64,000 nt of DNA. Source: Candidatus Scatosoma sp. GTDB lineage: Bacteria; Bacillota; Clostridia; Christensenellales; Borkfalkiaceae. Shown here in pieces: positions 1 through 64,000 of the stretch. The notes below the pieces were generated by a model. The model made no database searches. It worked only from the letters and a program-made list of their open reading frames with translations, and was not told the origin of the DNA. Each line of letters opens with the position of its first letter. Positions within the stretch are counted from its first letter, which is position 1. The position numbers and the translations under genes were made by a program. The stretch is taken from the NCBI GenBank assembly GCA_045539975.1, contig JAZQGK010000130.1, positions 1,919-65,918 on the forward strand, given 5' to 3'.

Positions 1-77
1 TACGCAAGGAGCGGTATCAACCCCAACACCGCCAACATCAACGAGCCGACGATGATTAAAGTTGTAACCCCTGACAT
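1..77 (-). CDS. Hypothetical small membrane protein, N-terminus only (CDS runs off the window)
   Basis: ATG at 77-75 preceded by AGGAGG (90-85, 7-nt spacer). The visible codons MSGVTTLIIVGSLMLAVLGLIPLLA form a hydrophobic helix. Absent from the ORF track because the window edge truncates it. Confidence 0.45.
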   Translation of the reverse strand, partial: MSGVTTLIIVGSLMLAVLGLIPLLA

Positions 78-1015
78 AGATCCGCCTCCTCATCTTCACC
101 GCTTTCTTCTGTCTGCTCCGCTTGTTCTTCCTGCAATGCGCGAAGGTCGTCGTTCCAATCCTTATGCTTAGGGATTAGTATCTTGCTTGCGATACCCTTC
201 TCAAAGAGCTTATCCGAGATTTTCTCATCGAACAATCTGCCCTTCTCATCGTTATCCAAACAAACGTAAACTTTCTTGATTTCAGGTTTATCCTTCAGCA
301 TTTGCCAAAGCACTCTGTCACCCACGCCGCAACACGCCGCATACGAATGCTGTTCCCAGCCTTCTTTGTTCATACTGATATACGAAAGCATATCGATGGG
401 CGCTTCAAAAATATACAGCCTATCGCTTTTGCCGTACCAGTGGAAACTGTATTCGGGAACGCTGTTTTCCGCATTCCCTCTAAACGAAGATTTATCACCT
501 GTTGCGCGTAAGCTTGCATGCATAATCTTTCCGTTTTTATCCTCGCCGACGAACACTGCATTATGGTAATCCGCCGACTCGTAAATCAACCCCTGCTTTA
601 CAAATGCCGATACCACGTCTTTATCCAAGCCTCGTTTTGTCAGCAAGTACGCATATACCCTGCGCATACTCTCGTTCCTGTTAGGCGGTTGAAAGTCCGT
701 TTTCTGTTTCGGCTTTTCAACAGGCTTTGGCTTTGACGTTTTCATTTCCCCTGCCGTACCGCCAAGCAAATATTCCATCGCCTCTTTGAAGTTTTTCCCA
801 AAGAACTCTTGCACGAATTTAATCGCATTGCCGCCCCGTTCTTCATAGTGATTGTACCACTGACATCCGCGAATGGTTATCCTGTCCGCGCCGTGCTTCC
901 ACTCGTACTCCGAACCCACGGCTTTGAGTTCTTCGCCTTGCCGCCTTAGCATATCCACGATATCCGTTTCGGCGGCTCTCTTAATCTCTTGTTCACTAAA
1001 TTTCTTGTACGCCAT
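56..1015 (-). CDS. Toprim-domain (DUF3991-like) primase-like protein of conjugative elements
   Basis: 319 aa. Toprim glutamate (FEAPIDMLS) and DxD motif (VYVCLDNDEKGR). Lies directly downstream of the relaxase, as in Firmicutes ICEs. Confidence 0.75.
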   Translation of the reverse strand: MAYKKFSEQEIKRAAETDIVDMLRRQGEELKAVGSEYEWKHGADRITIRGCQWYNHYEERGGNAIKFVQEFFGKNFKEAMEYLLGGTAGEMKTSKPKPVEKPKQKTDFQPPNRNESMRRVYAYLLTKRGLDKDVVSAFVKQGLIYESADYHNAVFVGEDKNGKIMHASLRATGDKSSFRGNAENSVPEYSFHWYGKSDRLYIFEAPIDMLSYISMNKEGWEQHSYAACCGVGDRVLWQMLKDKPEIKKVYVCLDNDEKGRLFDEKISDKLFEKGIASKILIPKHKDWNDDLRALQEEQAEQTEESGEDEEADLCQGLQL

Positions 1016-1031
1016 AATTCCTCCTTGCCTT

Positions 1032-3191
1032 TTATTGTTCTTGTTTTAAGCCCTGCGCGCGTTTCTTTTCATTGATACGCCGCAATTCTTTGCTGTCCGT
1101 CATACCGCGCTTGCCGTTTTTCAGCTTATCTCTCATGATCCTGCTCAGATGATAAAACAACCGCACTATCCCTGTTTTCATATACCTTGCTCGGTGTTCC
1201 CGTATGTCTTCCAAGGTCTGTTTTGCATATTCGTTGCCTTGCTCTGCAGCAGAATGCAGATACGCCATCGCCTTTTCTTCATCCCGTTCGACTCCTAAAC
1301 CGTACAGATATATCCTCGCAAGCTGATACTCCGCAAACGCATTCCCGTCCTTCGCCGCTTGCTCGAAATACTCAATGGCTTTTTCCGTATCCGTCAAGCC
1401 TTCTTCCGTAAGCCGAATCTTCCCTGCAAGATACGCCGCGCGCGGATTGCCTTTCCCCGCCGCGCGCTCTAAATATTCCAACGCTTTTTCCGCGTCCTTC
1501 TCTACAAGCTCGCCTTGGTATAAAAGTTTTCCGTACACGTACTCCGCAGGCAGCATACCCTTCTCCGCTGACTGTTTCAAAAACGTAACCGCATCCGCCG
1601 TGTTCTTTTTTAACTTCTCTCCATCGAGCAACGCTTTCCCCAACGTATACGCCGCGTACTTATTCCCTTTGTCTATCGCTCGGCGCAATAACTCTTCCGC
1701 TTTCACGCCGTCGAACGCAAAGTCTTCGCCTTTGAGCAGGGTTTTCCCAAGTAAATATTCCGCATACTCGTTGCCGTCCGACACCGAATCTTCCAACCAC
1801 TTTTGTGCTTGCGCCGTATCCTTCGGGATTTCTTTGCCCGTCAAATACATTTTTCCCAAGCGGTATTTCGCAACCGTATTTCCAAGGCTTGCAGACTCAA
1901 TCAAAAACTCTACCGCTTTCTTCGGATCGTACCCGTCGCTTTCTTCGACAAGCAAATCCTTAGCTTTGCGGTAGAGTTCCCACATCTTTTTTCTGTCCTT
2001 CCATGAAATTTTTACGCTTTCCGTTTCCGCGTCCGTCGGCTCCGACTCAGGCATATCCTTATCCAGCTCTCGTCGTTCCAACACAATGTTCATCGCTTCC
2101 TTGATAACGGCGTTGCGGATGGATTTAAATTCTTCGTTTTGCGACAGCGGAATTCGTTCTTCCATTCTCTTCGTGTACGTCTTTATAACTTCCTCTCTCT
2201 GCTCGTACCATAACTCATAGAGCTTTGCGATACGCTCGTCACTCGCCAGCCCGTCTACGATAGAACACACCAACGCTTTCACGTCAGGTTTAAGATATCC
2301 GTACACTTTTTTTCCTTTCGTCTTCGACAGCCTTTTCGCAAGCTGTACGAGCTTTTGTTCAAGCTGCGGATTGTCATACCCTTCTTCGTTGATCCGACGA
2401 ACGATTTCCGCAATCAAATTCTTGCCTGTGCCTCGCAGTTCGTCACGATGCTGCGTTTGTTTTTCATACACGCTGATAAGATCCTGGGCAAAGATATTCG
2501 CCGCGAACTTCGAACGCATATTGTGTACGCTCTGTTTTGTCAGGTAACCTTCCTTCGGATTCTTCGAATACACAATCAGATGCACGTGCGGATGATGTCC
2601 TTCGTTATGAAACGCGCCGTACCAACAGAAATTTTCAAGCGGGATTTTGAAGTTCTCCGCCATCATCGCCGCTTCCGAACGAAGCATATCCCGCCACCGG
2701 CTTCCGTTATCGTAGCCGAGCCGTTCCGCATCCTCCCTTCGAAGAGAAAGGATTACCGTCCATACGTTCCCGTCGTATTCGTTGAGTACAGCCGACACCG
2801 AATTCAAATTGACAGGCTCGCCGTCGTCCGTGAACAGTCCGTGCGCGCCGAACCGCTCTGCTCTCGGCCTCGTCGCAATATAGTCCGCATACGTTTTCTT
2901 ACCCATTGCCGTTTCAATATTTTCTTCCACGACACGGGAAATGAATTCGGATGCGTTCCACTTGGACGGATCCTTGCAGTAGTCATCGTACTCGTGCATG
3001 TCCTTCGCGTCAGGGAAATCTTGTAAGAGTTTCTTGATGATATCGCCTTGTTTGAGGGTAGCAGGTACGAGTTTAAACGACTCGTCTATCTTTTCCACGC
3101 CCTCTCTCGTAGCAATATATTTTGCGTAGCCGCCTATCTTTTTCAGCTCGTCGTTCTTCAGGTACTTGAACTTTGTTATTAGCCGCGCCAT
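1032..3191 (-). CDS. MobL/MobP-type conjugative relaxase fused to C-terminal Sel1-like repeats
   Basis: 719 aa. Histidine triad HNEGHHPHVHLIVYS in the N-terminal ~400 aa. The C-terminal ~250 aa holds about seven Sel1-type repeats (AEYLLGKTLL, AAYTLGKALL, AEYVYGKLLY, AAYLAGKIRL, AEYQLARIYLYG). Confidence 0.85.
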   Translation of the reverse strand: MARLITKFKYLKNDELKKIGGYAKYIATREGVEKIDESFKLVPATLKQGDIIKKLLQDFPDAKDMHEYDDYCKDPSKWNASEFISRVVEENIETAMGKKTYADYIATRPRAERFGAHGLFTDDGEPVNLNSVSAVLNEYDGNVWTVILSLRREDAERLGYDNGSRWRDMLRSEAAMMAENFKIPLENFCWYGAFHNEGHHPHVHLIVYSKNPKEGYLTKQSVHNMRSKFAANIFAQDLISVYEKQTQHRDELRGTGKNLIAEIVRRINEEGYDNPQLEQKLVQLAKRLSKTKGKKVYGYLKPDVKALVCSIVDGLASDERIAKLYELWYEQREEVIKTYTKRMEERIPLSQNEEFKSIRNAVIKEAMNIVLERRELDKDMPESEPTDAETESVKISWKDRKKMWELYRKAKDLLVEESDGYDPKKAVEFLIESASLGNTVAKYRLGKMYLTGKEIPKDTAQAQKWLEDSVSDGNEYAEYLLGKTLLKGEDFAFDGVKAEELLRRAIDKGNKYAAYTLGKALLDGEKLKKNTADAVTFLKQSAEKGMLPAEYVYGKLLYQGELVEKDAEKALEYLERAAGKGNPRAAYLAGKIRLTEEGLTDTEKAIEYFEQAAKDGNAFAEYQLARIYLYGLGVERDEEKAMAYLHSAAEQGNEYAKQTLEDIREHRARYMKTGIVRLFYHLSRIMRDKLKNGKRGMTDSKELRRINEKKRAQGLKQEQ

Positions 3192-3613
3192 TCAGTTCCT
3201 TTCTGCCAGTCGAGCGCGTCTTCAAAACCAAACGAGCCGTTTAAGCGTTTCACTTCTTTCACGCATTCGCCGCGCAACCTTTCCAACGACACTTGGTCGA
3301 TATCCAAGTTAATCGCAAGGATGTTCATCATCAACGCCATCTCCACCGCCAGCTTGAACAGCACTCGGCCCTGCTTGTTCTCGCTCTCCGCCACGATTCC
3401 TTTCAAGGTCGACAGTACGATATGCGGAAGGTATTCCTTGTTGTCGTTAGACGAAAGATACCCAACGTAAAAATCTACCGCCTTTTCCACGAGTTCGCTC
3501 TTGGTTAGACAGTTCGCCTTTTTATACCAATCGTCTATCTTTTGCAAGGTTTCTTTTTTTGCCCATAAAGCGAACCTTTTCTTATCTTCTTGCTCTGCTT
3601 TCTTTTCTGTCAC
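3179..3613 (-). CDS. Relaxosome accessory protein, ribbon-helix-helix type (MobC-like role)
   Basis: 144 aa. N-terminal RHH pattern KKRFALWAKKETLQKIDDWY...LVEKAVDFYV. Overlaps the relaxase start by 13 nt and sits next to the candidate oriT. Confidence 0.6.
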   Translation of the reverse strand: MTEKKAEQEDKKRFALWAKKETLQKIDDWYKKANCLTKSELVEKAVDFYVGYLSSNDNKEYLPHIVLSTLKGIVAESENKQGRVLFKLAVEMALMMNILAINLDIDQVSLERLRGECVKEVKRLNGSFGFEDALDWQKGTEWRG

Positions 3614-3629
3614 AATTTCCTCCTTTCTT

Positions 3630-3815
3630 CCTTAACCCACCCCGTAACCCACTCGTTTTCCCTTACAACACCGCATATTCAGCCTTCCGCAACCCACTCC
3701 TTGACACAACACCCCGTTTTACAACCCACTCGGCTCAAATCGCTGAATCCCTTGAAACAGCGGGCGTTGCACGCTGTTGTGAACTGCGTTTGGGGTGTCT
3801 ACAACCCAAACGCTT
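3630..3815. promoter_or_regulatory. Candidate oriT (iterated AACCCAC motifs plus hairpin)
   Basis: Lies in a 360-bp ORF-free gap upstream of the RHH-relaxase operon. AACCCAC occurs at 3634, 3646, 3691 and 3723, with variant AACCCAA at 3803. An imperfect hairpin AACAGCG-N9-CGCTGTT spans 3756-3778. Confidence 0.5.
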
Positions 3816-3974
3816 TCACCTGCTTATTTTCTACCCTATGCCACCGCGCGACAATAGCCTGAATCTTGCGTTTTTACACTCGCGCACAAAGGTTTGAATT
3901 TCGCCTTGTTTTGCCCCGTCGGGTACTTCTGCCACCCGCTTGGAATCGTCGCAAACAGGCGGTATTTTCGCCCT

Positions 3975-4631
3975 TTAAGGCGGTGTTAATCCTAACGCTA
4001 CTTGGTCCAAATCTTCGCCTTCCAGGTTACTGCGGAATATCTGCTCTCGCTCTTGTTCCGTCAAGCCGACTGCATCTTCGGCGTTTTCCACCGCTTTCGT
4101 TAAGGTATATAGGTCGTAGGCTTTCCAAGTTTCACAGCTCGGCTCTAACACTTGAACGTTTTCTTCATATAAATCGAAAGTCAACACCGCCGTAATAAAC
4201 GGAGTGTTTTTGATAGAACTGCACAAGACCTCAAACACCGATTCGTCCAACGAGCTTTCCGCACCAAAACATCTTTGTCCAATTGTGTCTACCGTGTATT
4301 GTTTTAAGTCTTCAGACTTACTCGCTTCTACATAATTTTTAGCAATCGTGAAAAAGTTTTCGCCACGCCGCGAGATAAATGCATATTCCTCGAACTCATC
4401 TCGGATACGCACTACGGCGAATTGTTTTTCTTTTAATAATTCCCCCAAGTCATCCGCATCGATTTGCTTTTCAATTTCTTTGCGTTGCGCTTCGGGAATA
4501 AGTTCTTGATACCATGCCTCCGCTTTCGCTTGGAGCTGCTCGTCGAAATTATTTCCGCCGCGTTCGAGAGCTTCTCGCATCGCGGCGTACTTGCGGTAGT
4601 GAATAGGAATTTTCAATTCTTTATTTGCCAT
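3975..4631 (-). CDS. Hypothetical protein (acidic, 218 aa), first ORF next to candidate oriT
   Basis: Long ORF in the operon frame and strand. No motif recognised. Confidence 0.6.
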   Translation of the reverse strand: MANKELKIPIHYRKYAAMREALERGGNNFDEQLQAKAEAWYQELIPEAQRKEIEKQIDADDLGELLKEKQFAVVRIRDEFEEYAFISRRGENFFTIAKNYVEASKSEDLKQYTVDTIGQRCFGAESSLDESVFEVLCSSIKNTPFITAVLTFDLYEENVQVLEPSCETWKAYDLYTLTKAVENAEDAVGLTEQEREQIFRSNLEGEDLDQVALGLTPP

Positions 4632-4878
4632 CCGTTACCTCCTCGTCCGCGCCTGCGGCGATAGCAGAAGATATAACACCTTTCTTTACTGTATTCTTAC
4701 CGCCGTTCCCTGCTCGTAGCGAAAGATATTCCCTCACCCCTGCAGGTACAGTTTTCGTGTACAAACTTTCCATGGCTTTTTCCACCTCGCCTTCCACCGT
4801 TTGTCCTTTCTGCTCCAGATACACTTTCAATGCCGACAGCTTTTCTTCGTCATAGCTTACCGTAATATTTTTCTTCAT
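4621..4878 (-). CDS. Hypothetical protein (85 aa)
   Basis: ORF overlaps the next gene by 11 nt (translational coupling). No motif recognised. Confidence 0.55.
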   Translation of the reverse strand: MKKNITVSYDEEKLSALKVYLEQKGQTVEGEVEKAMESLYTKTVPAGVREYLSLRAGNGGKNTVKKGVISSAIAAGADEEVTDGK

Positions 4879-4890
4879 ACTTCCTCCTTC

Positions 4891-5223
4891 TTACATAGAT
4901 TGCATCGGTGTCAACACCAACACGTCGTCCTGTTCTTCCAACTCATAGTGACCTGGATAATTCCTCGCCACTTGCGGCGGGCAATATAAATGGCACGCAA
5001 AACAGCTTTTGATGATACCATGTCCGCGTTCATCCTGTTTTAACGCAAGCACGCCATGCTCTTTATCCACGCCCCATACCCATTTGCATTCCATTAGAAA
5101 CGGAAATTTCTTCAAGGCTTTTTGACTTACGTAGGCAGGTGCGCCTTTGTAAATTGCGACATCCGTTCGGCCACGCGTTACGCCTGCGCCATACTTAAAA
5201 TTGTATTTCTTTTTCTCTGCCAT
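4891..5223 (-). CDS. Hypothetical protein (110 aa) with Cys/His cluster
   Basis: ORF in the operon. Contains CFACHLYC plus nearby His residues. No family recognised. Confidence 0.55.
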   Translation of the reverse strand: MAEKKKYNFKYGAGVTRGRTDVAIYKGAPAYVSQKALKKFPFLMECKWVWGVDKEHGVLALKQDERGHGIIKSCFACHLYCPPQVARNYPGHYELEEQDDVLVLTPMQSM

Positions 5224-5232
5224 CTTTTACTC

Positions 5233-6291
5233 CTACATTTCACCGAGCTTCAACCCGTTTTTCTGCCCCGTCCATTCCTGTTCATCATATACACAGTCCG
5301 TTGTGTCGCAGTCCTCAATGTCCGTGCGATGAAATTTCGTCTTTTCTAAACAGCTCTCCCGTAAAACACTATTGTAAAAATGACAATCCCAGAATGCTGT
5401 TTTTGTAAGGTTGCTTGATGTCATATCTGCACGACTTAAATCGCAATTAGAAAATTTCGCACCCGTAAAATCCGAGTCTATTGCCGTCATTTCCATACAC
5501 TCGGTTTTTATAATTCTTGTTCCCTTAAAAGACGAAGCGTTCACGTTCGCACCGTTCATTCTTGAATCTATAATTTTTGCATTATCAAATATCATATTTT
5601 CAAGCCATCTATCCGACATTTCCAAATTGCGCAATAAACAGTTTGAAAAATCCGCCTGTTCTCCGCTGCCGTTATCTAACCATAACAAATGCTTGGCATA
5701 GATAAGCTCAAATTCTTTTTGTGTGATTACTTTTAAATGGCTATCATCTTCTTCATAAGCAAATTTAGGCGCAACTACTATCCGTACTATATCATCGTCT
5801 TGTCCTGACATATTAATTTCAGGTCGCTCTGCTAACATGGAAATAAATACGTCCATATTAAAAGGTTCTTTATCGTATAACTCAGACTCAGGGAAACTGT
5901 ATTGACCTTGTTTCTGATAACGTAACGCCTTTTCTACTTGCTCGTCTACCGCCTCCACCATATTTTTATTTAATTTCGTCAACGACGGATATTTTTCCTG
6001 TTGTACGATTGCTTTTGCATAAGGTAAATACGCCGTATGACGAGGATACGAATATCCTTCCGATATTACGAGAATCCCGTCTTCTTGACCTTTCCCCACC
6101 ACAAGCAAACACCGAGCTATACCGCTTTCGTCTACTCGGTATTTATCTGAATTTTTTGAAATAAAATCGTAATCCTCGTTCATATGATTACAAAAATTTG
6201 CAAATTCTTCCGTGGATAGCTTCACCACATCTTCTATTGTAAACTCTTGTGTTCTTTGCTCCAATGGTATACGACTAAATTCTATTTTCAT
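5233..6291 (-). CDS. Pentapeptide-repeat protein with unknown N-terminal domain
   Basis: 352 aa. From about aa 213 to 330 there are continuous A(D/N)LXX-type pentapeptide repeats (ADFSNCLLRNLEMSD...FTGAKFSNCDLSRADMTSSNLTKTAF...). Confidence 0.8.
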   Translation of the reverse strand: MKIEFSRIPLEQRTQEFTIEDVVKLSTEEFANFCNHMNEDYDFISKNSDKYRVDESGIARCLLVVGKGQEDGILVISEGYSYPRHTAYLPYAKAIVQQEKYPSLTKLNKNMVEAVDEQVEKALRYQKQGQYSFPESELYDKEPFNMDVFISMLAERPEINMSGQDDDIVRIVVAPKFAYEEDDSHLKVITQKEFELIYAKHLLWLDNGSGEQADFSNCLLRNLEMSDRWLENMIFDNAKIIDSRMNGANVNASSFKGTRIIKTECMEMTAIDSDFTGAKFSNCDLSRADMTSSNLTKTAFWDCHFYNSVLRESCLEKTKFHRTDIEDCDTTDCVYDEQEWTGQKNGLKLGEM

Positions 6292-6306
6292 TGTTGCTTT
6301 TCCCTC

Positions 6307-7137
6307 CTAATTATAATTTTCATATTGATAAAAACGGGGATACTGGAATATAAACGCAGGCGTTTTCCATACGCTCCACAGCTCCCGCGTCAGCGAATTT
6401 TGGTGTTTGACAATTGCAGGTACCCCCGCAAGCGAAAGTTGCAAATACGTCATGTGTACGCAACGAATATCTATATCACTACACTCGATAAAACATTTTT
6501 GAGTATAGTTGATTCCGTAATCGTTCTTCAACACATCAAGCGCCGCTATCATCATTCCACCCCCACCGCAACACGGATCGCATAAGGTCAACACCCCTTT
6601 CTTTTCCGCCTGTGCTATCACTTCTGGTCCTATCGCTGCTTTCGCCATAAACTGCGAAATGTGATACGGCGTAAAAAATTGCCCCGTATTCTTGTTCCCT
6701 TGATTGCATCTCATAAATAGGTCCCCAAGATAATCCCGAAACACGCCGTTATCATATACGACAGATGATAAAAGCGCGTATATCTTTCCGAATATCTCGG
6801 TCATCAATTCGCGCTCTTTGGGTTCGTATTTATTTATAATTCGCTGATAGCGTTCTTCACGCTCTACCTGCTGTATTAAATCCACCGTGTTAGATATCGA
6901 TATCGCACCGCACTCAAATACATCCGATATCAGTTGATTCGTATCCACTCGATAGGTTGCAGACTTTATCCGTTTCATTATCTCATCCACCGTTGGCACG
7001 GCATAAGGACATAGATTCTTTTCTTCCCTTTTTTCTGCCACAGCTACAATCGGTTCAGGTATGTGCGGAATCTCCACCAATTGCGGTTTTTCAGCTATAA
7101 TATCGAAAATAGACAGTTGATTGCTCGATTTTTTCAT
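6307..7137 (-). CDS. HsdM/gamma-class N6-methyltransferase-like protein lacking catalytic motif IV
   Basis: Motif X-like GQFFTPYHIS and motif I LCDPCCGGGGM are present. The protein ends about 70 aa later with no (N/D/S)PP(F/Y/W). Start chosen at MKKSSNQ (RBS AGGGGG); the ORF track allows 7173. Confidence 0.7.
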   Translation of the reverse strand: MKKSSNQLSIFDIIAEKPQLVEIPHIPEPIVAVAEKREEKNLCPYAVPTVDEIMKRIKSATYRVDTNQLISDVFECGAISISNTVDLIQQVEREERYQRIINKYEPKERELMTEIFGKIYALLSSVVYDNGVFRDYLGDLFMRCNQGNKNTGQFFTPYHISQFMAKAAIGPEVIAQAEKKGVLTLCDPCCGGGGMMIAALDVLKNDYGINYTQKCFIECSDIDIRCVHMTYLQLSLAGVPAIVKHQNSLTRELWSVWKTPAFIFQYPRFYQYENYN

Positions 7138-7299
7138 TGGTTGCCCCCTGTATGGTATTCTTACCACAAACATACCCGAACCGTTGCCGTAAGTCCAGCG
7201 AATATGCCCCGAACGCTAAAACAATTCCTTAAAAATTGCCATCAACACGTCCACGACAATGGAATTCCTTGCTTGCTTATTTCATCTACTCGCCATACG

Positions 7300-7986
7300 T
7301 CAGCCCATGTTCATGCCCGTATCTTCGGACATGATGTCCTGATGATATTCTTGGCAATAATCTTCCACAAACTGCTTTCTGCCTTCTTTGCTAAAAAGGT
7401 TTGCATCCAAATCGCCGATAAACGTTTGATACAAGTCCTCTAAAATATGTCCCTCGTCTTTACACAAGGCTTTATAAACTTTATCAGAGAACTCGTGTTC
7501 TTCATATATCGCGTCGTGAATCTCCGTTTTAACCGTTGTTTCATAGCTATGCGAATACACTTCTTCGGGCGTACCTTGCAACAAATTTAATTCATACAAT
7601 TCGTACTCGTTGTGTACGCCGTCTAAAACTCTCTGCTTGCAGTCAAAATCGTCCATAAGCTCGCCATACATCGACTCGCAATAACCCGTTATCGTTTCTT
7701 CTACCTCTTTTGCCGTAGAAACGGAAGCGAAATCTTCATCCAGATGGTTGAACAGATTATTCAATATACTGCCGCGTTCTTCGTACAACGCTCGATATAT
7801 CTTTTTCGGGAAATTCACTGCGCCGCAAAAACCGTATTCGTACAGCGTGTTTTTCATATTGATTTCATAGGCTTTCCTGTAAACCGATACCGAGTCAAGC
7901 GCAACCGTATCGCCGTAAAATTGATTAAACTCGGCCTGCACGCTTTCCTTGACTTCTTTCTCGTAATCAATTGCTTTTTCGTCCAT
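7300..7986 (-). CDS. Accessory protein with two copies of a ~100-aa repeat module (paralogue 3 of 3; possibly DUF3848-like)
   Basis: 228 aa. The module IDYEKEV..SVQAEF...VY..SYE...KVYKALY.E.G.IL..L occurs twice and is shared with the two upstream genes. Confidence 0.65.
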   Translation of the reverse strand: MDEKAIDYEKEVKESVQAEFNQFYGDTVALDSVSVYRKAYEINMKNTLYEYGFCGAVNFPKKIYRALYEERGSILNNLFNHLDEDFASVSTAKEVEETITGYCESMYGELMDDFDCKQRVLDGVHNEYELYELNLLQGTPEEVYSHSYETTVKTEIHDAIYEEHEFSDKVYKALCKDEGHILEDLYQTFIGDLDANLFSKEGRKQFVEDYCQEYHQDIMSEDTGMNMG

Positions 7987-7987
7987 A

Positions 7988-8806
7988 TCAGCCTCCCATC
8001 ACAGGTACAGGGCTTTCATCTTCCTGTACAACTTCTTCGTCTTTTTCATTCATAATCTCACGGTGATAACGGTTGCAATAATCTTTAATGAAAAAAATTG
8101 TTCCCCCAGAGCTGTTTACGCTTGCCTCCGGCGATTCTATAAAATCCTGGTGCAATTCTTCCAGTATTTTGCCTCGCTCTTGATACAATGCTTTATAAAC
8201 TTTATCATCAAAATTCCATCCATCGCAAAGTGCGACATAGAATTCCGTTTTCGCCATTGATTCGTAGCTGTGCGCGTAGACTTCTTCAACTGTTCTGCTT
8301 AAAAGGTCCGCTTCGTATGCCTTGAATTCTTGCTCAACGCTTGCAATGACTTCGTGCTTATAATCGATTTCGGCATTGTCAGTCCCTCGACAATACACCG
8401 AATCAAATTCACGCGAGAGATCGATCCCGTACAGCTCTATTTCTTCTTGCGTCATACCGACTTCTATGTGCAGATCCCGAAATAATCCTTCATCGCTCGT
8501 TTGATGGTCAAGAAACCAACCTACAAACCCTTGCAACAGCTCTGTTTTTCTTTTTTCCGTTAATTGCAAATTTCCATCTCCCGTCAACAGTTCTTTTTCT
8601 ACTATCCTACCGTTTTTCAAAAAGAAATCGGACGTATTATCAAACCGAGAATCATCCGTCGTAATCTCAAAACCGTCAACTGCATCGCTATCCCGTAAAA
8701 CCACCGCATTTTTTACTTCTTCTTCCGTTATATTCGGGTGCTCGCCAGCGTCTATATCCATCTCTATCGTCAATCTTATTTTTGACTGTTGCTCTTTCTT
8801 ACTCAT
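7988..8806 (-). CDS. Accessory protein, paralogue 2 of 3
   Basis: Start moved to MSKKEQQ (ATG 8806, junction GGAGGCTGATATG). Shares two modules with the 8808-9575 gene and ends in the same tail QEDESPVPVMGG. Confidence 0.65.
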   Translation of the reverse strand: MSKKEQQSKIRLTIEMDIDAGEHPNITEEEVKNAVVLRDSDAVDGFEITTDDSRFDNTSDFFLKNGRIVEKELLTGDGNLQLTEKRKTELLQGFVGWFLDHQTSDEGLFRDLHIEVGMTQEEIELYGIDLSREFDSVYCRGTDNAEIDYKHEVIASVEQEFKAYEADLLSRTVEEVYAHSYESMAKTEFYVALCDGWNFDDKVYKALYQERGKILEELHQDFIESPEASVNSSGGTIFFIKDYCNRYHREIMNEKDEEVVQEDESPVPVMGG

Positions 8807-8807
8807 A

Positions 8808-9575
8808 TCAGCCTCCCATCGCAGGCACAGGGCTTTCATCTTCCTGCAGAGTTTCTTCGTCTTCCCCGTTCATAATTTCGGGATAGTTCTTTTCGCAATA
8901 CCTTTCGATAAATTCTTCTGCGTCCGTATTCGTTGTTACACTTGCGCTCGGATCCGCTTGATAGCCCTGAAAAAGTTTATACAAAATCTCCGCTTTTTCT
9001 TGATACAACGCTTTATACACCGCATCCGCATAAGAGCCTTCACATACCGCGTCTTTCAAGGAAGTAACAATGTGAATATCGTAAGAATCGTCAAAGACTT
9101 CCCCAGTAGTTCTCCCTGCCGTTTTATCGATTTTAAAGTCGATAAACTCTGCCTCTACACTTTTAATAACTTCCTTTTCGTAATCGATTTCAGTTTCTTC
9201 CGAGGCATCCCCAACGGCTGCATCGTGTTCGTCTTCCGTATGGTAGATGCTTGAATCGATAATATTCGCGCCTAACATTCCCAACACGTTTTCCGCCTTT
9301 TTCTCTGCCGAACAGCAATCGGGAGCATTCGCCATATACGCCGTCGCTTCCATAACGTCTTCGCCCGTAATCGTATCGATGGTTTCCTGCTCTTCTTTTT
9401 CGTGTTCACGCTCGTAATATTCGTCCAGGCTTTCAATATCGAACTCGTGCAGTTCTTCTTGCGTTAACCCAATGCTGTTTCGCAAAGTAAAGTATAAATC
9501 TTCATCGTTATTATGATGCTCAATCATCCAAGTGAGAAACTCGTCGATAATCTTTGTTTTTCTTTCTTCCGTCAT
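8808..9575 (-). CDS. Accessory protein, paralogue 1 of 3
   Basis: 255 aa. Modules FLTWMIEHHNNDEDLYFTLRNSIGLTQEEL and IDYEKEVIKSVEAEF...AVYKALYQEKAEIL. Tail QEDESPVPAMGG. Confidence 0.65.
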   Translation of the reverse strand: MTEERKTKIIDEFLTWMIEHHNNDEDLYFTLRNSIGLTQEELHEFDIESLDEYYEREHEKEEQETIDTITGEDVMEATAYMANAPDCCSAEKKAENVLGMLGANIIDSSIYHTEDEHDAAVGDASEETEIDYEKEVIKSVEAEFIDFKIDKTAGRTTGEVFDDSYDIHIVTSLKDAVCEGSYADAVYKALYQEKAEILYKLFQGYQADPSASVTTNTDAEEFIERYCEKNYPEIMNGEDEETLQEDESPVPAMGG

Positions 9576-9596
9576 TATATTTTTCCTCCAATTTTA

Positions 9597-10082
9597 TCAT
9601 TTATCGGTTACATGGGTGTCCCGAAATTCTTGTACAGCGTTTTGAAAATCTTCTGTTTTGATGTCCTTTCCAAACTCCGTATTCACCGCCGAGACGAGTT
9701 CTTCGTCCGTTTGGTCCTCCGTCGTAAAACAGCCTATGAGCCGTTCCACAAACCCGTCTTCTTCCGCCTCGTCGTGCAATGCAAATACGTAAAGCGTTTG
9801 CGCTTCTTCCACCTGCGTTTGCGTATAGCCTGCATTCAGCATTTCGTCTTCGATCTCTTGCACGACAACTTCCATTTTTGCCTGTTGCTCGTAGACTTTA
9901 TCAAACAGCCCGTCTGTGTTTATATCGATTCCGCCTGAAAAGATACCCAGCACTGCGATTATCGGCATTAGAAGCAGGAACAGCACGCCGAGGATTATCC
10001 CCAGCAGCCATTTTCTGCCTTTCTTGTCCGATACCAACGCAACCGCTATTTTCTTTATGATAGGAATAATGGGGGCAGCCAT
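9597..10082 (-). CDS. Conjugation-associated membrane protein (hypothetical)
   Basis: 161 aa. One TM helix (WLLGIILGVLFLLLMPIIAVLGIF) followed by an acidic soluble part. Its start overlaps the VirB4 stop (TAATG). Confidence 0.6.
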   Translation of the reverse strand: MAAPIIPIIKKIAVALVSDKKGRKWLLGIILGVLFLLLMPIIAVLGIFSGGIDINTDGLFDKVYEQQAKMEVVVQEIEDEMLNAGYTQTQVEEAQTLYVFALHDEAEEDGFVERLIGCFTTEDQTDEELVSAVNTEFGKDIKTEDFQNAVQEFRDTHVTDK

Positions 10083-11905
10083 TATCTTCCGCCCCCTTTC
10101 CCAAACAGAGCGAATTTATAGTCAGGCGCTCTTACTTGCAATAAATACCTTTCATTGCCGCAACGATATAAACAAGTACCGCGTTCGGGGTACTTGATAA
10201 GCTCGAATTCGCATTCTTCCAACTGCAACGCGTCCATATATTCCTTCGGATTGATTTGCCCTGCGTTGAACAGGAATTGGTGCGTCGGGATACTGAAAAG
10301 CGGTTTCGTGAACTCGCGGATTTCAGGCAATAAAAAATCTTCGATGTTTTGACTAGCCAGTATCACCGAAGATTCCTTTTTACGCACACGCTTCATTGCG
10401 TTGCGGATATATTCAATTGCCGTCAGATTTGTCAAAAATAGGTACAGTTCGTCGATGCTCGCCGCCGTATTCCCTACCCCCAAAAGCTGATTGCTCATAT
10501 ACGAAAGGATATTGAACAGCATTGCGTCCTTCAAACGCTTATTCGTATCAAGCAGTCCCTTCACGCCAAAGCATAAAAAATCACCGTCCGACACGTTCGT
10601 ATGCCCGTTAAAGTATTTACTTTCACTGCCGACGCACATAGAATTGATACCCAAGCAAACTTCCTGCAACGTCGTTTCCGTATACAAATACTTTCGCTTT
10701 TGGTCATACGTCATATATTCTTCTTCGCAGACGTGGTAAAACTCCTTCATCGTCGGATAATCCGTCGGCTTCAATTCCGCATAGTTCGTCGTGTCTGTGA
10801 TGCCAAACCTTGCGTACAGCTTCACGAGCAGAATTTCAATCGTATCTAAGTGTTCATCCGCAAAATCCTTATAGCAACGGAAAAAGTCCTTCAAGAACGC
10901 AATGTGCTGCGACAGCCTCGTCACCTTTCTAAACGCTTCGGGCGTATCCGCATCCACTTCTTCTAATCCGTCCGACCATACCTTCGGCTCTAACGGGTTT
11001 ATCTTGTATTCTCCGCCCATAAAATCAATATAGCAACCGCCAAGGTTCTCGCAAAGGTCCTTGTACTCGTCATCGGGATCGAGCACAATCACCCGCTTCC
11101 CCGATTCTCGGATATTCGTCAAAAGCAGTTTCATCAAATAGCTTTTGCCCTGACCGCTATTGCCTAATATCAGCACGTTGCTGTTCGTTTTATCGTCCGC
11201 GCGCTTATCCAAATCCACGAGAATATTCGTGCCAAACTTATCCCTGCCGATATACATCCCGTGTTCGTCTGTTTTACCAGAGAAACTGAACGGATACAGA
11301 TTTGCCGCTGAGCTTGACGGCAAGACTCTTTCAAACTGCGTTCCGAATTGATTCGTCCCCACGGGCAATACCGATAAAAAGCCTTCCTTTTGCCGTAAGG
11401 TCAGCCTATCTGCCGTGAGCCTTGAACGTGACAGTTCCATCTGCACCTCGTCTTGCAGTTCTTTCAGCTCGTCCAGGCTTTTCGCTTTCAGTTCAAGGAA
11501 TACCGAACAATGCAACAACGATTCTCGGCTTTGGCGCATATTCGCCAAAAGCTCGATTACGTCTTGCAAGTTCCCTTCCGCTTCGACAGCTTCGGTTACG
11601 TCGTTCCCCGTCGTTTTCATCTTGTTTTTCCGCGTGGCGTTCTGGATGATTTTTTTCTGTTCCATAGGCTCGACAAGTCTATGATAAATCCTAACCGTTA
11701 CGCCGTTCCTGTCCGCAATTCTCGCAAGGATTGCCTGTTCGTCCGTTGCAGGCGGATATTCCCTTATCGCCCAAGCGCATCTGTAGCTGTCGCCTACGAT
11801 ATAATGATCGACAAAAAACTTGATCGTACTCGGCGCGATACAGTCAAAAAAATCCTTCGTACGTATCAATTCCTGTTTCTCTGCCGATATCTGTTTCTTA
11901 GCCAT
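10082..11905 (-). CDS. virB4: VirB4-family conjugative transfer ATPase
   Basis: Walker A LILGNSGQGKSYLMK and Walker B-like SIDELYLFL. Start set at MAKKQIS (ATG 11905, RBS AGGAGG 9 nt upstream); the ORF-track start at 11929 is a TTG. Confidence 0.9.
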   Translation of the reverse strand: MAKKQISAEKQELIRTKDFFDCIAPSTIKFFVDHYIVGDSYRCAWAIREYPPATDEQAILARIADRNGVTVRIYHRLVEPMEQKKIIQNATRKNKMKTTGNDVTEAVEAEGNLQDVIELLANMRQSRESLLHCSVFLELKAKSLDELKELQDEVQMELSRSRLTADRLTLRQKEGFLSVLPVGTNQFGTQFERVLPSSSAANLYPFSFSGKTDEHGMYIGRDKFGTNILVDLDKRADDKTNSNVLILGNSGQGKSYLMKLLLTNIRESGKRVIVLDPDDEYKDLCENLGGCYIDFMGGEYKINPLEPKVWSDGLEEVDADTPEAFRKVTRLSQHIAFLKDFFRCYKDFADEHLDTIEILLVKLYARFGITDTTNYAELKPTDYPTMKEFYHVCEEEYMTYDQKRKYLYTETTLQEVCLGINSMCVGSESKYFNGHTNVSDGDFLCFGVKGLLDTNKRLKDAMLFNILSYMSNQLLGVGNTAASIDELYLFLTNLTAIEYIRNAMKRVRKKESSVILASQNIEDFLLPEIREFTKPLFSIPTHQFLFNAGQINPKEYMDALQLEECEFELIKYPERGTCLYRCGNERYLLQVRAPDYKFALFGKGGGR

Positions 11906-12494
11906 CCTCTTCTTCCTCCTTCCCATCAAAATACTGCGCGCCGTCTACGTCGGGGATCCGTTCGCCTTGAATGCTTGCGCCAAAGTATAACGCCATAAAA
12001 CGCTTGATTTCCCCTTTCGTCATCAGGTGCGAATCAAAGCCCTGTTCCGCGAGTGTTTTTTGAATCGTATTCGCATAGTTAAACACCTGCATCGGGTTCA
12101 TGTTCCTGCATCTTACGAAAAACAGAAACTGCCGAGAAGTAGACATTTCAAGCTGAATCTCGTTTAGAAACTTCAAGTCCTTACCAAGCAGTTTCTTGAT
12201 TTTAGGATTGGGTTCTTCCTCTCGTCTTCTCGCCAAATATGCCTTATTCTCGTCGAAACATTCCGACGAATCCAGGCATAAGATCCCGATATCGGAAATC
12301 GCCGACAATACCAAGGTCAACTGCCGCACCTTACTCTCTACCGCAGCAGAAGATAACACCGAAATATTGCTCGGCGTTACGTGAAAATACAGCATTTCTC
12401 CGCGCGACGTCACAACTCCGTATTCGCTGAACGTCTTAACTCCCAGGAGCGTTTGTACGCTTGCGCCGTTCTTATTCTTTTCTTTCTTTGCCAC
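11898..12494 (-). CDS. Conjugation protein, possibly a separately encoded VirB4 N-terminal-like domain
   Basis: 198 aa. Its stop overlaps the VirB4 ATG by 8 nt (ATGGCTAA). Together with the 607-aa VirB4 the total is about 800 aa, the usual Gram-positive VirB4 length. Confidence 0.5.
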   Translation of the reverse strand: MAKKEKNKNGASVQTLLGVKTFSEYGVVTSRGEMLYFHVTPSNISVLSSAAVESKVRQLTLVLSAISDIGILCLDSSECFDENKAYLARRREEEPNPKIKKLLGKDLKFLNEIQLEMSTSRQFLFFVRCRNMNPMQVFNYANTIQKTLAEQGFDSHLMTKGEIKRFMALYFGASIQGERIPDVDGAQYFDGKEEEEDG

Positions 12495-12497
12495 TTC

Positions 12498-12758
12498 CTA
12501 CCTCCACTTATATTCCTGTTGCTCGGTCATAAAATACCGAACTGCGTACTTGATAAAATCAAGCACCGTCATTTCATCCTTCCGAATCGTCAATACCGCA
12601 AAGCAAAGCGTGATTGCCGCAGGTATCAGTATGCCGAGCTTCACCAGCATCACAATCGATATCAGCGTCAGTACGCAGAGGATTATAAAATCCTTTAAGC
12701 CCCACAGCCATAAATTCGCCTTTGCCCGTAGATTCTTCGGGTATAAATATTGTTTCAT
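12498..12758 (-). CDS. PrgI/TcpE-like small membrane protein (VirB3 analogue)
   Basis: 86 aa with two TM helices (FIILCVLTLISIVMLV, ILIPAAITLCFAVL). Sits immediately upstream of the VirB4 module, as in Firmicutes T4SS loci. Confidence 0.65.
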   Translation of the reverse strand: MKQYLYPKNLRAKANLWLWGLKDFIILCVLTLISIVMLVKLGILIPAAITLCFAVLTIRKDEMTVLDFIKYAVRYFMTEQQEYKWR

Positions 12759-12774
12759 TTTTCCTTCTCCTATT

Positions 12775-13218
12775 TCACCACCAGCCGAGAAATTTGCTCA
12801 GCCAATGTACGTACCATCTCGGATCCGCCGTGTATTCGAGATCTGAATGCCTTGTTTGCGCTCGTTTATAGCCTACGGAATATAAACCGTTATGCAGCCT
12901 ACATTCCCCTACAAGCTCCGCTTTTCCGCGTGAAATCTCATAGCCCTTTTCTTCGCTGTATTCTTGCACAAACGCAATGATCTCGTACACGGTATCCCCG
13001 TATCGATAGCTTTCGTATATCTTGACTGAGTTTTTCCCGAACCGCATTCTTACCGTTTCGCCGCTTGACAAAGTCAACCAAACGTCGTTTCCTTCTTCCT
13101 GATATTGAAACTCGTTATAATCTTTGTGTTGGTCCTCATATTTTTTACAGCCTTGCGCCATAAACAAAAAACCAAACCCCAGACATACGACGAGTATCAG
13201 CGCAAAAAATCGTTTTAT
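12775..13218 (-). CDS. Putative lipoprotein; probable non-canonical ATA start
   Basis: The frame stays open upstream of the track start. (ATA)KRFFALILVVCLGFGFLFMAQGC is a full lipoprotein signal peptide with a Cys. AGGAGG lies 6 nt upstream of ATA 13218-13216. Confidence 0.55.
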   Translation of the reverse strand: MKRFFALILVVCLGFGFLFMAQGCKKYEDQHKDYNEFQYQEEGNDVWLTLSSGETVRMRFGKNSVKIYESYRYGDTVYEIIAFVQEYSEEKGYEISRGKAELVGECRLHNGLYSVGYKRAQTRHSDLEYTADPRWYVHWLSKFLGWW

Positions 13219-13613
13219 ATTAGACCTCCTTGCGTTTGCACGCTTTCAGGCTCGTCCATATACTGCTCGCAAAACTCTTGCGGCGTTTGGTCGTACCATC
13301 TTCGGATACGGAGTGTCAGCATTTCCTTGATGACCTCCGTTTCCGAGTTCGTCGGCTCGTAGTCAAACCAATCACTGCTACAATCGTCGTAACTGATTTG
13401 ACCTTTCAATCTCAAAGTATCTTCAAACGGGTTATAAAAGCCCCACAAATTCAGCCACGTGCCTTCTTCGCCGTTCGTTTCGATTTTGAATTTCTTATCC
13501 ACCTCGAACCATGCGTCTAACATAAAATTGATTTGCTGCGGATTATCATCGTCGACTTCGATTTGCGGATCGACGTTCAAATCCTTCTTTTCCATTTCCA
13601 TATTTTCCGTCAT
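13215..13613 (-). CDS. Hypothetical acidic protein (132 aa)
   Basis: ORF within the T4SS operon. No motif recognised. Confidence 0.55.
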   Translation of the reverse strand: MTENMEMEKKDLNVDPQIEVDDDNPQQINFMLDAWFEVDKKFKIETNGEEGTWLNLWGFYNPFEDTLRLKGQISYDDCSSDWFDYEPTNSETEVIKEMLTLRIRRWYDQTPQEFCEQYMDEPESVQTQGGLI

Positions 13614-13616
13614 ACG

Positions 13617-14210
13617 CTATTTCCTTCCTTTCTTAAATACAAGCCAATAACTATGTGTTTTCGCCACACAGTTTTGTTGCTTTGCGTCCTTTTGTAATTT
13701 GCTGTCCGTCGATTTGATTATAATATCACGAAGCGTAAAGCCTATTTCATTTGCGTAATTGATAATATCGTTGTGCGTGCAATAAAATCGATGTTCCGAC
13801 ATATCTTGGCATTTGAATAATAAATATCCTCCAACCTTTAATACGCGCATAAACTGCTTTAGGCTCTGCGTATACATTTTCATCAATTCGGCATAGCTTT
13901 TGAAATACGAAAACCGATTGCTGATTTTATCGTTATTCGGAGCTTTTCTTCCGCGAAATAAAAAAGGCGGATCGAAAACAATCGTTTCAAACGACTCGTC
14001 TTCAATTCCGTCCATTTTCGTTGTATCTATCTGCATTACGTCATCATACTGCGGATATAAATCGCTTTTATAACGCGGTGGCTTCAACCCTTTCCAAAAC
14101 ACACCTTTGCTATAGGTGCAGTCCAAATCGTACCACTTCCCTTTTAAATGGATATCGTTGATTGCCGTTAAAATTTCCGCATCTGTTCTAAATACACTAA
14201 AATATCTCAC
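13617..14210 (-). CDS. Small putative DNA methyltransferase (DPPF motif)
   Basis: 197 aa. Catalytic-type motif IVFDPPFLF preceded about 60 aa earlier by a motif-I-like WYDLDCTYSKG, with LKVGGYLLFKCQD downstream. Target base not determinable by eye. Confidence 0.6.
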   Translation of the reverse strand: MRYFSVFRTDAEILTAINDIHLKGKWYDLDCTYSKGVFWKGLKPPRYKSDLYPQYDDVMQIDTTKMDGIEDESFETIVFDPPFLFRGRKAPNNDKISNRFSYFKSYAELMKMYTQSLKQFMRVLKVGGYLLFKCQDMSEHRFYCTHNDIINYANEIGFTLRDIIIKSTDSKLQKDAKQQNCVAKTHSYWLVFKKGRK

Positions 14211-14220
14211 ACATCCTCCT

Positions 14221-15153
14221 TTATGGCTTTGCTTTACCTATCATTCTCGTAAGGTTAATAGCCGTCATCGTAGCATGAATGATGCCCATTGCATTGAGAC
14301 GAGTCGAAGTATCCATACCGAACTGTTGCGCAATCCTCGGAACTTCGCTTGCCGCAAGCATTATCCCGATGCCGAGCAACATGTTTTCAGGCAACGTCAA
14401 TAACCCCAAATATAACAGCGTCGTTTGCATAAACGCCGTTAGACACGTCGCTGCGACCTGCTTCATCCAGTTCGTAAAGCCGTCAGAATAGCCTCTTGGC
14501 ACGGAAAACATGTACAAGGAACCTACCGATATCTGCACAAGTAATATCCCGCCTCGTTTGATATTCTGGAAGAATACTTTTAGCACGCAATAAATGAACA
14601 TGATTAAAGCAACCAAATGGAACAGCCCCTTCAACGCGCTGCCTGTAATCGTAAAGTTCGCAAAGAAAACTTCCTTGCATAGCGTTGTCATATCCGCTAT
14701 CTGTACGTCCGCAAACAAGGTACCCAGGTCCGAAGCGAAAGTGTGTTGAAGCGATATGCAGAGCTTATACAATTCCACAGGCACAACCCCGATTAGTGAG
14801 CACGCAAAAAAGCCTTTTAAGATGTTCAGCGCCGTCGTTTTTATATTCGCTCGGCCCGTTTGGTACTCCATCGCAACGTCGAATATTGCTACCACTACGC
14901 CCACGATAAATAGAGACCAGCCAAACAGCGTAAACAGCCGTATCGTCGCCTCCACCCACGGCAGGTCAAAGATTTCCGCACCCATATTTCCCATAATCGC
15001 AAAGAAATCGGCAATCGCGCCATAAATGGTATCGTATAGCCAATGCAGCATTGTTGTCCAAATGGTATTGGAGAGTCGTTCGCCCATCGCCGCAAAGCCG
15101 TCCATGATTGCTTCGCGCATTCCGTCAATGATGTCTTTCACCCATCCAAACAT
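14221..15153 (-). CDS. Polytopic membrane protein, VirB6/TrbL analogue
   Basis: 310 aa with at least six hydrophobic helices. Sits between the pilin-like and VirB3/VirB4 genes. Confidence 0.65.
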   Translation of the reverse strand: MFGWVKDIIDGMREAIMDGFAAMGERLSNTIWTTMLHWLYDTIYGAIADFFAIMGNMGAEIFDLPWVEATIRLFTLFGWSLFIVGVVVAIFDVAMEYQTGRANIKTTALNILKGFFACSLIGVVPVELYKLCISLQHTFASDLGTLFADVQIADMTTLCKEVFFANFTITGSALKGLFHLVALIMFIYCVLKVFFQNIKRGGILLVQISVGSLYMFSVPRGYSDGFTNWMKQVAATCLTAFMQTTLLYLGLLTLPENMLLGIGIMLAASEVPRIAQQFGMDTSTRLNAMGIIHATMTAINLTRMIGKAKP

Positions 15154-15173
15154 TTTGTTTCACCTCCTTTACG

Positions 15174-15207
15174 CAAAAAAAGGCGGCTGCTTTTTGCAAC
15201 CGCCTTT
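15174..15207 (-). terminator. Intrinsic terminator/attenuator after the pilin-like gene
   Basis: The minus-strand RNA forms GGCGGUUGC-AAAAA-GCAGCCGCC (9 bp, one U-G pair) followed by UUUUUUU. Confidence 0.7.
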
Positions 15208-15218
15208 CACTGCTGTCG

Positions 15219-15569
15219 TTACATACCGAGAATATCCCATACATACAACGGAGCCGTAAGCGTAAACACCAAACATGCAAACAAAATGCAAGGTGCTACG
15301 AATTCGAACTGACCGTGCTTGCGGTAATCAAAGTACGCAGTCCCCAGCTTAATGAAAAACATGACCGCCAAAATCAAGTCCACAATCGGGAAAATTACGT
15401 TATTCACCACCTGCTTGATTTGCACCTGCGCGTCGTTCCAAGTATTCTCTACCGCGCCCGCCACGTCACCCGTGTCAGCCGATGCTACTACACCCGAAAT
15501 CGTAAACGCCGCTACAATGCAAACCAGCGCGAGTACGCTAATCAAAATCAGCCAATGTTTCCTTTTCAT
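15219..15569 (-). CDS. VirB2/TrbC-like pilin-type protein
   Basis: 116 aa. Signal peptide (MKRKHWLILISVLALVCIVAAFTISGVVASA) followed by two hydrophobic helices, the usual T4SS pilin topology. Confidence 0.5.
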   Translation of the reverse strand: MKRKHWLILISVLALVCIVAAFTISGVVASADTGDVAGAVENTWNDAQVQIKQVVNNVIFPIVDLILAVMFFIKLGTAYFDYRKHGQFEFVAPCILFACLVFTLTAPLYVWDILGM

Positions 15570-15576
15570 TTTTCCT

Positions 15577-15948
15577 TTATCCTCCTACAATTTTTCTAAT
15601 TTCTTTCTCGGAAATCTTTCGCATCCGTATCTTCATATTCTTACCGAAACGGATTTCGTCTTGCATACTTTCCGTCTGTTCGCCGAATACCCAAATTTCG
15701 TCGCAAAACCACAGTAAACTCATACCTGCCTGCCGCATTTGCTTGATATCTACGGTATTTTTATCCCCAATCATCTTCGCTAAGGCGTGCGGTCCTACGG
15801 GTACGCAATCGCTTTTAAGCGTAAAATCATAATATCGTACCGAATCTTCGAGCTCCGTTTCCAAGGCGGCCCCGAATGGCGCGCATACGTAGATTTTCTT
15901 TTTCATACGCAGCCACTTCCTTGCCTGCGCGCTTAACGCTCTGTTCAT
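15577..15948 (-). CDS. Nucleoside 2-deoxyribosyltransferase-like (DUF4406-like) small protein
   Basis: KKIYVCAPF...VPVGPHA...LLWFCDEIWVFGE pattern is typical of the NDT-like Rossmannoid family. Alternative start at MKKKIYV (15906). Confidence 0.45.
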   Translation of the reverse strand: MNRALSAQARKWLRMKKKIYVCAPFGAALETELEDSVRYYDFTLKSDCVPVGPHALAKMIGDKNTVDIKQMRQAGMSLLWFCDEIWVFGEQTESMQDEIRFGKNMKIRMRKISEKEIRKIVGG

Positions 15949-15957
15949 TTCACCCCC

Positions 15958-16728
15958 TTATCCTGTTGGATTCTGTTCGCTTGATATTTTCGTTTCATGT
16001 TCTACCTCCATACTGTTTTCATCTTGACTGCGGAATCCCGCTGCCTTTTCTTTTGCCCAATCGGGAAGCAGTTCCAGCTTCATTACCCCTTCAATCTCAC
16101 TGCGCAAAAATACGTCTTCCGCGCCGTCTTTTAAAAACTTTCCGTAGACCTTTGTGCCTAACGAGTCGGGACGGCATCCGTTTCCAAACCTTGCGTAGAA
16201 AAGTTGGTCTTCGGGCGTTTTGTATTCCGCTTGAAGCGCGTTCGGGGATATGACGACCACCTGCCCCGTATAATCCAATTCCGAGCGGCTGTTTTCGTAT
16301 ACGCTGTCCGATTCGTACAGCCCTAACTTCTGCCATTCCTTTCGGGCTTGGTTGATGAATATATCCACAAGTCCTGGATGCGACGTCACTGCAAAAGTCG
16401 AGCGTTTTATGTTCGTATCAGGCGGTATCATGAACCCGCGCGACCATTTTTTGTTTTCTATGCTATACCTGCCGTCATCATGAGACATCTGAACGGTGTT
16501 CGCCAACACCCAATTCACTCTGTCGTGACCGTATTCGTCTATGACTTTCTTCGCGCTTTCACCGTCCAAGCGGTTATCACGGTAATTCAGTTTAATTACA
16601 CGCTCAATCGCCCTTGCGCATCGGCAGTTTTCGTTATAACTCTCGTCCCATAAATCGCTTTGTCCCGACCGTTTTGCCGCGTCTTTCGACCAAGTATACA
16701 GCGGCTTATACTTGCCCATTGCCGTCAC
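15958..16728 (-). CDS. ICE accessory protein (DUF3849-like, from memory)
   Basis: 256 aa. N-terminal LYTWSKDAAKRSGQSDLWDESYNENCRCARAIERVI...VNWVLANTV...DGRYS..NKKW resembles the DUF3849 module of Clostridial ICE proteins. Confidence 0.5.
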   Translation of the reverse strand: MTAMGKYKPLYTWSKDAAKRSGQSDLWDESYNENCRCARAIERVIKLNYRDNRLDGESAKKVIDEYGHDRVNWVLANTVQMSHDDGRYSIENKKWSRGFMIPPDTNIKRSTFAVTSHPGLVDIFINQARKEWQKLGLYESDSVYENSRSELDYTGQVVVISPNALQAEYKTPEDQLFYARFGNGCRPDSLGTKVYGKFLKDGAEDVFLRSEIEGVMKLELLPDWAKEKAAGFRSQDENSMEVEHETKISSEQNPTG

Positions 16729-17011
16729 CTTGGAGCTGCGCCCACTTCACCGACAAATGTACAAGCGCCGCCCTCTGCTGTTCAGGCGACAAGCCGTTCA
16801 GGAAATCGTACAAAGTGATTTCATTTCCGTCCTTTTGCACCGTTTCTTTGCAACAATCGCAAATCTTTTCGCGCTTTACGACTACGCTTCTCCCGTCCTC
16901 CGATGCGGCGAACGATAACACGTCGTTTTGAGAAAATCCTACCTTTTCTCTGATTTCGTAAGGGAGCGTGATGCGTCCCCTTTTTCCTAAAATGCGATAA
17001 ATCTTTCCCAT
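16706..17011 (-). CDS. AbrB/MazE/SpoVT-family DNA-binding protein
   Basis: 101 aa. N-terminal swapped-hairpin signature GKRGRITLPYEIREKVGFSQNDVLSF. Contains CDCC. Confidence 0.7.
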   Translation of the reverse strand: MGKIYRILGKRGRITLPYEIREKVGFSQNDVLSFAASEDGRSVVVKREKICDCCKETVQKDGNEITLYDFLNGLSPEQQRAALVHLSVKWAQLQGDGNGQV

Positions 17012-17026
17012 AATTCACCTCCTGTC

Positions 17027-17287
17027 TTACTCGCATTTGTTATAGCAGGGACACTTCTCACAGTCCCCGTCGCAGTCCGTTTCATTGATCGGACAGTTCT
17101 CGCAATCCCCATTGCATACGATATCCTTTTTATCCGTTACCGCTTCAATAAGAATTGCGCCTTTCGTCGCAGAAATCTGCAACAAGTCGCCTTCGCTGAT
17201 ACCCGATTCTTCCATTGCCTCTACAGGCATTGCGAAGAAAATAAAATTACCTTTTTTTACCGTCTTATCTTGCATGATATAATGCAC
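17027..17287 (-). CDS. AbrB-like protein with Cys-rich C-terminal tail
   Basis: 86 aa. FAMPVEAMEESGISEGDLLQISATKGAILIE is AbrB-like. The last 29 aa contain 9 Cys (CNGDCENCPINETDCDGDCEKCPCYNKCE). Confidence 0.6.
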   Translation of the reverse strand: MHYIMQDKTVKKGNFIFFAMPVEAMEESGISEGDLLQISATKGAILIEAVTDKKDIVCNGDCENCPINETDCDGDCEKCPCYNKCE

Positions 17288-18243
17288 TCCCTTAATATTT
17301 TTTCAAAATCGAAGTTTTCTTCTTGTGCTTCGAAGAAGGTTAATTGCAACGGCTTCTCCCGTTCCCTTTCGTATAGGTCATAGTTGCCTATGAGCAATTC
17401 TTTAAACTCTTTTCCTGCGTCGTATCTTTGCGCCATAGAATGCACGCGTGAAAAGTCAAAGATTGAAAAGCCTTGGTACAGTTCCCTAATTTCGGGACAG
17501 TCGTTGTAGGACAACAAAAACCTGCCTTTTATGTTCTGCAAAGTGTCTCGAAGCCGTACATGGTCCTGCCAATTGAACCCTACCGCATACATATCCTCCG
17601 TAGAAAAATACGGCGGATCTGCGTAGAAAAAGCTGTCGGGACGGTCATAGTGTTTTATCAAGGCTTCAAAGTCTTGGTTCTCGACTATCACACTCGACAT
17701 TCGCCTTTCCAGCTCTTTAATAAGGCCGAATATCTTGCGGATATCCATCGGCTGTGCCGCAAACGATTTGCAACCGCTTGAATAACTGTACCTCAAAAGT
17801 TTCATAAACAGCGCCGCCCTGCGCACGTCGTAATCTTGCGTTATCCGCGTCCGCAGTTCTTGCAATTCCTTCGCTTCAGGCGGGGGGAACATGATTTCCG
17901 TCAGGAATAGTTCCTCGCCAAAATACTCGTCCGTAAACGTTTCGTACTCGAAAAATTTCTTGATAGCGTTGAAGTCTTCTCGGCTGTTGAGATTACAAAA
18001 TCCCAGCTCTCGAATCGTCGCCATCGTCCTCTCTTTCATGCATCGAAACAGGTTGACGAGATTTCTATCGAAATCGTTGTACACTTCAAACGGCGGGGGC
18101 TTGGGATTGCCAAGCAGTACGCTCCCGCTGCCGCCGAATACGTCGATAAATCGTCCGTACTTTAATGGAAACACGGCATATAAAATATGGAGAATGGACG
18201 ACTTATTCCCCACTCGTGTCACCGGAGTTTTAATAGTTACCAC
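17257..18243 (-). CDS. dam: DNA adenine methyltransferase, Dam (D12) family
   Basis: 328 aa. Motifs VGNKSS, DVFGGSGSV (motif I) and YADPPYF (motif IV). Confidence 0.9.
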   Translation of the reverse strand: MVTIKTPVTRVGNKSSILHILYAVFPLKYGRFIDVFGGSGSVLLGNPKPPPFEVYNDFDRNLVNLFRCMKERTMATIRELGFCNLNSREDFNAIKKFFEYETFTDEYFGEELFLTEIMFPPPEAKELQELRTRITQDYDVRRAALFMKLLRYSYSSGCKSFAAQPMDIRKIFGLIKELERRMSSVIVENQDFEALIKHYDRPDSFFYADPPYFSTEDMYAVGFNWQDHVRLRDTLQNIKGRFLLSYNDCPEIRELYQGFSIFDFSRVHSMAQRYDAGKEFKELLIGNYDLYEREREKPLQLTFFEAQEENFDFEKILRECIISCKIRR

Positions 18244-18334
18244 CTCTCTTTCCCATGCGCGGCAACAGCCGTCCCAAAAAAGAAAAGCGGCGCAACCTTC
18301 CCTTTTGGAACGATTGACACCGCTTGGGGTTTAT

Positions 18335-18454
18335 TTAGTCCTTTTTACTTTGCCTGTGCGTGACGAGATGTTTTACAACAGCAAAACCGATTGCCGTTCC
18401 CGCGCAACACCCGCCGAGAAGAAATCCAATCACAAAACTGAATCCTACCGTCAT
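18335..18454 (-). CDS. Small hydrophobic peptide (39 aa), below the ORF-track cut-off
   Basis: ATG 18454 with AGGAGG 6 nt upstream. Translation MTVGFSFVIGFLLGGCCAGTAIGFAVVKHLVTHRQSKKD gives one TM helix plus a basic tail. TAA at 18337-18335. Confidence 0.5.
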   Translation of the reverse strand: MTVGFSFVIGFLLGGCCAGTAIGFAVVKHLVTHRQSKKD

Positions 18455-18472
18455 ACTCTTTACCTCCTATTC

Positions 18473-18934
18473 TTATTGATTTATAACAAAACCCGAACCT
18501 TCATTTTCTTCAGGTTCGGGTTCTGTGTCCGTTGTTTCTATGCCCATATACTGATTGTAGGCTTTTTCATATTCCGCATAATTCTCCGCGCCGTGTTCCT
18601 TTAAGAACTTTTCATCGAATATCCATAAGGGATACCGACAGTGCGCGCCTGTTTTTGTCAAGCCAGTATCCTGCGCGATTCCCGCTTTTAGTAACTGGTC
18701 TGCAAACCTGCAATTATTCGTGTCGATATACGCCGCATTTTTAAGTCCGATGAACTCACCGAAGTTCGCTGTCAACCGTGCAAAAGGTGTAGGATATCCA
18801 CCGTCTTGTTCGTCCAGGTCTATGGCGATACCATACAATTCCTTGCCCATAATCGCGTCCTTGACCGTGTACAGTTCCACACGGGGCTGTACCTTTACCT
18901 TTCCGCCGTATTGCGTATTTATTTCGTAAATCAT
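18473..18934 (-). CDS. ICE accessory protein (DUF4313-like, from memory)
   Basis: 153 aa. Contains LTANFGEFI...AYIDTNNC...YPLWIF; acidic C-terminus. Confidence 0.5.
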   Translation of the reverse strand: MIYEINTQYGGKVKVQPRVELYTVKDAIMGKELYGIAIDLDEQDGGYPTPFARLTANFGEFIGLKNAAYIDTNNCRFADQLLKAGIAQDTGLTKTGAHCRYPLWIFDEKFLKEHGAENYAEYEKAYNQYMGIETTDTEPEPEENEGSGFVINQ

Positions 18935-19497
18935 AAGCCCATCCCCATTCCCATAGACTCTTCGCTGCCGTCCGTGATGTTCACGTATTCGCCGATAATA
19001 TTCAACGCGCCGCTATAATCACAGCCCGACGTCATAATCCGCTTGCTCATCTCTTTTGCCTGTTCGGCCATACCATGGTCGCGTAGAGTGCGTGAAGCAA
19101 TACCCATTAAGTTGAATATATTGCCGTCTTCGCCAATAAGCGGACAGTCAGGCTTTTGCGATGCCTGCGATTCTTCCGCAAAACCGCCAAGCCTGTTTGG
19201 AACGTAGTCCGAAAGCCAAGTTCCGCCAAACGTGCCATGCGTCTGCAAGCGCCACATCGCAAGTTTTCCGATATCCAAATCTACCCCCTCGAACGGAAAT
19301 AAAATGCACGTCAGCCCGTCGTTTGAAAACACCGAGCAGTTCTCGAACTTAGAGCCGTTTTGCAAAATCCCTTCCTTGGTTAGAAGGTCGTTTATTCCAT
19401 CCAGCCATTCCTTCGGCTCTCCGCCACAGCCCTGCAAAATAAGTCCTTCTTTATCTTTCATCTTTCGTAAATCTTCCGTTTTAATTACGCTAATCAT
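18931..19497 (-). CDS. Hypothetical protein (188 aa)
   Basis: ORF with 4-nt overlaps on both sides. No motif recognised. Confidence 0.55.
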   Translation of the reverse strand: MISVIKTEDLRKMKDKEGLILQGCGGEPKEWLDGINDLLTKEGILQNGSKFENCSVFSNDGLTCILFPFEGVDLDIGKLAMWRLQTHGTFGGTWLSDYVPNRLGGFAEESQASQKPDCPLIGEDGNIFNLMGIASRTLRDHGMAEQAKEMSKRIMTSGCDYSGALNIIGEYVNITDGSEESMGMGMGL

Positions 19498-21038
19498 TGC
19501 GGTCCCTCCATTATTTGTCCTTCTGTTTCTTCTTCCGTGAAATCTGCCGTTAGATAATCTCGCAGAGTTAACTCGTCCCCCAAAAAGTTCGGAGACGTTT
19601 CTTCGTCAAACTCGATACAGTCGTTTTTCCCAAGGTCTATCGGTTCTCGCGTGAGTACCGTGCCTGCATGGTCCACGCCTACGTGCTTTTCAATACTCGC
19701 AAAGAACGGCACGCCGTCCCTTAAATCGTATTTATACACGCCGTCAGGGAGTTCGCTCGCGTCTACCCGCGCGTTCGTGAACAACGCTTTTTGGCCGCAG
19801 ACTTCTATTAAATCAAAGCTGTCGTCCAAAATCGGATGCTTTGGATATTTAGATACGTTTTCGTATAAACCTTGACCGTAATACGACACCGCGCCGTAGC
19901 TCGTAATCGTTGCGTTTGTACGATTCAAAAGCGTTCGTCCTTCGTTATACACCGAAAGGCTATCCAACCACTCCCTATCAAAGTCTTTGTCCATATGCTC
20001 TGCGATGTATTTTTTGAAATACTCCGTCGAACTTTCTACTTCCGTATCTAACTCATATTTGGAGATGTGCTGTGCAATATTCAACAGTTTCTCTACGCCG
20101 TGCGCGTCTTGCGCTTCCACTACCGCCTTGAACTTAACCTTGTCTTTAGGCGACATACACATATATGCATACGCCAACGAGTTCAGTTTCTCGAACTTAT
20201 GCATATCGCCAAAATCATCGTCGTTGATGCCATGAATATTGCTTTCAAAACCTAAATATACGCAATCTTCAATGCGTTTCACGCCATATTTATTTTTCAT
20301 TGCGTATATTTCCATCTTGTCCGCAGGCAAGAACAGCCAATCGTCCGTAGGTTCGGGTTCTACCTCATCTTCCGCAGGTTTTACAATTTCCAATCGGAAC
20401 GCAAACCATCTTTCCAGTTCGCCTGTATCGTTCGGCAACGTTTTACCGTCATAGACTTCGGGGAGTTCGTACTCGCCTGCCACCACGTATTTTCCGTTTG
20501 CAAACACGCCGCCCTCGTTCTCTCTATGCAGTTTCCCTATCGTTGCTTTATTGATAAGATACAACGACTGATCGGGAATCGCCGAGATGTCGGGGTGCAG
20601 ATCATTGTCAATGACGAACTCACCAAGCATTTCATCCGAGCTTATCCCAGGATAAACCCCTACGCCATCCAAACCATAGGTTAAATTGATTAAATCCTTC
20701 ATACTGACGACTTCGTCTTCGTCGCCAGTCAGGACTTTGCTTTTGACCGCTTTTAATGCCGTCAGTTCGTCCTCGCTTAACTCGCCCAAACGCTTAGCAA
20801 GGAAGTTCAACTCGTCTATGGTAGGGCTATCCAACCTTGTCCCTACAAGTTCAGGCAATAGCGGACAGTTTTCTATCCGTATATCCGTGCCTGCGTTTGT
20901 TTTGGTTATGATACGCGCTTTATGGTATGCGTCTAAAATATCCGCATCCGACGCAGGCAACCAGACCGACGAATAAAAATGTTCCGTACTGTTCGGCTTT
21001 TCATTACAAAGCTCTATTTTTATTGTGTTATAAATCAT
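19494..21038 (-). CDS. Large ICE accessory protein; N-terminal module paralogous to the 25020-26153 gene
   Basis: Start set at MIYNTIKIEL (ATG 21038, RBS AGGAGA). Shares LD..E.N.L.K.L...S.KDLINLT and EVY.G.T.P blocks with the 25020-26153 product. Confidence 0.6.
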   Translation of the reverse strand: MIYNTIKIELCNEKPNSTEHFYSSVWLPASDADILDAYHKARIITKTNAGTDIRIENCPLLPELVGTRLDSPTIDELNFLAKRLGELSEDELTALKAVKSKVLTGDEDEVVSMKDLINLTYGLDGVGVYPGISSDEMLGEFVIDNDLHPDISAIPDQSLYLINKATIGKLHRENEGGVFANGKYVVAGEYELPEVYDGKTLPNDTGELERWFAFRLEIVKPAEDEVEPEPTDDWLFLPADKMEIYAMKNKYGVKRIEDCVYLGFESNIHGINDDDFGDMHKFEKLNSLAYAYMCMSPKDKVKFKAVVEAQDAHGVEKLLNIAQHISKYELDTEVESSTEYFKKYIAEHMDKDFDREWLDSLSVYNEGRTLLNRTNATITSYGAVSYYGQGLYENVSKYPKHPILDDSFDLIEVCGQKALFTNARVDASELPDGVYKYDLRDGVPFFASIEKHVGVDHAGTVLTREPIDLGKNDCIEFDEETSPNFLGDELTLRDYLTADFTEEETEGQIMEGPQ

Positions 21039-21048
21039 ACTTTTTCTC

Positions 21049-22032
21049 CTACATCGTTTGTTGCATTTCTTCCGTTTCCACGGGTTCTTCATACGGTTCG
21101 GCAGAATAGATCGATTTTCCGCAATAGGATACATCCACGATATCTTCGGGATATAAATGGCTTTGCGGTCCAAAAGTTTCTTCAAATGCACGTCTGTCCT
21201 TTGCAGGCATATCCCAACTGGAATAGAACGTTATAGGATCTCGCCTTAATGCGTTTGCCTCTATTTTGAACGTTAGTTCTTTTTCTTCTTTATCTGCCGT
21301 CACCGTTAGACTTTTCGCATCCGTGCCTTTCGCTGCCTCTATAATTCTGCGAATCCTATGCGTTGGACTGTCTTCCTGTTGCTCGAATTTCATTAGCTCC
21401 GCTTTCAACAGTTCATTCTTTCTCAATGTCAACAATATATCCTGTTGATGCTCATTGTAATACCGCTCCGCTTCTTTTTTCGCATAACCCTGCGGATTAG
21501 CTATATACGACAGCAATTCTTCGTCGTGATTCCAATCGTTGCACGAATACCAGCATTCATATTTGACGCCTTCCGATGTTTTTCCTTCAATAAATGCCTT
21601 TCTTGCCTCGTTTTTCGCCTCATATTCATCAAAGGTGGATAGTTTATCCTTCCCTCTGATAGAAAGCTCCGATATCTCCAAGTTTTCAGGATTATTATCC
21701 ACACGTTCTTCTACAAGAGCTTGCACCCTTGCCGTAAGTTCTTCTTGCATATCGTTCGAGTTCTTGGGATATTCAATTTCTGGATCGATTGCAGAAAAAT
21801 ATCCGCAGGCATCATAAATAATTTTTTCCTCTCTGTCATATATGCCTACGCATTCTAACTGCGTATGCCTTGTAATTTCAGAAGCAAGAAACTTTGGCAT
21901 AAACAAATAATCAAATCTGCCATTTTTTGGCAGTTTGCAAAATATCCTTTGTCTGCCGCGTTCGTCTTTGAGTGTTAAAGGGTGATATGAATCACCCTCC
22001 AACCACGACCGTAATTCTTCTTTACTGATCAT
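21049..22032 (-). CDS. Hypothetical protein (327 aa)
   Basis: ORF in the operon, overlapping the Dcm stop region by 11 nt. No motif recognised. Confidence 0.55.
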   Translation of the reverse strand: MISKEELRSWLEGDSYHPLTLKDERGRQRIFCKLPKNGRFDYLFMPKFLASEITRHTQLECVGIYDREEKIIYDACGYFSAIDPEIEYPKNSNDMQEELTARVQALVEERVDNNPENLEISELSIRGKDKLSTFDEYEAKNEARKAFIEGKTSEGVKYECWYSCNDWNHDEELLSYIANPQGYAKKEAERYYNEHQQDILLTLRKNELLKAELMKFEQQEDSPTHRIRRIIEAAKGTDAKSLTVTADKEEKELTFKIEANALRRDPITFYSSWDMPAKDRRAFEETFGPQSHLYPEDIVDVSYCGKSIYSAEPYEEPVETEEMQQTM

Positions 22033-23314
22033 TCTTGTTCTCCTTTATGCAATATTTTTCATAATGTTCTTTGATTAGCTCGCCGATAGCAGAAATAACG
22101 GGTACTGTCACTGCGTTCCCTGCCATCTTATACAGGTGTCCGTCCTTTAAGCCCGTTGCTTCCGCTTTATAAAATTGCTCGTCTGTAAAACCTTGTAACC
22201 GCCAACACTCTATCGGCATAAGCCGTCTTACCTTGCCGTAGCGGATAATTCCATGCCTGTCGCAGACCGTTAAGGCAAACATAGGCTCATTCGGTTCTTT
22301 ATACCGTCTGCCCTGTTGCCGCACGTGTTCCTTCGCAGGCGTTAGGATTGCTCTCGGTTCGTCTTCTATAAATACGCCCGAATGCTCGCCTTTCCTATTA
22401 CTCATCCCAGAATCTTGCCTTGCGGTAATACAGCGCGCGATTTCCGTCAAGTTCGGGGGCGGATTCATGTCAATAAAAAAGTAGCCCTGCGAGCTACTCG
22501 TCGTAAGCGTGTGCGCTATTTGTTCACCTACCCGTCCGCGCCGTGAATTGATACCTGGGTACGCCAAATCAATGCTATCCCCAGGATATGCAAGCTGATA
22601 GCCTTGCTTTGTCTTTACCTTTATCGGCAGGTTTACATCGTATAATCCCGTCTTTCCGCCAAAGCCGCCTGCGTTGCTTGTCAGCGTTATTCCGACTCCC
22701 CTTGGGGTGTAGATTCTATTCCCTTCGCGTCCGGGGATAATTTGCTCAGTAGTCTTGCCATTTGCCTCTGTGAAAGAAAGTATTTCTCCGGGGCTTCTTT
22801 CTCCAAGAAATCCGATAATATACACTCTCTTTCTGGCTTGGGGGACACCGAAATCCTTGCTGTTACACACTTGCCATGCGACATGATACCCCAATTCAGA
22901 AAGCGCGCTGAGGATAACTGCAAACGTCCTGCCGTTGTCGTGCGACAGCAAACCGGGTACGTTTTCAAGAAAAAGAAATGTTGGTCTTTTAATGGCAGCG
23001 ATTCGAGCGATTTCAAAGAAAAGCGTTCCTCTTGCGTCTTCAAATCCGCCCCGCTTTCCAGCGAGTGAAAAAGCCTGACAAGGGAATCCTCCACAAATAA
23101 GGTCGATATCAGGTACGTCGTTTGGGTTGATTTTTGTTGCGTCTTCAAAATATTTTTCCTCCTTTTTGATGTCATACATTGCGTTATACGCTTGGTTGGC
23201 GTGTTTGTCGATTTCGCAGTGTCCCACGCATTCAAACCCGCCGATTGCTTCAAGTCCACTTCTAAAGCCGCCTATCCCTGCAAACATATCAAAAAAGCGA
23301 ATTGCCATACGCAA
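22022..23314 (-). CDS. dcm: DNA (cytosine-5)-methyltransferase
   Basis: 430 aa. Motif I FDMFAGIGGF, motif IV GGFPCQAFS, motif VI ENVPGL, motif VIII QARKRVYIIG, motif X GNAVTVPV. Confidence 0.95.
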   Translation of the reverse strand: MRMAIRFFDMFAGIGGFRSGLEAIGGFECVGHCEIDKHANQAYNAMYDIKKEEKYFEDATKINPNDVPDIDLICGGFPCQAFSLAGKRGGFEDARGTLFFEIARIAAIKRPTFLFLENVPGLLSHDNGRTFAVILSALSELGYHVAWQVCNSKDFGVPQARKRVYIIGFLGERSPGEILSFTEANGKTTEQIIPGREGNRIYTPRGVGITLTSNAGGFGGKTGLYDVNLPIKVKTKQGYQLAYPGDSIDLAYPGINSRRGRVGEQIAHTLTTSSSQGYFFIDMNPPPNLTEIARCITARQDSGMSNRKGEHSGVFIEDEPRAILTPAKEHVRQQGRRYKEPNEPMFALTVCDRHGIIRYGKVRRLMPIECWRLQGFTDEQFYKAEATGLKDGHLYKMAGNAVTVPVISAIGELIKEHYEKYCIKENKNDQ

Positions 23315-23365
23315 CTCATTCCCTTAACGATTACTTTGGTTTACTTCTCCGAGCTTTTCATCACC

Positions 23366-23875
23366 TCACATTACCATACTTGGGCCGTCATAGCCCATAC
23401 TCTCGTCTTCGGATACTTCGTCCTCAGAGAGTTCTTCCTCTTCTTCTGCCTCGGCAATTTGCGCCTGCGCTTCCGTTTCTTCTTCCAACTGCGCATCTTC
23501 CTCGTCTTCGTTTGCCAACGCTTCAAGCTTTTCTTTCTGCACCTTATCTTCCGCAATATCCTTTTCGAGTTCCTTTTCAAGCAACTCTGTCATAAAATCT
23601 TTTTGATTTACTTTCCCCTGTTTCAAGCGATCTTTGAGCTTTTGATAAACACTTTCAGGTACTTGAAAAGCAATAGTGCGCTGCTTTTCAGGTTGTACTT
23701 CACCCGTTCCTTCCTTTGCGTTTACCAAACTATCAATCGCTTGCGTAATAAAAGTTTCCATATTCATGTTGCCATGCTCCGACATATATTGCCGCGCTTT
23801 CGCATGATGCTCTAAATCCACTTTCGTGGTAATACCTTTCTTTTCTCCGTTTGTCATATTTTCCTCCTTATACAA
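23366..23875 (-). CDS. Tandem ribbon-helix-helix-like protein with acidic tail
   Basis: 169 aa. Two RHH-like segments (ITTKVDLEHHAKARQYM...FITQAIDSLV and RTIAFQVPESVYQKLKDRL...FMTELLEKEL) followed by a poly-acidic C-terminus. Directly upstream of dcm. Confidence 0.5.
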   Translation of the reverse strand: MYKEENMTNGEKKGITTKVDLEHHAKARQYMSEHGNMNMETFITQAIDSLVNAKEGTGEVQPEKQRTIAFQVPESVYQKLKDRLKQGKVNQKDFMTELLEKELEKDIAEDKVQKEKLEALANEDEEDAQLEEETEAQAQIAEAEEEEELSEDEVSEDESMGYDGPSMVM

Positions 23876-25019
23876 TTTTCATTCCGTCGTCTTCGACGGG
23901 TTCTTCCGTTTCGTCTTGTTCAAACTTGAACTCTACGCCCGATTCCTGCAACAGTTCGATGACCTTGTCTTGTACGCTTTTTGCAACGTAATCGCTCATA
24001 GGCTCTTCGCCGTCTTCGTTAGCCACAAGCTCAATACCCAGCTTTGCAAGATACCCCTTCACCAATTCCCAGCAATCGCTTTCAAGTTCATCGAAGTATC
24101 CCAGCTTGGAACAGTCAATCGGCTCGTTCGGAATCACAATTTGGCAGTCGTCCCCGAAGTCTGCCACTTTGCCGCTTTTCAGCCTTGCTTCTTGCGCGAG
24201 TTCGCTTTCCGTAAGCGTCCTAAAGCTGTCTTTGCCTGGAATCAACGATGAGCCTCTGCCGTTATCCCACGCTACGTCTATTCCTCCCACGCTTACGTTG
24301 AGTATCGTACCTCGCGCTCCGCCTTCTATGGGGCATTTCTCATCGCTATCCATACTCAATAGCATAACGCGCGTTCCAGGCGGATACAGTTCCTTATACC
24401 GTTCCATTCGCCTACGTTCTCTTTCCCATTCGTTCATTTTTACCTCCTCGCCCCGTTCTACTTTTTTTATCATCGGGAGCAATATTTCAAATAATTTTAT
24501 TGCGTATGCCAAATCCGTTATCCCCGTCACGTAAATCCCGTCCGTCTTCAAAAGCGGATATCCATCCGCATACTTTACCGTAACGTCGCCGTGCAGACCG
24601 TCCTTGCAGATGAATTCTGCTACTTCTTCTACGCTACGCAGCGTTTTATTGCGAATGATAGACGAACCGATGAGCTTAGGATGTTCCTCTAAGTCTTTAT
24701 ATTCGCCCTGCTCGTATCGTAAAACAAATCGGGAATGTCCGTAACGCTCACAGCTTTTCGTTAAGAAGTCAACTTGACTCTCCATCCGTTGTTTTAAATA
24801 TGTCACTTCTTCCACCGTGGCGTTTCGCATATCGCCTTCCCCATAAACATATCGATCCGATTTTACTTCGATTTCTTGATCTTCGGATAATCGGTTCATA
24901 AATTCTTCATAAGCCCTCCAGCCTTGAAGATCGCTTTTTCTTCTCGGTATCCCTCCCACTATAAACCTTGATTCTACCGCCCCTGACTTCATCGTCACAA
25001 CCGAAAATAATACTGCCAT
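23868..25019 (-). CDS. ICE accessory protein with a DUF4314-like domain (from memory)
   Basis: 383 aa. The segment YPPGTRVMLLSMDSDEKCPIEGGARGTILNVSVGGIDVAWDNGRGSSLIPGKDSF matches the remembered DUF4314 pattern. Confidence 0.55.
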   Translation of the reverse strand: MAVLFSVVTMKSGAVESRFIVGGIPRRKSDLQGWRAYEEFMNRLSEDQEIEVKSDRYVYGEGDMRNATVEEVTYLKQRMESQVDFLTKSCERYGHSRFVLRYEQGEYKDLEEHPKLIGSSIIRNKTLRSVEEVAEFICKDGLHGDVTVKYADGYPLLKTDGIYVTGITDLAYAIKLFEILLPMIKKVERGEEVKMNEWERERRRMERYKELYPPGTRVMLLSMDSDEKCPIEGGARGTILNVSVGGIDVAWDNGRGSSLIPGKDSFRTLTESELAQEARLKSGKVADFGDDCQIVIPNEPIDCSKLGYFDELESDCWELVKGYLAKLGIELVANEDGEEPMSDYVAKSVQDKVIELLQESGVEFKFEQDETEEPVEDDGMKIV

Positions 25020-26153
25020 TTACATTCCTCCCATTTTTATATCGTTTTCAACGTCAATGATTTGCTCTAACGACTTACCCGACGGAATATATACGAAACC
25101 GCTATTTACGAATTGACCGTTATACTCGTTACAGATATACCGCCCAAAATTACGATAATCGATAAAGTCTTTCACTTCGTCGGCGCATTCATAATCGGAA
25201 TCATACTCTACCAAATGCTGACCAAGCTCATGTTCATCCGAAATGCCATCTATATAATTGAATTCATCCAAATGATTGATAAGTGCCGTTGCCTCTTTTG
25301 CGGAAGTTACATCCGCATAGTCTGCTACCGCGATAAACATTTCCACGTCATCAAGATACTCCGCGCGCTTTGCAAATGCGTTAACAGCGTAAATGTCTTC
25401 GCCGTTTACAATATTTTCCAACAGCTCCGCATACGTGCCGTTCGTTGTATTACAATATATCATCATTGCATTGCAATTTGCAGGTCCCTCCAACCCAAGC
25501 CGCGATAACGCTTTCTTGATGGCAATATCTTCTTCAGGAAGATATAAATATTCTTTTGCACCGAGAAAGTCAAGCTCCATTTCTAACAGGTGTTCCTTAT
25601 ACGCATAAGCAGGAAACGTTTCCCCTTTGTATACTTCTTCAAAAGGTATATCGTCATTAACGAACAACAAACCTTTTTCCGTCCAAATACCTTTACCCGA
25701 TTCAAGCAATTCCTTGCCGATTTTCGCATACTCGGCATCTTTGCTTTTATCCGCAGGAATCGCCAGATTGCGCGTTATCATATGAGTTCTGCCTACCGCC
25801 GTCATATCCCCTATATTTTGAATTAGAGTATATCGCTGATCATTGAAAGTTAGATTGATTAGATCCTTCGCTGAACCAAAGCCTTCCTTTCTCGCTACTA
25901 CCGCAAATTTATCCATTTGAGCGTTCGTCATACCTTCTAACAGCTTCCCAAGATAATTCGCCTCATCCAAGTCAAGATATTTTCCCGCTAACAGTTCCAA
26001 GCCATCCCCTTCCAATACTTCCACCACATGCAACGGTGGTGGCAATTCGTCCGTTATTCCTACTTCGCGGAGTTTTTCCGCTAAATACTTTTCCGTACAC
26101 GGAAATCCAATGACCGTTTCCATATCACAATTTCTCACTTTGACTTCTATCAT
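25020..26153 (-). CDS. ICE accessory protein, possibly ArdA-like antirestriction (unverified)
   Basis: 377 aa, very acidic. Its C-terminal DFIDYRNFGRYICNEYNGQFVNSGFVY resembles the ArdA C-terminal region. Its N-terminal module is paralogous to the 19494-21038 gene. Confidence 0.4.
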   Translation of the reverse strand: MIEVKVRNCDMETVIGFPCTEKYLAEKLREVGITDELPPPLHVVEVLEGDGLELLAGKYLDLDEANYLGKLLEGMTNAQMDKFAVVARKEGFGSAKDLINLTFNDQRYTLIQNIGDMTAVGRTHMITRNLAIPADKSKDAEYAKIGKELLESGKGIWTEKGLLFVNDDIPFEEVYKGETFPAYAYKEHLLEMELDFLGAKEYLYLPEEDIAIKKALSRLGLEGPANCNAMMIYCNTTNGTYAELLENIVNGEDIYAVNAFAKRAEYLDDVEMFIAVADYADVTSAKEATALINHLDEFNYIDGISDEHELGQHLVEYDSDYECADEVKDFIDYRNFGRYICNEYNGQFVNSGFVYIPSGKSLEQIIDVENDIKMGGM

Positions 26154-26524
26154 TCGTCTTCCCCCTTATAGTAAAGCATTCTCGAAAGCCCGATCCTGCG
26201 GATATCCATTGCCGTATAAATCAATTTCCACAGCCTTGCCGATACCACATCTCGATCCGACAAATCCTTCATCGTCAGGTGCGTTGTACCCAGCCCCAAA
26301 TCCTTTGCGCAGCAGAATAATGCATACCCTTCTTCCGTGCATTTGCCTACCCTTACGCGATGTATAGGAATTTTATTGTCTATCATATAAATTCGGCATT
26401 TGTCCCACAGCTTTCTCTCTGCCGTCAAAAGATAGACGATGCACATCTGCACGTTGTCTTTCTTATCCATCTTTTTAGTTGCGCTCTTGAAAAGCGCCTT
26501 GTGCTTGTCGTTCTTAAAATACAT
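26150..26524 (-). CDS. Hypothetical protein (124 aa; DUF6075-like, from memory)
   Basis: ORF with a 4-nt overlap to the next gene. No catalytic motif recognised. Confidence 0.5.
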   Translation of the reverse strand: MYFKNDKHKALFKSATKKMDKKDNVQMCIVYLLTAERKLWDKCRIYMIDNKIPIHRVRVGKCTEEGYALFCCAKDLGLGTTHLTMKDLSDRDVVSARLWKLIYTAMDIRRIGLSRMLYYKGEDE

Positions 26525-26558
26525 TTTTTCCTTGTACCCTCCTGTAATTTTTAGAAAT

Positions 26559-26591
26559 AAAAAAAGCCGACTGTTTCGTCAACAATCGGCT
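26559..26591 (-). terminator. Strong intrinsic terminator inside the ICE operon
   Basis: The minus-strand RNA forms AGCCGAUUGUU-GACGA-AACAGUCGGCU (11 bp, one U-G pair) followed by UUUUUUAUUU. Only about 33 nt separate it from the next start codon. Confidence 0.75.
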
Positions 26592-26667
26592 CAATTTCTT
26601 GTTTTGAGTATTTCCCCGCCCCGCACGCATTCGCGCGAAATTCGGGCTGTTTTGGGCTTAGTTTTCG

Positions 26668-27114
26668 CTACTGTGCGATTATAGGTTGAGGCGGTTCTGC
26701 ATCTTCCGTGAATTCAGGGAAAACTGATTCTTCTTTCTCTTCCAACCTTATCTCGCTTCCGTCAGTTGTTTTAAAGTCAAGCCCCATTTCTTTTATCACA
26801 TGCACCATCTCTTTTGCCACGCCCATATCCTTAGATAAATCGGTAAGCGTTCGCACCACAAAGCATTCAGCTCCTTTTGCAATCGGTTTCATTTCCGATA
26901 ATAGCAACAATACCTTCCACGATGTCATATCGTTAAATTTTTCATCGTTCATATCTATCACTACGTTACCCATGCGAACATCATACTCGTAGCCATTTCT
27001 CTCAAGGAATTGTTGCACCTCGGACATCTTTTGCGCGCACTCGGCTTTTGATGCCCAAAGCCCAACCCGCATAAACATATATGCTTTTTTCTTTTGATTC
27101 TTCCGCCTTTTCAC
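26668..27114 (-). CDS. Resolvase-catalytic-domain-like protein lacking the serine nucleophile
   Basis: 148 aa. FMRVGL aligns to the YARVST box (Ser replaced by Gly) and LTDLSKD to LDRLGRD. No HTH or large recombinase domain. Confidence 0.45.
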   Translation of the reverse strand: MKRRKNQKKKAYMFMRVGLWASKAECAQKMSEVQQFLERNGYEYDVRMGNVVIDMNDEKFNDMTSWKVLLLLSEMKPIAKGAECFVVRTLTDLSKDMGVAKEMVHVIKEMGLDFKTTDGSEIRLEEKEESVFPEFTEDAEPPQPIIAQ

Positions 27115-27126
27115 AGTACTGCCCCT

Positions 27127-27612
27127 TTATTGCAATTTTCCATCAATTTTAATAAGGCAGTCCGTGAGTGTTGTAAAATGTCTATCTATCTCTACCATCG
27201 CCTTTATAAAATCTTTCCATGTTATGCTACCCTGCTCTTCCGCATAGGTCGCACAGTCAATCTTATCTTCGAGAATGTAGACTTTTACGCCGATTTCCTT
27301 TAAAGCATACACTGCATCCGCTTTTGCAGATAAGCTCAGCCCTAATGTTTCTTGCGCGGGTACGATAAGATATTTACAGCCCTGTTCGAGCAGCATACCT
27401 TTTATTTCTTCAAGCGCACGTCTTTCGATTAGATTGTCAAGAATGTCATCGTCTTTGTATGCATCCGTAAGCTCAAATCTTCCGTCTTTTTCAATCTGTT
27501 CTTGATATCCTTTAAAGAACATATCGAATTCTTCGGTCGACTCCATACCTTGACACGCATAAAGAATTGCTTTTACCCTCGTGGTGTCCTGTTGTGTTAC
27601 TTGTTCTGTCAT
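27127..27612 (-). CDS. Resolvase-catalytic-domain-like protein lacking the serine nucleophile (second copy)
   Basis: 161 aa. ILYACQGM aligns to the iYaRvSt box. RRALEEIKGMLLEQGCKYLIVPAQETLG...ALKEIGVKVYILED follows the resolvase fold pattern. Confidence 0.45.
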   Translation of the reverse strand: MTEQVTQQDTTRVKAILYACQGMESTEEFDMFFKGYQEQIEKDGRFELTDAYKDDDILDNLIERRALEEIKGMLLEQGCKYLIVPAQETLGLSLSAKADAVYALKEIGVKVYILEDKIDCATYAEEQGSITWKDFIKAMVEIDRHFTTLTDCLIKIDGKLQ

Positions 27613-27732
27613 ATTGATACCTCCTATTGGGCTTTCGCCCTATATTTTTGTACCGCAAACAATACCACAGAATTTTTCGAATATCCAGCAAAAAACGCCT
27701 CTTTTTTGAATATTTTTCAAAGAAATTTTTTA

Positions 27733-28392
27733 CTATTCTTGAACCATGCCGTCGCTCGGTTCAAAATGCGTATTCATTACTGAAAAATCCTTTTCGGGAT
27801 ACCCATGTACGAGTCTTTCCATAATTCCATCCATTTCTTGGTCCTGCTCGTAAGTGATATGTCCGCACTCATCCCGCGCATAATTTACGCTCTTGAATAT
27901 GAGTTCTGCTTGGTCTGCTGTAAATACCTTATTCCCATCCACAAGCTTTGCGCGAATGGCAAAATCTTCTTTCGCTTTTGTAAAGCTATCCGTATAATGC
28001 CCATACGCTAAATACGCTCCCCCCTCGGTCTGCCACCACGTTGCAAACTGAAAACCGCGATTCTTATTATACGCGCCTGCAAGCACCGTATCTCCGTATT
28101 CCAAAAACTTATGATAATTAGATACGGATTCCACCTTCATCGGCAAACCATTTTCGTATAGCCGCGCACATTCTTTTATCTCAGAGGCTTCTTCAAAAAT
28201 CTTTTGTGTAAACTGGCTATAATTCGACTCGTTGATAATCTTGCTATCATATACCAATTCGCCGTTCTTCCCTTGGTCGCAAAGGAATACGCCGTTATGA
28301 TAAATTTTCAGCATTTCGCTTTCTTCATCATATACTGCGCCGTAACCTTGTTCCTTTAACCTTCGTTTGAGTTCTTCTTGATAAATCGTCAT
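27733..28392 (-). CDS. Hypothetical protein (219 aa)
   Basis: ORF in the operon. No motif recognised. Confidence 0.55.
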   Translation of the reverse strand: MTIYQEELKRRLKEQGYGAVYDEESEMLKIYHNGVFLCDQGKNGELVYDSKIINESNYSQFTQKIFEEASEIKECARLYENGLPMKVESVSNYHKFLEYGDTVLAGAYNKNRGFQFATWWQTEGGAYLAYGHYTDSFTKAKEDFAIRAKLVDGNKVFTADQAELIFKSVNYARDECGHITYEQDQEMDGIMERLVHGYPEKDFSVMNTHFEPSDGMVQE

Positions 28393-28403
28393 TCTTTTCC
28401 CTC

Positions 28404-29141
28404 CTATATCGTTTGCGTCATTCCTTGACTCATTGTTTCAGTTTCCGTGATGTCCATTAAGCCCTTCGGATCGATAATCACTTCTGATTCGCGTCGTTCG
28501 CCAAAATAGGCATATACATCTTTCTTATGGATTTGCGCTTCGTATACCGTTCCGTTTTCATCAAATCGATGCGCAAACCATTCCGCAGTCTTTTCATCCA
28601 ACGTCCACGACAGCGCTTTTATATTCTTTGCGTTATGGGACGTCACCCCCCGATAAACCGTAAGCGTATCATCCAAGCTTTCCCATCGCTTATAATCTTC
28701 TTCCGTCATAAGCGCTTTTTTATCTGCTTGCTTGAACATTAAAAGCAGTTCTTTTTTGCTCACGTTCGCATCGCCGTTGGGATTTTCCGAACGCACCCAC
28801 GCATCCCCAAGTATGTTTGAAAAGTCTTCTTTAGACAAATACGGCTCGGCGTATTTCAAATACGTCAAGCCGTAGGGTTTATTCGTCATCATATAAATTT
28901 CGTATGCGCTTTTTGCATTCTTAATCCATTCTTTCATCCATTCTTGCCATCGCTTTAAATTTTCTTCACTTTCGGTAATGTCAATTATTTGTAATACACC
29001 ATCTTTCTTTGCTGTGGCAATCCCACTTGATGTAAATGGATGCTGCACCACCACTGGCGAATACGGTGTTTTATGAACAGGCGTTAAAAGCAACATTCTT
29101 GCTATTGATTTTACTTTCTCTAAATCTGTTTTTTCTCTCAT
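28404..29141 (-). CDS. Hypothetical protein with a possible R-S-E ADP-ribosyltransferase-like C-terminal domain
   Basis: C-terminal TVYRGV (R), LSWTLD (S-x-T) and RRESEVII (E-x-E) occur in the order expected for ART toxins. Start set at the second ATG after AAGGAG; the ORF-track start at 29198 is a GTG without an RBS. Confidence 0.4.
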   Translation of the reverse strand: MREKTDLEKVKSIARMLLLTPVHKTPYSPVVVQHPFTSSGIATAKKDGVLQIIDITESEENLKRWQEWMKEWIKNAKSAYEIYMMTNKPYGLTYLKYAEPYLSKEDFSNILGDAWVRSENPNGDANVSKKELLLMFKQADKKALMTEEDYKRWESLDDTLTVYRGVTSHNAKNIKALSWTLDEKTAEWFAHRFDENGTVYEAQIHKKDVYAYFGERRESEVIIDPKGLMDITETETMSQGMTQTI

Positions 29142-29225
29142 CATTTCTCCTTCTAATTTTGGGCATAAAAAAAGCGCAAAGAATTTTCCATTCTTCACGC
29201 ATTTTTTATTAAATTTTATCGGCTG

Positions 29226-29252
29226 TTGGGTTCAAGTCCTGTCAGAACCCCA
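29226..29252 (+). other. tRNA 3'-end-like fragment (candidate att site at the right end of the ICE)
   Basis: GGGTTCAAGTCCTGTCAGAACCC contains a T-loop consensus (GTTCAAGTCC) followed by an acceptor-like strand, but no 5' half of a tRNA is present. Confidence 0.45.
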
Positions 29253-29305
29253 AAATTGCCATTTTACAGCAGTATTTTTGTAAAAAAATATCACGCTTTT
29301 CGACA

Positions 29306-29335
29306 TGCAAAAACCCCTGGATTTTCCAGGGGTTT
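29306..29335 (-). terminator. Intrinsic terminator downstream of tRNA-Leu
   Basis: Perfect 10-bp inverted repeat AAACCCCTGG-ATTTT-CCAGGGGTTT with a U-run on the minus-strand transcript. Confidence 0.8.
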
Positions 29336-29367
29336 CGCACGATTACAGCAGAATCGTTCTCTTTATG

Positions 29368-29452
29368 TGGTGCGGATGAAGGGATTTGAACCCATACGGA
29401 GTTACCCACAGGAACCTGAAACCTGCGCGTCTGCCAGTTTCGCCACATCCGC
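29368..29452 (-). tRNA. tRNA-Leu (anticodon CAG)
   Basis: 85 nt, folded by hand. Acceptor GCGGATG/CATCCGC, anticodon loop TTCAGGT, long variable arm, T-loop GGTTCAAATCC, encoded CCA. One T-T mismatch at the base of the anticodon stem. Confidence 0.9.
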
Positions 29453-29510
29453 TTATCGTTCTTTTGTTGCTCGGTGAGAACTTTAACACCGCGGCAGAAT
29501 TCTCTGCTTT

Positions 29511-30218
29511 TTATAAACACGGCTCTATTGCCGTTTTTATCAACGTTCCGTCCTTTCGTTCTATCTTCCAACCCGCGCCGCCGCTTGTCACGCTTCCGAC
29601 AATTTGTCCGTCCTCTATCACCAACGCCGCATCGTCTTCTATCCCAAAAGCACAGTCGTAATTATAACACACTATTTTATCAAAGTCAAGCATTCTCGAC
29701 CCATAATGCGGAGAAATTACCCCCTCTATCCAATTTAAACCTTTAAACATACTGTACTTTTCATCGGTTTCCCCGTTCACCAAAGCCGAGTCCGTATAAA
29801 TATCCGAAAACCAACAAATCGCCCCTGCGGATAACCCAGCGATGATAACTCCCCTCTCGTACGCGTCTTTTATCAATCCCAAAAGCCCCGTTTGTTTCCA
29901 GCTTTCCATCATAAAAACCGTGTCGCCGCCGCCTACGTATATCACGTCCGCTTTTTCAAATTTGGCTTTCATCTTCTCCAAATCCACTTCTTTAAACACG
30001 CTAAGCGCGACGTCCGTTTTGATATTGAAAACGCCCGTGTAAACCTTATGAAAAGTATTGTAATACGGCATAAAATCATGGCTGGCAGTAGGGATAAACA
30101 AAGCGTTTGCCCTGTTTTCCCCTGCTCGTACTTTCGCTAAATTCGCGATATATTCGTCTATTTTAAGAGTCGTTCTCTCGCGCAGTTCCCCACCGCCGAT
30201 TGCTATGATTTTTTTCAT
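29511..30218 (-). CDS. Peptidase S51 family (dipeptidase E / cyanophycinase-like)
   Basis: 235 aa. Contains VIYVGGGDT and the nucleophile elbow GLSAGAICW. Confidence 0.8.
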   Translation of the reverse strand: MKKIIAIGGGELRERTTLKIDEYIANLAKVRAGENRANALFIPTASHDFMPYYNTFHKVYTGVFNIKTDVALSVFKEVDLEKMKAKFEKADVIYVGGGDTVFMMESWKQTGLLGLIKDAYERGVIIAGLSAGAICWFSDIYTDSALVNGETDEKYSMFKGLNWIEGVISPHYGSRMLDFDKIVCYNYDCAFGIEDDAALVIEDGQIVGSVTSGGAGWKIERKDGTLIKTAIEPCL

Positions 30219-30229
30219 GATTTTTCCTA

Positions 30230-30700
30230 TTATTTGCTTGTTATCAAGCCGTTTATTCTTTCGATAATGTCGCCCAACGTATCAATAGAACGCTTGACGA
30301 GTGCTTCAAATTCTTCTTCCGTGATATATCCGTTGCCCGATTCTTTGACAAGCTCGGTCGATAATGCGTCCAACGTATTGGCTATCCCTTCGCAAACGAT
30401 GTCTTTTTTGCTGTCGGCGATTTGGAAAGCGTACCAAAACGCATTGGCTACAAACTTGTTCAAATACAGCAAACGGCTGCCTGCTAAAACTTTTACGTTC
30501 CCCTTGTCCGACAAAATCTGTTCGGCTACGACTTTGGCTTTTACACAGCTCTTTCTAATCGTTTCCAAACGCATTTCGCTCTTGGTTTTTCCTTTCATCA
30601 GCACCATAATAATAAGCACGAGAAGAATGACCAACGCGCAACCGCCGTAATACAGACAATTTTTCGCTACGTTAGCGCTTACAAGTAATGCGTTCATCAT
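30230..30700 (-). CDS. Hypothetical membrane-anchored protein
   Basis: Start set at MMNALLV (ATG 30700, AGGAGG 9 nt upstream, directly after the mscS stop). One TM helix, then a helical domain. Confidence 0.6.
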   Translation of the reverse strand: MMNALLVSANVAKNCLYYGGCALVILLVLIIMVLMKGKTKSEMRLETIRKSCVKAKVVAEQILSDKGNVKVLAGSRLLYLNKFVANAFWYAFQIADSKKDIVCEGIANTLDALSTELVKESGNGYITEEEFEALVKRSIDTLGDIIERINGLITSK

Positions 30701-30701
30701 A

Positions 30702-31535
30702 TTATTTGTCCTCCTTCGCGTTGATGACACGTACATCATACGTGGTGTAAGGAACTTCGATACCGTTTTCCGCAAACAGAACCAGTACCTGTTCTAAATA
30801 GTCCAAACGAATATTCCAATACTCCGAAGCTTTGCCCCATACGCGCAAGGTAATATTCAGCGAACTGTCGCCGTATTCCGTCAAACGACAGAACGGAGCG
30901 GGATTTTTTTCCACTCTTTCGTCCTTTGCTACGTGGTCCAAGAGCAATTTTTTCACCTTTTCCACGTCCGTACCGTATGCCACAGGGAACACCAAATCCA
31001 CACGGCGCAAAGGCATTTTGCTGTAATTGATAATGGTAGAACCAAACACGGTGTTGTTGGGAATGACAACCGTCAAATTATCCACCGTAACCAACTTCAC
31101 GCAAAAGAGCTTTACCTCTTTTACCGTACCGCACGTACCGCCGATATCCACGAAATCCCCTGCGCTGAAAGGTTTGGTGAAAATCAACAAAATCCCGTTT
31201 GCCAAGCTTGCCAACGTGTTCTGCAAACCCAAGGCAACGGCGAGCATAACCGACGACAAAGCCGCAATGATACCGCTGGTAGAAAACCCGAGCGCACCGA
31301 TCATGACAATCAGCAAAACAACGTACGCCACAAGCACGATAATCGACGTGATAAAGGACGCCGCCGCATTGTCCACGTTGCGGCTCTTTGTCGAAGATCT
31401 CTTTACCGATTTTTTGATGATAGCGATTACCAACAACCCCACCACGAACACGACAAGCGCCATAATCAGCACTTTGCCGTAACCGTTGATGAAGCTCTTG
31501 CCCGCTTCTACAATTTGGTTTAAAAATTCTTGCAT
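30702..31535 (-). CDS. mscS: Small-conductance mechanosensitive channel (MscS family)
   Basis: 277 aa. Three TM helices, then FTKPFSAGDFVDIGGTCGTVKEVKLFCVKL...VIPNNTVF. Confidence 0.9.
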   Translation of the reverse strand: MQEFLNQIVEAGKSFINGYGKVLIMALVVFVVGLLVIAIIKKSVKRSSTKSRNVDNAAASFITSIIVLVAYVVLLIVMIGALGFSTSGIIAALSSVMLAVALGLQNTLASLANGILLIFTKPFSAGDFVDIGGTCGTVKEVKLFCVKLVTVDNLTVVIPNNTVFGSTIINYSKMPLRRVDLVFPVAYGTDVEKVKKLLLDHVAKDERVEKNPAPFCRLTEYGDSSLNITLRVWGKASEYWNIRLDYLEQVLVLFAENGIEVPYTTYDVRVINAKEDK

Positions 31536-31574
31536 TTTGTATCCTCCTCGCGTAAGGTTTTTCGCCTTAACGCA

Positions 31575-32027
31575 TTATTTACAGTATTTTTCTTCAATCG
31601 CTTTAATCTTTGCGATACGCCTATCGTGCCGCTCTCCGCCCTCATATTCGCAGGTCAAAAACGCGTTCACAATCTCTTCCATCAAGCCCTCGCCAACGAC
31701 TTTTTCGCCAAAAGCGATCATGTTTGCGTCGTTGTGATAGCGCGTGTATTTCGCACAGTATACGTCATGACAATGCGCGCAGCGAATCCCCGGCACTTTG
31801 TTTGCCACAATGGAAACGCCTATCCCCGACGAACAGACGACAATGCCCCGTTCGCATTCTCCGCAAGCGACCGACTCCGCCGCCAACAAGGCAAAATCCG
31901 GATAATCGCAGGACTCGGCTGTCTTTGTGCCGAAATCCACAACTTCATGCCCGTTCTTTTGTAAATATGCCACCAAAGCATTCTTTAAGCGCAATCCGCC
32001 ATGATCGCACGCAACTGCAATTTTCAT
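31575..32027 (-). CDS. rpiB: Ribose-5-phosphate isomerase B
   Basis: 150 aa. MKIAVACDHGG...GIVVCSSGIGVSIVANK, the RpiB/LacAB signature. Confidence 0.95.
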   Translation of the reverse strand: MKIAVACDHGGLRLKNALVAYLQKNGHEVVDFGTKTAESCDYPDFALLAAESVACGECERGIVVCSSGIGVSIVANKVPGIRCAHCHDVYCAKYTRYHNDANMIAFGEKVVGEGLMEEIVNAFLTCEYEGGERHDRRIAKIKAIEEKYCK

Positions 32028-32062
32028 ATATTGTCTCCTTACTTACTCTATGACTTTTTCGT

Positions 32063-32776
32063 TTATTCCATGATACGCAACTGCACGTTGCCCGATTCTT
32101 CCGCCGAGGAAGACGCCGCGGTCTTTTTTGGTCTGCCGCGTTTTTTGGGTTCGCCCGTCGGTTCGGGTATGGGATTTTTTCTCGGCCTGCCGCGTTTTTT
32201 GGGCGGTATCGGGTTTCCGTTTTCGTCCGTTTTAGGCGTTGCCGCTTTGGGAGCGCGGGGCTTGGGTTTTGCCGAAAGCTCTTCCAAGCGCAGTTTCTCG
32301 ATAAGATGCGTCATACCCGCCGATAACAGCCCGAAAACGTAACGATAACATTCAATATCCCTGCCATACGGGTCCATGACCTCGTATCCGCTGATTTCCG
32401 CAAAAGAATACACGTTGTTGGGGATTTCTTCCTCTCCGATTCGATCCGCTTTCCGCAAAGCCTGCCAACGCATATCCATCAATCTGTCTTTTTGTTCTTC
32501 CGTCATGCAAACGATTGCAAACGCGTCGCGCAAATCCCTATCCTTAATCGGCGCGGAAGCAAACTCCGCAGCGGATAGCCCGTGTTCTTCCAAAACCTGC
32601 ACGGATTTGGGGTTCATGGGCGTGCCTTTTGTCGCCCGAAGCCCTGCCGAATACACGCAAAATCCTTTGATTTTCCGTTCCGCTATTTTGCTTTCGAGCA
32701 ACCTTTCCGCCATGGGAGAACGACAGGTATTCCCCGTACAAACAAATATGATTTTTTTGCCCGTTTTTCTTTTCAT
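32063..32776 (-). CDS. ywlE: Low-molecular-weight phosphatase (YwlE-type, probable protein-arginine phosphatase) with a C-terminal AT-hook tail
   Basis: The P-loop FVCTGNTCRSPMAE is identical to B. subtilis YwlE, and the sua5-ywlE-rpiB synteny is kept. An extra ~70 aa tail carries KKRGRPRKN and KKRGRPKKT. Confidence 0.85.
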   Translation of the reverse strand: MKRKTGKKIIFVCTGNTCRSPMAERLLESKIAERKIKGFCVYSAGLRATKGTPMNPKSVQVLEEHGLSAAEFASAPIKDRDLRDAFAIVCMTEEQKDRLMDMRWQALRKADRIGEEEIPNNVYSFAEISGYEVMDPYGRDIECYRYVFGLLSAGMTHLIEKLRLEELSAKPKPRAPKAATPKTDENGNPIPPKKRGRPRKNPIPEPTGEPKKRGRPKKTAASSSAEESGNVQLRIME

Positions 32777-32806
32777 CGCGTACCTGCCCCCTCCTTTTTG
32801 CTTTTT

Positions 32807-33826
32807 TTAATGCGCTACGTCCACCGAAACGCAAGCTTTGCGCAACCGGTTTAATACCCCTGCCATCACCCCGTCCGTCTTACGAGGTTCTACGGCGATA
32901 AGTACGTCGCATACTTTTTCCGCCTCTCTTAAAAGCGTGTATAATCTGTTTGCCATTTCTTCTTCCGTGTTCCCAAGATTGAGTATTTGTACACCCAAGC
33001 AGCAAAACGTATCCACCAAGCCGCTCTCGCAAAGCACGGCTACTTTTTTACCTGCCGATTGCTCGTTTTGGCACGCGATATACGCTTTTTCGCAGTCCGT
33101 GTACGCAAACAACGCCGTTTGGCAACGCGGTGAATAATGTTTGTACAAAACACCGGGGCTTTTGACCTTTTCCCCAGCGGAGAAATTCGGTGTGTATTCT
33201 TGACAATCCCCAACCACAGCGGCTATCATTTCGCGCGTAATCAGTCCCGGACGCAAAATGACGGGTATATCGCCCGTAACGTCGCAAACGGTACTTTCGA
33301 TGCCGCCCACGCACTCGCCCCCGTCCAAAATTAAAGGGATTTTCCCAACAAAGTCCTCGTAAACGTGCTGCGCGGAAGTGGGAGAAACGTGTTTGGATAT
33401 GTTGGCACTGGGCGCGACAATCGGGACGTCCACCGCGCGGAGCAAAGCTTGCGCGCCGTCATGCGAAGGCACACGCACCGCCAGGGTATCCAAACCACAG
33501 GAAACGTGTTTGCTTACCTTGCCCGTCGAGGGATATACCAACGTCAACGGCCCGGGCAAAAACGCTTCGCGCAGTTTTTTTGCGTAAGGGGGATCGCGGT
33601 CGATAATTTTGGATAAATCGTAGCCGGTATGCACGTGCGCAATCAAGGGATTGTCGTTGGGTCTGCCTTTGACCTCGAAAATGCGCTTTACCGCCCCGTC
33701 ATCAAAGGCGTTTCCGCCAAGCCCGTACACCGTTTCCGTCGGTATCGCCACCACACCGCCGTCGAATATTAAATTTTTCGCCTCTTCGATGGATTGCGGC
33801 GTAATACCTTTGATTTCCGTCTTCAT
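32807..33826 (-). CDS. sua5: L-threonylcarbamoyladenylate synthase (Sua5/YwlC type)
   Basis: 339 aa. YrdC-domain motifs IPTETVYGLGGNAFD and KGRPNDNPLIAHV plus a Sua5 C-terminal domain. Confidence 0.95.
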   Translation of the reverse strand: MKTEIKGITPQSIEEAKNLIFDGGVVAIPTETVYGLGGNAFDDGAVKRIFEVKGRPNDNPLIAHVHTGYDLSKIIDRDPPYAKKLREAFLPGPLTLVYPSTGKVSKHVSCGLDTLAVRVPSHDGAQALLRAVDVPIVAPSANISKHVSPTSAQHVYEDFVGKIPLILDGGECVGGIESTVCDVTGDIPVILRPGLITREMIAAVVGDCQEYTPNFSAGEKVKSPGVLYKHYSPRCQTALFAYTDCEKAYIACQNEQSAGKKVAVLCESGLVDTFCCLGVQILNLGNTEEEMANRLYTLLREAEKVCDVLIAVEPRKTDGVMAGVLNRLRKACVSVDVAH

Positions 33827-33856
33827 CTTACTGCTATACCCTAACCTGCCTTTTTC

Positions 33857-35368
33857 TTATTCAAAAGGAATTTCATCGTCCGCCTTTGCCAAATCGCCTT
33901 TCCTCGGCGGCATGGGCGGTTCCGGTACTCCGTAATCGTCGTCGGGCGCTACGTACTCCTCGTCGTCATCGTCAGGAATTCTCGGCGTCGTGCCGTATTG
34001 AGGCGGCTCGTCGTCGCGGTTTTGTTCGTCTACGTCCACGAACTTGGTATATTCGCCGATGAACTTCAAAGAAACTCTGCCCTGTTCGCCGGCTCTGTGT
34101 TTTGCAAGAATAAGTTCCGCCGCGCCTTTGACAATTTTACCCGAATCGATTTCTTCCTTGGTTGCAATCGCTTCCGGACGGCTGATGAACATTACGATGT
34201 CCGCGTCTTGCTCGATAGCACCCGATTCACGAAGATCGGAAAGCTGCGGTTCTTTGGACTGGATACGGCGCAGCTGCGAAAGCGCGATAACCGGCACGCC
34301 CAGCTCTTTTGCCATAATCTTCAAGTCACGAGTAATCGACGCGACTTCCTGTTGTCTGTTTTCCGCTCCTGCGAGGTTGGAATCCCCACTGGACATAAGC
34401 TGGATATAGTCGATCATAATCAAATCGACGCCGCCTGCCGTAGTCTTCAAACGACGGCATTTGGACAAAATTTCCGCAGGCGTAACGCGCGAGGAATCGT
34501 CAATGTAAATATTACTCTTTTTCAGCTGATCGCCTGCCAGCATCAATTTTTTCCATTCTTTTGCCGAAAGTTCGCCCGAAAGCGCGTTTTTCATGCTTAC
34601 GTTCGCATACGAACAAATAAGTCTTTGCACGATTTCGTGGCGAGGCATTTCGAGGGAGAACACCGCACAGGTCTTTCCTGCGCGCAGTGCCGCATGTTCG
34701 ACAATGTTCATTGCAAGCGAGGTTTTCCCCATGCCCGGACGAGCCGCAAGGACGATGAGCGCACCCGATTGCAAACCGTTGGTCATTCTATCCAAACGCT
34801 TAAAACCCGTAGGAATCCCCTTAAACGCGTCCTGATCCGATTGCAATTTTTCAAATTTTTGCAATACGTCACCGATGATATCGTCGTCTTTCATGCTGAG
34901 CAAAGCCGAGCGTTCCGTCTGTTTGGAAATATCGTAAATACTCTTTTCCGCAAAGGCGAGCGACGTCTTTTCGTCCACCCCTTTCATGGAAGTTTCGATA
35001 ATTTTACGGGACGCGCGAATGAGCTTTCTATTGATGCTGTCGCGTGCGATAATATCGTAATAGGATTTGTAGTTTGCCGTGGAAGGCGTGATTTGCGTGA
35101 GCTCGGTCAAATACATGATACCGCCTGCTTTTTCCAGCGAACCTTCGTTTTCCAAATCGTCGGAAACGGTGACGAGATCCACGGGTTTTCTATCGTTGAA
35201 TACCCGTTTCATGGCGCGCAAAATATATTTGTGCGATTCCTGATAAAAATCGTCCTCCGTCAGTTTTTCCACGAGGTCTGCCGTAATCTCGCTATCAATC
35301 AACAAACACCCCAGCAGCGCCATCTCGGCGTCGCGGTTATAAGGCATCGTATTGGTTTCGTTTGCCAT
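33857..35368 (-). CDS. dnaB: Replicative DNA helicase DnaB with an acidic C-terminal extension
   Basis: Walker A AARPGMGKTS, Walker B LIMIDYIQLM, and the N-terminal PYNRDAEMALLGCLL. Start at MANETN (ATG 35368, AAGGAG 7 nt upstream). A tail of about 53 aa ends in ADDEIPFE. Confidence 0.95.
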   Translation of the reverse strand: MANETNTMPYNRDAEMALLGCLLIDSEITADLVEKLTEDDFYQESHKYILRAMKRVFNDRKPVDLVTVSDDLENEGSLEKAGGIMYLTELTQITPSTANYKSYYDIIARDSINRKLIRASRKIIETSMKGVDEKTSLAFAEKSIYDISKQTERSALLSMKDDDIIGDVLQKFEKLQSDQDAFKGIPTGFKRLDRMTNGLQSGALIVLAARPGMGKTSLAMNIVEHAALRAGKTCAVFSLEMPRHEIVQRLICSYANVSMKNALSGELSAKEWKKLMLAGDQLKKSNIYIDDSSRVTPAEILSKCRRLKTTAGGVDLIMIDYIQLMSSGDSNLAGAENRQQEVASITRDLKIMAKELGVPVIALSQLRRIQSKEPQLSDLRESGAIEQDADIVMFISRPEAIATKEEIDSGKIVKGAAELILAKHRAGEQGRVSLKFIGEYTKFVDVDEQNRDDEPPQYGTTPRIPDDDDEEYVAPDDDYGVPEPPMPPRKGDLAKADDEIPFE

Positions 35369-35436
35369 ACTCGTTCTCCTTGTCTTTTCGGGCAAAGTAC
35401 GCTTTCATCGCGTACCTGCCCCATTCATTTTTTTCA

Positions 35437-37218
35437 TTAGTCTAATAAACTCTTAAATTCCTGTAAGGTCGAAGAGAATTCTTCCATAGCCGCTTCAAAA
35501 GGCGCTTTGGTCGTCAAATCTACGCCAGCCTTTTGGAGAATGGATACGGGATCGGTGCAACCGCCCGAGGAAAGGAACGTAAAGTAATCTTTGACAGCAC
35601 TTTCCCCTTCCGTCAAGATACGCTTTGCAATCGAAATCGCCGAAATGATACCCGTTGCGTATTTGTATACGTAGAACGCGTTGTAGAAATGGGGAATTCT
35701 CGCCCATTCGTATGCAATCTGTTCGTCGTGGATAATCCCTTCGCCATAGTACTGCTTGTTAAGGTCGTAATAAACAGCATTCAAGCTTTCTTTCGTGAGT
35801 GCTTCGCCTGCTTCCGCTTTCGCGTGCGCAATCTGTTCAAACTCCGCAAACTGCGTCTGACGGAACATCGTGGCACGGATCATGTCCATGTAATAGTTGA
35901 GCAAGTACTTTTTAAGGTTCTTATCCTCGCTCTTTTTATAAAGATGCTTCAAAAGCAATACTTCGTTAACCGTACTTGCGATTTCTGCAAGGAAAATCGT
36001 ATAGTTTGCCTTTGCGTAGGGCTGCGTTTCGTTGGATTTATAAGTGTGGATCGCGTGGCCCATTTCGTGCGCAACGGTGAAGATATCGTTGGTCGTTTCT
36101 TGATAGTTAAGCAATACGTACGGATGAGTATCGTACACGCCCGTAGAGTACGCGCCGCTGCGTTTGCCTTCGTTTTCGCAAACGTCGATCCAACCCTCTT
36201 CCTTGCCTTTGCGCAGCAAGTTTTGATAGCCTTCGCCAAGAGGTGCAAGACCTTCGATTACCAAATTGTACGCGTCTTCAAAAGGCAATTTAATGTCTGC
36301 GTTTTCCACCAAAGGTACGTAGATATCGTACATGTGCTGTTCGTCAAAACCGAGCACTTGTTTTCTGGTAGCAATATAGTCGTGCATGATAGGCAACGCA
36401 CCGTGTACCGCTTCAATCAAGTTTTCGTAAACCACGGGGCTGACGTCTTCGCCTTCCATCGCTTTCGCCATGCAGCTTTCGTACTTTCTTACCGTCTTAT
36501 AGAAAACGTTCTTCTTTACGTTGCTCGCATACGTCTGCGCGATGGTGTCAATCAATTTAATGAACGCGCCGTAGTATTTTTCAAACCATTCCTTTCTCTC
36601 TTCCGCCGTGCCCGTGTGCAACGCAACGCCGTAAAGACCGTGGCTCATCGGGACTTCCTGACCGCCAAGCTTTGCCGTAGGCAAGTTCAAGTTCGCGTTG
36701 TTGAGCATAGAGAAAACGCTTTGGAAATCACGCATAACGTCACCGCCGAGCGCAAGGATTTTCTCTTCGCCTTCGCTTAAAACATGCGCTTTGGATTTTG
36801 CCACTCTGCGCAAGCTGTATTCGTATTCCGCGAAATCGGGGTCGTCGATAAAGGATTGTAAAACACTCTCGTCAAGCGCCGTGAGTTCGGGTTCTACGTA
36901 GGACATCTGCGCAAACAAACGGGAGAACATCGCGCTCACGCGTGCGTTCGCGGACGTATATTTTGAAATGCGCACGTCTTCGTCATGGCGCATATGCGCG
37001 TAGATATACAACTTTTCCAAACGGCGCGAAAGGGTGTCGCTGAGCGTGAAATACGCTTGAAGGTCCGCTTTGTTGTGGAGCTTGCCCTTGAACTGTGCGA
37101 AATCGAATTTCGAATATTCTTCATCAATTGCTTTGAATTCTGCTTCCCAAGCGTCATCGTCGGGGAAGATGTCGGTGAGTTTCCATTTTAAATTTTCTGC
37201 AACGTCTTTTCTTTCCAT
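35437..37218 (-). CDS. pepF: Oligoendopeptidase F (M3B)
   Basis: 593 aa. Zinc motif HEMGHAIH. The N-terminal KWKLTDIF is typical of PepF. Confidence 0.95.
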   Translation of the reverse strand: MERKDVAENLKWKLTDIFPDDDAWEAEFKAIDEEYSKFDFAQFKGKLHNKADLQAYFTLSDTLSRRLEKLYIYAHMRHDEDVRISKYTSANARVSAMFSRLFAQMSYVEPELTALDESVLQSFIDDPDFAEYEYSLRRVAKSKAHVLSEGEEKILALGGDVMRDFQSVFSMLNNANLNLPTAKLGGQEVPMSHGLYGVALHTGTAEERKEWFEKYYGAFIKLIDTIAQTYASNVKKNVFYKTVRKYESCMAKAMEGEDVSPVVYENLIEAVHGALPIMHDYIATRKQVLGFDEQHMYDIYVPLVENADIKLPFEDAYNLVIEGLAPLGEGYQNLLRKGKEEGWIDVCENEGKRSGAYSTGVYDTHPYVLLNYQETTNDIFTVAHEMGHAIHTYKSNETQPYAKANYTIFLAEIASTVNEVLLLKHLYKKSEDKNLKKYLLNYYMDMIRATMFRQTQFAEFEQIAHAKAEAGEALTKESLNAVYYDLNKQYYGEGIIHDEQIAYEWARIPHFYNAFYVYKYATGIISAISIAKRILTEGESAVKDYFTFLSSGGCTDPVSILQKAGVDLTTKAPFEAAMEEFSSTLQEFKSLLD

Positions 37219-37262
37219 AATCGTAATCTCCTTGTACTGTTAATATTTTCGAAAAAAACTTT

Positions 37263-38618
37263 TTAATTTTTAAAGCTGTGAATGGGTGCGGGGATATTGC
37301 CGCCGCGATTGATGAGGCGGGAGGAATCGCAGTTATGCACGGGCATAATCGGCGCTCTGCCCAAAAGTCCGCCGAAGTTGACCTGGTCGCCCACCGTTTT
37401 GCCGGGCGCGGGAATAATGCGCACCGCCGTCGTCTTATTGTTAATCATACCGATAGCCGCTTCGTCTGCAATCATCGCCGCAATCGTCGTTGCCGGCGTA
37501 TCGCCGGGAATGGCAATCATATCCAAACCCACGCTGCAAACGCAGGTCATCGCTTCCAGTTTATCCAACGTGATTTTGCCTGCCTCTGCCGCACGAATCA
37601 TGCCGATGTCCTCGGATACGGGGATAAACGCGCCCGAAAGTCCGCCCACACGCGAGGACGCCATAACGCCGCCCTTTTTCACCGCGTCGTTGAGCATCGC
37701 AAGCGCCGCCGTCGTGCCGTGACCGCCAACCGTCTCAATCCCCAGCTCTTCCAAAATCTGCGCTACCGAATCCCCCATTGCAGGCGTCGGAGCGAGCGAC
37801 AAATCGACGATACCGAACTGCGCGTTCAAGCGCTTTGCCGCTTCTTTGGCGACCAACTGACCGGCTCTTGTAATCTTGAAAGCCGTGCGTTTAATCATTT
37901 CCGCCGCTTCCGTTAAATCGGCGTTCGGGATTTGCTCCAAAGCATGCTTGACAACGCCCGGGCCGGATACGCCGACGTTGACGACGACGTCCGCCTCGCC
38001 TACGCCGTGGAACGCGCCTGCCATGAACGGATTGTCTTCTACCGCATTACAAAAAGCCACCAGCTTTGCCGCGCCGATACCGTCCGCGTCTTTCGTCAGC
38101 CACGCCGCTTCCTTGAACACCTCGCCCATGAGCTTGACCGCTTCCATGTTGATACCCGTCTTGGTCGAACCGACGTTGACGGAAGAACAGAGGCGTTTGG
38201 TCGTGGCAAGTACTTCGGGAATAGAGCGAATAAAAATCCTCTCGTATTCTGCCGTCGCTTTGTGTACCAGAGCGGAATAACCGCCCAAAAAGTCGATACC
38301 CAACGTACCAGCCGCGTCGTCAAGCGCTTTGCCTATCAACGGTGCTTTTTCGGGGAACGCCGCGCAAAGCATGCTGACGGGAGTTACCGAAACGCGTTTG
38401 TTAACAATGGGAATCCCATACTGCGCCGACAAATCCGCGGCTGTTTTTACTATATTTTCCGCTTTGGTACAGACGAGGTCGTACACCTTTCTCGCCGTTT
38501 CTTCTGCGGTATCCCGAATACAACTAAGCAACGAAAGCCCCATTGTAATCGTGCGGATATCCAGGTGTTCCTCCTGCACCATCGCAATCGTTTCCAATAC
38601 GTCCTTATTGCTGAACAT
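37263..38618 (-). CDS. UPF0210 family protein (DUF711)
   Basis: 451 aa. The N-terminal [22 protein letters not shown] signature and pairing with an upstream ACT-domain UPF0237 gene. Confidence 0.85.
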
Positions 38619-38637
38619 TCTCTTTCTCCTCCGCTTG

Positions 38638-38907
38638 TTAAATGCTATGCATTGCGTTGAAGATATCTTCGTGTTGCAAATAAATAGACATGCCTATCTG
38701 CTTTCCAAGCTCTACGCAATCCTGCGCCAAAACGGAAAGCTCTTCTTTTGCCTCCGAAAGATCGGCAATCATAATCATCGCGAAATATTCTCCCAAAATC
38801 GTCTGAGAAATGTCCTCGATGTTGACCCCTCTTTCCGCCAAGAATGCGCTCACCTTTGCAATGATGCCTTTCTTGTCCTTTCCTGTAACCGTTACGACTG
38901 CTCTCAT
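38638..38907 (-). CDS. ACT-domain protein (UPF0237)
   Basis: 89 aa. [36 protein letters not shown]. Conserved partner of UPF0210. Confidence 0.85.
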
Positions 38908-38930
38908 ACTAACTTCTCCTTTTGCGTATG

Positions 38931-39563
38931 TTAAACGTTCTCTTGCGAGTCGTTCATTTCCGTTTCTAAGCTATCCTCGTTCTCTTCGTATTCTTCCTGT
39001 TCTTCGTCGTATTCGTCTTCTTCTATCTCTTCAAATTCAAGCGCTTTCTTTTGTAAAATCGTATACTGGATAATGAAATTGCTCTGCGTTACGTACTGTA
39101 CGTAATCTCCGCTTTCAAACGGGGGCAAGGATTTTTCGATATCGCAATATACTTCGCGATCCATCCATTCTTGCTTTTTCTTGTTCCAAGTTTCAAATAC
39201 CGCAAATACAACGTCGATATTGTCCTTTTGCAGCGTCGGCTTTTCAAAACAGTAAAAATAATTCTTTTCCTCGTTTTTCAAACCGTCGGAAACGTAACTG
39301 AGCATTTTGTAATACCGCTTTACGCGGCTGTACTTGATTGCCATATACGGAAAAGCAAATATCACGTACAAAGCCGTTCCCACGTACACGCACGCTTTGG
39401 GCAAATCCTGCTCGGGCGCTTTGTACGGCAGGGTGATATAATAAAGCAGCCACGCGATACAAAACGCCAGATACACCGCCGTCACCCCTAAAAACAGACC
39501 GAAAATCCTCTTTTTTTGTTTATACACCGCCAAAAAATCGGCGTCGCTGTAAACAGTAACCAT
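38931..39563 (-). CDS. Hypothetical membrane protein with acidic C-terminus
   Basis: 210 aa. Two TM helices followed by a poly-Glu/Asp tail. Confidence 0.6.
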   Translation of the reverse strand: MVTVYSDADFLAVYKQKKRIFGLFLGVTAVYLAFCIAWLLYYITLPYKAPEQDLPKACVYVGTALYVIFAFPYMAIKYSRVKRYYKMLSYVSDGLKNEEKNYFYCFEKPTLQKDNIDVVFAVFETWNKKKQEWMDREVYCDIEKSLPPFESGDYVQYVTQSNFIIQYTILQKKALEFEEIEEDEYDEEQEEYEENEDSLETEMNDSQENV

Positions 39564-39589
39564 TTTTCTCTCCTAATTTTTACACTCTA

Positions 39590-40435
39590 TTACGGATTGT
39601 ACACGAACAGCACGCCAAGCGTTCCGCGGCCGCAATGGCTGGTGATAATTGAACCGGCTACCGTCTCGATGATTTCGTCAAACTCAAAGTTTTCCTTTAC
39701 CGCTTCTTTTGCCGCCTGTACCAAGCTTTCGTCAGCAGACGAATGGGTGACAAAACAACGGCTCTTGTCATAGTCGGGGTATTGTTCTTTGAGATCGGCT
39801 ACGTACTGTTTGATCAAGAACGACATCTTGCCTTTGTACTTTTTCCCGGGTACAAGCTGACCGTTGTCCATGTAGATAAGGGGATGGATTTTGAACATGC
39901 TTGCCACCGTTTTTACCATACCGGAAACGCGTCCGCCCTTATGCAAATAATCCAAATTATCCGGCACGAACGAAGTATTGATACGGGTGCGAAGCGCAAG
40001 CAATTCTTTTTCAATCTCGCTCGCCGTCTTCCCCTCGTCGCGCATATCCGCCGCCTTCAAAACAAGCAACCCTTGCCCAGAAGAAAGCGCCATCGAGTCG
40101 ATAACACGGACCTTTCCGCCGAACGCTTCCGCCGCCTGCTTTGCAAAGTTATACGAACCGGAGCTCTTGGACGAAATGTTGATGTGGATAAGCTCGTCCG
40201 CGCCGACAAGCTGTTCCTTGAAGAAATCTTCGTAATCGCCGATGCTCGGCGCGCTGGTTTTCGGGAGTTCTTTGGTCTCCGCTACAAACGCGAAAATATC
40301 CTCGGGTACGATGTCCACGCCGTCGTGATATGCCTTTGCGCCCAAATTGACCTGCAAGGGTAATATCACGATGTCGCGCGTTTTTACAAGTTCGCCTAAA
40401 TCGCAAGTGCTGTCCGATGTAATACGAATTGCCAT
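39590..40435 (-). CDS. DegV family fatty-acid-binding protein
   Basis: 281 aa. IRITSDSTCDL...PKTSAPS...HINISSKSSGS. Confidence 0.9.
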   Translation of the reverse strand: MAIRITSDSTCDLGELVKTRDIVILPLQVNLGAKAYHDGVDIVPEDIFAFVAETKELPKTSAPSIGDYEDFFKEQLVGADELIHINISSKSSGSYNFAKQAAEAFGGKVRVIDSMALSSGQGLLVLKAADMRDEGKTASEIEKELLALRTRINTSFVPDNLDYLHKGGRVSGMVKTVASMFKIHPLIYMDNGQLVPGKKYKGKMSFLIKQYVADLKEQYPDYDKSRCFVTHSSADESLVQAAKEAVKENFEFDEIIETVAGSIITSHCGRGTLGVLFVYNP

Positions 40436-40504
40436 GATTTTATTCTCTCCTTTGTCATGTCTGTAATATTTTTATGTTAAATTTCTGCTTTTTAAGGAGA
40501 AAGA

Positions 40505-41179
40505 TTACTCTTTCGTGTTCCAAAAAAAGATTTTTTCCAAAAGTTTTTGGTGCTCGATCGCCCACTGCGGTACGATTCCTACGATATCCGAACGCTTGTA
40601 CAGCCGATCCAAACGCGAACCCGAGGGCTGATTGTAACGGCTGTCTTGGCTGTTGTTTCGATTGTCGCCAAGGAAAAAAACTTCCCCCGCCCCCACGACG
40701 TATTCGCCGAAATCGTAGTTTGCTTGATTGCTATAATACGCATACGGTTCGTACAAAACCGTCCACTCGTCCGAGCCTGCATACATAATTTCGATTTGCC
40801 CGTCCTCACAGCGCACCCTGTCCCCCTCGATTGCGATTAAACGCTTGATGAGGTATTTGGTCTTTTGCGCCTCGGGAAGATTATCGTCAAATTCCGGATA
40901 ATCGCCCACGTACACCACGATGACGTCGCCGCGCTTAGCGTCCGCTCCGTCCGTATGTTTCATGAGTAACATTTCACCGCTGTATAACGTTTGACACATA
41001 GAACTACCCGAAACGGTGACGCCGCCGTAATGCAAAGTCCAGTAATAGCGGAACGCAAATACCGCCAAAATCACCGCCATCAAAACGGTGAAAAAAACCG
41101 TCGTGGCGCGGCGTTCCTGATTATGATACAGGTCTTCGTACAGCGCGCTGTCTTTTAAATTTTTATCATAACCGTTCAA
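40505..41179 (-). CDS. lepB: Signal peptidase I
   Basis: 224 aa. TM anchor, VSGSSMCQTL (Ser box), IKRLIAIEGD (Lys box), GDNRNNSQDSR. Confidence 0.9.
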   Translation of the reverse strand: MNGYDKNLKDSALYEDLYHNQERRATTVFFTVLMAVILAVFAFRYYWTLHYGGVTVSGSSMCQTLYSGEMLLMKHTDGADAKRGDVIVVYVGDYPEFDDNLPEAQKTKYLIKRLIAIEGDRVRCEDGQIEIMYAGSDEWTVLYEPYAYYSNQANYDFGEYVVGAGEVFFLGDNRNNSQDSRYNQPSGSRLDRLYKRSDIVGIVPQWAIEHQKLLEKIFFWNTKE

Positions 41180-41361
41180 TCCGACACCTCTGTTTGCACC
41201 GCTTTCGCCCGTTTTTTAACTTCGTCACGAGTCATATTGACGTATTTTCCGCAAGTGGCGCACTGCAATTTCACGTCCGCGCCGACGCGCACGATTTTCC
41301 ATTCTTTCCCACCGCAAGGGTGCTGTTTTTTCATGGTAATCATCTCGCCAACTTCGTACAC
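41176..41361 (-). CDS. DUF951 family small protein
   Basis: 61 aa. KKQHPCGGKEWKIVRVGADVKLQCATCG pattern. 4-nt overlap with lepB. Confidence 0.75.
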   Translation of the reverse strand: MYEVGEMITMKKQHPCGGKEWKIVRVGADVKLQCATCGKYVNMTRDEVKKRAKAVQTEVSD

Positions 41362-41421
41362 GGTGCGCTCCTTTTTCTATCTCTTTTTTCTATCGCCTTA
41401 TGCCGTTTCGGCACAATCTAT

Positions 41422-43128
41422 TTACAACCAAAGAATGTTGGTGATACCAAACTCTAATTCCTCGTCCGCGCAATCGAAGACAAGGGCGTTGCCGCTGCTG
41501 AAATTGTCCAAGGGGAAACCGTATTCACCGCCCTTGAAATCGCTGGCTTTCAAAATGATACGTTTCCATTTTCCGCCGCCTTTAATCGGCACTAAACAGG
41601 TATAGCTAACCTCGTCCTTTTCCACGTTCGCCACTTCGATGGAGACTTTTAACGTCTGCGATTCATGCGAATACGCGTCAAACTCCAACAAAGCGTTTTC
41701 GGGCGGCACAAACCGAGGCGAGCTTATCTTATACGTGCGGATACCGCCAACCGAGTACACACCGCCGATATCCCCGTACCCTTTCATGAGCTTTGGTACG
41801 GCGTGATGTTCAAGGAAAATCTCCCCGACGGAATATTCTTTATGCTCCGCGATACTGAAACTGTCCAAACTTGTGCCGGTAAAGATTTTCCTGTTCCGCA
41901 CGGCGTTGGGGTTGGTCTTGGTGAAGCGTTTTGCAACGATTTTCGACATCACGCGGAAACCGTTGATATATTTGGCATACGCGAACACAAACACAGCCGT
42001 TGCCCCGTCGAAGGGCACAATCGTATGCGAAATTTTGCCGTTTTTCACCGTTCTGCCGTCCGCTTTGAACATACAACGCCATTCTCGATACGCCGACTTG
42101 GTCTTGACGTCCGCTTCGGCGAAATAGATACCCGTTTCTTCCAAAATCCCTTCGGGGTCGCATTCCACGTCCACGCGCAACCCCTCTTCCGTTTCCTTTA
42201 ACGCTACGTTCAAGGTATCGGGGATATAAATTTCTCTGCCCTTTAAATTCTTTTCCAAGAAAAGGTCCATATCCGCCAAGCCGTTCGGACCGATACAGCC
42301 GCCGCTCTCCAACGAATACGCCAAAGCGTTGCCGTCTGAATTGCCGATTCTCGAATAGGTATCGTAGGCTCTGTCGCAGTCAAAATCCTTATCGTGCAAA
42401 GCGCAAAGCATCAGCACGGGACATTTTACGGACGGAGCATAGGACTGCGCCTCGACCGCCGCGATATAGCGGTGTCTGTCGTCGCTAAGGTTATGCGCGA
42501 TATCGTCGCCGAACTTTGCAATATTCGCAAAGGAACGCCAGCCTGCCGCGCTGATAGGCACGCCGCATTTTACGTCGGGGGAAAGCATGGTTTGCCATGT
42601 GATTTCGCCGCCCATGCGCACGCCGACAACCCCGATTGCTCCAACGTCGGGACGGAATTTTAAATATTCCACGGAATAGAGCGCGACGTACGTCCATTCG
42701 AACCACGTCGTCTTATCCGTTTCCAAATCGCGCAGACTGTTCAAGCCCTGGGCTTGTTCGAAATTGCCGTACGCAAGGGACGGGGGGTATACCGTACGCA
42801 AAACGCCGTCGCCGTCCCCACTCATTTTCCCCGAATAATCGGGAATGAGCACCGCATAGCCCTTTTCTGCGAAATAAGTTAAAATTTCCTCGTCAACGGG
42901 TTTGCCTGCGTCCCCTAAAAAGAGGATAGCCGGTTTTTTACCCTCGCCCTCGGGGCGGCAAAACCGCGCGTAAATGCGCACGCTACCGTCCTCCGACGCA
43001 TGACCCGAGTACGACACGTGGCTATAACGCCTGCCGTCCGTTTCCTCGATTCCCCATTCACTTGCACCGAGCGGATTTTTTAAATTGTATTTTCTCCATA
43101 AAGAAATTGCACTGACAATCGTTTTCAT
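41422..43128 (-). CDS. Alpha/beta-hydrolase-fold protein (acetyl-xylan-esterase-like) apparently lacking the serine nucleophile
   Basis: 568 aa. N-terminal AXE1-like layout, but the nucleophile elbow reads GVVGVRMGGE (Arg where GxSxG has Ser). Confidence 0.5.
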   Translation of the reverse strand: MKTIVSAISLWRKYNLKNPLGASEWGIEETDGRRYSHVSYSGHASEDGSVRIYARFCRPEGEGKKPAILFLGDAGKPVDEEILTYFAEKGYAVLIPDYSGKMSGDGDGVLRTVYPPSLAYGNFEQAQGLNSLRDLETDKTTWFEWTYVALYSVEYLKFRPDVGAIGVVGVRMGGEITWQTMLSPDVKCGVPISAAGWRSFANIAKFGDDIAHNLSDDRHRYIAAVEAQSYAPSVKCPVLMLCALHDKDFDCDRAYDTYSRIGNSDGNALAYSLESGGCIGPNGLADMDLFLEKNLKGREIYIPDTLNVALKETEEGLRVDVECDPEGILEETGIYFAEADVKTKSAYREWRCMFKADGRTVKNGKISHTIVPFDGATAVFVFAYAKYINGFRVMSKIVAKRFTKTNPNAVRNRKIFTGTSLDSFSIAEHKEYSVGEIFLEHHAVPKLMKGYGDIGGVYSVGGIRTYKISSPRFVPPENALLEFDAYSHESQTLKVSIEVANVEKDEVSYTCLVPIKGGGKWKRIILKASDFKGGEYGFPLDNFSSGNALVFDCADEELEFGITNILWL

Positions 43129-43170
43129 GTTCTATTGTATCCGTTCTTTATTTTTTCTTTTTTATTTCTA

Positions 43171-45756
43171 TTAAAATTTTACAACCTTGATTTGCGAACC
43201 GTGGCTCTCGTTTGCCGCCGTCACCAAAATTTTATTATCGATGCGGTGTTTTAATTCCTCAACGTGCGAAATCAAACCGATTGCGAAGTTTTTGCTCAGT
43301 TTGGTAAGGACGTCCATCACCACTTCCAACAGGTTTTCGTCCAAAGTCCCAAAGCCTTCGTCCAGGAAGAAGAAATCCACCGAACGGCGAGAACGGTCGC
43401 AAATCTCCCCGGAAAGCGCCAACGCGAGCGACAGAGAAACCAAAAACGTCTCGCCGCCGGACAACGTCTTCACCGCGCGAAGATTTCCCCCGTCCAGGTT
43501 GTCGCCTACCTTAAATTCCTTGTCTGCATACCGCAAAAAATATCTCCCCGACGTCAGCGAAAGCAATATTTTGCTCGCTCGCACACAGATTTCTTGCAGA
43601 TATTCCGACGCGATAAATTCCATGAATTTATTTCGGCTCATCAGTTGCCGCAACTCATCGCAAAGGTCTTTCTTTTTCTTCTTTTCTTCCAGTTCTTTTT
43701 CAAAGGCGAGGTATTTTTTCCGCTTTTCCTCTAATTGCGCGTGCTCCGTTTTCCCTGCCGCAATCTTCCGATTCAGCTCGTCACGGATTTCCCCTGCTTG
43801 CGTTTTTCTATTCGCCGCAAGAAGCAATACTTCTTCGTCAAAATCGGCAAACTTCTGCGCGTTCGTGCTTTCGCACTTGTTCTTAATCAAAGCATATTTT
43901 TCAAAAAACGCCTTACAAGCCGCTTGCGCGCTTTCCTCGTCCGCAACGCGCGATAACAAATCCCGCGCCTCTTGTTCCGAAACAAAACCCGTCTGCTGCA
44001 ACGCCGCCGCAACGTTGTCCCGTAACGTCTGTTCTTCGGAAAACCCCTTTTCATACAACGCTTTCTGCGTTTTTTCTTCCGATTGAAAATCGTGCATTCT
44101 TTGGGTTTCGCGCTCTAATTTTTCCTGTAACGACTGCTTTTCTCTTTGTGCCGTGCGCAGTTTATTTTCCAAATCCTGCAAAGAACCAAGCGCTCGAATC
44201 TCCGCCGTCTTTTGCTGCGCCGCCTTTAACCTTTCGTGATAGGTCGTGCCGCGTTCTTTGATGACTTTTAAACGTCCTTCGTTGGTCTCGAAATTAAGTT
44301 TTTGTTTTTTAACCGCGTCGATTTTATTCTTTAATTCCGCGCGTTTGTTTTCCAGTTCACGGAACGCGATATGCATCTTTTCCATATCGGGCGCGTCCGC
44401 CGCCACGGGCGCATACTTGGCAAGCAATACCGCTACGTCCGCGCTAACTACCGGATACTTGTCCGACAAAGCGTGTAAATCCGTCCGAATCTCCGCATAC
44501 GCTTCCTGCGCGAACACGTCTTTGCAACGACTTTTTACGTAGTCGAGTAAATTTTCATCGTCGCCAAGCGCCGCCAAATCCTTTTCCAGCTCCGCGATTT
44601 TTCCATCGAAATCGCTTGCCGGAAATTTATCTTTCCAGTCCTTGTACTCCAACAAACAGTCCTCGTACAATTTTTTCGCCCTTTCTTCCTCGCGTAAGTC
44701 CGAGTCCGCGCCTCGTACCTTATCCACCTTGACCGACAAATCTAAAATCTGTCCGTCAAAGTCCGCACCGTTTTGCTTTTCTTTCCACGCCGCGCATATT
44801 TTTTCTGCGTTCTTATATTCCTCGGCGGCTCTCTCAAAGCTCCGTTTTGCATCCGCCGTATCCTTGCGGTTTTTCTCCAACGCGTCCGCCTCTTTCACAA
44901 CCGCCCGTGCAAACGGCAATTTTTCTATCTCCGCGCGCCGTTTCTCCATTTGCGGCAACCGCTGCGTCAGCTCTTCCAGCTGCTTTTTCAAAGCCTCGTA
45001 TTCAGCCTTTTCCTTTTGTAGCGTCAACAAATCCCGATACTCGTTCTCCGCCGCCGCGTATTTCTTTTCCGCCTCGGACAGCAGTTTGCCGTTTTCGGCT
45101 ATCTCCGCGCTCTTTGCCTCTAAATCCTCTGCGCTCGCTCCGGCGTTTTCACCCATTTTCGCAAGCACAAGATTGCACTCTTCTTCCGCTTCGTAATACT
45201 TTTCGTTGACTTTTTTACTCAGCCGTTCCCCATATTTTTCCAAATCAAACAACCGAGCGACCAGTCTCAATCTCTCCGACGCCGGGGCTTTGACCAAAGC
45301 GGCGAAATCCCCCTGCGGCAAAGCGATGCACATCTTGAAATCGGCAAACTCCAAGCCCAAAATTTCCTCAATCTTGGCATCCACGTCACGCATGCCTTCC
45401 GCAAGCGCCAACAACTTCCCGTCCGCAGAGTACTCGAATAAAGAAGCTTTTGCCGTGTTGGATTTACGACGGCGTTCCCGATGCACGCGATACGTGCGCG
45501 TCACGCCCTCTACCGAAACCTCGAAATCGAAAATAACGTAGGCATTCTCCACGTTGTAATTCAGATAATCGTTGCCGCTGCTGCGCTCGATTTTTCCATA
45601 CAAAGCCAGGTGAATGCAGTCGAGAATGGTACTTTTTCCACTACCCGTAGCCCCGAACACGCCGAATACGCCGCCCGAAATCAACGCGCGAAAATCAATT
45701 TCCGCTTTCTCGGAAAAACTGTTTATTCCGCAAAATTCCAGATAAACGGGTTTCAT
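43171..45756 (-). CDS. sbcC: SbcC/Rad50-type ATPase
   Basis: 861 aa. Walker A GATGSGKSTILD, a long coiled coil, signature LSGGETFLVSLSLALAL, Walker B FFFLDEGFGTLD. Confidence 0.95.
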   Translation of the reverse strand: MKPVYLEFCGINSFSEKAEIDFRALISGGVFGVFGATGSGKSTILDCIHLALYGKIERSSGNDYLNYNVENAYVIFDFEVSVEGVTRTYRVHRERRRKSNTAKASLFEYSADGKLLALAEGMRDVDAKIEEILGLEFADFKMCIALPQGDFAALVKAPASERLRLVARLFDLEKYGERLSKKVNEKYYEAEEECNLVLAKMGENAGASAEDLEAKSAEIAENGKLLSEAEKKYAAAENEYRDLLTLQKEKAEYEALKKQLEELTQRLPQMEKRRAEIEKLPFARAVVKEADALEKNRKDTADAKRSFERAAEEYKNAEKICAAWKEKQNGADFDGQILDLSVKVDKVRGADSDLREEERAKKLYEDCLLEYKDWKDKFPASDFDGKIAELEKDLAALGDDENLLDYVKSRCKDVFAQEAYAEIRTDLHALSDKYPVVSADVAVLLAKYAPVAADAPDMEKMHIAFRELENKRAELKNKIDAVKKQKLNFETNEGRLKVIKERGTTYHERLKAAQQKTAEIRALGSLQDLENKLRTAQREKQSLQEKLERETQRMHDFQSEEKTQKALYEKGFSEEQTLRDNVAAALQQTGFVSEQEARDLLSRVADEESAQAACKAFFEKYALIKNKCESTNAQKFADFDEEVLLLAANRKTQAGEIRDELNRKIAAGKTEHAQLEEKRKKYLAFEKELEEKKKKKDLCDELRQLMSRNKFMEFIASEYLQEICVRASKILLSLTSGRYFLRYADKEFKVGDNLDGGNLRAVKTLSGGETFLVSLSLALALSGEICDRSRRSVDFFFLDEGFGTLDENLLEVVMDVLTKLSKNFAIGLISHVEELKHRIDNKILVTAANESHGSQIKVVKF

Positions 45757-45798
45757 TCGTATCCTCCTGTTCTTTTTTTACCCTGCTTGCAACGGTTT

Positions 45799-46959
45799 TT
45801 ATTCCTGCTCGGCAAGCTCTGCCAAAGTCTGTAAATACAGAGTTTTTAATTCTGTTTTTGGCTCTGTTCCATAACCGGTTTTATAGAAAGCCTCGAACAA
45901 AGCTTCGTCGGACATTCCTTTTCGCGATTCAAAACGCAACGTTTCGTCGGTCTTTACTTCCGCCAACAGAGAAACCAAATTTCGGTGCGCGTTCAACGCT
46001 TTCGAATCGCTGCCGGAAAGCGGTGCGTCCAACATCAACGTCAGTTCTACCAAATCGCCCGGATATTTTTGTAAAAGTTCCAAAGCGGCATCCACGCCGT
46101 TCGCTTGCAACCGAACGAGTTTTTTACCCTTTGTCAAAGGCACGTCCTGTAAATTCTGTACCCCGTCCTTTGTCAAATCGAAAATTTTCACACCCTTGTC
46201 CGCGCGTTCATCAAACGCGTATTGCAACGGCGAACCGCTGTAATAACAATGCCCTTTGCCCATGTGTTGTTTCTTGTGCAAATGTCCCAAGGCGATATAA
46301 TCGCACTTTGGCAAATCTTCCACGGAAATCGCCCGCGCGCCGCCAAGCTCAATGTCCCGCTCCCCTGCGGAAACGCTGCCGCCTGCAACGAACAGATGCG
46401 CCACCAACACCGACGGCAAGCCGTCCGTGTTTTCGCAAACGCCCTCGTCTAACCACACCTTCATTTGTTCCACGTAGGACAGGTCGGTTTTTTCTTCCTT
46501 GAACCGCGCCTCGTTGGGATAGGGCAGCACGGAAACGTACACCTCGTCCGCGCCGTTTGCAAACACCGCATAGCCTTTTCCGCCGCGCGTGGGGTATGCT
46601 TTTCGGGTTGGACTGCGTCGCATTCTCACCGTGCGTGCGTTGCCGACAACGTAAATGCCGTACTCTTCCGCAAGCGGCGCCGCCGCCGAAAGCCGAACGC
46701 CGTCGTCGTGGTTGCCGCTAATGAGCAATACCGCGCGTTCCGTTCCCGCAATTTTTTTGATTTTTTCGTAAAAGAGTTCTTCCGCTTCGGCGCTGGGCGT
46801 GTACGTATCGAAAATATCCCCTGCCACAAGGACAAGTTCTACCTGCTCCCGTTCGCAAATCTCTGCGATTTCGTCCAAAACTTCCGCCTGCTCGTCCAAG
46901 CGTTCACGCGATATCAGACGCTTGCCGACGTGCCAATCGGACGTATGTAAAATTTTCAT
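45799..46959 (-). CDS. sbcD: SbcD/Mre11-type nuclease
   Basis: 386 aa. Phosphoesterase motifs HTSDWHVGK, AGDIFD, GNHD, GHLH. Confidence 0.95.
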   Translation of the reverse strand: MKILHTSDWHVGKRLISRERLDEQAEVLDEIAEICEREQVELVLVAGDIFDTYTPSAEAEELFYEKIKKIAGTERAVLLISGNHDDGVRLSAAAPLAEEYGIYVVGNARTVRMRRSPTRKAYPTRGGKGYAVFANGADEVYVSVLPYPNEARFKEEKTDLSYVEQMKVWLDEGVCENTDGLPSVLVAHLFVAGGSVSAGERDIELGGARAISVEDLPKCDYIALGHLHKKQHMGKGHCYYSGSPLQYAFDERADKGVKIFDLTKDGVQNLQDVPLTKGKKLVRLQANGVDAALELLQKYPGDLVELTLMLDAPLSGSDSKALNAHRNLVSLLAEVKTDETLRFESRKGMSDEALFEAFYKTGYGTEPKTELKTLYLQTLAELAEQE

Positions 46960-47193
46960 CGTCTGACCTCCCGTAATTTTTCTCTGCGTATTTTTTCAAA
47001 AATCCTTGCAAAACACCTTGCTTTTGCTATCGAAAAAATGTATAATAGTCATACTCGCGCCGCAAAGTGCAGATAACTATACTATTTTATTATACACTAT
47101 TTCTTTAAAGAAAGCAAGAAAAGAGCAGAGAAAGAAGAAAATTTTTCATAATTTACACATGGTTTTCTCCATTTTTCTTTGCAAGGAGTGATT

Positions 47194-48939
47194 ATGGCTT
47201 TTTGTTCCTTTTCCAAGGATAACGACAACGCTTACACCATTGTCGAAAACAAATTCATCACCAAGTACCTGCCGGAAGCGGACGGGTTCGCCGTAAAGGT
47301 TTACCTTTACGGACTTTTCCTTTGCGAAAATACCGAATCCGATTTCTCCGTTCGTTCCATGGCGGAAGTCTTAAAAACGACGGAAGAAAAAATTAAGGAA
47401 ACCTTTGCTTTCTGGGAGGATTACGACCTGGTGGAAATCCTCTCCAAAGAACCCTTTACCGTGCAATATTTGCCCGTGCGTTCCGCCATCGGGAAACCTA
47501 AGAAAATCCGCTATGAACAGTACGCCGATTTCAACAAGGATTTGCAAAGAAAAATGCAAAAAGTCGGCAAATTCATCTCCGCAAACGACTATATCAAGTA
47601 CATGCGCTTTTTGGAAGAAAACGCCATTCAGCCGCAGGCTCTTTTGCTGATTGCGGAATACTGTATCAATAAACAGGGCGCAGCGGTTTCCCCCTCCTAC
47701 ATCTTCAACAAAGCAAAAAAACTCATTCGCGGCGGCTGCACCACCTACGAACAAGTGGAAAAAGAGTTGTCCAGCTACAACGCGCACGAGGGTGACGTTT
47801 TGGCAATTTTCAACGCTCTTTCCATCTTCCAACGCAACCCCGACGAAACGGATTATGCGCTGTATTTGAAATGGACGGAAAAGCTTGGTTTTACGCAAGA
47901 TAGCGTACTCGCGGCGGCGAAAAAATTAAAGCGCGGCAGTATGAACGCCCTCGATATTACCTTAGAAGAGCTTTCGCAAAAGGAAAAGACGGACAAAACG
48001 GCGGTGGAAGAGTATCTTTCGCAGCGCGAAACGTTGGCAAACCTCACTTTCCGTTTGGGCAGAAAACTGGGCGTCAAAGTGCAAAACCCTGCCCCCTACA
48101 TCGAAGAATACGTGGAAAAATGGTACACGTTTGGGTATGAAGAAAGCTCCCTTTTGGACGTCGCCTTGTTCTGTTTGAAAACGGAGCGCGGCAGCTTTGA
48201 AGCCATGCACGAGCTTGTGAATACCCTCTTTAAAGACGGCATCGTTTCCGCCGAGGGTGTCAAGGCGTTTTTGAAAGGCAAAAACGACGAACTGAAACTA
48301 TTTACTAAGATTCAGGCGATCTGCGGCGGCTTGCGCAAGAGCGAGGCGAACCTTGCTTTGGTGAAAACGTGGCGCGACTGGAAATTCAGCGACGAAATGA
48401 TTTTGGAAGCGGCAACAAGAAGCGCAAGCGGTTCGAACCCCGTTCCGTACATGAATAAGATTCTTTCCGACTGGAAACAGAAAGAAATTTACGAGGTTGC
48501 GAATATTCCGATCTCCCCCGTTTCAAGCAATTCGGGCAGGGCAGGTACGAGTTCAACGTCAAAAACGGGCTATACAAACCCCTCCATCGAGGCGGCAAAC
48601 GCCAAGTCCGATCGCGAGCGTTTTTACGCTTTGCTGCGTGAAAAAGCGCAGACGCGCGCTGAGAAATTTCTCGCAAAAGCCAACGAAAACAAGCGGTTTA
48701 AGGATATCTCTACCGAGCTTTCCAAGATGGAAATTGCTCTGGCGAAAGCGGAAGTATTCCAACCGGAAACGTTGCCCTCTTTGCAGAATAAAAAGCAAGA
48801 GCTTATCACAGAGCGCAAGGGCATTTTAGCGGAACTTGGCATTGATGAGACGGATTTATTGCCGCAATTTACTTGCAAACGCTGTCAGGACACGGGTTTC
48901 TTACCCAGCGGCGCGGCGTGCAACTGTTATAAAGCATAA
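47194..48939 (+). CDS. DnaD-domain replication initiation/primosome protein with a C-terminal Cys4 motif
   Basis: Start at MAFCSF (ATG 47194, AAGGAG upstream). The N-terminal FITKYLPEADGFAVKVYLY is DnaD/DnaB(Bsu)-like. The C-terminus is CKRCQDTGFLPSGAACNC. Confidence 0.7.
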   Translation: MAFCSFSKDNDNAYTIVENKFITKYLPEADGFAVKVYLYGLFLCENTESDFSVRSMAEVLKTTEEKIKETFAFWEDYDLVEILSKEPFTVQYLPVRSAIGKPKKIRYEQYADFNKDLQRKMQKVGKFISANDYIKYMRFLEENAIQPQALLLIAEYCINKQGAAVSPSYIFNKAKKLIRGGCTTYEQVEKELSSYNAHEGDVLAIFNALSIFQRNPDETDYALYLKWTEKLGFTQDSVLAAAKKLKRGSMNALDITLEELSQKEKTDKTAVEEYLSQRETLANLTFRLGRKLGVKVQNPAPYIEEYVEKWYTFGYEESSLLDVALFCLKTERGSFEAMHELVNTLFKDGIVSAEGVKAFLKGKNDELKLFTKIQAICGGLRKSEANLALVKTWRDWKFSDEMILEAATRSASGSNPVPYMNKILSDWKQKEIYEVANIPISPVSSNSGRAGTSSTSKTGYTNPSIEAANAKSDRERFYALLREKAQTRAEKFLAKANENKRFKDISTELSKMEIALAKAEVFQPETLPSLQNKKQELITERKGILAELGIDETDLLPQFTCKRCQDTGFLPSGAACNCYKA

Positions 48940-48945
48940 AAGAAG

Positions 48946-48975
48946 GGAACGTCGAAATCGGCGTTCCTTTTATTT
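48946..48975 (+). terminator. Intrinsic terminator
   Basis: GGAACGTCG-AAAT-CGGCGTTCC (one G-U pair) followed by TTTTATTT. Confidence 0.7.
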
Positions 48976-49085
48976 GGAAAAAAGATTTTTAAGATTTTTG
49001 AAGAATTTTCGTAAAAAACGGCAAAAACGCTTGCATTTTTTAAAAAAATACAGTAATATATATTAGCAATTTAAGAAAAGCGTTT

Positions 49086-49176
49086 GCAGAGATGTCTGAG
49101 TGGTTTAAGGAGCACGATTGGAAATCGTGTGACTGGGAGAACTGGTCCGGAGGTTCGAATCCTCTTCTCTGCGCCA
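49086..49176 (+). tRNA. tRNA-Ser (anticodon GGA)
   Basis: 91 nt, folded by hand. Acceptor GCAGAGA/TCTCTGC, anticodon arm CACGA-TTGGAAA-TCGTG, long variable arm, T-loop GGTTCGAATCC, encoded CCA. Confidence 0.92.
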
Positions 49177-49182
49177 AACAAA

Positions 49183-49216
49183 AGAACACACCAAAAGGTG
49201 TGTTCTTTGTTTTGTT
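49183..49216 (+). terminator. Intrinsic terminator after tRNA-Ser
   Basis: GAACACACC-AAAA-GGTGTGTTC followed by TTTGTTTTGTT. Confidence 0.8.
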
Positions 49217-49358
49217 GTACCGATTTTTGAAGAGGATTCGAGGGTGGGAGGCGTTTTACGAGAGTAAAACGGTTTGCCTTGACTGCACCGATACGTTTAC
49301 GCTCGTTGGCAAACTGGACAGTTGATAACTGTCCACCGGGGCGCGCCGCTAAAGGCGA

Positions 49359-49378
49359 GAATCCTCTTCTCTGCGCCA
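49359..49378 (+). repeat. 20-bp perfect direct repeat of the tRNA-Ser 3' end (partner at 49157-49176)
   Basis: GAATCCTCTTCTCTGCGCCA occurs at 49157-49176 inside the tRNA and again at 49359-49378. A 13-bp inverted copy GAAGAGGATTCGA lies at 49229-49241. Confidence 0.9.
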
Positions 49379-49395
49379 TAAAATTCATTATGATA

Positions 49396-49424
49396 TTGAC
49401 AACTCAAGACACAAATGCTATAAT
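49396..49424 (+). promoter_or_regulatory. Consensus sigma-A/sigma-70 promoter
   Basis: TTGACA (49396-49401), a 17-nt spacer, then TATAAT (49419-49424). Confidence 0.7.
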
Positions 49425-49451
49425 ATGACAAAGAATAATTTGGAGTTAAAT

Positions 49452-50342
49452 ATGAATATTGTAGACAATTTTGACCTTGCCATAAAAAGACACGAAACTG
49501 GCACAGCAGAAAATGCTTACATCATTTCTCATAACGGAAAAACGTTGTTAAAACAAAACTATATGTCTAATAATGAATGGAAAAGCTTTTTAGCTGCAAT
49601 ATCCTCTACTGCACGCAACGAGTACGAAGCAGGAAGCGGTGACGAGCTTTCCGAAAAAAACGGACGTCCTCCTAAAATGGCGTCTTATGGGTCTTCCAGC
49701 CGTATAATTTACACTCTTTCCCGCGCGCAAGCCGCTTTCCACTATGAAAAACAGCTTCCTACCACCATCGGCGGAAAAGCGCATTTGGACGGGTTTTACG
49801 AAGACGAAAAACACTATATTTTTGTTGAAGCAAAATGCCATGAAATTTACTCAAAAAAAGCAGAGCCCATCAGCCATGCTTACAGCAAACTATACGAATA
49901 CATCAACCAACGCACGGCTGGCAACCTTTCCATTAGCATGAGCCCCAGCAAAAAAGAACATTACATGGATGTTGCCTTTGAGGTAAACGGTAAAGAACTG
50001 AAACGCTTTGATATAAAACAGATGATTTGCCACTTGCTTGGCATCGCAACCGCATTTTTAAAGGGAAGTTTCACCATTAAGAAAACGGATTTCGTTTATT
50101 TGCTGTACGACCCTTCTCATCTTGATATATCCGAGGATATCAAAGCTGAAATCAACTCCATTTATCAACAAACCTGCCGCGAATGCAATTTGATTGACTT
50201 TGCTGAACTGTATCGCACCATTCTTCAATTCTTGGCGGCAAAAACGTATCAAAACGTTCCCTCCTCCGACATCGACAAGTTGGTTGATTTGTTTAGCTTT
50301 ACCCTTTCCTCGCAGAAAACCTATCAAGCATTAATTAAATAA
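49452..50342 (+). CDS. PD-(D/E)xK nuclease-like protein (lone restriction-endonuclease-like gene)
   Basis: The motif HLDGF-x10-IFVEAKCHE fits D...(D/E)xK. Start moved to MNIVDN (GGAG 7 nt upstream), because the track ATG at 49425 abuts the -10 box. Confidence 0.55.
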   Translation: MNIVDNFDLAIKRHETGTAENAYIISHNGKTLLKQNYMSNNEWKSFLAAISSTARNEYEAGSGDELSEKNGRPPKMASYGSSSRIIYTLSRAQAAFHYEKQLPTTIGGKAHLDGFYEDEKHYIFVEAKCHEIYSKKAEPISHAYSKLYEYINQRTAGNLSISMSPSKKEHYMDVAFEVNGKELKRFDIKQMICHLLGIATAFLKGSFTIKKTDFVYLLYDPSHLDISEDIKAEINSIYQQTCRECNLIDFAELYRTILQFLAAKTYQNVPSSDIDKLVDLFSFTLSSQKTYQALIK

Positions 50343-50377
50343 TTCACACACATAAAAAATCTTTTTTCAGTAAATAT

Positions 50378-50404
50378 CCCCCACTAAAGTGGGGGCTTTA
50401 TTTT
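50378..50404 (+). terminator. Intrinsic terminator after the nuclease-like gene
   Basis: CCCCCAC-TAAA-GTGGGGG followed by CTTTATTTT. Confidence 0.7.
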
Positions 50405-51145
50405 GCGCACTAAAGTGCGTGGATACTGGCGTAGGCGTCCCAACGCCATCTCAACTCGCCTACTGCACACAAGCAAGCGGTGATTTACTTTTTCTTATTC
50501 CGATTTGATTCCAACCATTTCTTGAATGGGTCGTAATATTCCACCATGCTTATTTGGTTGGAAATCAAATCTTCTGTTTCTTGGTGTTGAATATACTTTT
50601 GTACCGCTTGCTTGTTGCCACCTACGGTGCTTACGTAATACCCACGACTCCAAAAATGCCTATTCCCTACTTTGTATTTCATGTGAGCATACCGCTCGAA
50701 AATTATCATAGTACTCTTACCCTTGAGATACCCCATAAACGAAGATACTTTCTCGTTCGGCGGTATGCTCACCAACATATGTATGTGGTCGGGCATTGCG
50801 TGAGCCTCTATAATTTCTACTTCTTTACGATAACACAGTTCTCTCAATATTTTCCCTATTTCTTCACGCAATGCCCCATAAATTATTTTTCTATGGTATT
50901 TTGGTGTGAACACGATATGATATTGACATTTCCACGTCGTATGTGCTAAACTGTATGTGTCGTTATTTTGGTTCTTCAATTTTAACGTCCTCCTTTGTGC
51001 TTACTTGTGTACGATTGCGAGCCTTACATACAGTTTAGCACGGAGGAGCTTTTTTGTATAGCAAATGGTAGGCTTGAAGCTAAAGCTATTTGCCACCAGC
51101 ACAGCTGGTGGGTTTTGAAAGGGAGTTGCATATTGCAACTCCCTT
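50400..51145 (-). mobile_element. IS200-like insertion sequence (IS200/IS605 family, tnpA only); ends approximate
   Basis: A single Y1 transposase gene is flanked by subterminal hairpins (50405-50419, 50434-50447; 51093-51111, 51121-51143). An RBS-sequestering stem lies upstream of tnpA. Confidence 0.55.
50485..50979 (-). CDS. tnpA: IS200/IS605-family Y1 (HUH) transposase TnpA
   Basis: 164 aa. HUH motif PDHIHMLVS and catalytic Tyr region FWSRGYYVSTVG. TTG start with GGAGGA 8 nt upstream. Confidence 0.9.
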   Translation of the reverse strand: MKNQNNDTYSLAHTTWKCQYHIVFTPKYHRKIIYGALREEIGKILRELCYRKEVEIIEAHAMPDHIHMLVSIPPNEKVSSFMGYLKGKSTMIIFERYAHMKYKVGNRHFWSRGYYVSTVGGNKQAVQKYIQHQETEDLISNQISMVEYYDPFKKWLESNRNKKK

Positions 51146-51157
51146 TCTCTTTACGTC

Positions 51158-51192
51158 AAAAGCGGAGAACGAAAATTCGTTCTCCGCTTTTT
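51158..51192 (-). terminator. Bidirectional intrinsic terminator after lemA
   Basis: GCGGAGAACGA-AAAT-TCGTTCTCCGC flanked by an A-run and a T-run. Confidence 0.75.
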
Positions 51193-51206
51193 GTTACACT
51201 TTTGTA

Positions 51207-51866
51207 TCAAAAGAATACTTGCTTCGCTTGCTGTTTAATCTCTTCCGACGCAATAAACGGGATACGCGTTGTATAACCGTTTCTCGCCGCCACGATTTGC
51301 TTGGTAGGCCATTTGAATACGTCTCTATTCCAAGCGTTAATCGTATCGTTGTACAACTCACGCGCCGCCGTAATTTCTCTCTGCAAATACATGTTTTGCT
51401 TCATCGCGTCCATGATTTCCTTGTGCGCTTCTAAATCGGGATAATTTTCCACCGCGATATTGATGCTGCGCGAAACTTCGCCAAGCTGATTTTGCACTTC
51501 GTTTCTCGCTTCGTCGCCTGCACCGCTTCTATATTTTGCAATGTTTTCAAACGTCGATTTATCCAAATCAATCGCTTTGTCCAACAAACGCGCACAGTTT
51601 TGCAAAACCATAACTCTTTGTTCTAAATAGTTATCAATCTGCGACGCATTACGCTGAATTTTTTGTTCCAACTGCTGGAAATGGTTCTTTGCTTTGATTT
51701 TCATAATAAGAAAAATCAAACCGGGAATAATTCCGCACACCCAAAGCAAAATTTCAAACACCAACGAGCCCTTCCCAACCGTTACGGGAATCTGTTTCGC
51801 AATTACCTTGGTATCCAAGCCTTCTTCCCTGGTTACGGGATTTGTTTCATCTAATAAATTAGCCAT
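51207..51866 (-). CDS. lemA: LemA family protein
   Basis: 219 aa. TM helix followed by LemA-type helices (NYPDLEAHKEIMDAMKQ...ARELYNDTINAWN...WPTKQIV). Confidence 0.85.
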   Translation of the reverse strand: MANLLDETNPVTREEGLDTKVIAKQIPVTVGKGSLVFEILLWVCGIIPGLIFLIMKIKAKNHFQQLEQKIQRNASQIDNYLEQRVMVLQNCARLLDKAIDLDKSTFENIAKYRSGAGDEARNEVQNQLGEVSRSINIAVENYPDLEAHKEIMDAMKQNMYLQREITAARELYNDTINAWNRDVFKWPTKQIVAARNGYTTRIPFIASEEIKQQAKQVFF

Positions 51867-51902
51867 ATTTGTTCCTCCGATTGTTTATTTTTTTCTTTTG
51901 TA

Positions 51903-53654
51903 TCATTCTAAGGGTCTTGCCACCATACCATGGAAGAAAATGCCTTCCGGTAACGTGTTTTCCCCTGAATTTCGAATATCTCTGCGTTCCTTTTCACTGT
52001 ATTCCGCCAAAGCCACCGCCATCGGCACCGTTCTTTCTACGGGAATATATTCCAGCCAAGGCACGGGTACTGCGTGCATCTTTCCATCGCCGCCGCGCAC
52101 GGGAATAAAATCCACCCGTTCCACCGCGTTAAAGGAAAATGCCGTAACGTCCACTTTGTCCTCGTCCGCACCCTTATGCACAACGCTCGTCTTTAAAATT
52201 GCTTCCGTATCCGACTGCGGATGCGCAAAGCTGCTACACCCTATCGCATTCGCCATGACTTCGTGTTCGTAATACGTATAATTACTCTCGTAGTCCTCTA
52301 TCTCTTCCAAAGCCACGCACGGCTCTTCCACGTACGCCGGCACGGACAACAACGGCGCAAAATCAAAGAAAACAGACTTGAAATACGCGGCGTTAAACTG
52401 TATAAACTTGGTCTTAATCTCGTCCACGTCATACGAATAATAATTCGCCGCCGAAGTATTCATATTCCACGATTGCGCGTGTTCGCTGGTGATGATATTA
52501 CATCTCTTGCGCTTGGTAAAGTGGAAATCATCCCCATAGCCCGTTTCGCTCGTCATCAAGTCCACTGTGTTTTGCTGCGCAAGCGGCGTGTACATCAAGC
52601 GGAACTGTACTTCATGGTCGCGGTCGAAAGCCCCGAACAGCACGTCAAATTCCGAATTTGCCATCTCTTGAAAACCACCGCCCGTCTCCAAAGCCTTTTC
52701 CGCTTTCTTTTGCAGCTTTTTCTCGCCTTTGCGAATCTTTTTCTCGCGCTGTTTTTCCGTCAAATCCTCCGAATGCTGCGGCGCGCGGCTGAACGAAAGG
52801 TCGGGTGCGGCTTGGCTGCCGTAGCAAAGATAACTGTTCGTGTAAAAAATCGGGTACGGCTTGATAACGCTTGCGTGCAAAGTCTGCGAACGCATCCTTG
52901 TGCGCATATTTCCCTTGCTGTCGCGGTAATGCTCCGTCCAAGTAATCAGCAGCGTCCCGAAATACGTTTTCGTGCTCATCTCATGCACGCGCCGACGGCA
53001 AAAGAGGAAAGGATTTCCTGCAAAACGCCCTGAAAGAGTGTCCGTCATGGAAGTCGTCTGCCTTGACAAATCCCAAAAATCGTGCTGCTTGACAAACAAC
53101 GCCTCGTGGTCCTTGGTGAACCGACGGTCAAAGGAAAAATCCGGCACCGTCTTTTCAATGAGTTTCAGAGTATCCGTATCGTCAAACAAAGCGTTCAACG
53201 GCGCGGTTTGCTCTTGCGCTTGGCCTAAAAGCTCCTCGGCACGGCGTTCGTGTTTTTCCCGAACTTCCGTTGCGTGCTTGATGGTGGGCGTCAGTTTTTT
53301 CTTGCAAAGAATGATGCCTATCACTGCAAACACAAGCCCCACGCAAAGCGCCACAATCGGTTTCCAACCGCCTGCCGTTACGAGGTAATACACGCCTGCA
53401 ATCGCCGCGATAACCGCCGCAATGACGCCGATGACGGTCAGCACGCGCAACGTTTTATATTTGCGTATTTTTTTATTCAGTTTGTCGATGCGATGCATTT
53501 CCGCTTTATACGCCTTGACGGTGGCTCGGTTCTCCTCGACGTTGACGCCGGATTTTGCAAGCAATTCGTCAAAATAATTCTGTGCGTTTTCGTTATGCAG
53601 TTCGCGTCCCCGCGTCTCGTAAAATTTCAGGGGTTCTAACAAATCGTTATCCAT
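51903..53654 (-). CDS. Hypothetical membrane protein (583 aa), downstream partner of lemA
   Basis: Two TM helices near aa 70-115 followed by a large soluble domain. No motif recognised. Confidence 0.6.
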   Translation of the reverse strand: MDNDLLEPLKFYETRGRELHNENAQNYFDELLAKSGVNVEENRATVKAYKAEMHRIDKLNKKIRKYKTLRVLTVIGVIAAVIAAIAGVYYLVTAGGWKPIVALCVGLVFAVIGIILCKKKLTPTIKHATEVREKHERRAEELLGQAQEQTAPLNALFDDTDTLKLIEKTVPDFSFDRRFTKDHEALFVKQHDFWDLSRQTTSMTDTLSGRFAGNPFLFCRRRVHEMSTKTYFGTLLITWTEHYRDSKGNMRTRMRSQTLHASVIKPYPIFYTNSYLCYGSQAAPDLSFSRAPQHSEDLTEKQREKKIRKGEKKLQKKAEKALETGGGFQEMANSEFDVLFGAFDRDHEVQFRLMYTPLAQQNTVDLMTSETGYGDDFHFTKRKRCNIITSEHAQSWNMNTSAANYYSYDVDEIKTKFIQFNAAYFKSVFFDFAPLLSVPAYVEEPCVALEEIEDYESNYTYYEHEVMANAIGCSSFAHPQSDTEAILKTSVVHKGADEDKVDVTAFSFNAVERVDFIPVRGGDGKMHAVPVPWLEYIPVERTVPMAVALAEYSEKERRDIRNSGENTLPEGIFFHGMVARPLE

Positions 53655-53731
53655 CGCTTTCCGCCTATATGAAAGAATTTTTCATAAGTACATTATACGA
53701 CAACTTTCGACGTTTGTCAATAACCCCGTAA

Positions 53732-53768
53732 GAAAAAAACGCCGTCAAAAACCAACGGCGCTTTTTTT
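53732..53768 (-). terminator. Bidirectional intrinsic terminator
   Basis: CGCCGT-N9-ACGGCG flanked by AAAAAAA and TTTTTTT. Confidence 0.6.
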
Positions 53769-53781
53769 GATATCACTTTTG

Positions 53782-54606
53782 TCACGCATTCACCGTCAAT
53801 GCTTGATACTCATCGGCATTGCGAACGGTAATCCGTTCCTCGTCCTCTGCTTGCTCCTTCGCCTGTTCCTTCGCTTGCGCAAGCTCTGCGCCAAACTGCA
53901 TTTTGCCCAGTTCGTTGCATCTATCCAACAGTTTTTTCGCGATTTCTTCCTTACTTTCCCCATTCGCTGAAAGCTGCGAATACAACACGGGCTTGTCGAT
54001 GACGTAGGTCAGGTCGGATTTGCGGAAATAGGTGACGTAGATAGGCACGTCCATTCCCTTCTTTTTGCACACCTCCGCCAAAGCCACAAAACCAAGATGA
54101 AAACCTTCCAGCTCCGCCAAGTACCCCTTCGTCGAATCCTCCGGATAAATGACGATATTGTCCCCGTTTTTCAAGGCGTCAACGCTCTCGCGTAAAGTCT
54201 TTAAAAACCGTCCGTCTCGGTAGGTGGAAATCAAATTCAGCCCCTTGTAAAAAAGATTCGTCAGCGGGCTGGCAATCAAACAAAACAACCGCGCCAAAAA
54301 CAAATTCCAGTGCTTCTTTTCATGATAATATACGCGCGATTGATACTTGTACATCGCCACCACACCCGAGTTCATCTCGCTCGCCCCCCACATGCGTATG
54401 GGTCTGTCACAGTACAACTCCAACGACATCGGCGCGTCCGTCCCCTCGTGATTGCTTAAAATAATACCGCCATTTGTAAACTTTTCGCCCAAGTACACAA
54501 ACGTCGGTCTTTTGTACCGCCCGAGCATCAATTTCTTCATAAACCGAAACCACCACTTGCGTTTTTGTACGCTCTGCCCCTTCTTTTCTCTCACTTTTTT
54601 CGACAT
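53782..54606 (-). CDS. Lysophospholipid (PlsC-family) acyltransferase
   Basis: 274 aa. HX4D motif SNHEGTDAP and the later IVIYPEDS block. Confidence 0.8.
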   Translation of the reverse strand: MSKKVREKKGQSVQKRKWWFRFMKKLMLGRYKRPTFVYLGEKFTNGGIILSNHEGTDAPMSLELYCDRPIRMWGASEMNSGVVAMYKYQSRVYYHEKKHWNLFLARLFCLIASPLTNLFYKGLNLISTYRDGRFLKTLRESVDALKNGDNIVIYPEDSTKGYLAELEGFHLGFVALAEVCKKKGMDVPIYVTYFRKSDLTYVIDKPVLYSQLSANGESKEEIAKKLLDRCNELGKMQFGAELAQAKEQAKEQAEDEERITVRNADEYQALTVNA

Positions 54607-54753
54607 GTTAAAACCTCTTTTGTCATATTCTTTTATGACATTTTATCATATATTTTTATGACAGTCAAGTGCTTTACTAAAATTTTTGGATTTTTTCATA
54701 AAATAAACAAACGAGGTTTATAAATTTTTTTGATTGAAAACACGAACAAATGT

Positions 54754-54782
54754 TTGACTTTTAAAGAAAAAAGGTGTATAAT
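54754..54782 (+). promoter_or_regulatory. Near-consensus promoter directly abutting the radical-SAM gene start
   Basis: TTGACT (54754-54759), a 17-nt spacer, then TATAAT (54777-54782). The ATG lies 6 nt downstream with no Shine-Dalgarno sequence. Confidence 0.6.
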
Positions 54783-54788
54783 GGGCAT

Positions 54789-56060
54789 ATGATCACCCAA
54801 GAAAAGTTGACAATTTTAACGGAGAGCGCCAAATACGACGTTTCGTGCTCCTCTTCGGGGAGCGGACGGAAAAATGCAGGCGGTATCGGGAACGGATACG
54901 TGGCAGGTTGCTGTCATTCGTTCACGCCAGACGGGCGGTGCATTTCCCTTTTGAAAATTGTGCTTAGCAACGATTGTCTGTACGATTGCAAATACTGTCC
55001 CAACCGTTTGAGTGCCGACGTGCCGCGCGCAACGGCTACCCCTGACGAGATTTGCCAACTGACGATTGATTTTTACAAGCGCAATTATATCGAGGGTCTC
55101 TTTTTGTCCTCTGCCGTTTTCAAAAACCCCGATTATACCATGGAACAGCTGTTGTTGACGGTTAAAAAACTGCGGACGGAATACCATTTCCACGGGTACA
55201 TACACCTTAAAGGCATTCCGCGCGCGGACGAGCGGCTGATGAACGAGGCAGCCTTATACGCAGACCGCATGAGCTATAACGTCGAACTTCCCTCCGAGCG
55301 CAGTTTAAAGCTCCTTGCGCCGCAAAAGAGCAAAGAAAGCCTGCTGCTTCCCATGAAACAACTGGCGCTGCAAACGGAAAAATTCCACGAAGAAAAGAGA
55401 AAAGGACAATGCAAGGGGCATTTTTTGCCCGCCGGGCAAACGACGCAGATGATTATCGGCGCTTCGCCTGAACCGGACGGGCAGGTTTTGCGTTTAACGC
55501 AAGCTCTGTATCGAAAAAACGGGCTAAAACGCGTGTACTATTCCTCTTACGTGCCCGTCGTGAAAGACCCGATCCTGCCCGACGTCGGCGCGGGGCAGCT
55601 GCGAGAACATCGGTTGTACCAAGCGGATTGGCTGTTGCGTTTTTACGGCTTTTCCGTGGAAGAAATCGTGGGCGAGGAAGATAATCTTGCTATGGAATAC
55701 GACCCTAAATGCGCTTGGGCGTTGCGGAATATGCACCTATTCCCCGTGGAAATCAACCGCGCGCCGTTGGAAATGCTTTTGCGCGTGCCGGGCATCGGTG
55801 CAAAAAACGCATACAAAATTATCGAAGCGCGGAAATACGTCACACTGTCTTTTGAAAGTTTGACAAAAATGCGCGTGGCATTAAAGCGCGCCAGACATTT
55901 TATCACCTGCGATGGGAAATTTTTCGGGGAAAAACGGGAAACTGCCGTGCGCGGATTGTTGGCTGCCGCAGAAACCCAAGAAAGCGCAACGCAGTTAAAT
56001 TTGTTCAGCGCTTTATCTACTCCGCAGAACGCATTGATTGCTCTTTATGGGCAATTATGA
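54789..56060 (+). CDS. Putative DNA modification/repair radical SAM protein (TIGR03916-like)
   Basis: Cys cluster CLYDCKYC, N-terminal AKYDVSCSSSG, C-terminal helix-hairpin-helix LLRVPGIGAKNAYKI. Paired with a DUF4130 gene. Confidence 0.85.
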   Translation: MITQEKLTILTESAKYDVSCSSSGSGRKNAGGIGNGYVAGCCHSFTPDGRCISLLKIVLSNDCLYDCKYCPNRLSADVPRATATPDEICQLTIDFYKRNYIEGLFLSSAVFKNPDYTMEQLLLTVKKLRTEYHFHGYIHLKGIPRADERLMNEAALYADRMSYNVELPSERSLKLLAPQKSKESLLLPMKQLALQTEKFHEEKRKGQCKGHFLPAGQTTQMIIGASPEPDGQVLRLTQALYRKNGLKRVYYSSYVPVVKDPILPDVGAGQLREHRLYQADWLLRFYGFSVEEIVGEEDNLAMEYDPKCAWALRNMHLFPVEINRAPLEMLLRVPGIGAKNAYKIIEARKYVTLSFESLTKMRVALKRARHFITCDGKFFGEKRETAVRGLLAAAETQESATQLNLFSALSTPQNALIALYGQL

Positions 56061-56151
56061 AGGATAAAAAAGACGTTTTTAATCGAAAAAAAGATAAAAT
56101 GGGGCTACCATGTACGCGATGAAATGAAAAAAGGAGGCAAATCGAGAAAAA

Positions 56152-56889
56152 ATGCTGTATGTTTTCGATGGCACAAAACAAGGCTTTTTGACGGCTTTTT
56201 TGCTCGCGTTTTCCGATTCGAATGCACGCATGACTTGCGGAGAAACACAAATGTTATTAGGGGAAGAGCTACAACGGGTAGAAACGGACGCGGAAAAAGC
56301 CAAAAAGGCGGAAGAACGGCTGTTGTCCTTTGACCGCGATTGTATGCACGACCTCGACGTTTTGCTGCGCAGCGGTATGCCGGACAAGGCGCAAATCGCC
56401 TTTGCCTATTTCCGTTTTTTAGCGCAAGCCAAACGCCCGGTTAGGAAACAACTTGCCAACCCTGCCGTCTTTGCCGCCGTCGAGTGCATGAAACGAGTGC
56501 GACATGAAATCCATATCATGCACGGATTTATTCGCTTTATGGTGACGGCAAGCGGCGCTTTGTACGCGCCTTTTGCCCCCGACAACGATATTGCGGATTT
56601 GCTGTTGCCGCACTTTCGGGCGCGATTGCCAAAGTACTCCGTTGTGTTACATGATACTACGAGGCAAAAGGCCGCCGTGTATGACGGAAAAAACTCTTTT
56701 ATCGCGCCGCTTCACAAAGCTGACGTGCTGATTTCGGCGGATGAAACGGCTTGGCAAGAGCTTTGGAAAAACTACTACCGCGCCGTCAACATTCCCTCGC
56801 GAAAGCGATTGAAACAGATGCGCGGATTTATGCCCGTGCGGTACTGGAAGTTTCTTCCCGAAACCCAGCAACCGGCTGAGGAAGAATAA
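56152..56889 (+). CDS. DUF4130 / TIGR03915-like putative DNA repair protein
   Basis: 245 aa. MLYVFDGTKQGFLTAFL...HGFIRF...YYRAVNIPSRKRLKQMRGFMPVRYWKFLPE. Conserved partner of the radical SAM gene. Confidence 0.8.
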   Translation: MLYVFDGTKQGFLTAFLLAFSDSNARMTCGETQMLLGEELQRVETDAEKAKKAEERLLSFDRDCMHDLDVLLRSGMPDKAQIAFAYFRFLAQAKRPVRKQLANPAVFAAVECMKRVRHEIHIMHGFIRFMVTASGALYAPFAPDNDIADLLLPHFRARLPKYSVVLHDTTRQKAAVYDGKNSFIAPLHKADVLISADETAWQELWKNYYRAVNIPSRKRLKQMRGFMPVRYWKFLPETQQPAEEE

Positions 56890-56969
56890 AATTAGCCCTC
56901 CCAACCTCCTTTTTCACGTAATTGCGGACGATTTCCGTCCGTTTTTGTGGAAATTTGCCTTTCAAACCA

Positions 56970-56999
56970 TTGACAAAACCTCAAAAAAAGAGGTATAAT
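56970..56999 (+). promoter_or_regulatory. Promoter of glnN
   Basis: TTGACA (56970-56975), an 18-nt spacer, then TATAAT (56994-56999). Confidence 0.65.
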
Positions 57000-57011
57000 A
57001 AATTTACAGAC

Positions 57012-57057
57012 GGCAAAGGTGCCAGGCGGTGTAAAACCCCTTGCCTTTGCTTTTTTT
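57012..57057 (+). terminator. Leader terminator (attenuator) between the promoter and glnN
   Basis: GCAAAGG (57013-57019) pairs with CCTTTGC (57044-57050), followed by TTTTTTT. It lies about 10-60 nt after the predicted transcription start and 45 nt before the glnN ATG. Confidence 0.55.
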
Positions 57058-57102
57058 CGTTATTTTATACGATGGCATTTATTTAATAAAGGAGAACGAG
57101 TC

Positions 57103-59193
57103 ATGAAGCTTATATCCGATTACTTCGGTTGTATGGTGTTCGACGATAAAGTCATGCAAGAACGCCTTTCCGAGGATACGTATGCTTTGTTAAAACGCAC
57201 GGTCAAAGACGGCAGAAGTTTGAACCTTTCCGTTGCAAACGCCGTAGCCGCCGCCATGAAAGATTGGGCAATCGAGCTCGGCGCGACACATTACACCCAC
57301 TGGTTCCAACCCATGACCGGTATCACCGCGGAAAAACACGACAGTTTCATCTCCCCTGCCGAGGGCGGCAGAGTGATTATGGAGTTCTCCGGGAAAGAGC
57401 TCATTAAAGGAGAATCGGACGCTTCGTCCTTCCCTTCGGGCGGCTTGCGCGCCACCTTCGAAGCGCGCGGTTACACCGCTTGGGACGCGACGTCTTACGC
57501 GTTTATCAAGGACGGCGTACTGTGTATCCCCACGGCATTCTGTTCGTACAGCGGCGACGCTTTGGATAAAAAGACACCTCTTTTGCGCTCGATGGAAGCC
57601 ATCAACCGTCAAGCCTTGCGTGTTTTGAAACTGTTTGGGCATGAGGACGTCACCTCGGTAAAGACCACCGTCGGCCCGGAACAGGAATATTTCCTCGTAG
57701 ACAAAGAAGTCTACATGAAACGAAAAGACCTTCTCTATACCGGACGTACCCTCTTCGGGGCAAAACCGCCTAAGGGCCAAGAACTCGCCGACCATTATTT
57801 CGGCGTTATCAAACCCCGCGTGCAAGCGTTCATGAAAGATTTGAACGAAGAGCTTTGGAAGCTCGGCGTGCTTGCCAAGACCGAGCATAACGAAGCGGCA
57901 CCTGCCCAGCACGAGCTTGCGCCCATCTTCACGACGACGAATATTGCAGCCGACCATAACCAGCTGACAATGGAAACGATGCAGAAGATGGCAAAAAAGC
58001 ACGACCTTGTCTGCCTTTTGCATGAAAAACCGTTTGCCAACGTCAACGGCAGCGGCAAACATAACAACTGGTCGCTTTCCACGAATACGGGCATAAACTT
58101 GTTAGAGCCCGGCGATACGCCCAGCGAAAACGCACAGTTCCTACTCTTCCTCTGTTCGGTTATCAAGGCAGTAGACGATTATCAGGATCTTCTTCGCGTA
58201 TCCGTGGCAACCGCAGGCAACGACCACCGTTTGGGCGCGAACGAAGCGCCGCCTGCCGTCGTATCCATCTTCCTCGGCGACGAGCTGACGGAAATCCTGG
58301 AATGCATTGAAAAAGACGTGCCTTACGGCGCAAAAGAAACGGAACTTCTCCGCGTAGGCGTACATACCATGCCCAAGTTCCCCAAGGATACTACGGATAG
58401 AAACCGTACTTCCCCTTTCGCTTTTACCAACAATAAATTCGAGTTCCGTATGCTGGGTTCGGCAGCGTCTGTCTCCGGCCCGAATACTTTCTTGAACACG
58501 GCGGTTGCGGAGATTTTGCGACAGTTCGCCGATGAACTGGAAAGTGCGGGAAACTTTAAAACGGCTTTGCATGCTCTTATCAAGCGCGTCATCACCAACC
58601 ACAAACGTATCATTTTCAACGGGAATGGGTATGACGATAAGTGGCTTGCGGAAGCGGAAAAGCGCGGGTTGCTGAATTTAAAAACCACCCCCGACGCGAT
58701 GCCTTATTTCTTGAAAGAAAAGAATATCGCACTCTTTACCACCCATAAGGTCTATACCGAGCGCGAAATGCATTCCCGTTACGATATTTTGTTGCAGAGC
58801 TACTGCAAAATCATCAATATCGAGGGAAAAACGATGCTCGACATGGCGAAAAAGGAAATTTTACCTGCCGTTAGCGAGTACAGCCAAGTCCTTGCAAATA
58901 CCATTTTATCCAAACGCAAAGTCCACAAATCCATCGATTGTTCGTATGAAAAGGATTCTTTGAAGAAGATTTCCAACCTGACGACAAGCGCATACTACTA
59001 CGTGGAAGAATTGGAACGGGTACTTTTGCAGACCGGACAAATTGCCGACGTAACCTTGCGCGCCGTGTATTATAAAGACGCTGTGCTGTCCATTATGCAA
59101 CGGCTCCGCGCGGACGTGGACGCATTGGAAACCCTTGTTTCTGAAAAATATTGGCCCATCCCCTCTTACGGCGAGTTGCTCTTTAGCGTATAA
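57103..59193 (+). CDS. glnN: Glutamine synthetase type III
   Basis: 697 aa from MKLISDYFG (AAAGGAGAA RBS). Contains [23 protein letters not shown] and other GSIII blocks. Confidence 0.92.
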
Positions 59194-59240
59194 CGCAAGC
59201 TGCAAACCTCCGCACGGGAAACAGGCAAAAGGAGATATTT

Positions 59241-59981
59241 ATGCAAAATTTTAACGTAGAAAAAGTCACAAAAGACGCTATTCAATGGATTCGTGATTGG
59301 TTTGAAGTCAACGGCAAGGGCTGCAACGCCGTGCTTGGGGTTTCCGGAGGAAAGGATTCAAGCATTGTTGCCGCTTTGTGCGTTGAAGCTTTGGGGAAAG
59401 ACCGCGTTATCGGGGTTTTAATGCCCAACGGCGAACAAAAAGATATCAGCTGTTCTTTGCAGCTTGTCAACCACCTCGGCATCCGTTATTACACCTGCAA
59501 TATCAAAAAAGCGGTAGACGGCGTTTTGGAAAGCTTAACGTCCAGCGGTGTGGAAATCAGCGAGCAGACGAAAGTAAATCTGCCGCCCCGTATCCGTATG
59601 TCCACGCTGTACGCCATTTCGCAATCGAACAACGGGCGCGTCGCAAACACTTGCAATCTCTCCGAGGATTGGGTTGGGTATTCCACGCGCTACGGCGACG
59701 CAGCCGGCGATTTCTCCCCTTTGGGAAAATTGACCGTAAGAGAGGTCGTTGCCATGGGGAAATATTTGCAACTGCCCATTAATTTGGTGGAAAAAGTACC
59801 TGCGGACGGTTTGACGGACAAGACGGATGAAGACAACCTCGGGTTCACCTACGCGACGTTAGATGAATACCTGCGCACAGGCGTTTGCAACGACGCGGCG
59901 GCAAAGGCTAAAATCGACCGTTTGCATACCTTGAACGAGTTTAAGTTAAAGCCTATTCCTTGTTTTGAATACAATCCGTAA
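59241..59981 (+). CDS. nadE: NAD+ synthetase (ammonia-dependent type)
   Basis: 246 aa. PP-loop GVSGGKDSS. Confidence 0.9.
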   Translation: MQNFNVEKVTKDAIQWIRDWFEVNGKGCNAVLGVSGGKDSSIVAALCVEALGKDRVIGVLMPNGEQKDISCSLQLVNHLGIRYYTCNIKKAVDGVLESLTSSGVEISEQTKVNLPPRIRMSTLYAISQSNNGRVANTCNLSEDWVGYSTRYGDAAGDFSPLGKLTVREVVAMGKYLQLPINLVEKVPADGLTDKTDEDNLGFTYATLDEYLRTGVCNDAAAKAKIDRLHTLNEFKLKPIPCFEYNP

Positions 59982-59996
59982 TTTTTAAAAAGAACA

Positions 59997-60040
59997 CCCC
60001 TCGGCTTTGCCTTTGCAAAACCGAGGGGCTTTTATTTTTC
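59997..60040 (+). terminator. Intrinsic terminator after nadE
   Basis: CCCCTCGG-N16-CCGAGGGG followed by CTTTTATTTTT. Confidence 0.75.
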
Positions 60041-60049
60041 CGTATTATC

Positions 60050-60613
60050 TTACTTTTTCATTGGATAAAAATCCACCGTGGTTACTTTCGTTTTCAAAAA
60101 CGTGATAAATTCGTCTAACTGCTGTTTGCTTTCAAATACCTTTTCCGGCAACAAAAATCCCATCAATTTATTGATATGTACGTAAATGGCCACGCCTTCC
60201 ACGATGCTCACGCACTCCACCGCCGTATAGATTTGCTCCGTTTTATGCTCGGACGTGAATTCCGAAAATCCCTCTTCCGTAAAAGTCATTTCTGCCTGCG
60301 GTGAGTAGGGCATCTTTCCGCCCTTTTTCAACATTTTTATCTGCATTTTCAATATCAAATGCATCAAGGGTTTAAACAGAGCCTGCGCAATCAGCAACCC
60401 GACCAAATACCCTACGGCGCTATACACCCCGTTCATGGAAAAGTGCTCTAAAACGAGGAATAACAACGCCAACGCCGCAAATAAAACGACAAGATACAAG
60501 CGCATTTTTTTGATTTCTTTTTTGCCGTGGCGGCTTTGAAACGTGACAAATTTATTAAACTCGTAGTAATCTTGGTCCGTCAAAAGAACGTTGAACGAAT
60601 ATTCCATAGCCAC
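60050..60613 (-). CDS. YcxB-like membrane protein (hypothetical)
   Basis: 187 aa. Two central TM helices between soluble halves. Confidence 0.55.
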   Translation of the reverse strand: MAMEYSFNVLLTDQDYYEFNKFVTFQSRHGKKEIKKMRLYLVVLFAALALLFLVLEHFSMNGVYSAVGYLVGLLIAQALFKPLMHLILKMQIKMLKKGGKMPYSPQAEMTFTEEGFSEFTSEHKTEQIYTAVECVSIVEGVAIYVHINKLMGFLLPEKVFESKQQLDEFITFLKTKVTTVDFYPMKK

Positions 60614-60638
60614 TCCTTTTTTTCAAATTTTGCAGGAT

Positions 60639-61028
60639 TTAGTCCGTCAAAAACGCCGAATGAATGACGTAATCCGCCGTCGCGCGATTGGTTGCGATGG
60701 GAATATCGTACACAACCGAGATACGCAGCAACGCTTTCACGTCGGGGTCATGCGGTTGGGATTCCAGAGGGTCCCAGAAGAAAATGACGATGTCTATCTT
60801 CTTTTCCGCCACTTTCGCGCCGATTTGCTGGTCTCCGCCGAGCGGCCCGGAGAGATAGCGTTTAACCTTCAAATCGGTGGCTTCCGCAATCAATCTTGCC
60901 GTCGTACCCGTACCGCACAGCTCGTACTTGGATAACGTTTCTTTGTTTTTAAGCGCCCAGTTTACAATTTCCGACTTTTTATTGTCGTGCGCAATCAATG
61001 CTATTGTTTTTATCTTTCTCTTTTGCAT
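60639..61028 (-). CDS. mgsA: Methylglyoxal synthase
   Basis: 129 aa. IALIAHDNKK...CGTGTTA...GPLGGDQQIGA...FFWDPL. Confidence 0.95.
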   Translation of the reverse strand: MQKRKIKTIALIAHDNKKSEIVNWALKNKETLSKYELCGTGTTARLIAEATDLKVKRYLSGPLGGDQQIGAKVAEKKIDIVIFFWDPLESQPHDPDVKALLRISVVYDIPIATNRATADYVIHSAFLTD

Positions 61029-61049
61029 ATTATCTCCTCTTTTCTCTAT

Positions 61050-61703
61050 TTATTTTTTGCAAAGTTCTATAAAATACCGAATAATTTCTATCCCATCCGC
61101 CGTATCTTCCCGTCTTTCCGAAAGACACATTTTTTCAGGGTGCCACTGCACGCCCAGCACGGGCAACGTTTCATGTTCAAAACCCTCGATAACACCGTTC
61201 CCTTCAGCAATCAGCGTCGCGCGCAACCCCTCGCCTAAACGTTCCACCGCTTGGTGATGCAGGCTGTTCACGCGGAAATTTTTGCCGTAAAGACGGTGGA
61301 ATACACTGTTTTCTTGGGCAATAACGCCGTGACTGCGCAAATGCTCTTCACTCGTTCTATGTTCGGGCGTGCAAGGCAAATGCTGACAAAGCGTACCGCC
61401 GAAGATAACGTTGAGCAGCTGTTCTCCGCGGCAAATCCCCAACACGGGTTTCCCTGCCGCCAAAAAAGCTTTCGCCAAGGCGATTTCGCATTCGTCGCGA
61501 GCCTCGTCAAAATCCACACTGCCGTTGACCTCTTCGCCGTAGCGGCTGGGGTGAACGTCGTTGCCGCCCCCTAAAATTAATCCGTCGTAATCGGTGGAAA
61601 GAGGGGGCAGGTACAGCGCGGTAGCTTCGCCTCCGCACGCCTCTACCGCCGACACGTACAATTCTTTCCCCGTATTTACGGACAACAATATTCTTGGTTT
61701 CAT
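61050..61703 (-). CDS. Class-I glutamine amidotransferase, peptidase C26 (gamma-glutamyl hydrolase-like)
   Basis: 217 aa. Nucleophile GICRGEQLLN and His/Glu VQWHPE. Confidence 0.9.
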   Translation of the reverse strand: MKPRILLSVNTGKELYVSAVEACGGEATALYLPPLSTDYDGLILGGGNDVHPSRYGEEVNGSVDFDEARDECEIALAKAFLAAGKPVLGICRGEQLLNVIFGGTLCQHLPCTPEHRTSEEHLRSHGVIAQENSVFHRLYGKNFRVNSLHHQAVERLGEGLRATLIAEGNGVIEGFEHETLPVLGVQWHPEKMCLSERREDTADGIEIIRYFIELCKK

Positions 61704-61801
61704 TCTCTCTTCCTCTTCTCTCCATGGCCCGCAATACGCAAGATATGCAAGACCACCCTTTTATTGTACCCTATTTTTTCCATTTTGGCAATAGTTTTCC
61801 G

Positions 61802-61833
61802 CAAAAAAATTGCGCCCGATTTTCTTCGAGCGC
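61802..61833 (-). terminator. Intrinsic terminator after degV
   Basis: The minus-strand RNA forms GCGCUCGA-AGAAAA-UCGGGCGC (one U-G pair) followed by AAUUUUUUU. Confidence 0.6.
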
Positions 61834-61840
61834 TTTTTTC

Positions 61841-62704
61841 TTATTTTGATTTCGCGTGAAAAATTAATCCGATTGTTCCCGGGCCGCAATGTGCGCCGAT
61901 TACGGGGCCAACCGGTTGCAACGTAACGTCCAAATCCCCGAATTTATCTTTGATAGCGTTTACAAAGTCTTTCCCCTCTTGCTCGCAATCGGCATGCAGA
62001 ACGAAAACTTTGTATTTGTCAAGCTCTTCCCCCATCGTGCTCATATACGAAAGCAAAGCCGCCAACGCCTTTTTAAAACCTTTCACCTTTTGAATATTGA
62101 CAATTTTCCCCTCATCGTTAAAATGCAAAATAGGCTTGATACCCAGCAGATTGCCCATCACTTTCGACAAGCCCGAAACCCTGCCCCCACGGTGCAGATA
62201 GGTGAGGTCGTCTACCACGAAATACACGCCTACGTGGTCGATTATCTCGTCCAAATACGCGTCCAACTCGTCCATTGTAGCGCCTTCTTTGTATTTTTGC
62301 GCCGCATAATAGCTGACAAAACCGCTGCCAAGGGAAATGGATTTGCTGTCCTTGTAACGAATTTCTCTATCGGGATATTTTTCTTTCAACTGCGCGATAA
62401 CCGTCTGCATCGCGTTGAACGTACCGCTCATCGCGTGCGAAAACGTTACGTAATAAATATCTTCCCCACGCGCAAGAATGGGTTCGAAATATTCGGTATA
62501 AGCGAACTCGTTCAAAGCCGCCGTTTTGGGCGTTGCGCCCTTGCGCATCTTATCGAAAAACGCCTTAAAATCGGTGTTTTCGCCCATGTCGTAAAAATAT
62601 TCTTCGTTGTCAATGATATACGGCATACGAATCAGGTTTAACCCCAGTTCTTTTACCGTCGTATGCCATAATTCACAGTTGGAATCGCAAAATAATTGAT
62701 ACAT
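61841..62704 (-). CDS. DegV family fatty-acid-binding protein (second copy)
   Basis: 287 aa. FCDSNCEL...PKTAALN...YVTFSHAMSGT. Confidence 0.9.
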   Translation of the reverse strand: MYQLFCDSNCELWHTTVKELGLNLIRMPYIIDNEEYFYDMGENTDFKAFFDKMRKGATPKTAALNEFAYTEYFEPILARGEDIYYVTFSHAMSGTFNAMQTVIAQLKEKYPDREIRYKDSKSISLGSGFVSYYAAQKYKEGATMDELDAYLDEIIDHVGVYFVVDDLTYLHRGGRVSGLSKVMGNLLGIKPILHFNDEGKIVNIQKVKGFKKALAALLSYMSTMGEELDKYKVFVLHADCEQEGKDFVNAIKDKFGDLDVTLQPVGPVIGAHCGPGTIGLIFHAKSK

Positions 62705-62870
62705 AGATGTTCTCCATCTTTTGTGTAAGCGCGAAAACCGCCGCGCTCTTTTTTTATCTTTTAGATTATACTCTATTTCACAGAAAAAGTCAATACTTTT
62801 TTTTGTTTTTTGTTTAAGACAATAAACAAATTCCCCCTGCCCGTAAAGAGCAAGGGGATTTTTTCGTCTA

Positions 62871-64000
62871 TTAATAAGTATCGAAGTTCAAAGTGTTGAG
62901 GATTTTACCGTCCGCCGTGCGAACTGCCAGCACGCAGACTGCCCAGAAATCTTTATTATTCCAGTTACAAGGTACAATTTCTAATGTTACTTCTTGGTCT
63001 TTGAGTGCAACCAAAAAACCATATTGTTTTGCGCTGTTACAATATACCGTAATAGTTGTACCATCCCCCTCAAGCGATAATCTTGTGTAATACTGCGATT
63101 CGACAACACTTACTTTTGCCTTTACAATGAATACCATCGTGGAATAGTCCACCGTATAGTCAAGGTTACGGAAATCCTTTACCGATAATTCGGTGAATTT
63201 CGCCGTGGAATATTCGTGTTCGCCGTAGTAATTCGCCAAAATCGTAGCGTTTACAATACAAGTTTGACCGGCAATCGTGCTTGCGTCGTCTTCTACGTAA
63301 CGTTCTCTCGTGCCTTTGATAACGATTTCATGACCGATTTCAAGGCCAACAAATTCGTCCGTGGAGTTGACGAGAACGGCAATCGTGCTGCCGTCATCCC
63401 CGAAGAGATAGAAACCGCTCTTGTTGACAACGGAAGGCCCTACGATACCTTTTACCGTTACTTCGCTATCTACCGCTGCGGTGATTGCTTCCGCTACCGT
63501 AATAGCCTGTACTTCCACCTTTTCACTGACCGTAACCGTCACTTTTTCACTGTACGTAACGTTGTTATAGGTACAGGAAACGGTTACGTTTGCCGTACCG
63601 GGTTCGCCGCAATGCATCACAGCCGCGCCCGGCGTATCGTAAGAGAAATCTACCACGTTTTGGTTGTCGGAACTGTACGTGATTTCCGCGCCGGCAAAGC
63701 CCAAAAGGTCGGAAGAAACTTGCGTCGTCAATTCCAAAGCGGGATCGCCCGTGTAGCTTGTACCGATCGAGCCGACGCCGTAATATTTTACCACAAATTC
63801 CGCCGTATCGTTGACGTCGAACTTATACCCATCGTCCTGCACCGCGATAGGAACAAAACGATAAACACAGCCAGTTGCGGTGCTCTTCGCGTTGATAACG
63901 GAGAGGTAAACGGTGCAAATCTTACCATCGAACGCATCCAACCAAGCAAAATCGCTGCCGCTGCACTGCGTATACGTATAGCTGCCCGTTTCACCGTCGA
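62871..64000 (-). CDS. Secreted/surface protein, C-terminal part (Big_2-like Ig domain plus OB-like domain); 5' end off window
   Basis: The frame stays open to position 64000; the track start at 63941 is an internal TTG. Contains an Ig-like segment ITYSSDNQNVV...GTANVTVSC...VTVTV. Confidence 0.6.
   Translation of the reverse strand, partial: DGETGSYTYTQCSGSDFAWLDAFDGKICTVYLSVINAKSTATGCVYRFVPIAVQDDGYKFDVNDTAEFVVKYYGVGSIGTSYTGDPALELTTQVSSDLLGFAGAEITYSSDNQNVVDFSYDTPGAAVMHCGEPGTANVTVSCTYNNVTYSEKVTVTVSEKVEVQAITVAEAITAAVDSEVTVKGIVGPSVVNKSGFYLFGDDGSTIAVLVNSTDEFVGLEIGHEIVIKGTRERYVEDDASTIAGQTCIVNATILANYYGEHEYSTAKFTELSVKDFRNLDYTVDYSTMVFIVKAKVSVVESQYYTRLSLEGDGTTITVYCNSAKQYGFLVALKDQEVTLEIVPCNWNNKDFWAVCVLAVRTADGKILNTLNFDTY

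Follow-up and report, generated by a model that had tools for sequence, protein, structure and literature searches.

The likely leading end of a MOBL-type conjugative element from gut Clostridia appears to join oriT-linked backbone genes with swappable cargo, including a truncated HsdM look-alike

Does a run of five genes beside an oriT form one anti-defense cassette that enters the recipient first? The question is raised by positions 3975 to 7173 of the DNA stretch analyzed here (the window; 64,000 nucleotides from Candidatus Scatosoma sp.), for which a preliminary description had proposed such a cassette. Orphan methyltransferases and anti-defense genes read from the T-strand are overrepresented in leading regions, many of whose uncharacterized families are suspected anti-defense genes (PMC11541004). 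Our best explanation, held with moderate confidence when taken as a whole, is that the block is the oriT-proximal and likely first-entering end of a MOBL-type integrative conjugative element (ICE) of gut Clostridia, with genes A, B, and (less strictly) C as backbone and genes D and E as cargo. The T-strand orientation and the position on the oriT side fit a leading region, and the cassette reading is not carried over to A, B, and C. The five minus-strand open reading frames (ORFs) were recovered from the ORF list with the coordinates and sizes given previously; a Shine-Dalgarno motif precedes each of them and all have conserved homologues, indicating that A to E are genes rather than chance ORFs. 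The features of this end of the element were as follows.

56..1015, minus strand: DUF3991/Toprim primase, on the putative lagging side of oriT (PF13154, 74.7 bits; PF13155, 64.6 bits)
1032..3191, minus strand: MOBL-family relaxase with C-terminal Sel1 repeats (PF18555 MobL, 108.9 bits, residues 1-400; Sel1, 124.7 bits)
3179..3613, minus strand: MobC-like relaxosome accessory protein, 144 aa, encoded between oriT and the relaxase gene
3614..3974, no strand: oriT region, the whole intergenic gap of ~360 bp, which aligns across eight related elements
3975..4631, minus strand: A, 218-aa acidic protein, first gene on the putative leading side (net charge -19)
4621..4878, minus strand: B, 85-aa DUF6103 protein (PF19598, 43.5 bits versus a cut-off of 24.2)
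4891..5223, minus strand: C, 110-aa basic protein, no Pfam family
5233..6291, minus strand: D, 352-aa acidic mosaic protein, apparently variable cargo (net charge -23)
6307..7137, minus strand: E, 276-aa truncated HsdM-like pseudo-methyltransferase, apparently variable cargo (retains motifs X, I, II, and III)
7300..9575, minus strand: F, G, and H, a set of three very acidic paralogues (net charges -30, -34, and -48)
9597..10082, minus strand: I, 161-aa membrane protein; CHAP-domain proteins of related ICEs carry a homologous N-terminal part
10082..11929, minus strand: VirB4-type T4SS ATPase (P-loop_TraG, DUF87, and AAA_10 matches)

The relaxase surpassed the PF18555 cut-off of 28.5 bits, placing it in the MOBL family, and the histidine-triad motif HNEGHHPHVH could be read from its translation. 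The MobC-like protein matched no Pfam family; in relatives its gene was always located between oriT and the MobL relaxase gene, with 47 to 99% identity, and the primase gene followed the relaxase gene in relatives L001 to L005 and L012. On the other side of oriT, F, G, and H separate the cargo slot from the T4SS genes and differ in copy number among relatives; F passed the DUF3848 (PF12959) cut-off of 30 bits with 47.9 bits, G fell just below it with 28.3 bits, and H had no match to this family. Along the putative leading side, the first gene that clearly belongs to the mating pore is that of the VirB4-type ATPase, which was 78 to 98% identical in relatives.

The gap at 3614 to 3974 ranks among the most structured stretches of single-stranded DNA (ssDNA) in the first 30 kb (z of -2.5 to -2.9) and comprises the following parts.

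3633..3732, plus strand: direct repeats AACCCAC(T/C)C, reading GGGTTG on the minus strand (repeat families D1-D3)
3756..3778, no strand: hairpin IR2 (10-nt arms, 90% complementary)
3786..3813, no strand: hairpin IR1, on the plus strand directly 5' of the core (13-nt arms, 92% complementary)
3811..3826, plus strand: conserved core CGCTTTCACCTGCTTA, the proposed nic region (best-conserved block in 8/8 oriTs)

Among the eight oriTs, compensatory double changes were observed in 4 of 11 pairs of IR1 and in 2 of 9 pairs of IR2, the latter with 85% of cells paired. Pairing of the two hairpins together amounted to 84.5% across the eight elements, versus 37 to 46% with the partners slid, and the observed covariation score, with six pairs showing compensatory double changes, was reached by 0 of 500 shuffles. 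The GGGTTG units were kept in all eight oriTs, and the direct repeats are probable binding sites for accessory proteins. The two covarying hairpins, the direct repeats, and the conserved core make a convincing sequence-based case that this gap is the oriT of the adjacent MOBL relaxase.

Regarding the nick, the interval of 3630 to 3815 proposed previously holds in part: the oriT anatomy does fall within 3614 to 3974, while the nic-candidate core lies at the upper edge of that interval. The hairpins, repeats, MobC, and relaxase are near-identical to those of L001 (92 to 99% DNA identity for MobC and relaxase), and from 3811 to 3818 upward the sequence switches to one resembling L002 (94 to 100% identity); the recombination junction between the two types therefore maps to 3811 to 3818, as would be expected from exchange at nic. 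Considering the hairpins 5' of the core, the pLS20 precedent, and this junction, we infer a plus-strand nick at approximately 3811 to 3826, which the relaxase, with the aid of MobC, would make just 3' of IR2 and IR1. Plus-strand DNA above the nick would then lead, so that the leading end is probably 3975 upward and the relaxase gene would come last. As the sequence bears no direct strand label, the opposite polarity was also considered: a nick in the minus strand would send in the genes for the relaxase, primase, and coupling protein ahead of the rest and make 3975 to 7173 the lagging end. We consider this very unlikely, because it would put the hairpins 3' of nic, at the front of the transferred strand, a placement contrary to that in pLS20. 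Such a placement would likewise be contrary to MOBF, MOBP, and MOBQ systems. Moreover, at the mosaic junction the hairpins, which are relaxase-specific, vary together with the relaxase side, and the order of leading genes, oriT, and relaxosome genes on one strand is the same as in F-type plasmids, where this side leads.

The plus-strand hairpins 5' of the core reproduce the arrangement of pLS20, whose relaxosome consists of oriT_LS20, Rel_LS20, and the ribbon-helix-helix proteins Aux1/Aux2 (PMC5313138, PMC5675868). Further likenesses are the MOBL relaxase, an oriT with inverted and direct repeats inside a co-oriented conjugation array, and small accessory proteins encoded beside oriT. The present element differs in the Sel1 repeats on its relaxase, in its unrelated oriT sequence, and in having a single accessory gene between oriT and the relaxase gene, with A and B on the other side.

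All genes of the block lie on the minus strand and point to oriT, in agreement with the preliminary description, and the T-strand would be the template for all of them only if it is the plus strand. Nearly all long ORFs from 56 to ~47 kb are also coded on the minus strand, indicating that orientation toward oriT is not specific to the 3975 to 7173 block. Intergenic gaps measure 0 to 15 nt, with one exception of 162 nt, and no excess of promoter-like or terminator-like signals was seen between genes; such close packing suggests that the block is co-transcribed with the T4SS genes. Plus-strand folds, compared with a shuffled-sequence baseline, revealed no ssDNA promoter (Frpo/ssi-like) in 3814 to 3975 (z of 0.0) or 7160 to 7310 (z of +0.8), an absence that weakens but does not exclude early expression, since ssDNA promoters are not universal. 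Given this result, donor co-transcription with the T4SS operon appears at least as likely as early expression in the recipient.

The operon-like spacing without internal promoter or terminator signals would also suit a different explanation, namely that the block is the tail of a donor conjugation operon in which A, B, and C have relaxosome or regulatory functions, recipient defenses are left untouched, and the cargo formed by D and E is neutral or in decay (E a dead methyltransferase remnant and D a Qnr-like gyrase protector). We regard this explanation as unlikely but still credible. It is favored by the synteny of A and B with oriT-MobC-relaxase and by pLS20, where conjugation genes take the lead and the establishment genes are grouped at another place (PMC5313138, PMC8708921); what argues against it comes from D and E, as described below.

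The order DUF6103-A-oriT-MobC-MobL was kept in L001, L002, L010, L011, and L012, and it persisted at A identity down to 47% and in an apparently T4SS-less element. Because A and B are locked to oriT-MobC-relaxase in every relative carrying A, both appear to be backbone genes, and their behavior, judged from gene order, is not that of diversifying anti-defense cargo; C appears to be a less strict backbone gene, with a looser association. B, which overlaps A by 11 nt, had homologues in 158 clusters, was also carried by the distant elements L003 to L005, and was 100% identical in L001 and L002, the relaxases of such elements differing by 7 to 17%. Homologues of A formed 27 clusters, all from Clostridia or metagenomes. 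The family of C is very small (15 representatives among 1.84 billion), and in L010/L011 its domain is also found fused to the C terminus of a 332-aa protein encoded immediately upstream of DUF6103.

The three small ORFs had been described as motif-less and had been recommended for structure and profile searches. This description was correct for C, which matched nothing in Pfam, PDB, or PADLOC, but not for B, which is a DUF6103 protein; for A, the predicted structure (AF2 pLDDT of 82.6) found no fold match in PDB or BFVD. The A model shows a coil followed by helices 12-23 and 29-44, compatible with but not diagnostic of a ribbon-helix-helix, and its N terminus bears a weak likeness to DUF6103 (hhalign E of 0.002, probability of 13.5%). 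Pfam and PDB sequence searches returned no ribbon-helix-helix homology for A or B, and hhalign against a CopG sequence gave a weak match (P of 0.003, probability of 10.6%); the case for a ribbon-helix-helix in A and B draws on weak profile matches (hhalign P of ~0.002 to 0.003, probability of 10 to 14%). A, B, and, less strictly, C may be small DNA-binding factors, possibly ribbon-helix-helix-like, that serve the relaxosome, regulation, or establishment, and the conserved GGGTTG repeats are perhaps their targets.

These observations bear directly on the proposal that the five ORFs together make up a single anti-defense cassette whose early expression uses the incoming single strand. A and B stay with the relaxosome module even in the apparently T4SS-less element, B remains identical while relaxases diverge, the genes are packed tightly behind T4SS genes and show no ssDNA promoter signal, and profile searches including PADLOC matched none of A to E to known anti-defense families, with neither homology nor a fold match to any anti-defense protein. 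Several points do speak for the proposal, including the fit of the inferred polarity and T-strand orientation, the strong acidity of A and D, the existence of conserved leading genes in F and I plasmids (e.g., psiB and ssb), and the frequent suspicion of anti-defense roles for uncharacterized leading-region families (PMC11541004), but overall we judge it quite improbable. Accordingly, the idea of a single cassette does not stand: A, B, and loosely C are locked to oriT-MobC-relaxase, D and E are variable, and only these two of the five genes look like swappable anti-defense cargo.

Recognizable anti-restriction genes were found at 13.6 to 26 kb, ~10 to 22 kb beyond the oriT-side block (0/5 among A to E) and within the first ~30 ORFs, including a small FDPPF methyltransferase (13617-14210), a Dam-like methyltransferase (17257-18243), a C5 methyltransferase (22022-23314), and two ArdA fusions with ArdA domains at 19494-21191 and 25020-26153. 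In this respect the element resembles F-type/IncI leading regions (Samuel et al. 2024, PMC11541004), which carry ardA, psiB, ssb, and orphan methyltransferases; the block similarly adjoins oriT on the side away from the relaxase gene, its genes point to oriT, and a methyltransferase-like gene lies few genes away. Unlike those regions, it belongs to an integrated MOBL element of Clostridia with T4SS genes interleaved with anti-restriction genes, searches for ssb, psiB, and a Frpo-like ssDNA promoter found none, and the three genes nearest oriT appear to be family-specific backbone genes.

The variability of D and E is evident from related elements. D was missing from L001 and L012, its N-domain was missing from the L002 version, and in sister elements the D/E slot was occupied by a C5 methyltransferase and a 165-aa ORF, in some cases together with an HTH protein. 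D and E appear to occupy a swap slot, filled in sister elements by an orphan C5 methyltransferase; this argues against neutral or decaying cargo at the end of a donor operon, and the slot is likely to carry anti-restriction cargo. The pentapeptide-repeat protein noted previously was verified in D, which exceeded the cut-offs of both PF00805 (48.4 versus 20.2 bits) and Pentapeptide_4 (44.3 versus 38); it consists of a DUF6329/phrog_21303 N-domain, a linker, and ~26 pentapeptide repeats, the register of which was listed. With its pentapeptide units and net acidic charge D resembles the DNA mimics Qnr, MfpA, and McbG, and as an acidic pentapeptide-repeat beta-helix it may itself be a DNA mimic; the acidity of A, D, F, G, and H is on par with that of the ArdA fusions of this element. 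The weak matches of D to Qnr (24.8 bits; cut-off 240) and MfpA (22.2 bits; cut-off 360) lend something to the gyrase-protector view, but all such matches are far under the NCBIfam equivalog cut-offs of the families, and D differs in bearing DUF6329 within an N-terminal extension of 200 residues. When tested, neither of the pentapeptide proteins McbG and QnrB showed BREX inhibition (PMC7261183).

E was listed as an ORF of 288 aa (6307-7173). Its start is almost certainly the ATG at 7137, giving 276 aa, because AGGGGG lies upstream and all homologues begin there, whereas no ribosome-binding site precedes the ATG at 7173. E matched part of N6_Mtase (PF02384, 42 bits versus a cut-off of 20.4, profile positions 18-135 of 311), its best fold matches were PacII M and HsdM, and its best PADLOC models were type I methyltransferases, with coverage of only about positions 132-262 of 569. 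The SAM-binding motifs GQFFTP (X), DPCCGGGG (I), and SDID (acidic II) are invariant or nearly so, the family invariants being GQFFTP, DxCxGxGG, DID, and TP. As had been stated, the catalytic motif is lacking: after beta4 (model residues 254-259) E has KTPAF instead of (N/D)PP(Y/F/W), the family conserves (K/R)TPA(F/Y) where NPPF/Y belongs, with TP invariant and N/D absent, and the protein ends early, 14 residues past KTPAF. The AF2 model (pLDDT of 77) comprises a disordered N-terminal extension of 40 residues, a helical N-domain, and no more than four strands, with no beta5-7 and no TRD. E should keep SAM binding and has probably lost methylation.

The missing motif IV would agree with E being a dead remnant in the tail of a donor operon. 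However, E falls in a family of truncated HsdM-like "N-6 DNA methylases" of plasmids, ICEs, and phages (phrog_5696, E of 1.6e-63), defined by ~245 to 300 aa, HsdM_N-like helices with half a Rossmann fold, an invariant TP, and significant homology. With length, SAM-binding motifs, and TP conserved from Clostridia to Proteobacteria, at least 968 clusters (245-296 aa), and 2120 plasmid records by tblastn (1483 conjugative), E does not look like a decaying remnant. Its proposed role in the recipient is that of a sponge or decoy directed at HsdM-type systems that depend on SAM, e.g., type I R-M, and possibly also at BREX or type IIG enzymes; searches of the literature found no experimental work on E or its plasmid versions. 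Orphan single-strand-specific leading-region methyltransferases proposed to protect from restriction, M.EcoGIX and M.BceJIII, are likewise short methyltransferase-type genes in an early-transferred region with entering-strand orientation, but they are beta-class enzymes with an active DPPY, whose change to APPA kills function (PMC7736820); E was ruled out as a member of this group, as it is gamma-class (HsdM-like) without the catalytic motif.

The key result is that the family of this apparently dead HsdM look-alike also occurs in F-type leading regions of Klebsiella and Providencia. Plasmid "N-6 DNA methylase" genes (e.g., WP_088365332 of Klebsiella IncFII NZ_CP021946 and WP_249890922 of Providencia pP14-114) were 26 to 43% identical to E by alignment (28 to 42% by tblastn, with E-values of 1e-18 to 2e-48) over 78 to 96% of its length. 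The plasmid homologues share a size of 251 to 297 aa, motifs X/I/II, TP in place of NPP, and an end soon after beta4; E differs in its Gram-positive ICE host and its disordered N-terminal extension. Both F-type plasmids inspected (L013 and L014; 2/2) carried the homologue in the classical leading region, with the order ParB-psiB-psiA-...-"N-6 DNA methylase"-antirestriction-SLT-[oriT]-traM in Klebsiella IncFII and the same order in the F-like pP14-114. This company of psiB, psiA, and antirestriction genes further argues against the donor-operon tail with inert cargo and agrees with our preferred reading of D and E as anti-restriction cargo. One plasmid homologue of E was longer, with 333 aa and an acidic tail.

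The window is chromosomal, and positions 1 to ~29.3 kb are an integrated conjugative element (ICE) adjoining tRNA-Leu, with housekeeping genes (S51 peptidase, MscS, TsaC/Sua5, and DnaB) from ~29.5 kb on. The ICE probably integrated, and has its right end, at the tRNA-Leu region (29201-29452), and no integrase gene was found on that side within the window. The nearest relatives were Clostridia MAGs from sheep colon and roe deer rectum, and a megablast search of positions 1-12000 against PLSDB yielded no plasmid match. The FDPPF methyltransferase, DUF3849, Dam-like methyltransferase, two ArdA-domain fusion, and C5 methyltransferase genes are interleaved with the VirB4, TrbL, and DUF3852 genes.

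Features of the integrated element (window positions)
56-1015: DUF3991/Toprim primase
1032-3191: MobL relaxase with Sel1 repeats
3179-3613: MobC-like protein, 144 aa
3614-3974: oriT gap, 360 bp
3975-7173, minus strand: the five ORFs A, B, C, D, and E
7300-9575, minus strand: acidic paralogues F, G, and H (F above the DUF3848 cut-off, G just under it)
9597-10082, minus strand: small membrane protein, 161 aa
10082-11929: VirB4, followed by TrbL and DUF3852
13617-14210, minus strand: FDPPF methyltransferase, 197 aa, between TrbL and a conserved 132-aa gene
17257-18243, minus strand: Dam-like D12 methyltransferase
19494-21191, minus strand: ArdA+LPD28 fusion
22022-23314, minus strand: C5 methyltransferase
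25020-26153, minus strand: second ArdA-domain protein
within 17257-26153, minus strand: DUF4313 and DUF4314 genes
29368-29452, minus strand: tRNA-Leu(CAG)

Direct repeats AACCCAC(T/C)C occur in the gap at 3614-3974, together with hairpins IR2 (3756-3778) and IR1 (3786-3813). An alignment of this gap with its counterparts in seven related elements (relaxase identity, 46 to 93%) showed that the GGGTTG repeats and the two hairpins are kept, as is a core, CGCTTTC(A/T)CCTGCTT, located directly 3' of IR1 on the plus strand. The hairpin cells were paired in 84.5% of cases, compared with 37 to 46% with slid partners, six pairs showed compensatory changes on both sides, and the observed score was reached in none of 500 shuffles. 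Moreover, the window was 92 to 99% identical to the related element L001 over the stretch that begins with the primase gene and takes in MobC, the repeats, and the two hairpins, while identity to a second relative, L002, was only 64 to 90% over the primase-to-hairpin stretch and rose to 94 to 100% from 3811-3818 upward. Judged from these alignments, the element is a recombinant with its junction at the predicted nic, exactly at the boundary between hairpin and core, as expected for exchange at nic, and the relaxase-specific recognition elements are thus co-inherited with the relaxase. The preliminary description had reasoned that, if the plus strand is nicked, DNA from 3975 upward enters the recipient first, with the relaxase gene last. 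Considering the mosaic junction and the position of the hairpins, which lie 5' of the core on the plus (template) strand, we accept this polarity as the most likely one and infer a nick at ~3811-3826. A concrete, testable oriT is thereby obtained, with a nic interval of a few bases. Leading regions have so far been studied chiefly in proteobacterial plasmids, and the order of leading genes, oriT, and relaxosome is here extended to a MOBL integrative element of gut Clostridia.

The region on the leading side is real, its earlier reading was sensible, and its interpretation as the leading end is likely. All five ORFs were recovered on the minus strand with the sizes first described, each with a Shine-Dalgarno motif and conserved homologues, except that E almost certainly starts at 7137 rather than 7173, since its homologues all begin with MKK and only the ATG at 7137 is preceded by an RBS. 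The pentapeptide repeats of D were likewise recovered, as were the partial N6_Mtase domain of E and its missing catalytic motif. Of the three small proteins called motif-less, B proved to be Pfam DUF6103, while C indeed lacked Pfam and PDB profile matches. Transcription towards oriT had also been taken as a mark of a leading region; the minus strand is correct, but the orientation is not specific, and less can be drawn from it than would seem, since genes point the same way throughout the element and in the adjoining chromosome, with nearly all long ORFs of the window from 56 to ~47 kb on this strand. The five genes had further been regarded as a candidate anti-defence cassette; a single cassette did not hold, as the block consists of conserved oriT-linked backbone genes (A, B, and, less strictly, C) and a two-gene swap slot (D and E). 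PADLOC returned no match to defense systems for the five genes other than the HsdM-like ones of E, and an anti-defense role of any of them is putative.

A and B occurred together, immediately upstream of oriT-MobC-MobL, in every relative carrying A, namely L001, L002, the full ICE L012 (A at 52% identity), and L010 and L011, among them an element that apparently lacks a T4SS (A at 47% identity). L003-L005, which are more distant, also carry B, with A replaced by an amidoligase, a GGACT enzyme, and a 160-aa gene, and B was 100% identical in elements with relaxases differing by 7 to 17%. C was retained in close relatives, and in L010 and L011 its domain was fused to the C-terminal end of a 332-aa protein immediately upstream of DUF6103. 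The A family comprised 27 clusters, all Clostridia or metagenomic, with an almost invariant N-terminal stretch of 60 residues. In profile and structure searches of these small proteins, A was well modelled (AF2 pLDDT 82.6), with no Foldseek match above TM 0.4 in PDB or BFVD, no PDB profile match, and no match among annotated plasmids; B gave only weak hhalign scores for a ribbon-helix-helix fold; and for C, Pfam and PDB profile searches were empty, an exhaustive HMMER search of 1.84 billion representatives returning 15 relatives without annotation. The A N terminus aligned collinearly but weakly with DUF6103 in hhalign (E value 0.002, probability 13.5%), and DUF6103 aligned weakly with CopG from the first residue. 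Ribbon-helix-helix-like DNA binding by A and B beside a repeat-rich oriT is attractive but unproven, given these weak hhalign scores and no PDB match.

D and E are variable cargo when related loci are compared. In L001, L002, and L012, the slot is occupied by a C5 methyltransferase and a 165-aa ORF, with or without an HTH protein, and L002 carries a pentapeptide protein without the DUF6329 N-domain. The split into backbone and cargo narrows the experiments from five genes to two. D is acidic (net charge, -23) and is composed of an N-domain (DUF6329, phrog_21303), a linker, and ~26 pentapeptide units. All its matches to Qnr, MfpA, HetL, and HalA were far under the family cut-offs, and annotated plasmids gave generic pentapeptide matches only. 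By analogy, D may plausibly act as a DNA mimic; McbG and QnrB left BREX unblocked when tested (PMC7261183).

E is a member of a family that typically occurs in leading regions. This family comprises at least 968 clusters of 245 to 296 aa and also corresponds to phrog_5696 (E value 1.6e-63). Its members retain motif X (GQFFTP), motif I (DxCCGGGG), an acidic DID, and the HQ(N/D) strand, and a conserved (K/R)TPA(F/Y) after beta4 replaces NPPF/Y, the protein stopping 14 residues further on. The AF2 model of E (pLDDT 77) has a head that is disordered, a helical domain resembling HsdM_N, and four Rossmann strands only; the best structural matches were PacII M and type I HsdM subunits, and the best PADLOC models were type I methyltransferases, of which just the first half was matched. 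By tblastn, homologues were found in 2,120 plasmid records, 1,483 of them conjugative, led by Klebsiella, Enterobacter, Acinetobacter, and Pseudomonas. For Klebsiella, where the homologue is WP_088365332, the leading region of an IncFII plasmid reads ParB-like, psiB, psiA, hok, ..., "N-6 DNA methylase," antirestriction, SLT, [oriT], traM, traJ, and traY, and an F-like plasmid of Providencia is arranged in the same way. In Acinetobacter, Burkholderia, and Pseudomonas plasmids and phage FP_Taranis, the homologue lies among ParB-like, Lar, H-NS, SSB, and methyltransferase genes. The inspected proteobacterial proteins have the truncation and the invariant TP in common. The family is widespread, located in leading regions where inspected, and probably non-catalytic, and to annotate it as an active "N-6 DNA methylase" is probably a mistake.

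Other origins of E were considered. A pseudogene or frameshift remnant was rejected, as the truncation is family-wide and D begins 15 nt past the stop codon of E with its own RBS. A split methyltransferase formed by E and the 197-aa FDPPF protein was dropped, because the latter has full-length annotated plasmid homologues and is absent from L012. Homology to M.EcoGIX and M.BceJIII, the studied leading-region enzymes, was also excluded; these are beta-class with an essential DPPY, and the E family is distinct from them (PMC7736820). The supplementary family table of Samuel et al. includes families annotated "N-6 DNA methylase" that may correspond to that of E. Our literature search found no paper noting the missing catalytic motif of this family or testing its function.

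A tentative proposal, which we consider unlikely at present, is that E and its relatives, including the IncFII and Providencia genes and those of the ~2,100 plasmid records, are not orphan methyltransferases and would form a new cross-phylum anti-restriction class, each a catalytically dead half of a type I M subunit that still binds SAM. Expressed early in the recipient, such a protein would poison defense complexes built on HsdM (type I R-M, and possibly BREX or type IIG) through subunit mimicry or local SAM capture. If so, surveys miscount the genes of this family as active methyltransferases, a widespread mechanism of plasmid establishment would be added, and the decoy may be a target against the spread of resistance plasmids. 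Through this family, ICEs of Clostridia and phages are tied to Klebsiella IncFII plasmids of clinical importance, in which it occupies the leading region.

Regarding expression, intergenic gaps in the block are 0 to 15 nt, apart from 162 nt ahead of E. Scans for sigma-70 promoters and terminators found fewer sites than in shuffles, no ssDNA promoter was detected, plus-strand folds at 3814-3975 and 7160-7310 were unremarkable, and no Frpo-like element stood out in a sliding scan of the first 30 kb, in which the oriT hairpins did. The sequence thus gives no support for early expression from the entering strand.

Several additional observations were made. The strongest ssDNA structure of the first 30 kb (29201-29360, z -4.2) lies beside tRNA-Leu(CAG), and a tRNA-like GGTTCAAGTCC fragment occurs at ~29226-29250. 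A dense anti-restriction set is located at 17257-26153 on the same (minus) strand, 13 to 22 kb from oriT. Homologues of the 197-aa FDPPF protein are ~200-aa "DNA methyltransferase" genes in small Shigella, Vibrio, and E. coli plasmids, and the gene at 13617-14210 is missing from the same place in L012. In L003-L005 (~7100-9200), the amidoligase (PF12224), the gamma-glutamyl cyclotransferase-like GGACT protein, and the 160-aa ORF lie between DUF6103 and oriT. F, G, and H are paralogues whose modules have been shuffled; the N-terminal module that G and H carry recurs, joined to the C110 domain, in the 332-aa P0150, and an AY(L/M)ANAPDCCS motif is common to H and a 76-aa ORF of L003 and L005 (L003 3069-3299). 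The 161-aa membrane protein corresponds to only the N-terminal part of 305- to 306-aa homologues in more distant ICEs (L004 5050-5970; L005 5603-6520), with a Pfam CHAP domain in the L004 homologue; this cell wall hydrolase domain is absent from the protein here and in L002 and L012.

Among E homologues, the truncated "N-6 DNA methylase" repeatedly adjoins a ParB-like gene, or lies one gene off, in L015, L016, and L018 (Burkholderia and Acinetobacter plasmids and phage FP_Taranis), the neighbors being a PRTRC ParB, ParA/ParB, and a 519-aa ParB-like protein; this recurrence hints at a functional link. In addition, a homologue 62% identical to E is found ~1.2 kb inward from the end of another mobile element (L006-L009, 6805-16377), which carries PcfK/MutS_I, PcfJ, and YpsA-like genes, occupies four different chromosomal insertion sites, and terminates beside a type I HsdR gene.

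Follow-up and report, generated by a model that had tools for sequence, protein, structure and literature searches.

A YwlE-type phosphatase of Candidatus Scatosoma with a disordered basic tail: two AT-hook motifs, a clamp-binding-like end and a probable role at the chromosome

Within the window, by which we mean the whole 64,000-nucleotide stretch of Candidatus Scatosoma sp. DNA that was analysed, a ywlE-type gene occupies positions 32063..32776 on the minus strand and comprises 237 codons and a TAA stop, the ORF translation of which is a protein of 237 aa. A sequence resembling a ribosome-binding site, AAAGGAGGGGG, is located approximately 12 nt 5' of the ywlE ATG. The gene belongs to an array in the order dnaB-sua5-ywlE-rpiB, all members of which are on one strand. 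The array is headed by a dnaB-type replicative helicase gene (33857..35395, minus strand; an ORF named from its translation alone), which is followed by the upstream neighbour sua5/tsaC (32807..33826, minus strand; PF01300 with an E-value of 2.7e-54, and PF03481), ywlE itself, and the downstream neighbour rpiB (31575..32027, minus strand; PF02502 with an E-value of 4.5e-58). Among the genus-level loci, ywlE was adjoined by sua5 in 38/38 and by rpiB in 37/38, and a dnaB homologue was located 5' of sua5 in 35/38, the three misses being locus ends. The conserved sua5-ywlE-rpiB arrangement claimed in the original prediction was borne out by these PF01300 and PF02502 neighbours on the same strand. 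The ywlE gene of Bacillus presumably adjoins sua5 and rpiB as well. The host is represented by a metagenome-assembled genome of uncultured gut Clostridia, and its genus consists of gut Clostridia with small genomes.

Residues 9-157 (32306..32752, minus strand) constitute a low-molecular-weight (LMW) phosphatase catalytic domain, which matched Pfam PF01451 (LMWPc) with 86 bits against a gathering cut-off of 23.2 (E 3.6e-24); the same domain was found in 61/61 relatives in a profile search. In the AF2 model, the pLDDT of the catalytic domain was at least 95 over residues 11-170, and the fold was that of the LMW-PTP family, with the YwlE structures 4pic, 4kk4, and 4etn as the top Foldseek matches (TM-score normalised to the target, 0.84-0.88; E 4.9e-15). 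The closest sequence match in the PDB was also YwlE 4pic (E 1.5e-16). The P-loop, C13-T-G-N-T17-C-R19-S20 (32717..32740, minus strand; translation), conforms to C-X5-R-(S/T) and was invariant in 61/61 aligned relatives (alignment A1), Thr17 included. The general-acid triad D135-P-Y137 (32366..32374, minus strand; translation), which aligned to the DPF of 4pic, was invariant in the same alignment of 61 relatives. These two elements are the hallmarks of LMW phosphatases, and Thr at position 5 of the P-loop is associated with specificity for phospho-arginine (pArg), and Ile with that for phospho-tyrosine (PMC8001253, section 3.4 for position 5). The CTGNTCRS P-loop had been recognised beforehand and was located at C13-S20 in the translation, and the YwlE-type assignment made with it agreed with Thr at position 5, the DPY triad, and YwlE as the best match in the PDB by both sequence and fold. 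The product of 32063..32776 is, thus, probably the YwlE of this lineage, a protein-arginine phosphatase with a predicted specificity for pArg. It shares the LMW-PTP fold and the CTGNTCRS P-loop, in which position 5 is Thr, with YwlE of B. subtilis and Geobacillus stearothermophilus (PDB 4kk3, 4pic) and with PtpB of S. aureus, and it resembles YwlE and PtpB in its DPY general acid, the presence of McsB in the genome, and the location of its gene beside sua5 and rpiB. In contrast to known YwlE, the protein in the window carries an insertion of approximately 10-20 residues around residues 100-121, as judged from the alignment with 4pic.

Arginine phosphorylation by McsB switches off DNA-bound repressors and also tags proteins for ClpCP. 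To our knowledge, YwlE is the only known eraser of pArg, and it has been treated so far as a small soluble enzyme. The targets of McsB include arginines of the DNA-reading heads of both CtsR and HrcA, pArg is a mark for ClpCP, and YwlE, which removes accessible pArg, is proposed to rescue pArg-marked proteins (PMC8370763). In the genome under study, McsB (E 6.5e-59) was encoded on contig C174 together with mcsA and clpC, and McsB was present in 25/25 genus genomes. Seventeen of the 23 family genera possessed both YwlE and McsB; among the six genera without a YwlE match, five were also without an McsB match, and the sixth had McsB in 1/6 genomes. In loci from other genera, ywlE shared one array with mcsB and clpC in 4/4 cases and with mcsA in 3/4. 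The occurrence of McsB in this genome and the retention or loss of both genes together in the family lend further support to the YwlE-type assignment. CtsR and HrcA are the two classical DNA-bound substrates of McsB. Searches detected CtsR in 0/25 genus genomes, and HrcA neither in the genome of the window nor in the genus (0/41 genomes). The loss of CtsR was considered as a correlate of the gain of the tail described below and was rejected: CtsR was detected in only 4/201 family genomes, so that nearly all of the family lacks it, genera with a tail-less YwlE among them, and there is no specific link.

Beyond the catalytic domain, the protein continues into a disordered basic tail of 70 aa, S168-E237 (32066..32275, minus strand), which is supported by pLDDT, pI, and orthologue comparisons and matches the approximately 70 additional Pro/Lys-rich residues claimed in the original prediction. 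The tail contains 13 Pro, 11 Lys, and 7 Arg, has a pI of 10.8, and is without secondary structure in the AF2 model, in which pLDDT drops from 83 to 46. Directly after the domain lies a semi-conserved K-P-K-P-R-A-P-K segment (32246..32269, minus strand; alignments A1 and A3), the consensus of which in both alignments is AxKxKPR and the modelled pLDDT of which is approximately 83. A search for the tail in related orthologues, which had been suggested as a check, was positive: a basic tail was present in 39/39 genus-level orthologues, and in none of the 12 orthologues that occupy this syntenic position in other genera of the family. The tails of 120/121 nearest clusters were net positive; these and all other nearest-cluster counts rest on the best 120 of 1900 homologues. 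In 25/39 genus orthologues, the tail was rich in Lys, Thr, Ala, and Pro without any hook, and many of these hook-less tails, such as those of L006, L011, and L035, are rich in Lys with few Arg. The tail is an innovation shared by the whole genus, with AT-hooks as one of its forms, an aspect that the earlier reading had missed.

The source genome is a fragmented draft of 2.38 Mb in 222 contigs and is 76.6% complete. Apart from this fragmentation, nothing favours an artefactual origin in which a frameshift, a lost stop, or an assembly error had extended a normal YwlE of 165 aa, an explanation that we regard as refuted. The tail is in frame, with its stop 35 nt before rpiB; it recurs in independent assemblies, in at least 120 clusters and 39 genus-level loci; and synonymous codon differences occur inside the conserved hooks. 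The frameshift or read-through error raised alongside the original prediction is similarly at variance with the retention of the tail in close relatives and of hooks in 112/121 nearest clusters.

Two canonical AT-hooks are located in the tail at exactly the positions proposed beforehand, namely, hook 1, K193-K-R-G-R-P-R-K200 (32177..32200, minus strand; translation), and hook 2, K211-K-R-G-R-P-K-K218 (32123..32146, minus strand; translation, with residues 210-221 as the best stretch for Pfam AT_hook). Both fit an R-G-R-P core with Lys/Arg flanks (PKKRGRP[RK]K), and the published AT-hook consensus is TPKRPRGRPKK (PMC11354804). K193, K194, R195, G196, P198, and K200 of hook 1 were at least 90% conserved in 61 relatives with varying linkers, and R213, G214, R215, P216, and K218 of hook 2 were invariant in alignment A3. 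The Pfam AT_hook profile (PF02178) scored 16.8 bits in the protein of the window, just below its gathering cut-off of 17.4, a point that the original prediction had missed, and the hooks were assigned by motif instead of by profile because of this near miss of a 13-position model. An AT_hook match with an E-value of 0.01 or lower was obtained in 35/61 relatives (best 6.4e-6), and a precomputed PF02178 match existed for 8/120 relatives, the best 120 of 1900 homologues. The number of hooks per tail among the 121 nearest clusters was zero in 9, one in 19, two in 91, and three in 2. These counts, the conserved hook residues, and the basic tails throughout the genus indicate that selection acts on the tail.

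In the 41 genus genomes, a search with a degenerate DNA pattern encoding KKRGRPxK returned 13 matches, spread over 9 genomes, and none for the reversed control; at all 9 loci, the pattern was in frame with the P-loop, and it was confined to ywlE. In a tree of the catalytic domain, from which the truncated row L056 was left out, most hook-bearing forms were grouped into one clade of 14 rows (support 92/84), and two, L041 and L042 (long branch), were outside this main clade.

Binding of the tail to DNA is proposed here because the motif corresponds to the AT-hook consensus and because hook-bearing tails are swapped for histone H1-like tails among orthologues. A 2009 study by Garcia-Heras et al. 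is said to have found that relatives of CarD swap hooks for a histone H1-like basic tail. This alternation between HMGA-type and H1-type forms is described for the DNA-binding tail of myxobacterial CarD (PMC4374960 and the reference given there). The swap observed here between hooks and Lys/Ala/Pro/Thr-rich tails, being of the same kind as in CarD, suggests that DNA binding was the selected property, and the hook itself is not essential to the role of the tail because it is lacking in 25 of the 39 genus orthologues. The same hook-less basic tails, together with the net positive charge in 120/121 nearest clusters, are also consistent with selection for charge over a groove reader; the tail would then be a general polyanion binder, with RNA, ribosomes, polyphosphate, or acidic membrane lipids in place of AT-rich DNA as its partners and RGRP as one of several basic, flexible forms. 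AT-hooks are reported to bind RNA and proteins as well, with structured RNA bound in several cases (PMC11354804). However, plain charge selection does not require that an eight-residue hook be conserved nearly letter for letter amid drifting surroundings; moreover, the alternative tails resemble DNA-binding tails of the histone H1 type, and a partner in DNA-bound machinery is suggested by the clamp-like motif at the C-terminus. We consider the polyanion explanation to be improbable. The GC content of the genome is 45%, which we count on the side of DNA binding.

Another function for a disordered tail with 7 Arg in a genome that encodes McsB, McsA, and ClpC would be the regulation of the phosphatase itself, either because its arginines serve as substrates or pseudo-substrates of McsB, resulting in a pArg degron for ClpCP, or because the tail reaches into the active site as an auto-inhibitory peptide. 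The conserved KPR segment after the domain, which was modelled with fair confidence (pLDDT of approximately 83), fits this explanation, as does the account of pArg as a mark for ClpCP and of YwlE as the remover of accessible pArg (PMC8370763). On the other hand, the Lys-rich, Arg-poor tails of L006, L011, and L035 indicate that Arg is not the conserved feature, and neither a degron nor a pseudo-substrate needs an exact AT-hook consensus, which makes self-regulation very unlikely in our view.

The end of the tail, Q232-L-R-I-M-E237 (32066..32083, minus strand), appears to be a sliding-clamp-binding-like motif on the grounds of its sequence pattern and a complex model; this feature is new here and was missed in the original prediction. 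In bacterial clamp clients, a flexible region ends C-terminally in a short motif of Gln and hydrophobic residues (PMC4549789, PMC12309361). The beta-clamp-binding motif takes the forms QL[S/D]LF or QxxLF and the hexapeptide QLxLxL, and positions 1, 4, and 5 of the consensus QLxLF weigh in binding (PMC12309361). QLRIM has Gln at position 1 as in the consensus, and Ile and Met at positions 4 and 5 instead of Leu and Phe. Among the tails of the best 120 of 1900 homologues, the pattern occurred in 33, against 0.57 expected and a maximum of 3 in 1000 shuffles; its background frequency was 1.4% of 1990 long ORFs in the genome of the window. It was common to hook-bearing and hook-less tails, and QL[HRQ]I[DE]F was present in six of the eight nearest clusters. 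Its distribution in the genus was patchy (4/39 genus-level loci), and it was not found in the nearest species representative or in the named Candidatus Scatosoma MAG (L094, L027).

A complex model of the tail with the organism's own DnaN gave values of 0.73, 0.74, and 0.73 against 0.02 for the best control, on an alignment of the tail that was drawn from motif-bearing sequences; the mark for such models was reached by 116/157 solved complexes and 2/215 mismatched pairs. The runs shared at least 61% of contacts, with a partner pLDDT of at least 45. Residues 229-236 were docked within one cleft of DnaN, and the expected error was low; the model may have reached this result by likeness alone because many clamp-peptide complexes have been solved. 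The DnaN residues contacted were 172, 174-177, 241, 246, 277-278, 280, 317, 319, 343, 345, 359, and 361-366, which we take, after the E. coli clamp structures, to be the canonical cleft between domains II and III. The DinB-type polymerase of the genome had no clear QLxLF at its end and, thus, provided no usable reference for the clamp motif.

The hydrophobic end may instead be a short linear motif of a different kind, for example one that mimics the SSB tip or serves as a protease recognition tag, or be functionless. Several relatives end in ...IDF, ...IEF, ...IPF, or ...LEF, and the IDF, IEF, and IPF ends presumably resemble the acidic-hydrophobic C-terminal tip of SSB; in addition, most genus orthologues are without the motif, and the version in the window is without Phe. 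This explanation is possible, albeit at low confidence, for the common feature of these ends is Gln at position 1 with hydrophobic residues at positions 2 and 4, the motif is internal in some relatives (QLSIFKEQKS, QISLFEGENI), as would be expected of a clamp motif more than of a C-terminal tip, and the modelled peptide occupies one DnaN cleft. Binding of the tail end to the clamp is suggested by its sequence and by the model.

Taken together, we estimate at approximately 65% the probability that the YwlE of this lineage has gained a disordered basic tail with two AT-hooks, which is maybe also docked to the clamp, and that the enzyme works at the chromosome. The tail would attach YwlE to the chromosome through its two hooks. 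QLRIME resembles the peptide that docks replication and repair proteins in the hydrophobic cleft of the beta clamp, and, because of this likeness, the tail may also keep the enzyme on DNA-loaded clamps. The outcome would be a high local concentration of phosphatase at the chromosome, and we infer as the physiological purpose of the tail that pArg would be stripped from DNA-bound proteins, in which arginines that contact DNA are known McsB targets, before these proteins are released from DNA or delivered to ClpCP. A more specific proposal, in which the replication sliding clamp has YwlE among its clients, hooks and clamp peptide together place it on the chromosome at or behind forks, and the erasure of pArg is spatially organised on DNA, is tentative and appears doubtful at present.

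A literature search found no paper on a YwlE-type phosphatase fused to an AT-hook or clamp-like tail. The known YwlE and PtpB proteins are 150-156 aa in length, with nothing beyond the catalytic domain, whereas the protein described here adds a 70-aa basic tail, two AT-hooks, and a clamp-like end. HMGA and CarD-type architectural factors have an acidic region and three or four hooks as their main functional part. CarD of Myxococcus xanthus, a bacterial HMGA-like transcription factor, interacts with CarG and, through its N-terminal domain, with RNA polymerase, and it carries four hooks after an acidic stretch. In contrast, the folded part of the present protein is an N-terminal phosphatase followed by two hooks without a long acidic stretch, and there is no sequence relationship with CarD outside the hooks; it does not belong to the HMGA/CarD type, and its tail is likened to that of CarD in mode only. 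Mycobacterial WhiB7 possesses a C-terminal AT-hook that reads AT-rich DNA (PMC11354804, PMC10432532); however, this single-hook protein is a transcription activator of the iron-sulfur kind and not an enzyme that acts on proteins. Similar to beta-clamp clients, including polymerases and IS transposases, the tail places a Gln-hydrophobic motif at the end of a flexible region, modelled in one cleft of DnaN, whereas the known clients act on DNA and the motif in the window departs from the consensus at positions 4 and 5. No protein phosphatase was named among clamp clients in the papers listed by a literature search, as judged from titles and the openings of abstracts; where these mention a 'phosphatase', the PHP domain of polymerases is meant.

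A YwlE with its own DNA-binding tail, and maybe an end that binds the clamp, would demonstrate that the eraser of pArg can be localised, and would offer a natural handle on the question of the cellular site and the substrates of pArg removal. It would also add a clear bacterial case of AT-hooks on an enzyme instead of on a transcription factor. If the proposed interactions prove true, YwlE would add protein phosphatases to the bacterial clamp partners for the first time and would provide the first indication that the McsB/YwlE system has a chromosome-bound arm, in a lineage in which CtsR and HrcA were not detected. The series of orthologues, which ranges from no tail through H1-like tails to tails with one to three hooks, with or without a clamp-like end, is well suited to comparative work.

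Regarding hooks outside ywlE, a phmmer search of 1.84 billion representatives, in which 52 aa of the tail were the sole query, returned 27 matches at an E-value of 0.001 or lower, mostly eukaryote-like multi-hook proteins (C2H2, PHD). The few prokaryote-like matches were Rho with an insert, HTH_3 with a hook, and DUF892 with a hook; LMWPc was present in 0/27 matches, and no donor of the hook module was identifiable among them. A six-frame census of the 2.38-Mb genome located RGRP in 9 stop-to-stop segments of at least 80 aa, and the ywlE tail was the sole segment with RGRP twice and Lys/Arg flanks, an occurrence beyond chance. The possibility that AT-hooks are a genome-wide habit was rejected on this census, in which neither a second tandem nor a further pair with Lys/Arg flanks appeared. 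Elsewhere in the genome, RGRP or KGRP occurred singly in an IS3-type OrfA-like frame (C129), a phage-like HTH frame (C29), and an antisense frame (C213).

The gene under study, an ORF of 237 residues at 32063-32776 of the window (minus strand), stands in a row on the same strand with a dnaB-type helicase gene, sua5 (PF01300, PF03481), rpiB (PF02502), and a MscS-type channel gene, the phosphatase gene lying between sua5 and rpiB as originally described. The YwlE-type domain with a CTGNTCRS P-loop was also confirmed: an LMWPc domain (Pfam match, E = 3.6e-24) covers residues 9-157, and the translation contains the P-loop C13-T-G-N-T17-C-R19-S20 and the general-acid triad D135-P-Y137. Among solved structures, 4pic, a YwlE arginine phosphatase from Geobacillus stearothermophilus, was the closest in sequence (E = 1.5e-16), with YwlE entries from B. 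subtilis ranking next, and an AlphaFold2 model built from 61 sequences (domain pLDDT of at least 95) gave YwlE structures 4pic, 4kk4, and 4etn as its best Foldseek matches. These sequences were picked by rank, not by tail, from the best 120 of 1900 homologues that a word-indexed search returned at E <= 0.001. Thr occupies P-loop position 5 in the window protein and in 61/61 aligned relatives, and a comparison of YwlE and PtpB assigns phospho-arginine specificity to Thr and phospho-tyrosine specificity to Ile at this position (PMC8001253). On these sequence and fold grounds, the gene product is predicted to be a YwlE-type arginine phosphatase. A segment of the catalytic domain (residues about 100-121; window 32414-32479, minus strand) is an insertion relative to the solved YwlE structures, with a gap in the 4pic alignment, and includes R103, W104, N120, and N121, which are invariant in the 61-sequence alignment. 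Across relatives, identity to the window's proteins was 37-71% for the catalytic domain versus 66-78% for Sua5 and 78-89% for RpiB.

A tail of 70 residues (S168-E237) follows the last domain helix. It contains 13 Pro, 11 Lys, and 7 Arg, and its computed pI is 10.8 versus 8.2 for the catalytic part. The two AT-hooks predicted here matched exactly, namely, KKRGRPRK at K193-K200 (window 32177-32200, minus strand) and KKRGRPKK at K211-K218 (window 32123-32146, minus strand). Among the query and the best 120 of 1900 homologues, nine proteins carried no hook, 19 one, 91 two, and two three, such that at least one hook was present in 112/121, and 120/121 tails were net-positive, the sole exception being a tail-less protein. 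In the 61-sequence alignment, K193, K194, R195, G196, P198, and K200 were at least 90% conserved and the linkers had no consensus; the Pfam AT_hook profile matched 35 of these 61 relatives, drawn from the best 120 of 1900, at E <= 0.01, and the window protein scored 16.8 bits, just below the cut-off of 17.4. Hook codons showed synonymous differences between species, which indicates that selection at the protein level, as opposed to recently shared DNA, maintains the common peptide. A tail missing from close relatives and produced by frameshift or read-through, which the original prediction had named as the outcome that would overturn it, is excluded by these codon differences and by the conservation of the hook residues in relatives. 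Directly after the catalytic domain, KPKPRAPK (K170-K177; window 32246-32269, minus strand) is semi-conserved with the consensus AxKxKPR, is kept in hook-bearing and hook-less tails, and is modeled at a pLDDT of about 83, in contrast to the remaining tail. This segment may pack against the catalytic domain.

Gene ends were compared in 51 orthologous loci from whole genomes, comprising 39 at the genus level (36 genomes of the window's genus, its own included, and three named MAG records inside the genus) and 12 from other genera of the family. Sua5 was directly upstream in 38/38 genus-level loci and rpiB downstream in 37/38, an adjacency that identifies them as true orthologues. A basic tail of 11-134 residues was present in 39/39 genus-level rows, which answers the question originally posed of whether orthologues in related Clostridia carry it. 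At least one [KR]GRP hook was found in 13 of these rows, 25 had hook-less tails that were Lys/Thr/Ala/Pro-rich or of the RKPRAKPRKR type, and in one the tail was ALPPTPRKKKE only. Since the protein ends 0-7 residues past the domain in 12/12 rows of the other genera, the tail is an innovation of the window's genus, of which the AT-hook represents one form. In a maximum likelihood tree built from 50 catalytic domains (a further, truncated row being left out), 11 of the 13 hook forms fell in a single clade of 14 rows with support of 92/84; two lay outside it, one on a long branch, and thus a single origin of the hook forms is no more than likely from this tree. Of the named records, the closest was a Candidatus Scatosoma sp. 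MAG (66% identity), assigned by NCBI to Clostridia incertae sedis.

The hook was also specific to this gene. A six-frame census of the window's genome (2.38 Mb, 45% GC) found RGRP in nine long frames, and two Lys/Arg-flanked copies occurred only in this tail; the remaining frames were IS3-type OrfA-like, phage-like HTH, or antisense. A degenerate DNA pattern for KKRGRPxK gave 13 matches in 9/41 genus genomes (reversed control, 0) and shared a frame with the phosphatase P-loop in all nine, and, hence, this hook is confined to the gene within the 41 genomes. Apart from this tail, the window's genome had one Lys-flanked GRP motif in a plausible gene, a single PKKGRPRKK on contig C129 (17477-17932, minus strand), in an IS3-type OrfA-like frame between a helix-turn-helix part and a coiled-coil-like end. 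Matches of a tail-only search included prokaryote-like proteins with AT-hook-like stretches (P0136, P0138, and P0148), namely, a Rho termination factor with an N-terminal insert, a DUF892 protein, and an HTH_3 protein, such that AT-hooks on bacterial proteins are rare but not unique to this family.

Regarding the function of the tail, the AlphaFold2 model had no secondary structure past residue 167, and pLDDT decreased from about 83 (residues 171-190) to 46 at the C terminus, as expected in the model for a flexible appendage. Both hooks fit the founding AT-hook consensus TPKRPRGRPKK, and the source of this consensus also describes RNA or protein binding by AT-hooks as possible (PMC11354804). 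Among orthologues, hook tails are naturally swapped with Lys/Ala/Pro/Thr-rich tails of the histone H1 kind, and an alternation of the same kind is described for the C-terminal, DNA-binding part of CarD in myxobacteria, an intrinsically unfolded segment with four RGRP hooks (PMC4374960). This swap and its parallel in CarD provide, by analogy, the strongest indirect argument for DNA as the ligand, and we interpret the tail as a probable DNA tether, with a probability of roughly 0.7. One study reportedly found H1-like and HMGA-like versions of CarD to be interchangeable.

Numerous tails end in a Gln-hydrophobic motif (QLHIDF, QLRIEF, QIKLEF, QLSIF, or QISLF), and the window protein ends in Q232-L-R-I-M-E237. 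The bacterial clamp (DnaN)-binding motif is QL[S/D]LF or, more broadly, QxxLF, usually lies near the C terminus, and depends most on positions 1, 4, and 5 (PMC4549789, PMC12309361). Among the best 120 of 1900 homologues, a penta-/hexapeptide clamp-motif pattern occurred in the last 20 residues of 33/120 tails (shuffled control: mean 0.57, maximum 3, 1000 trials; background: 1.4% of 1990 long six-frame ORFs in the window's genome) and a seven-residue variant in 42/120. QL[HRQ]I[DE]F was present in 6/8 nearest clusters by rank, preceded by differing linkers, and hook-less tails had a clamp-like motif in 4/8 cases among the nearest clusters (one further hook-less cluster, the ninth, being tail-less) and in two genus loci. 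Tail residues 200-237 were modeled in complex with the DnaN of the same organism (370 aa), represented by an alignment of 29 sequences from the genus, using a tail alignment drawn from motif-bearing sequences and a score mark attained by 116/157 solved complexes and 2/215 mismatched pairs. Three runs scored 0.73, 0.74, and 0.73, and the highest of three controls scored 0.02. This pass may reflect likeness alone, because solved structures are rich in clamp-peptide complexes; the runs shared at least 61% of contacts, with a partner pLDDT of at least 45. Confident contacts joined tail residues 229-236 with DnaN 172, 174-177, 241, 246, 277-278, 280, 317, 319, 343, 345, 359, and 361-366, which we take to be the canonical peptide cleft between domains II and III. 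The end may instead mimic the C-terminal tip of SSB, which the IDF, IEF, or IPF termini of several relatives presumably resemble. Returning to the clamp, the window motif has Ile and Met in place of the consensus Leu and Phe, the motif is patchy (4/39 genus-level loci), and EEKTEEKPE is the end of the tail in both the nearest species representative and the named Scatosoma MAG, each with two hooks. Judged from motif and model together, clamp binding by the window's protein is a tentative proposal to which we give slightly less than even odds.

Other ends were also observed. A second recurring motif, [KQ]KGE plus one to three further residues (KQGEKK, QKGEVL, KKGEIDL), was found in 11/39 genus tails (loci L011, L015, L017-L019, L030, L034-L036, L038, and L042, mostly hook-less) versus 0.75 expected from shuffling. 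A two-hook subgroup of database relatives (P0074, P0081, P0090, P0096, P0101, P0102, P0104, P0113, and P0115) ends in [ED]LPL[LF]x[YF]Ix[TI]GE[IL], not in the Gln motif; its ELPLF, which fits xLxLF, could represent a clamp-type motif lacking Gln or have another identity.

The arginine kinase McsB was present in 25/25 genus genomes, and in the window's genome mcsA, mcsB, and clpC are consecutive on contig C174 (about 891-5825, including an upstream ORF), a different contig from that of ywlE. In a family sample of 201 genomes from 23 genera, six genera had no YwlE match (0/4, 0/16, 0/16, 0/1, 0/6, and 0/3 genomes) and McsB in 0/4, 0/16, 0/16, 0/1, 1/6, and 0/3, and the remaining 17 had both proteins, a co-occurrence to be read as a pattern, not a statistic, because related genomes are not independent. 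In four other genera, 4/4 loci (L103-L106, in genomes G211, G055, G054, and G059) have dnaB-sua5-ywlE-rpiB, a gap of 1-2 kb, and mcsB-clpC on one strand, with mcsA in 3/4, and, thus, the phospho-arginine eraser and writer share one gene row.

McsB releases repressors from DNA by phosphorylating arginines in their DNA-reading heads, and the same mark directs proteins to ClpCP (PMC8370763). If YwlE were anchored to the nucleoid, and perhaps also to loaded clamps, eraser activity would increase at the very sites where DNA-contacting arginines lie exposed. This step is weakened because searches of the lineage did not recover the classical DNA-bound substrates: CtsR (PF05848) was detected in 0/25 genus and 4/201 family genomes and HrcA (PF01628) in 0/41 genus genomes. 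As CtsR is missing family-wide, its loss is ruled out as a counterpart of the tail gain.

AT-hooks are already described in bacterial CarD and WhiB7, and AT-hook-like loops in H-NS and Lsr2. A full-text literature search found no publication joining the AT-hook with arginine phosphatase or YwlE, and none linking a protein phosphatase to a clamp-binding motif, the listed co-mentions concerning, by titles and abstract starts, the PHP domain of polymerases. Named database relatives among the best 120 of 1900 homologues are annotated as 'hypothetical protein'. The protein is a known enzyme with a new architecture, not a new kind of system, and a new mode of localisation for YwlE is plausible from sequence and model. 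The original observation holds in full, and its interpretation is supported to the extent that computation allows. Beyond the original prediction, the present analysis added the genus-level tail, its hook/H1-like replacement, the gene-confined hook, the matching YwlE and McsB profiles, and the clamp-like end. A DNA-tethered eraser, for which the present basis is sequence logic and a single structure model in an uncultured organism, would, if true, surprise specialists in arginine phosphorylation.

The mcsA-mcsB-clpC operon is kept in the window's genome though the classical McsB-controlled repressors CtsR and HrcA were not found in the genus. Just upstream of mcsA, a 260-aa ORF (C174, 891-1673) appears to encode a helix-turn-helix of the XRE type ahead of hydrophobic, membrane-like segments; this ORF occupies what we take to be the position of Bacillus ctsR and may be a replacement regulator.
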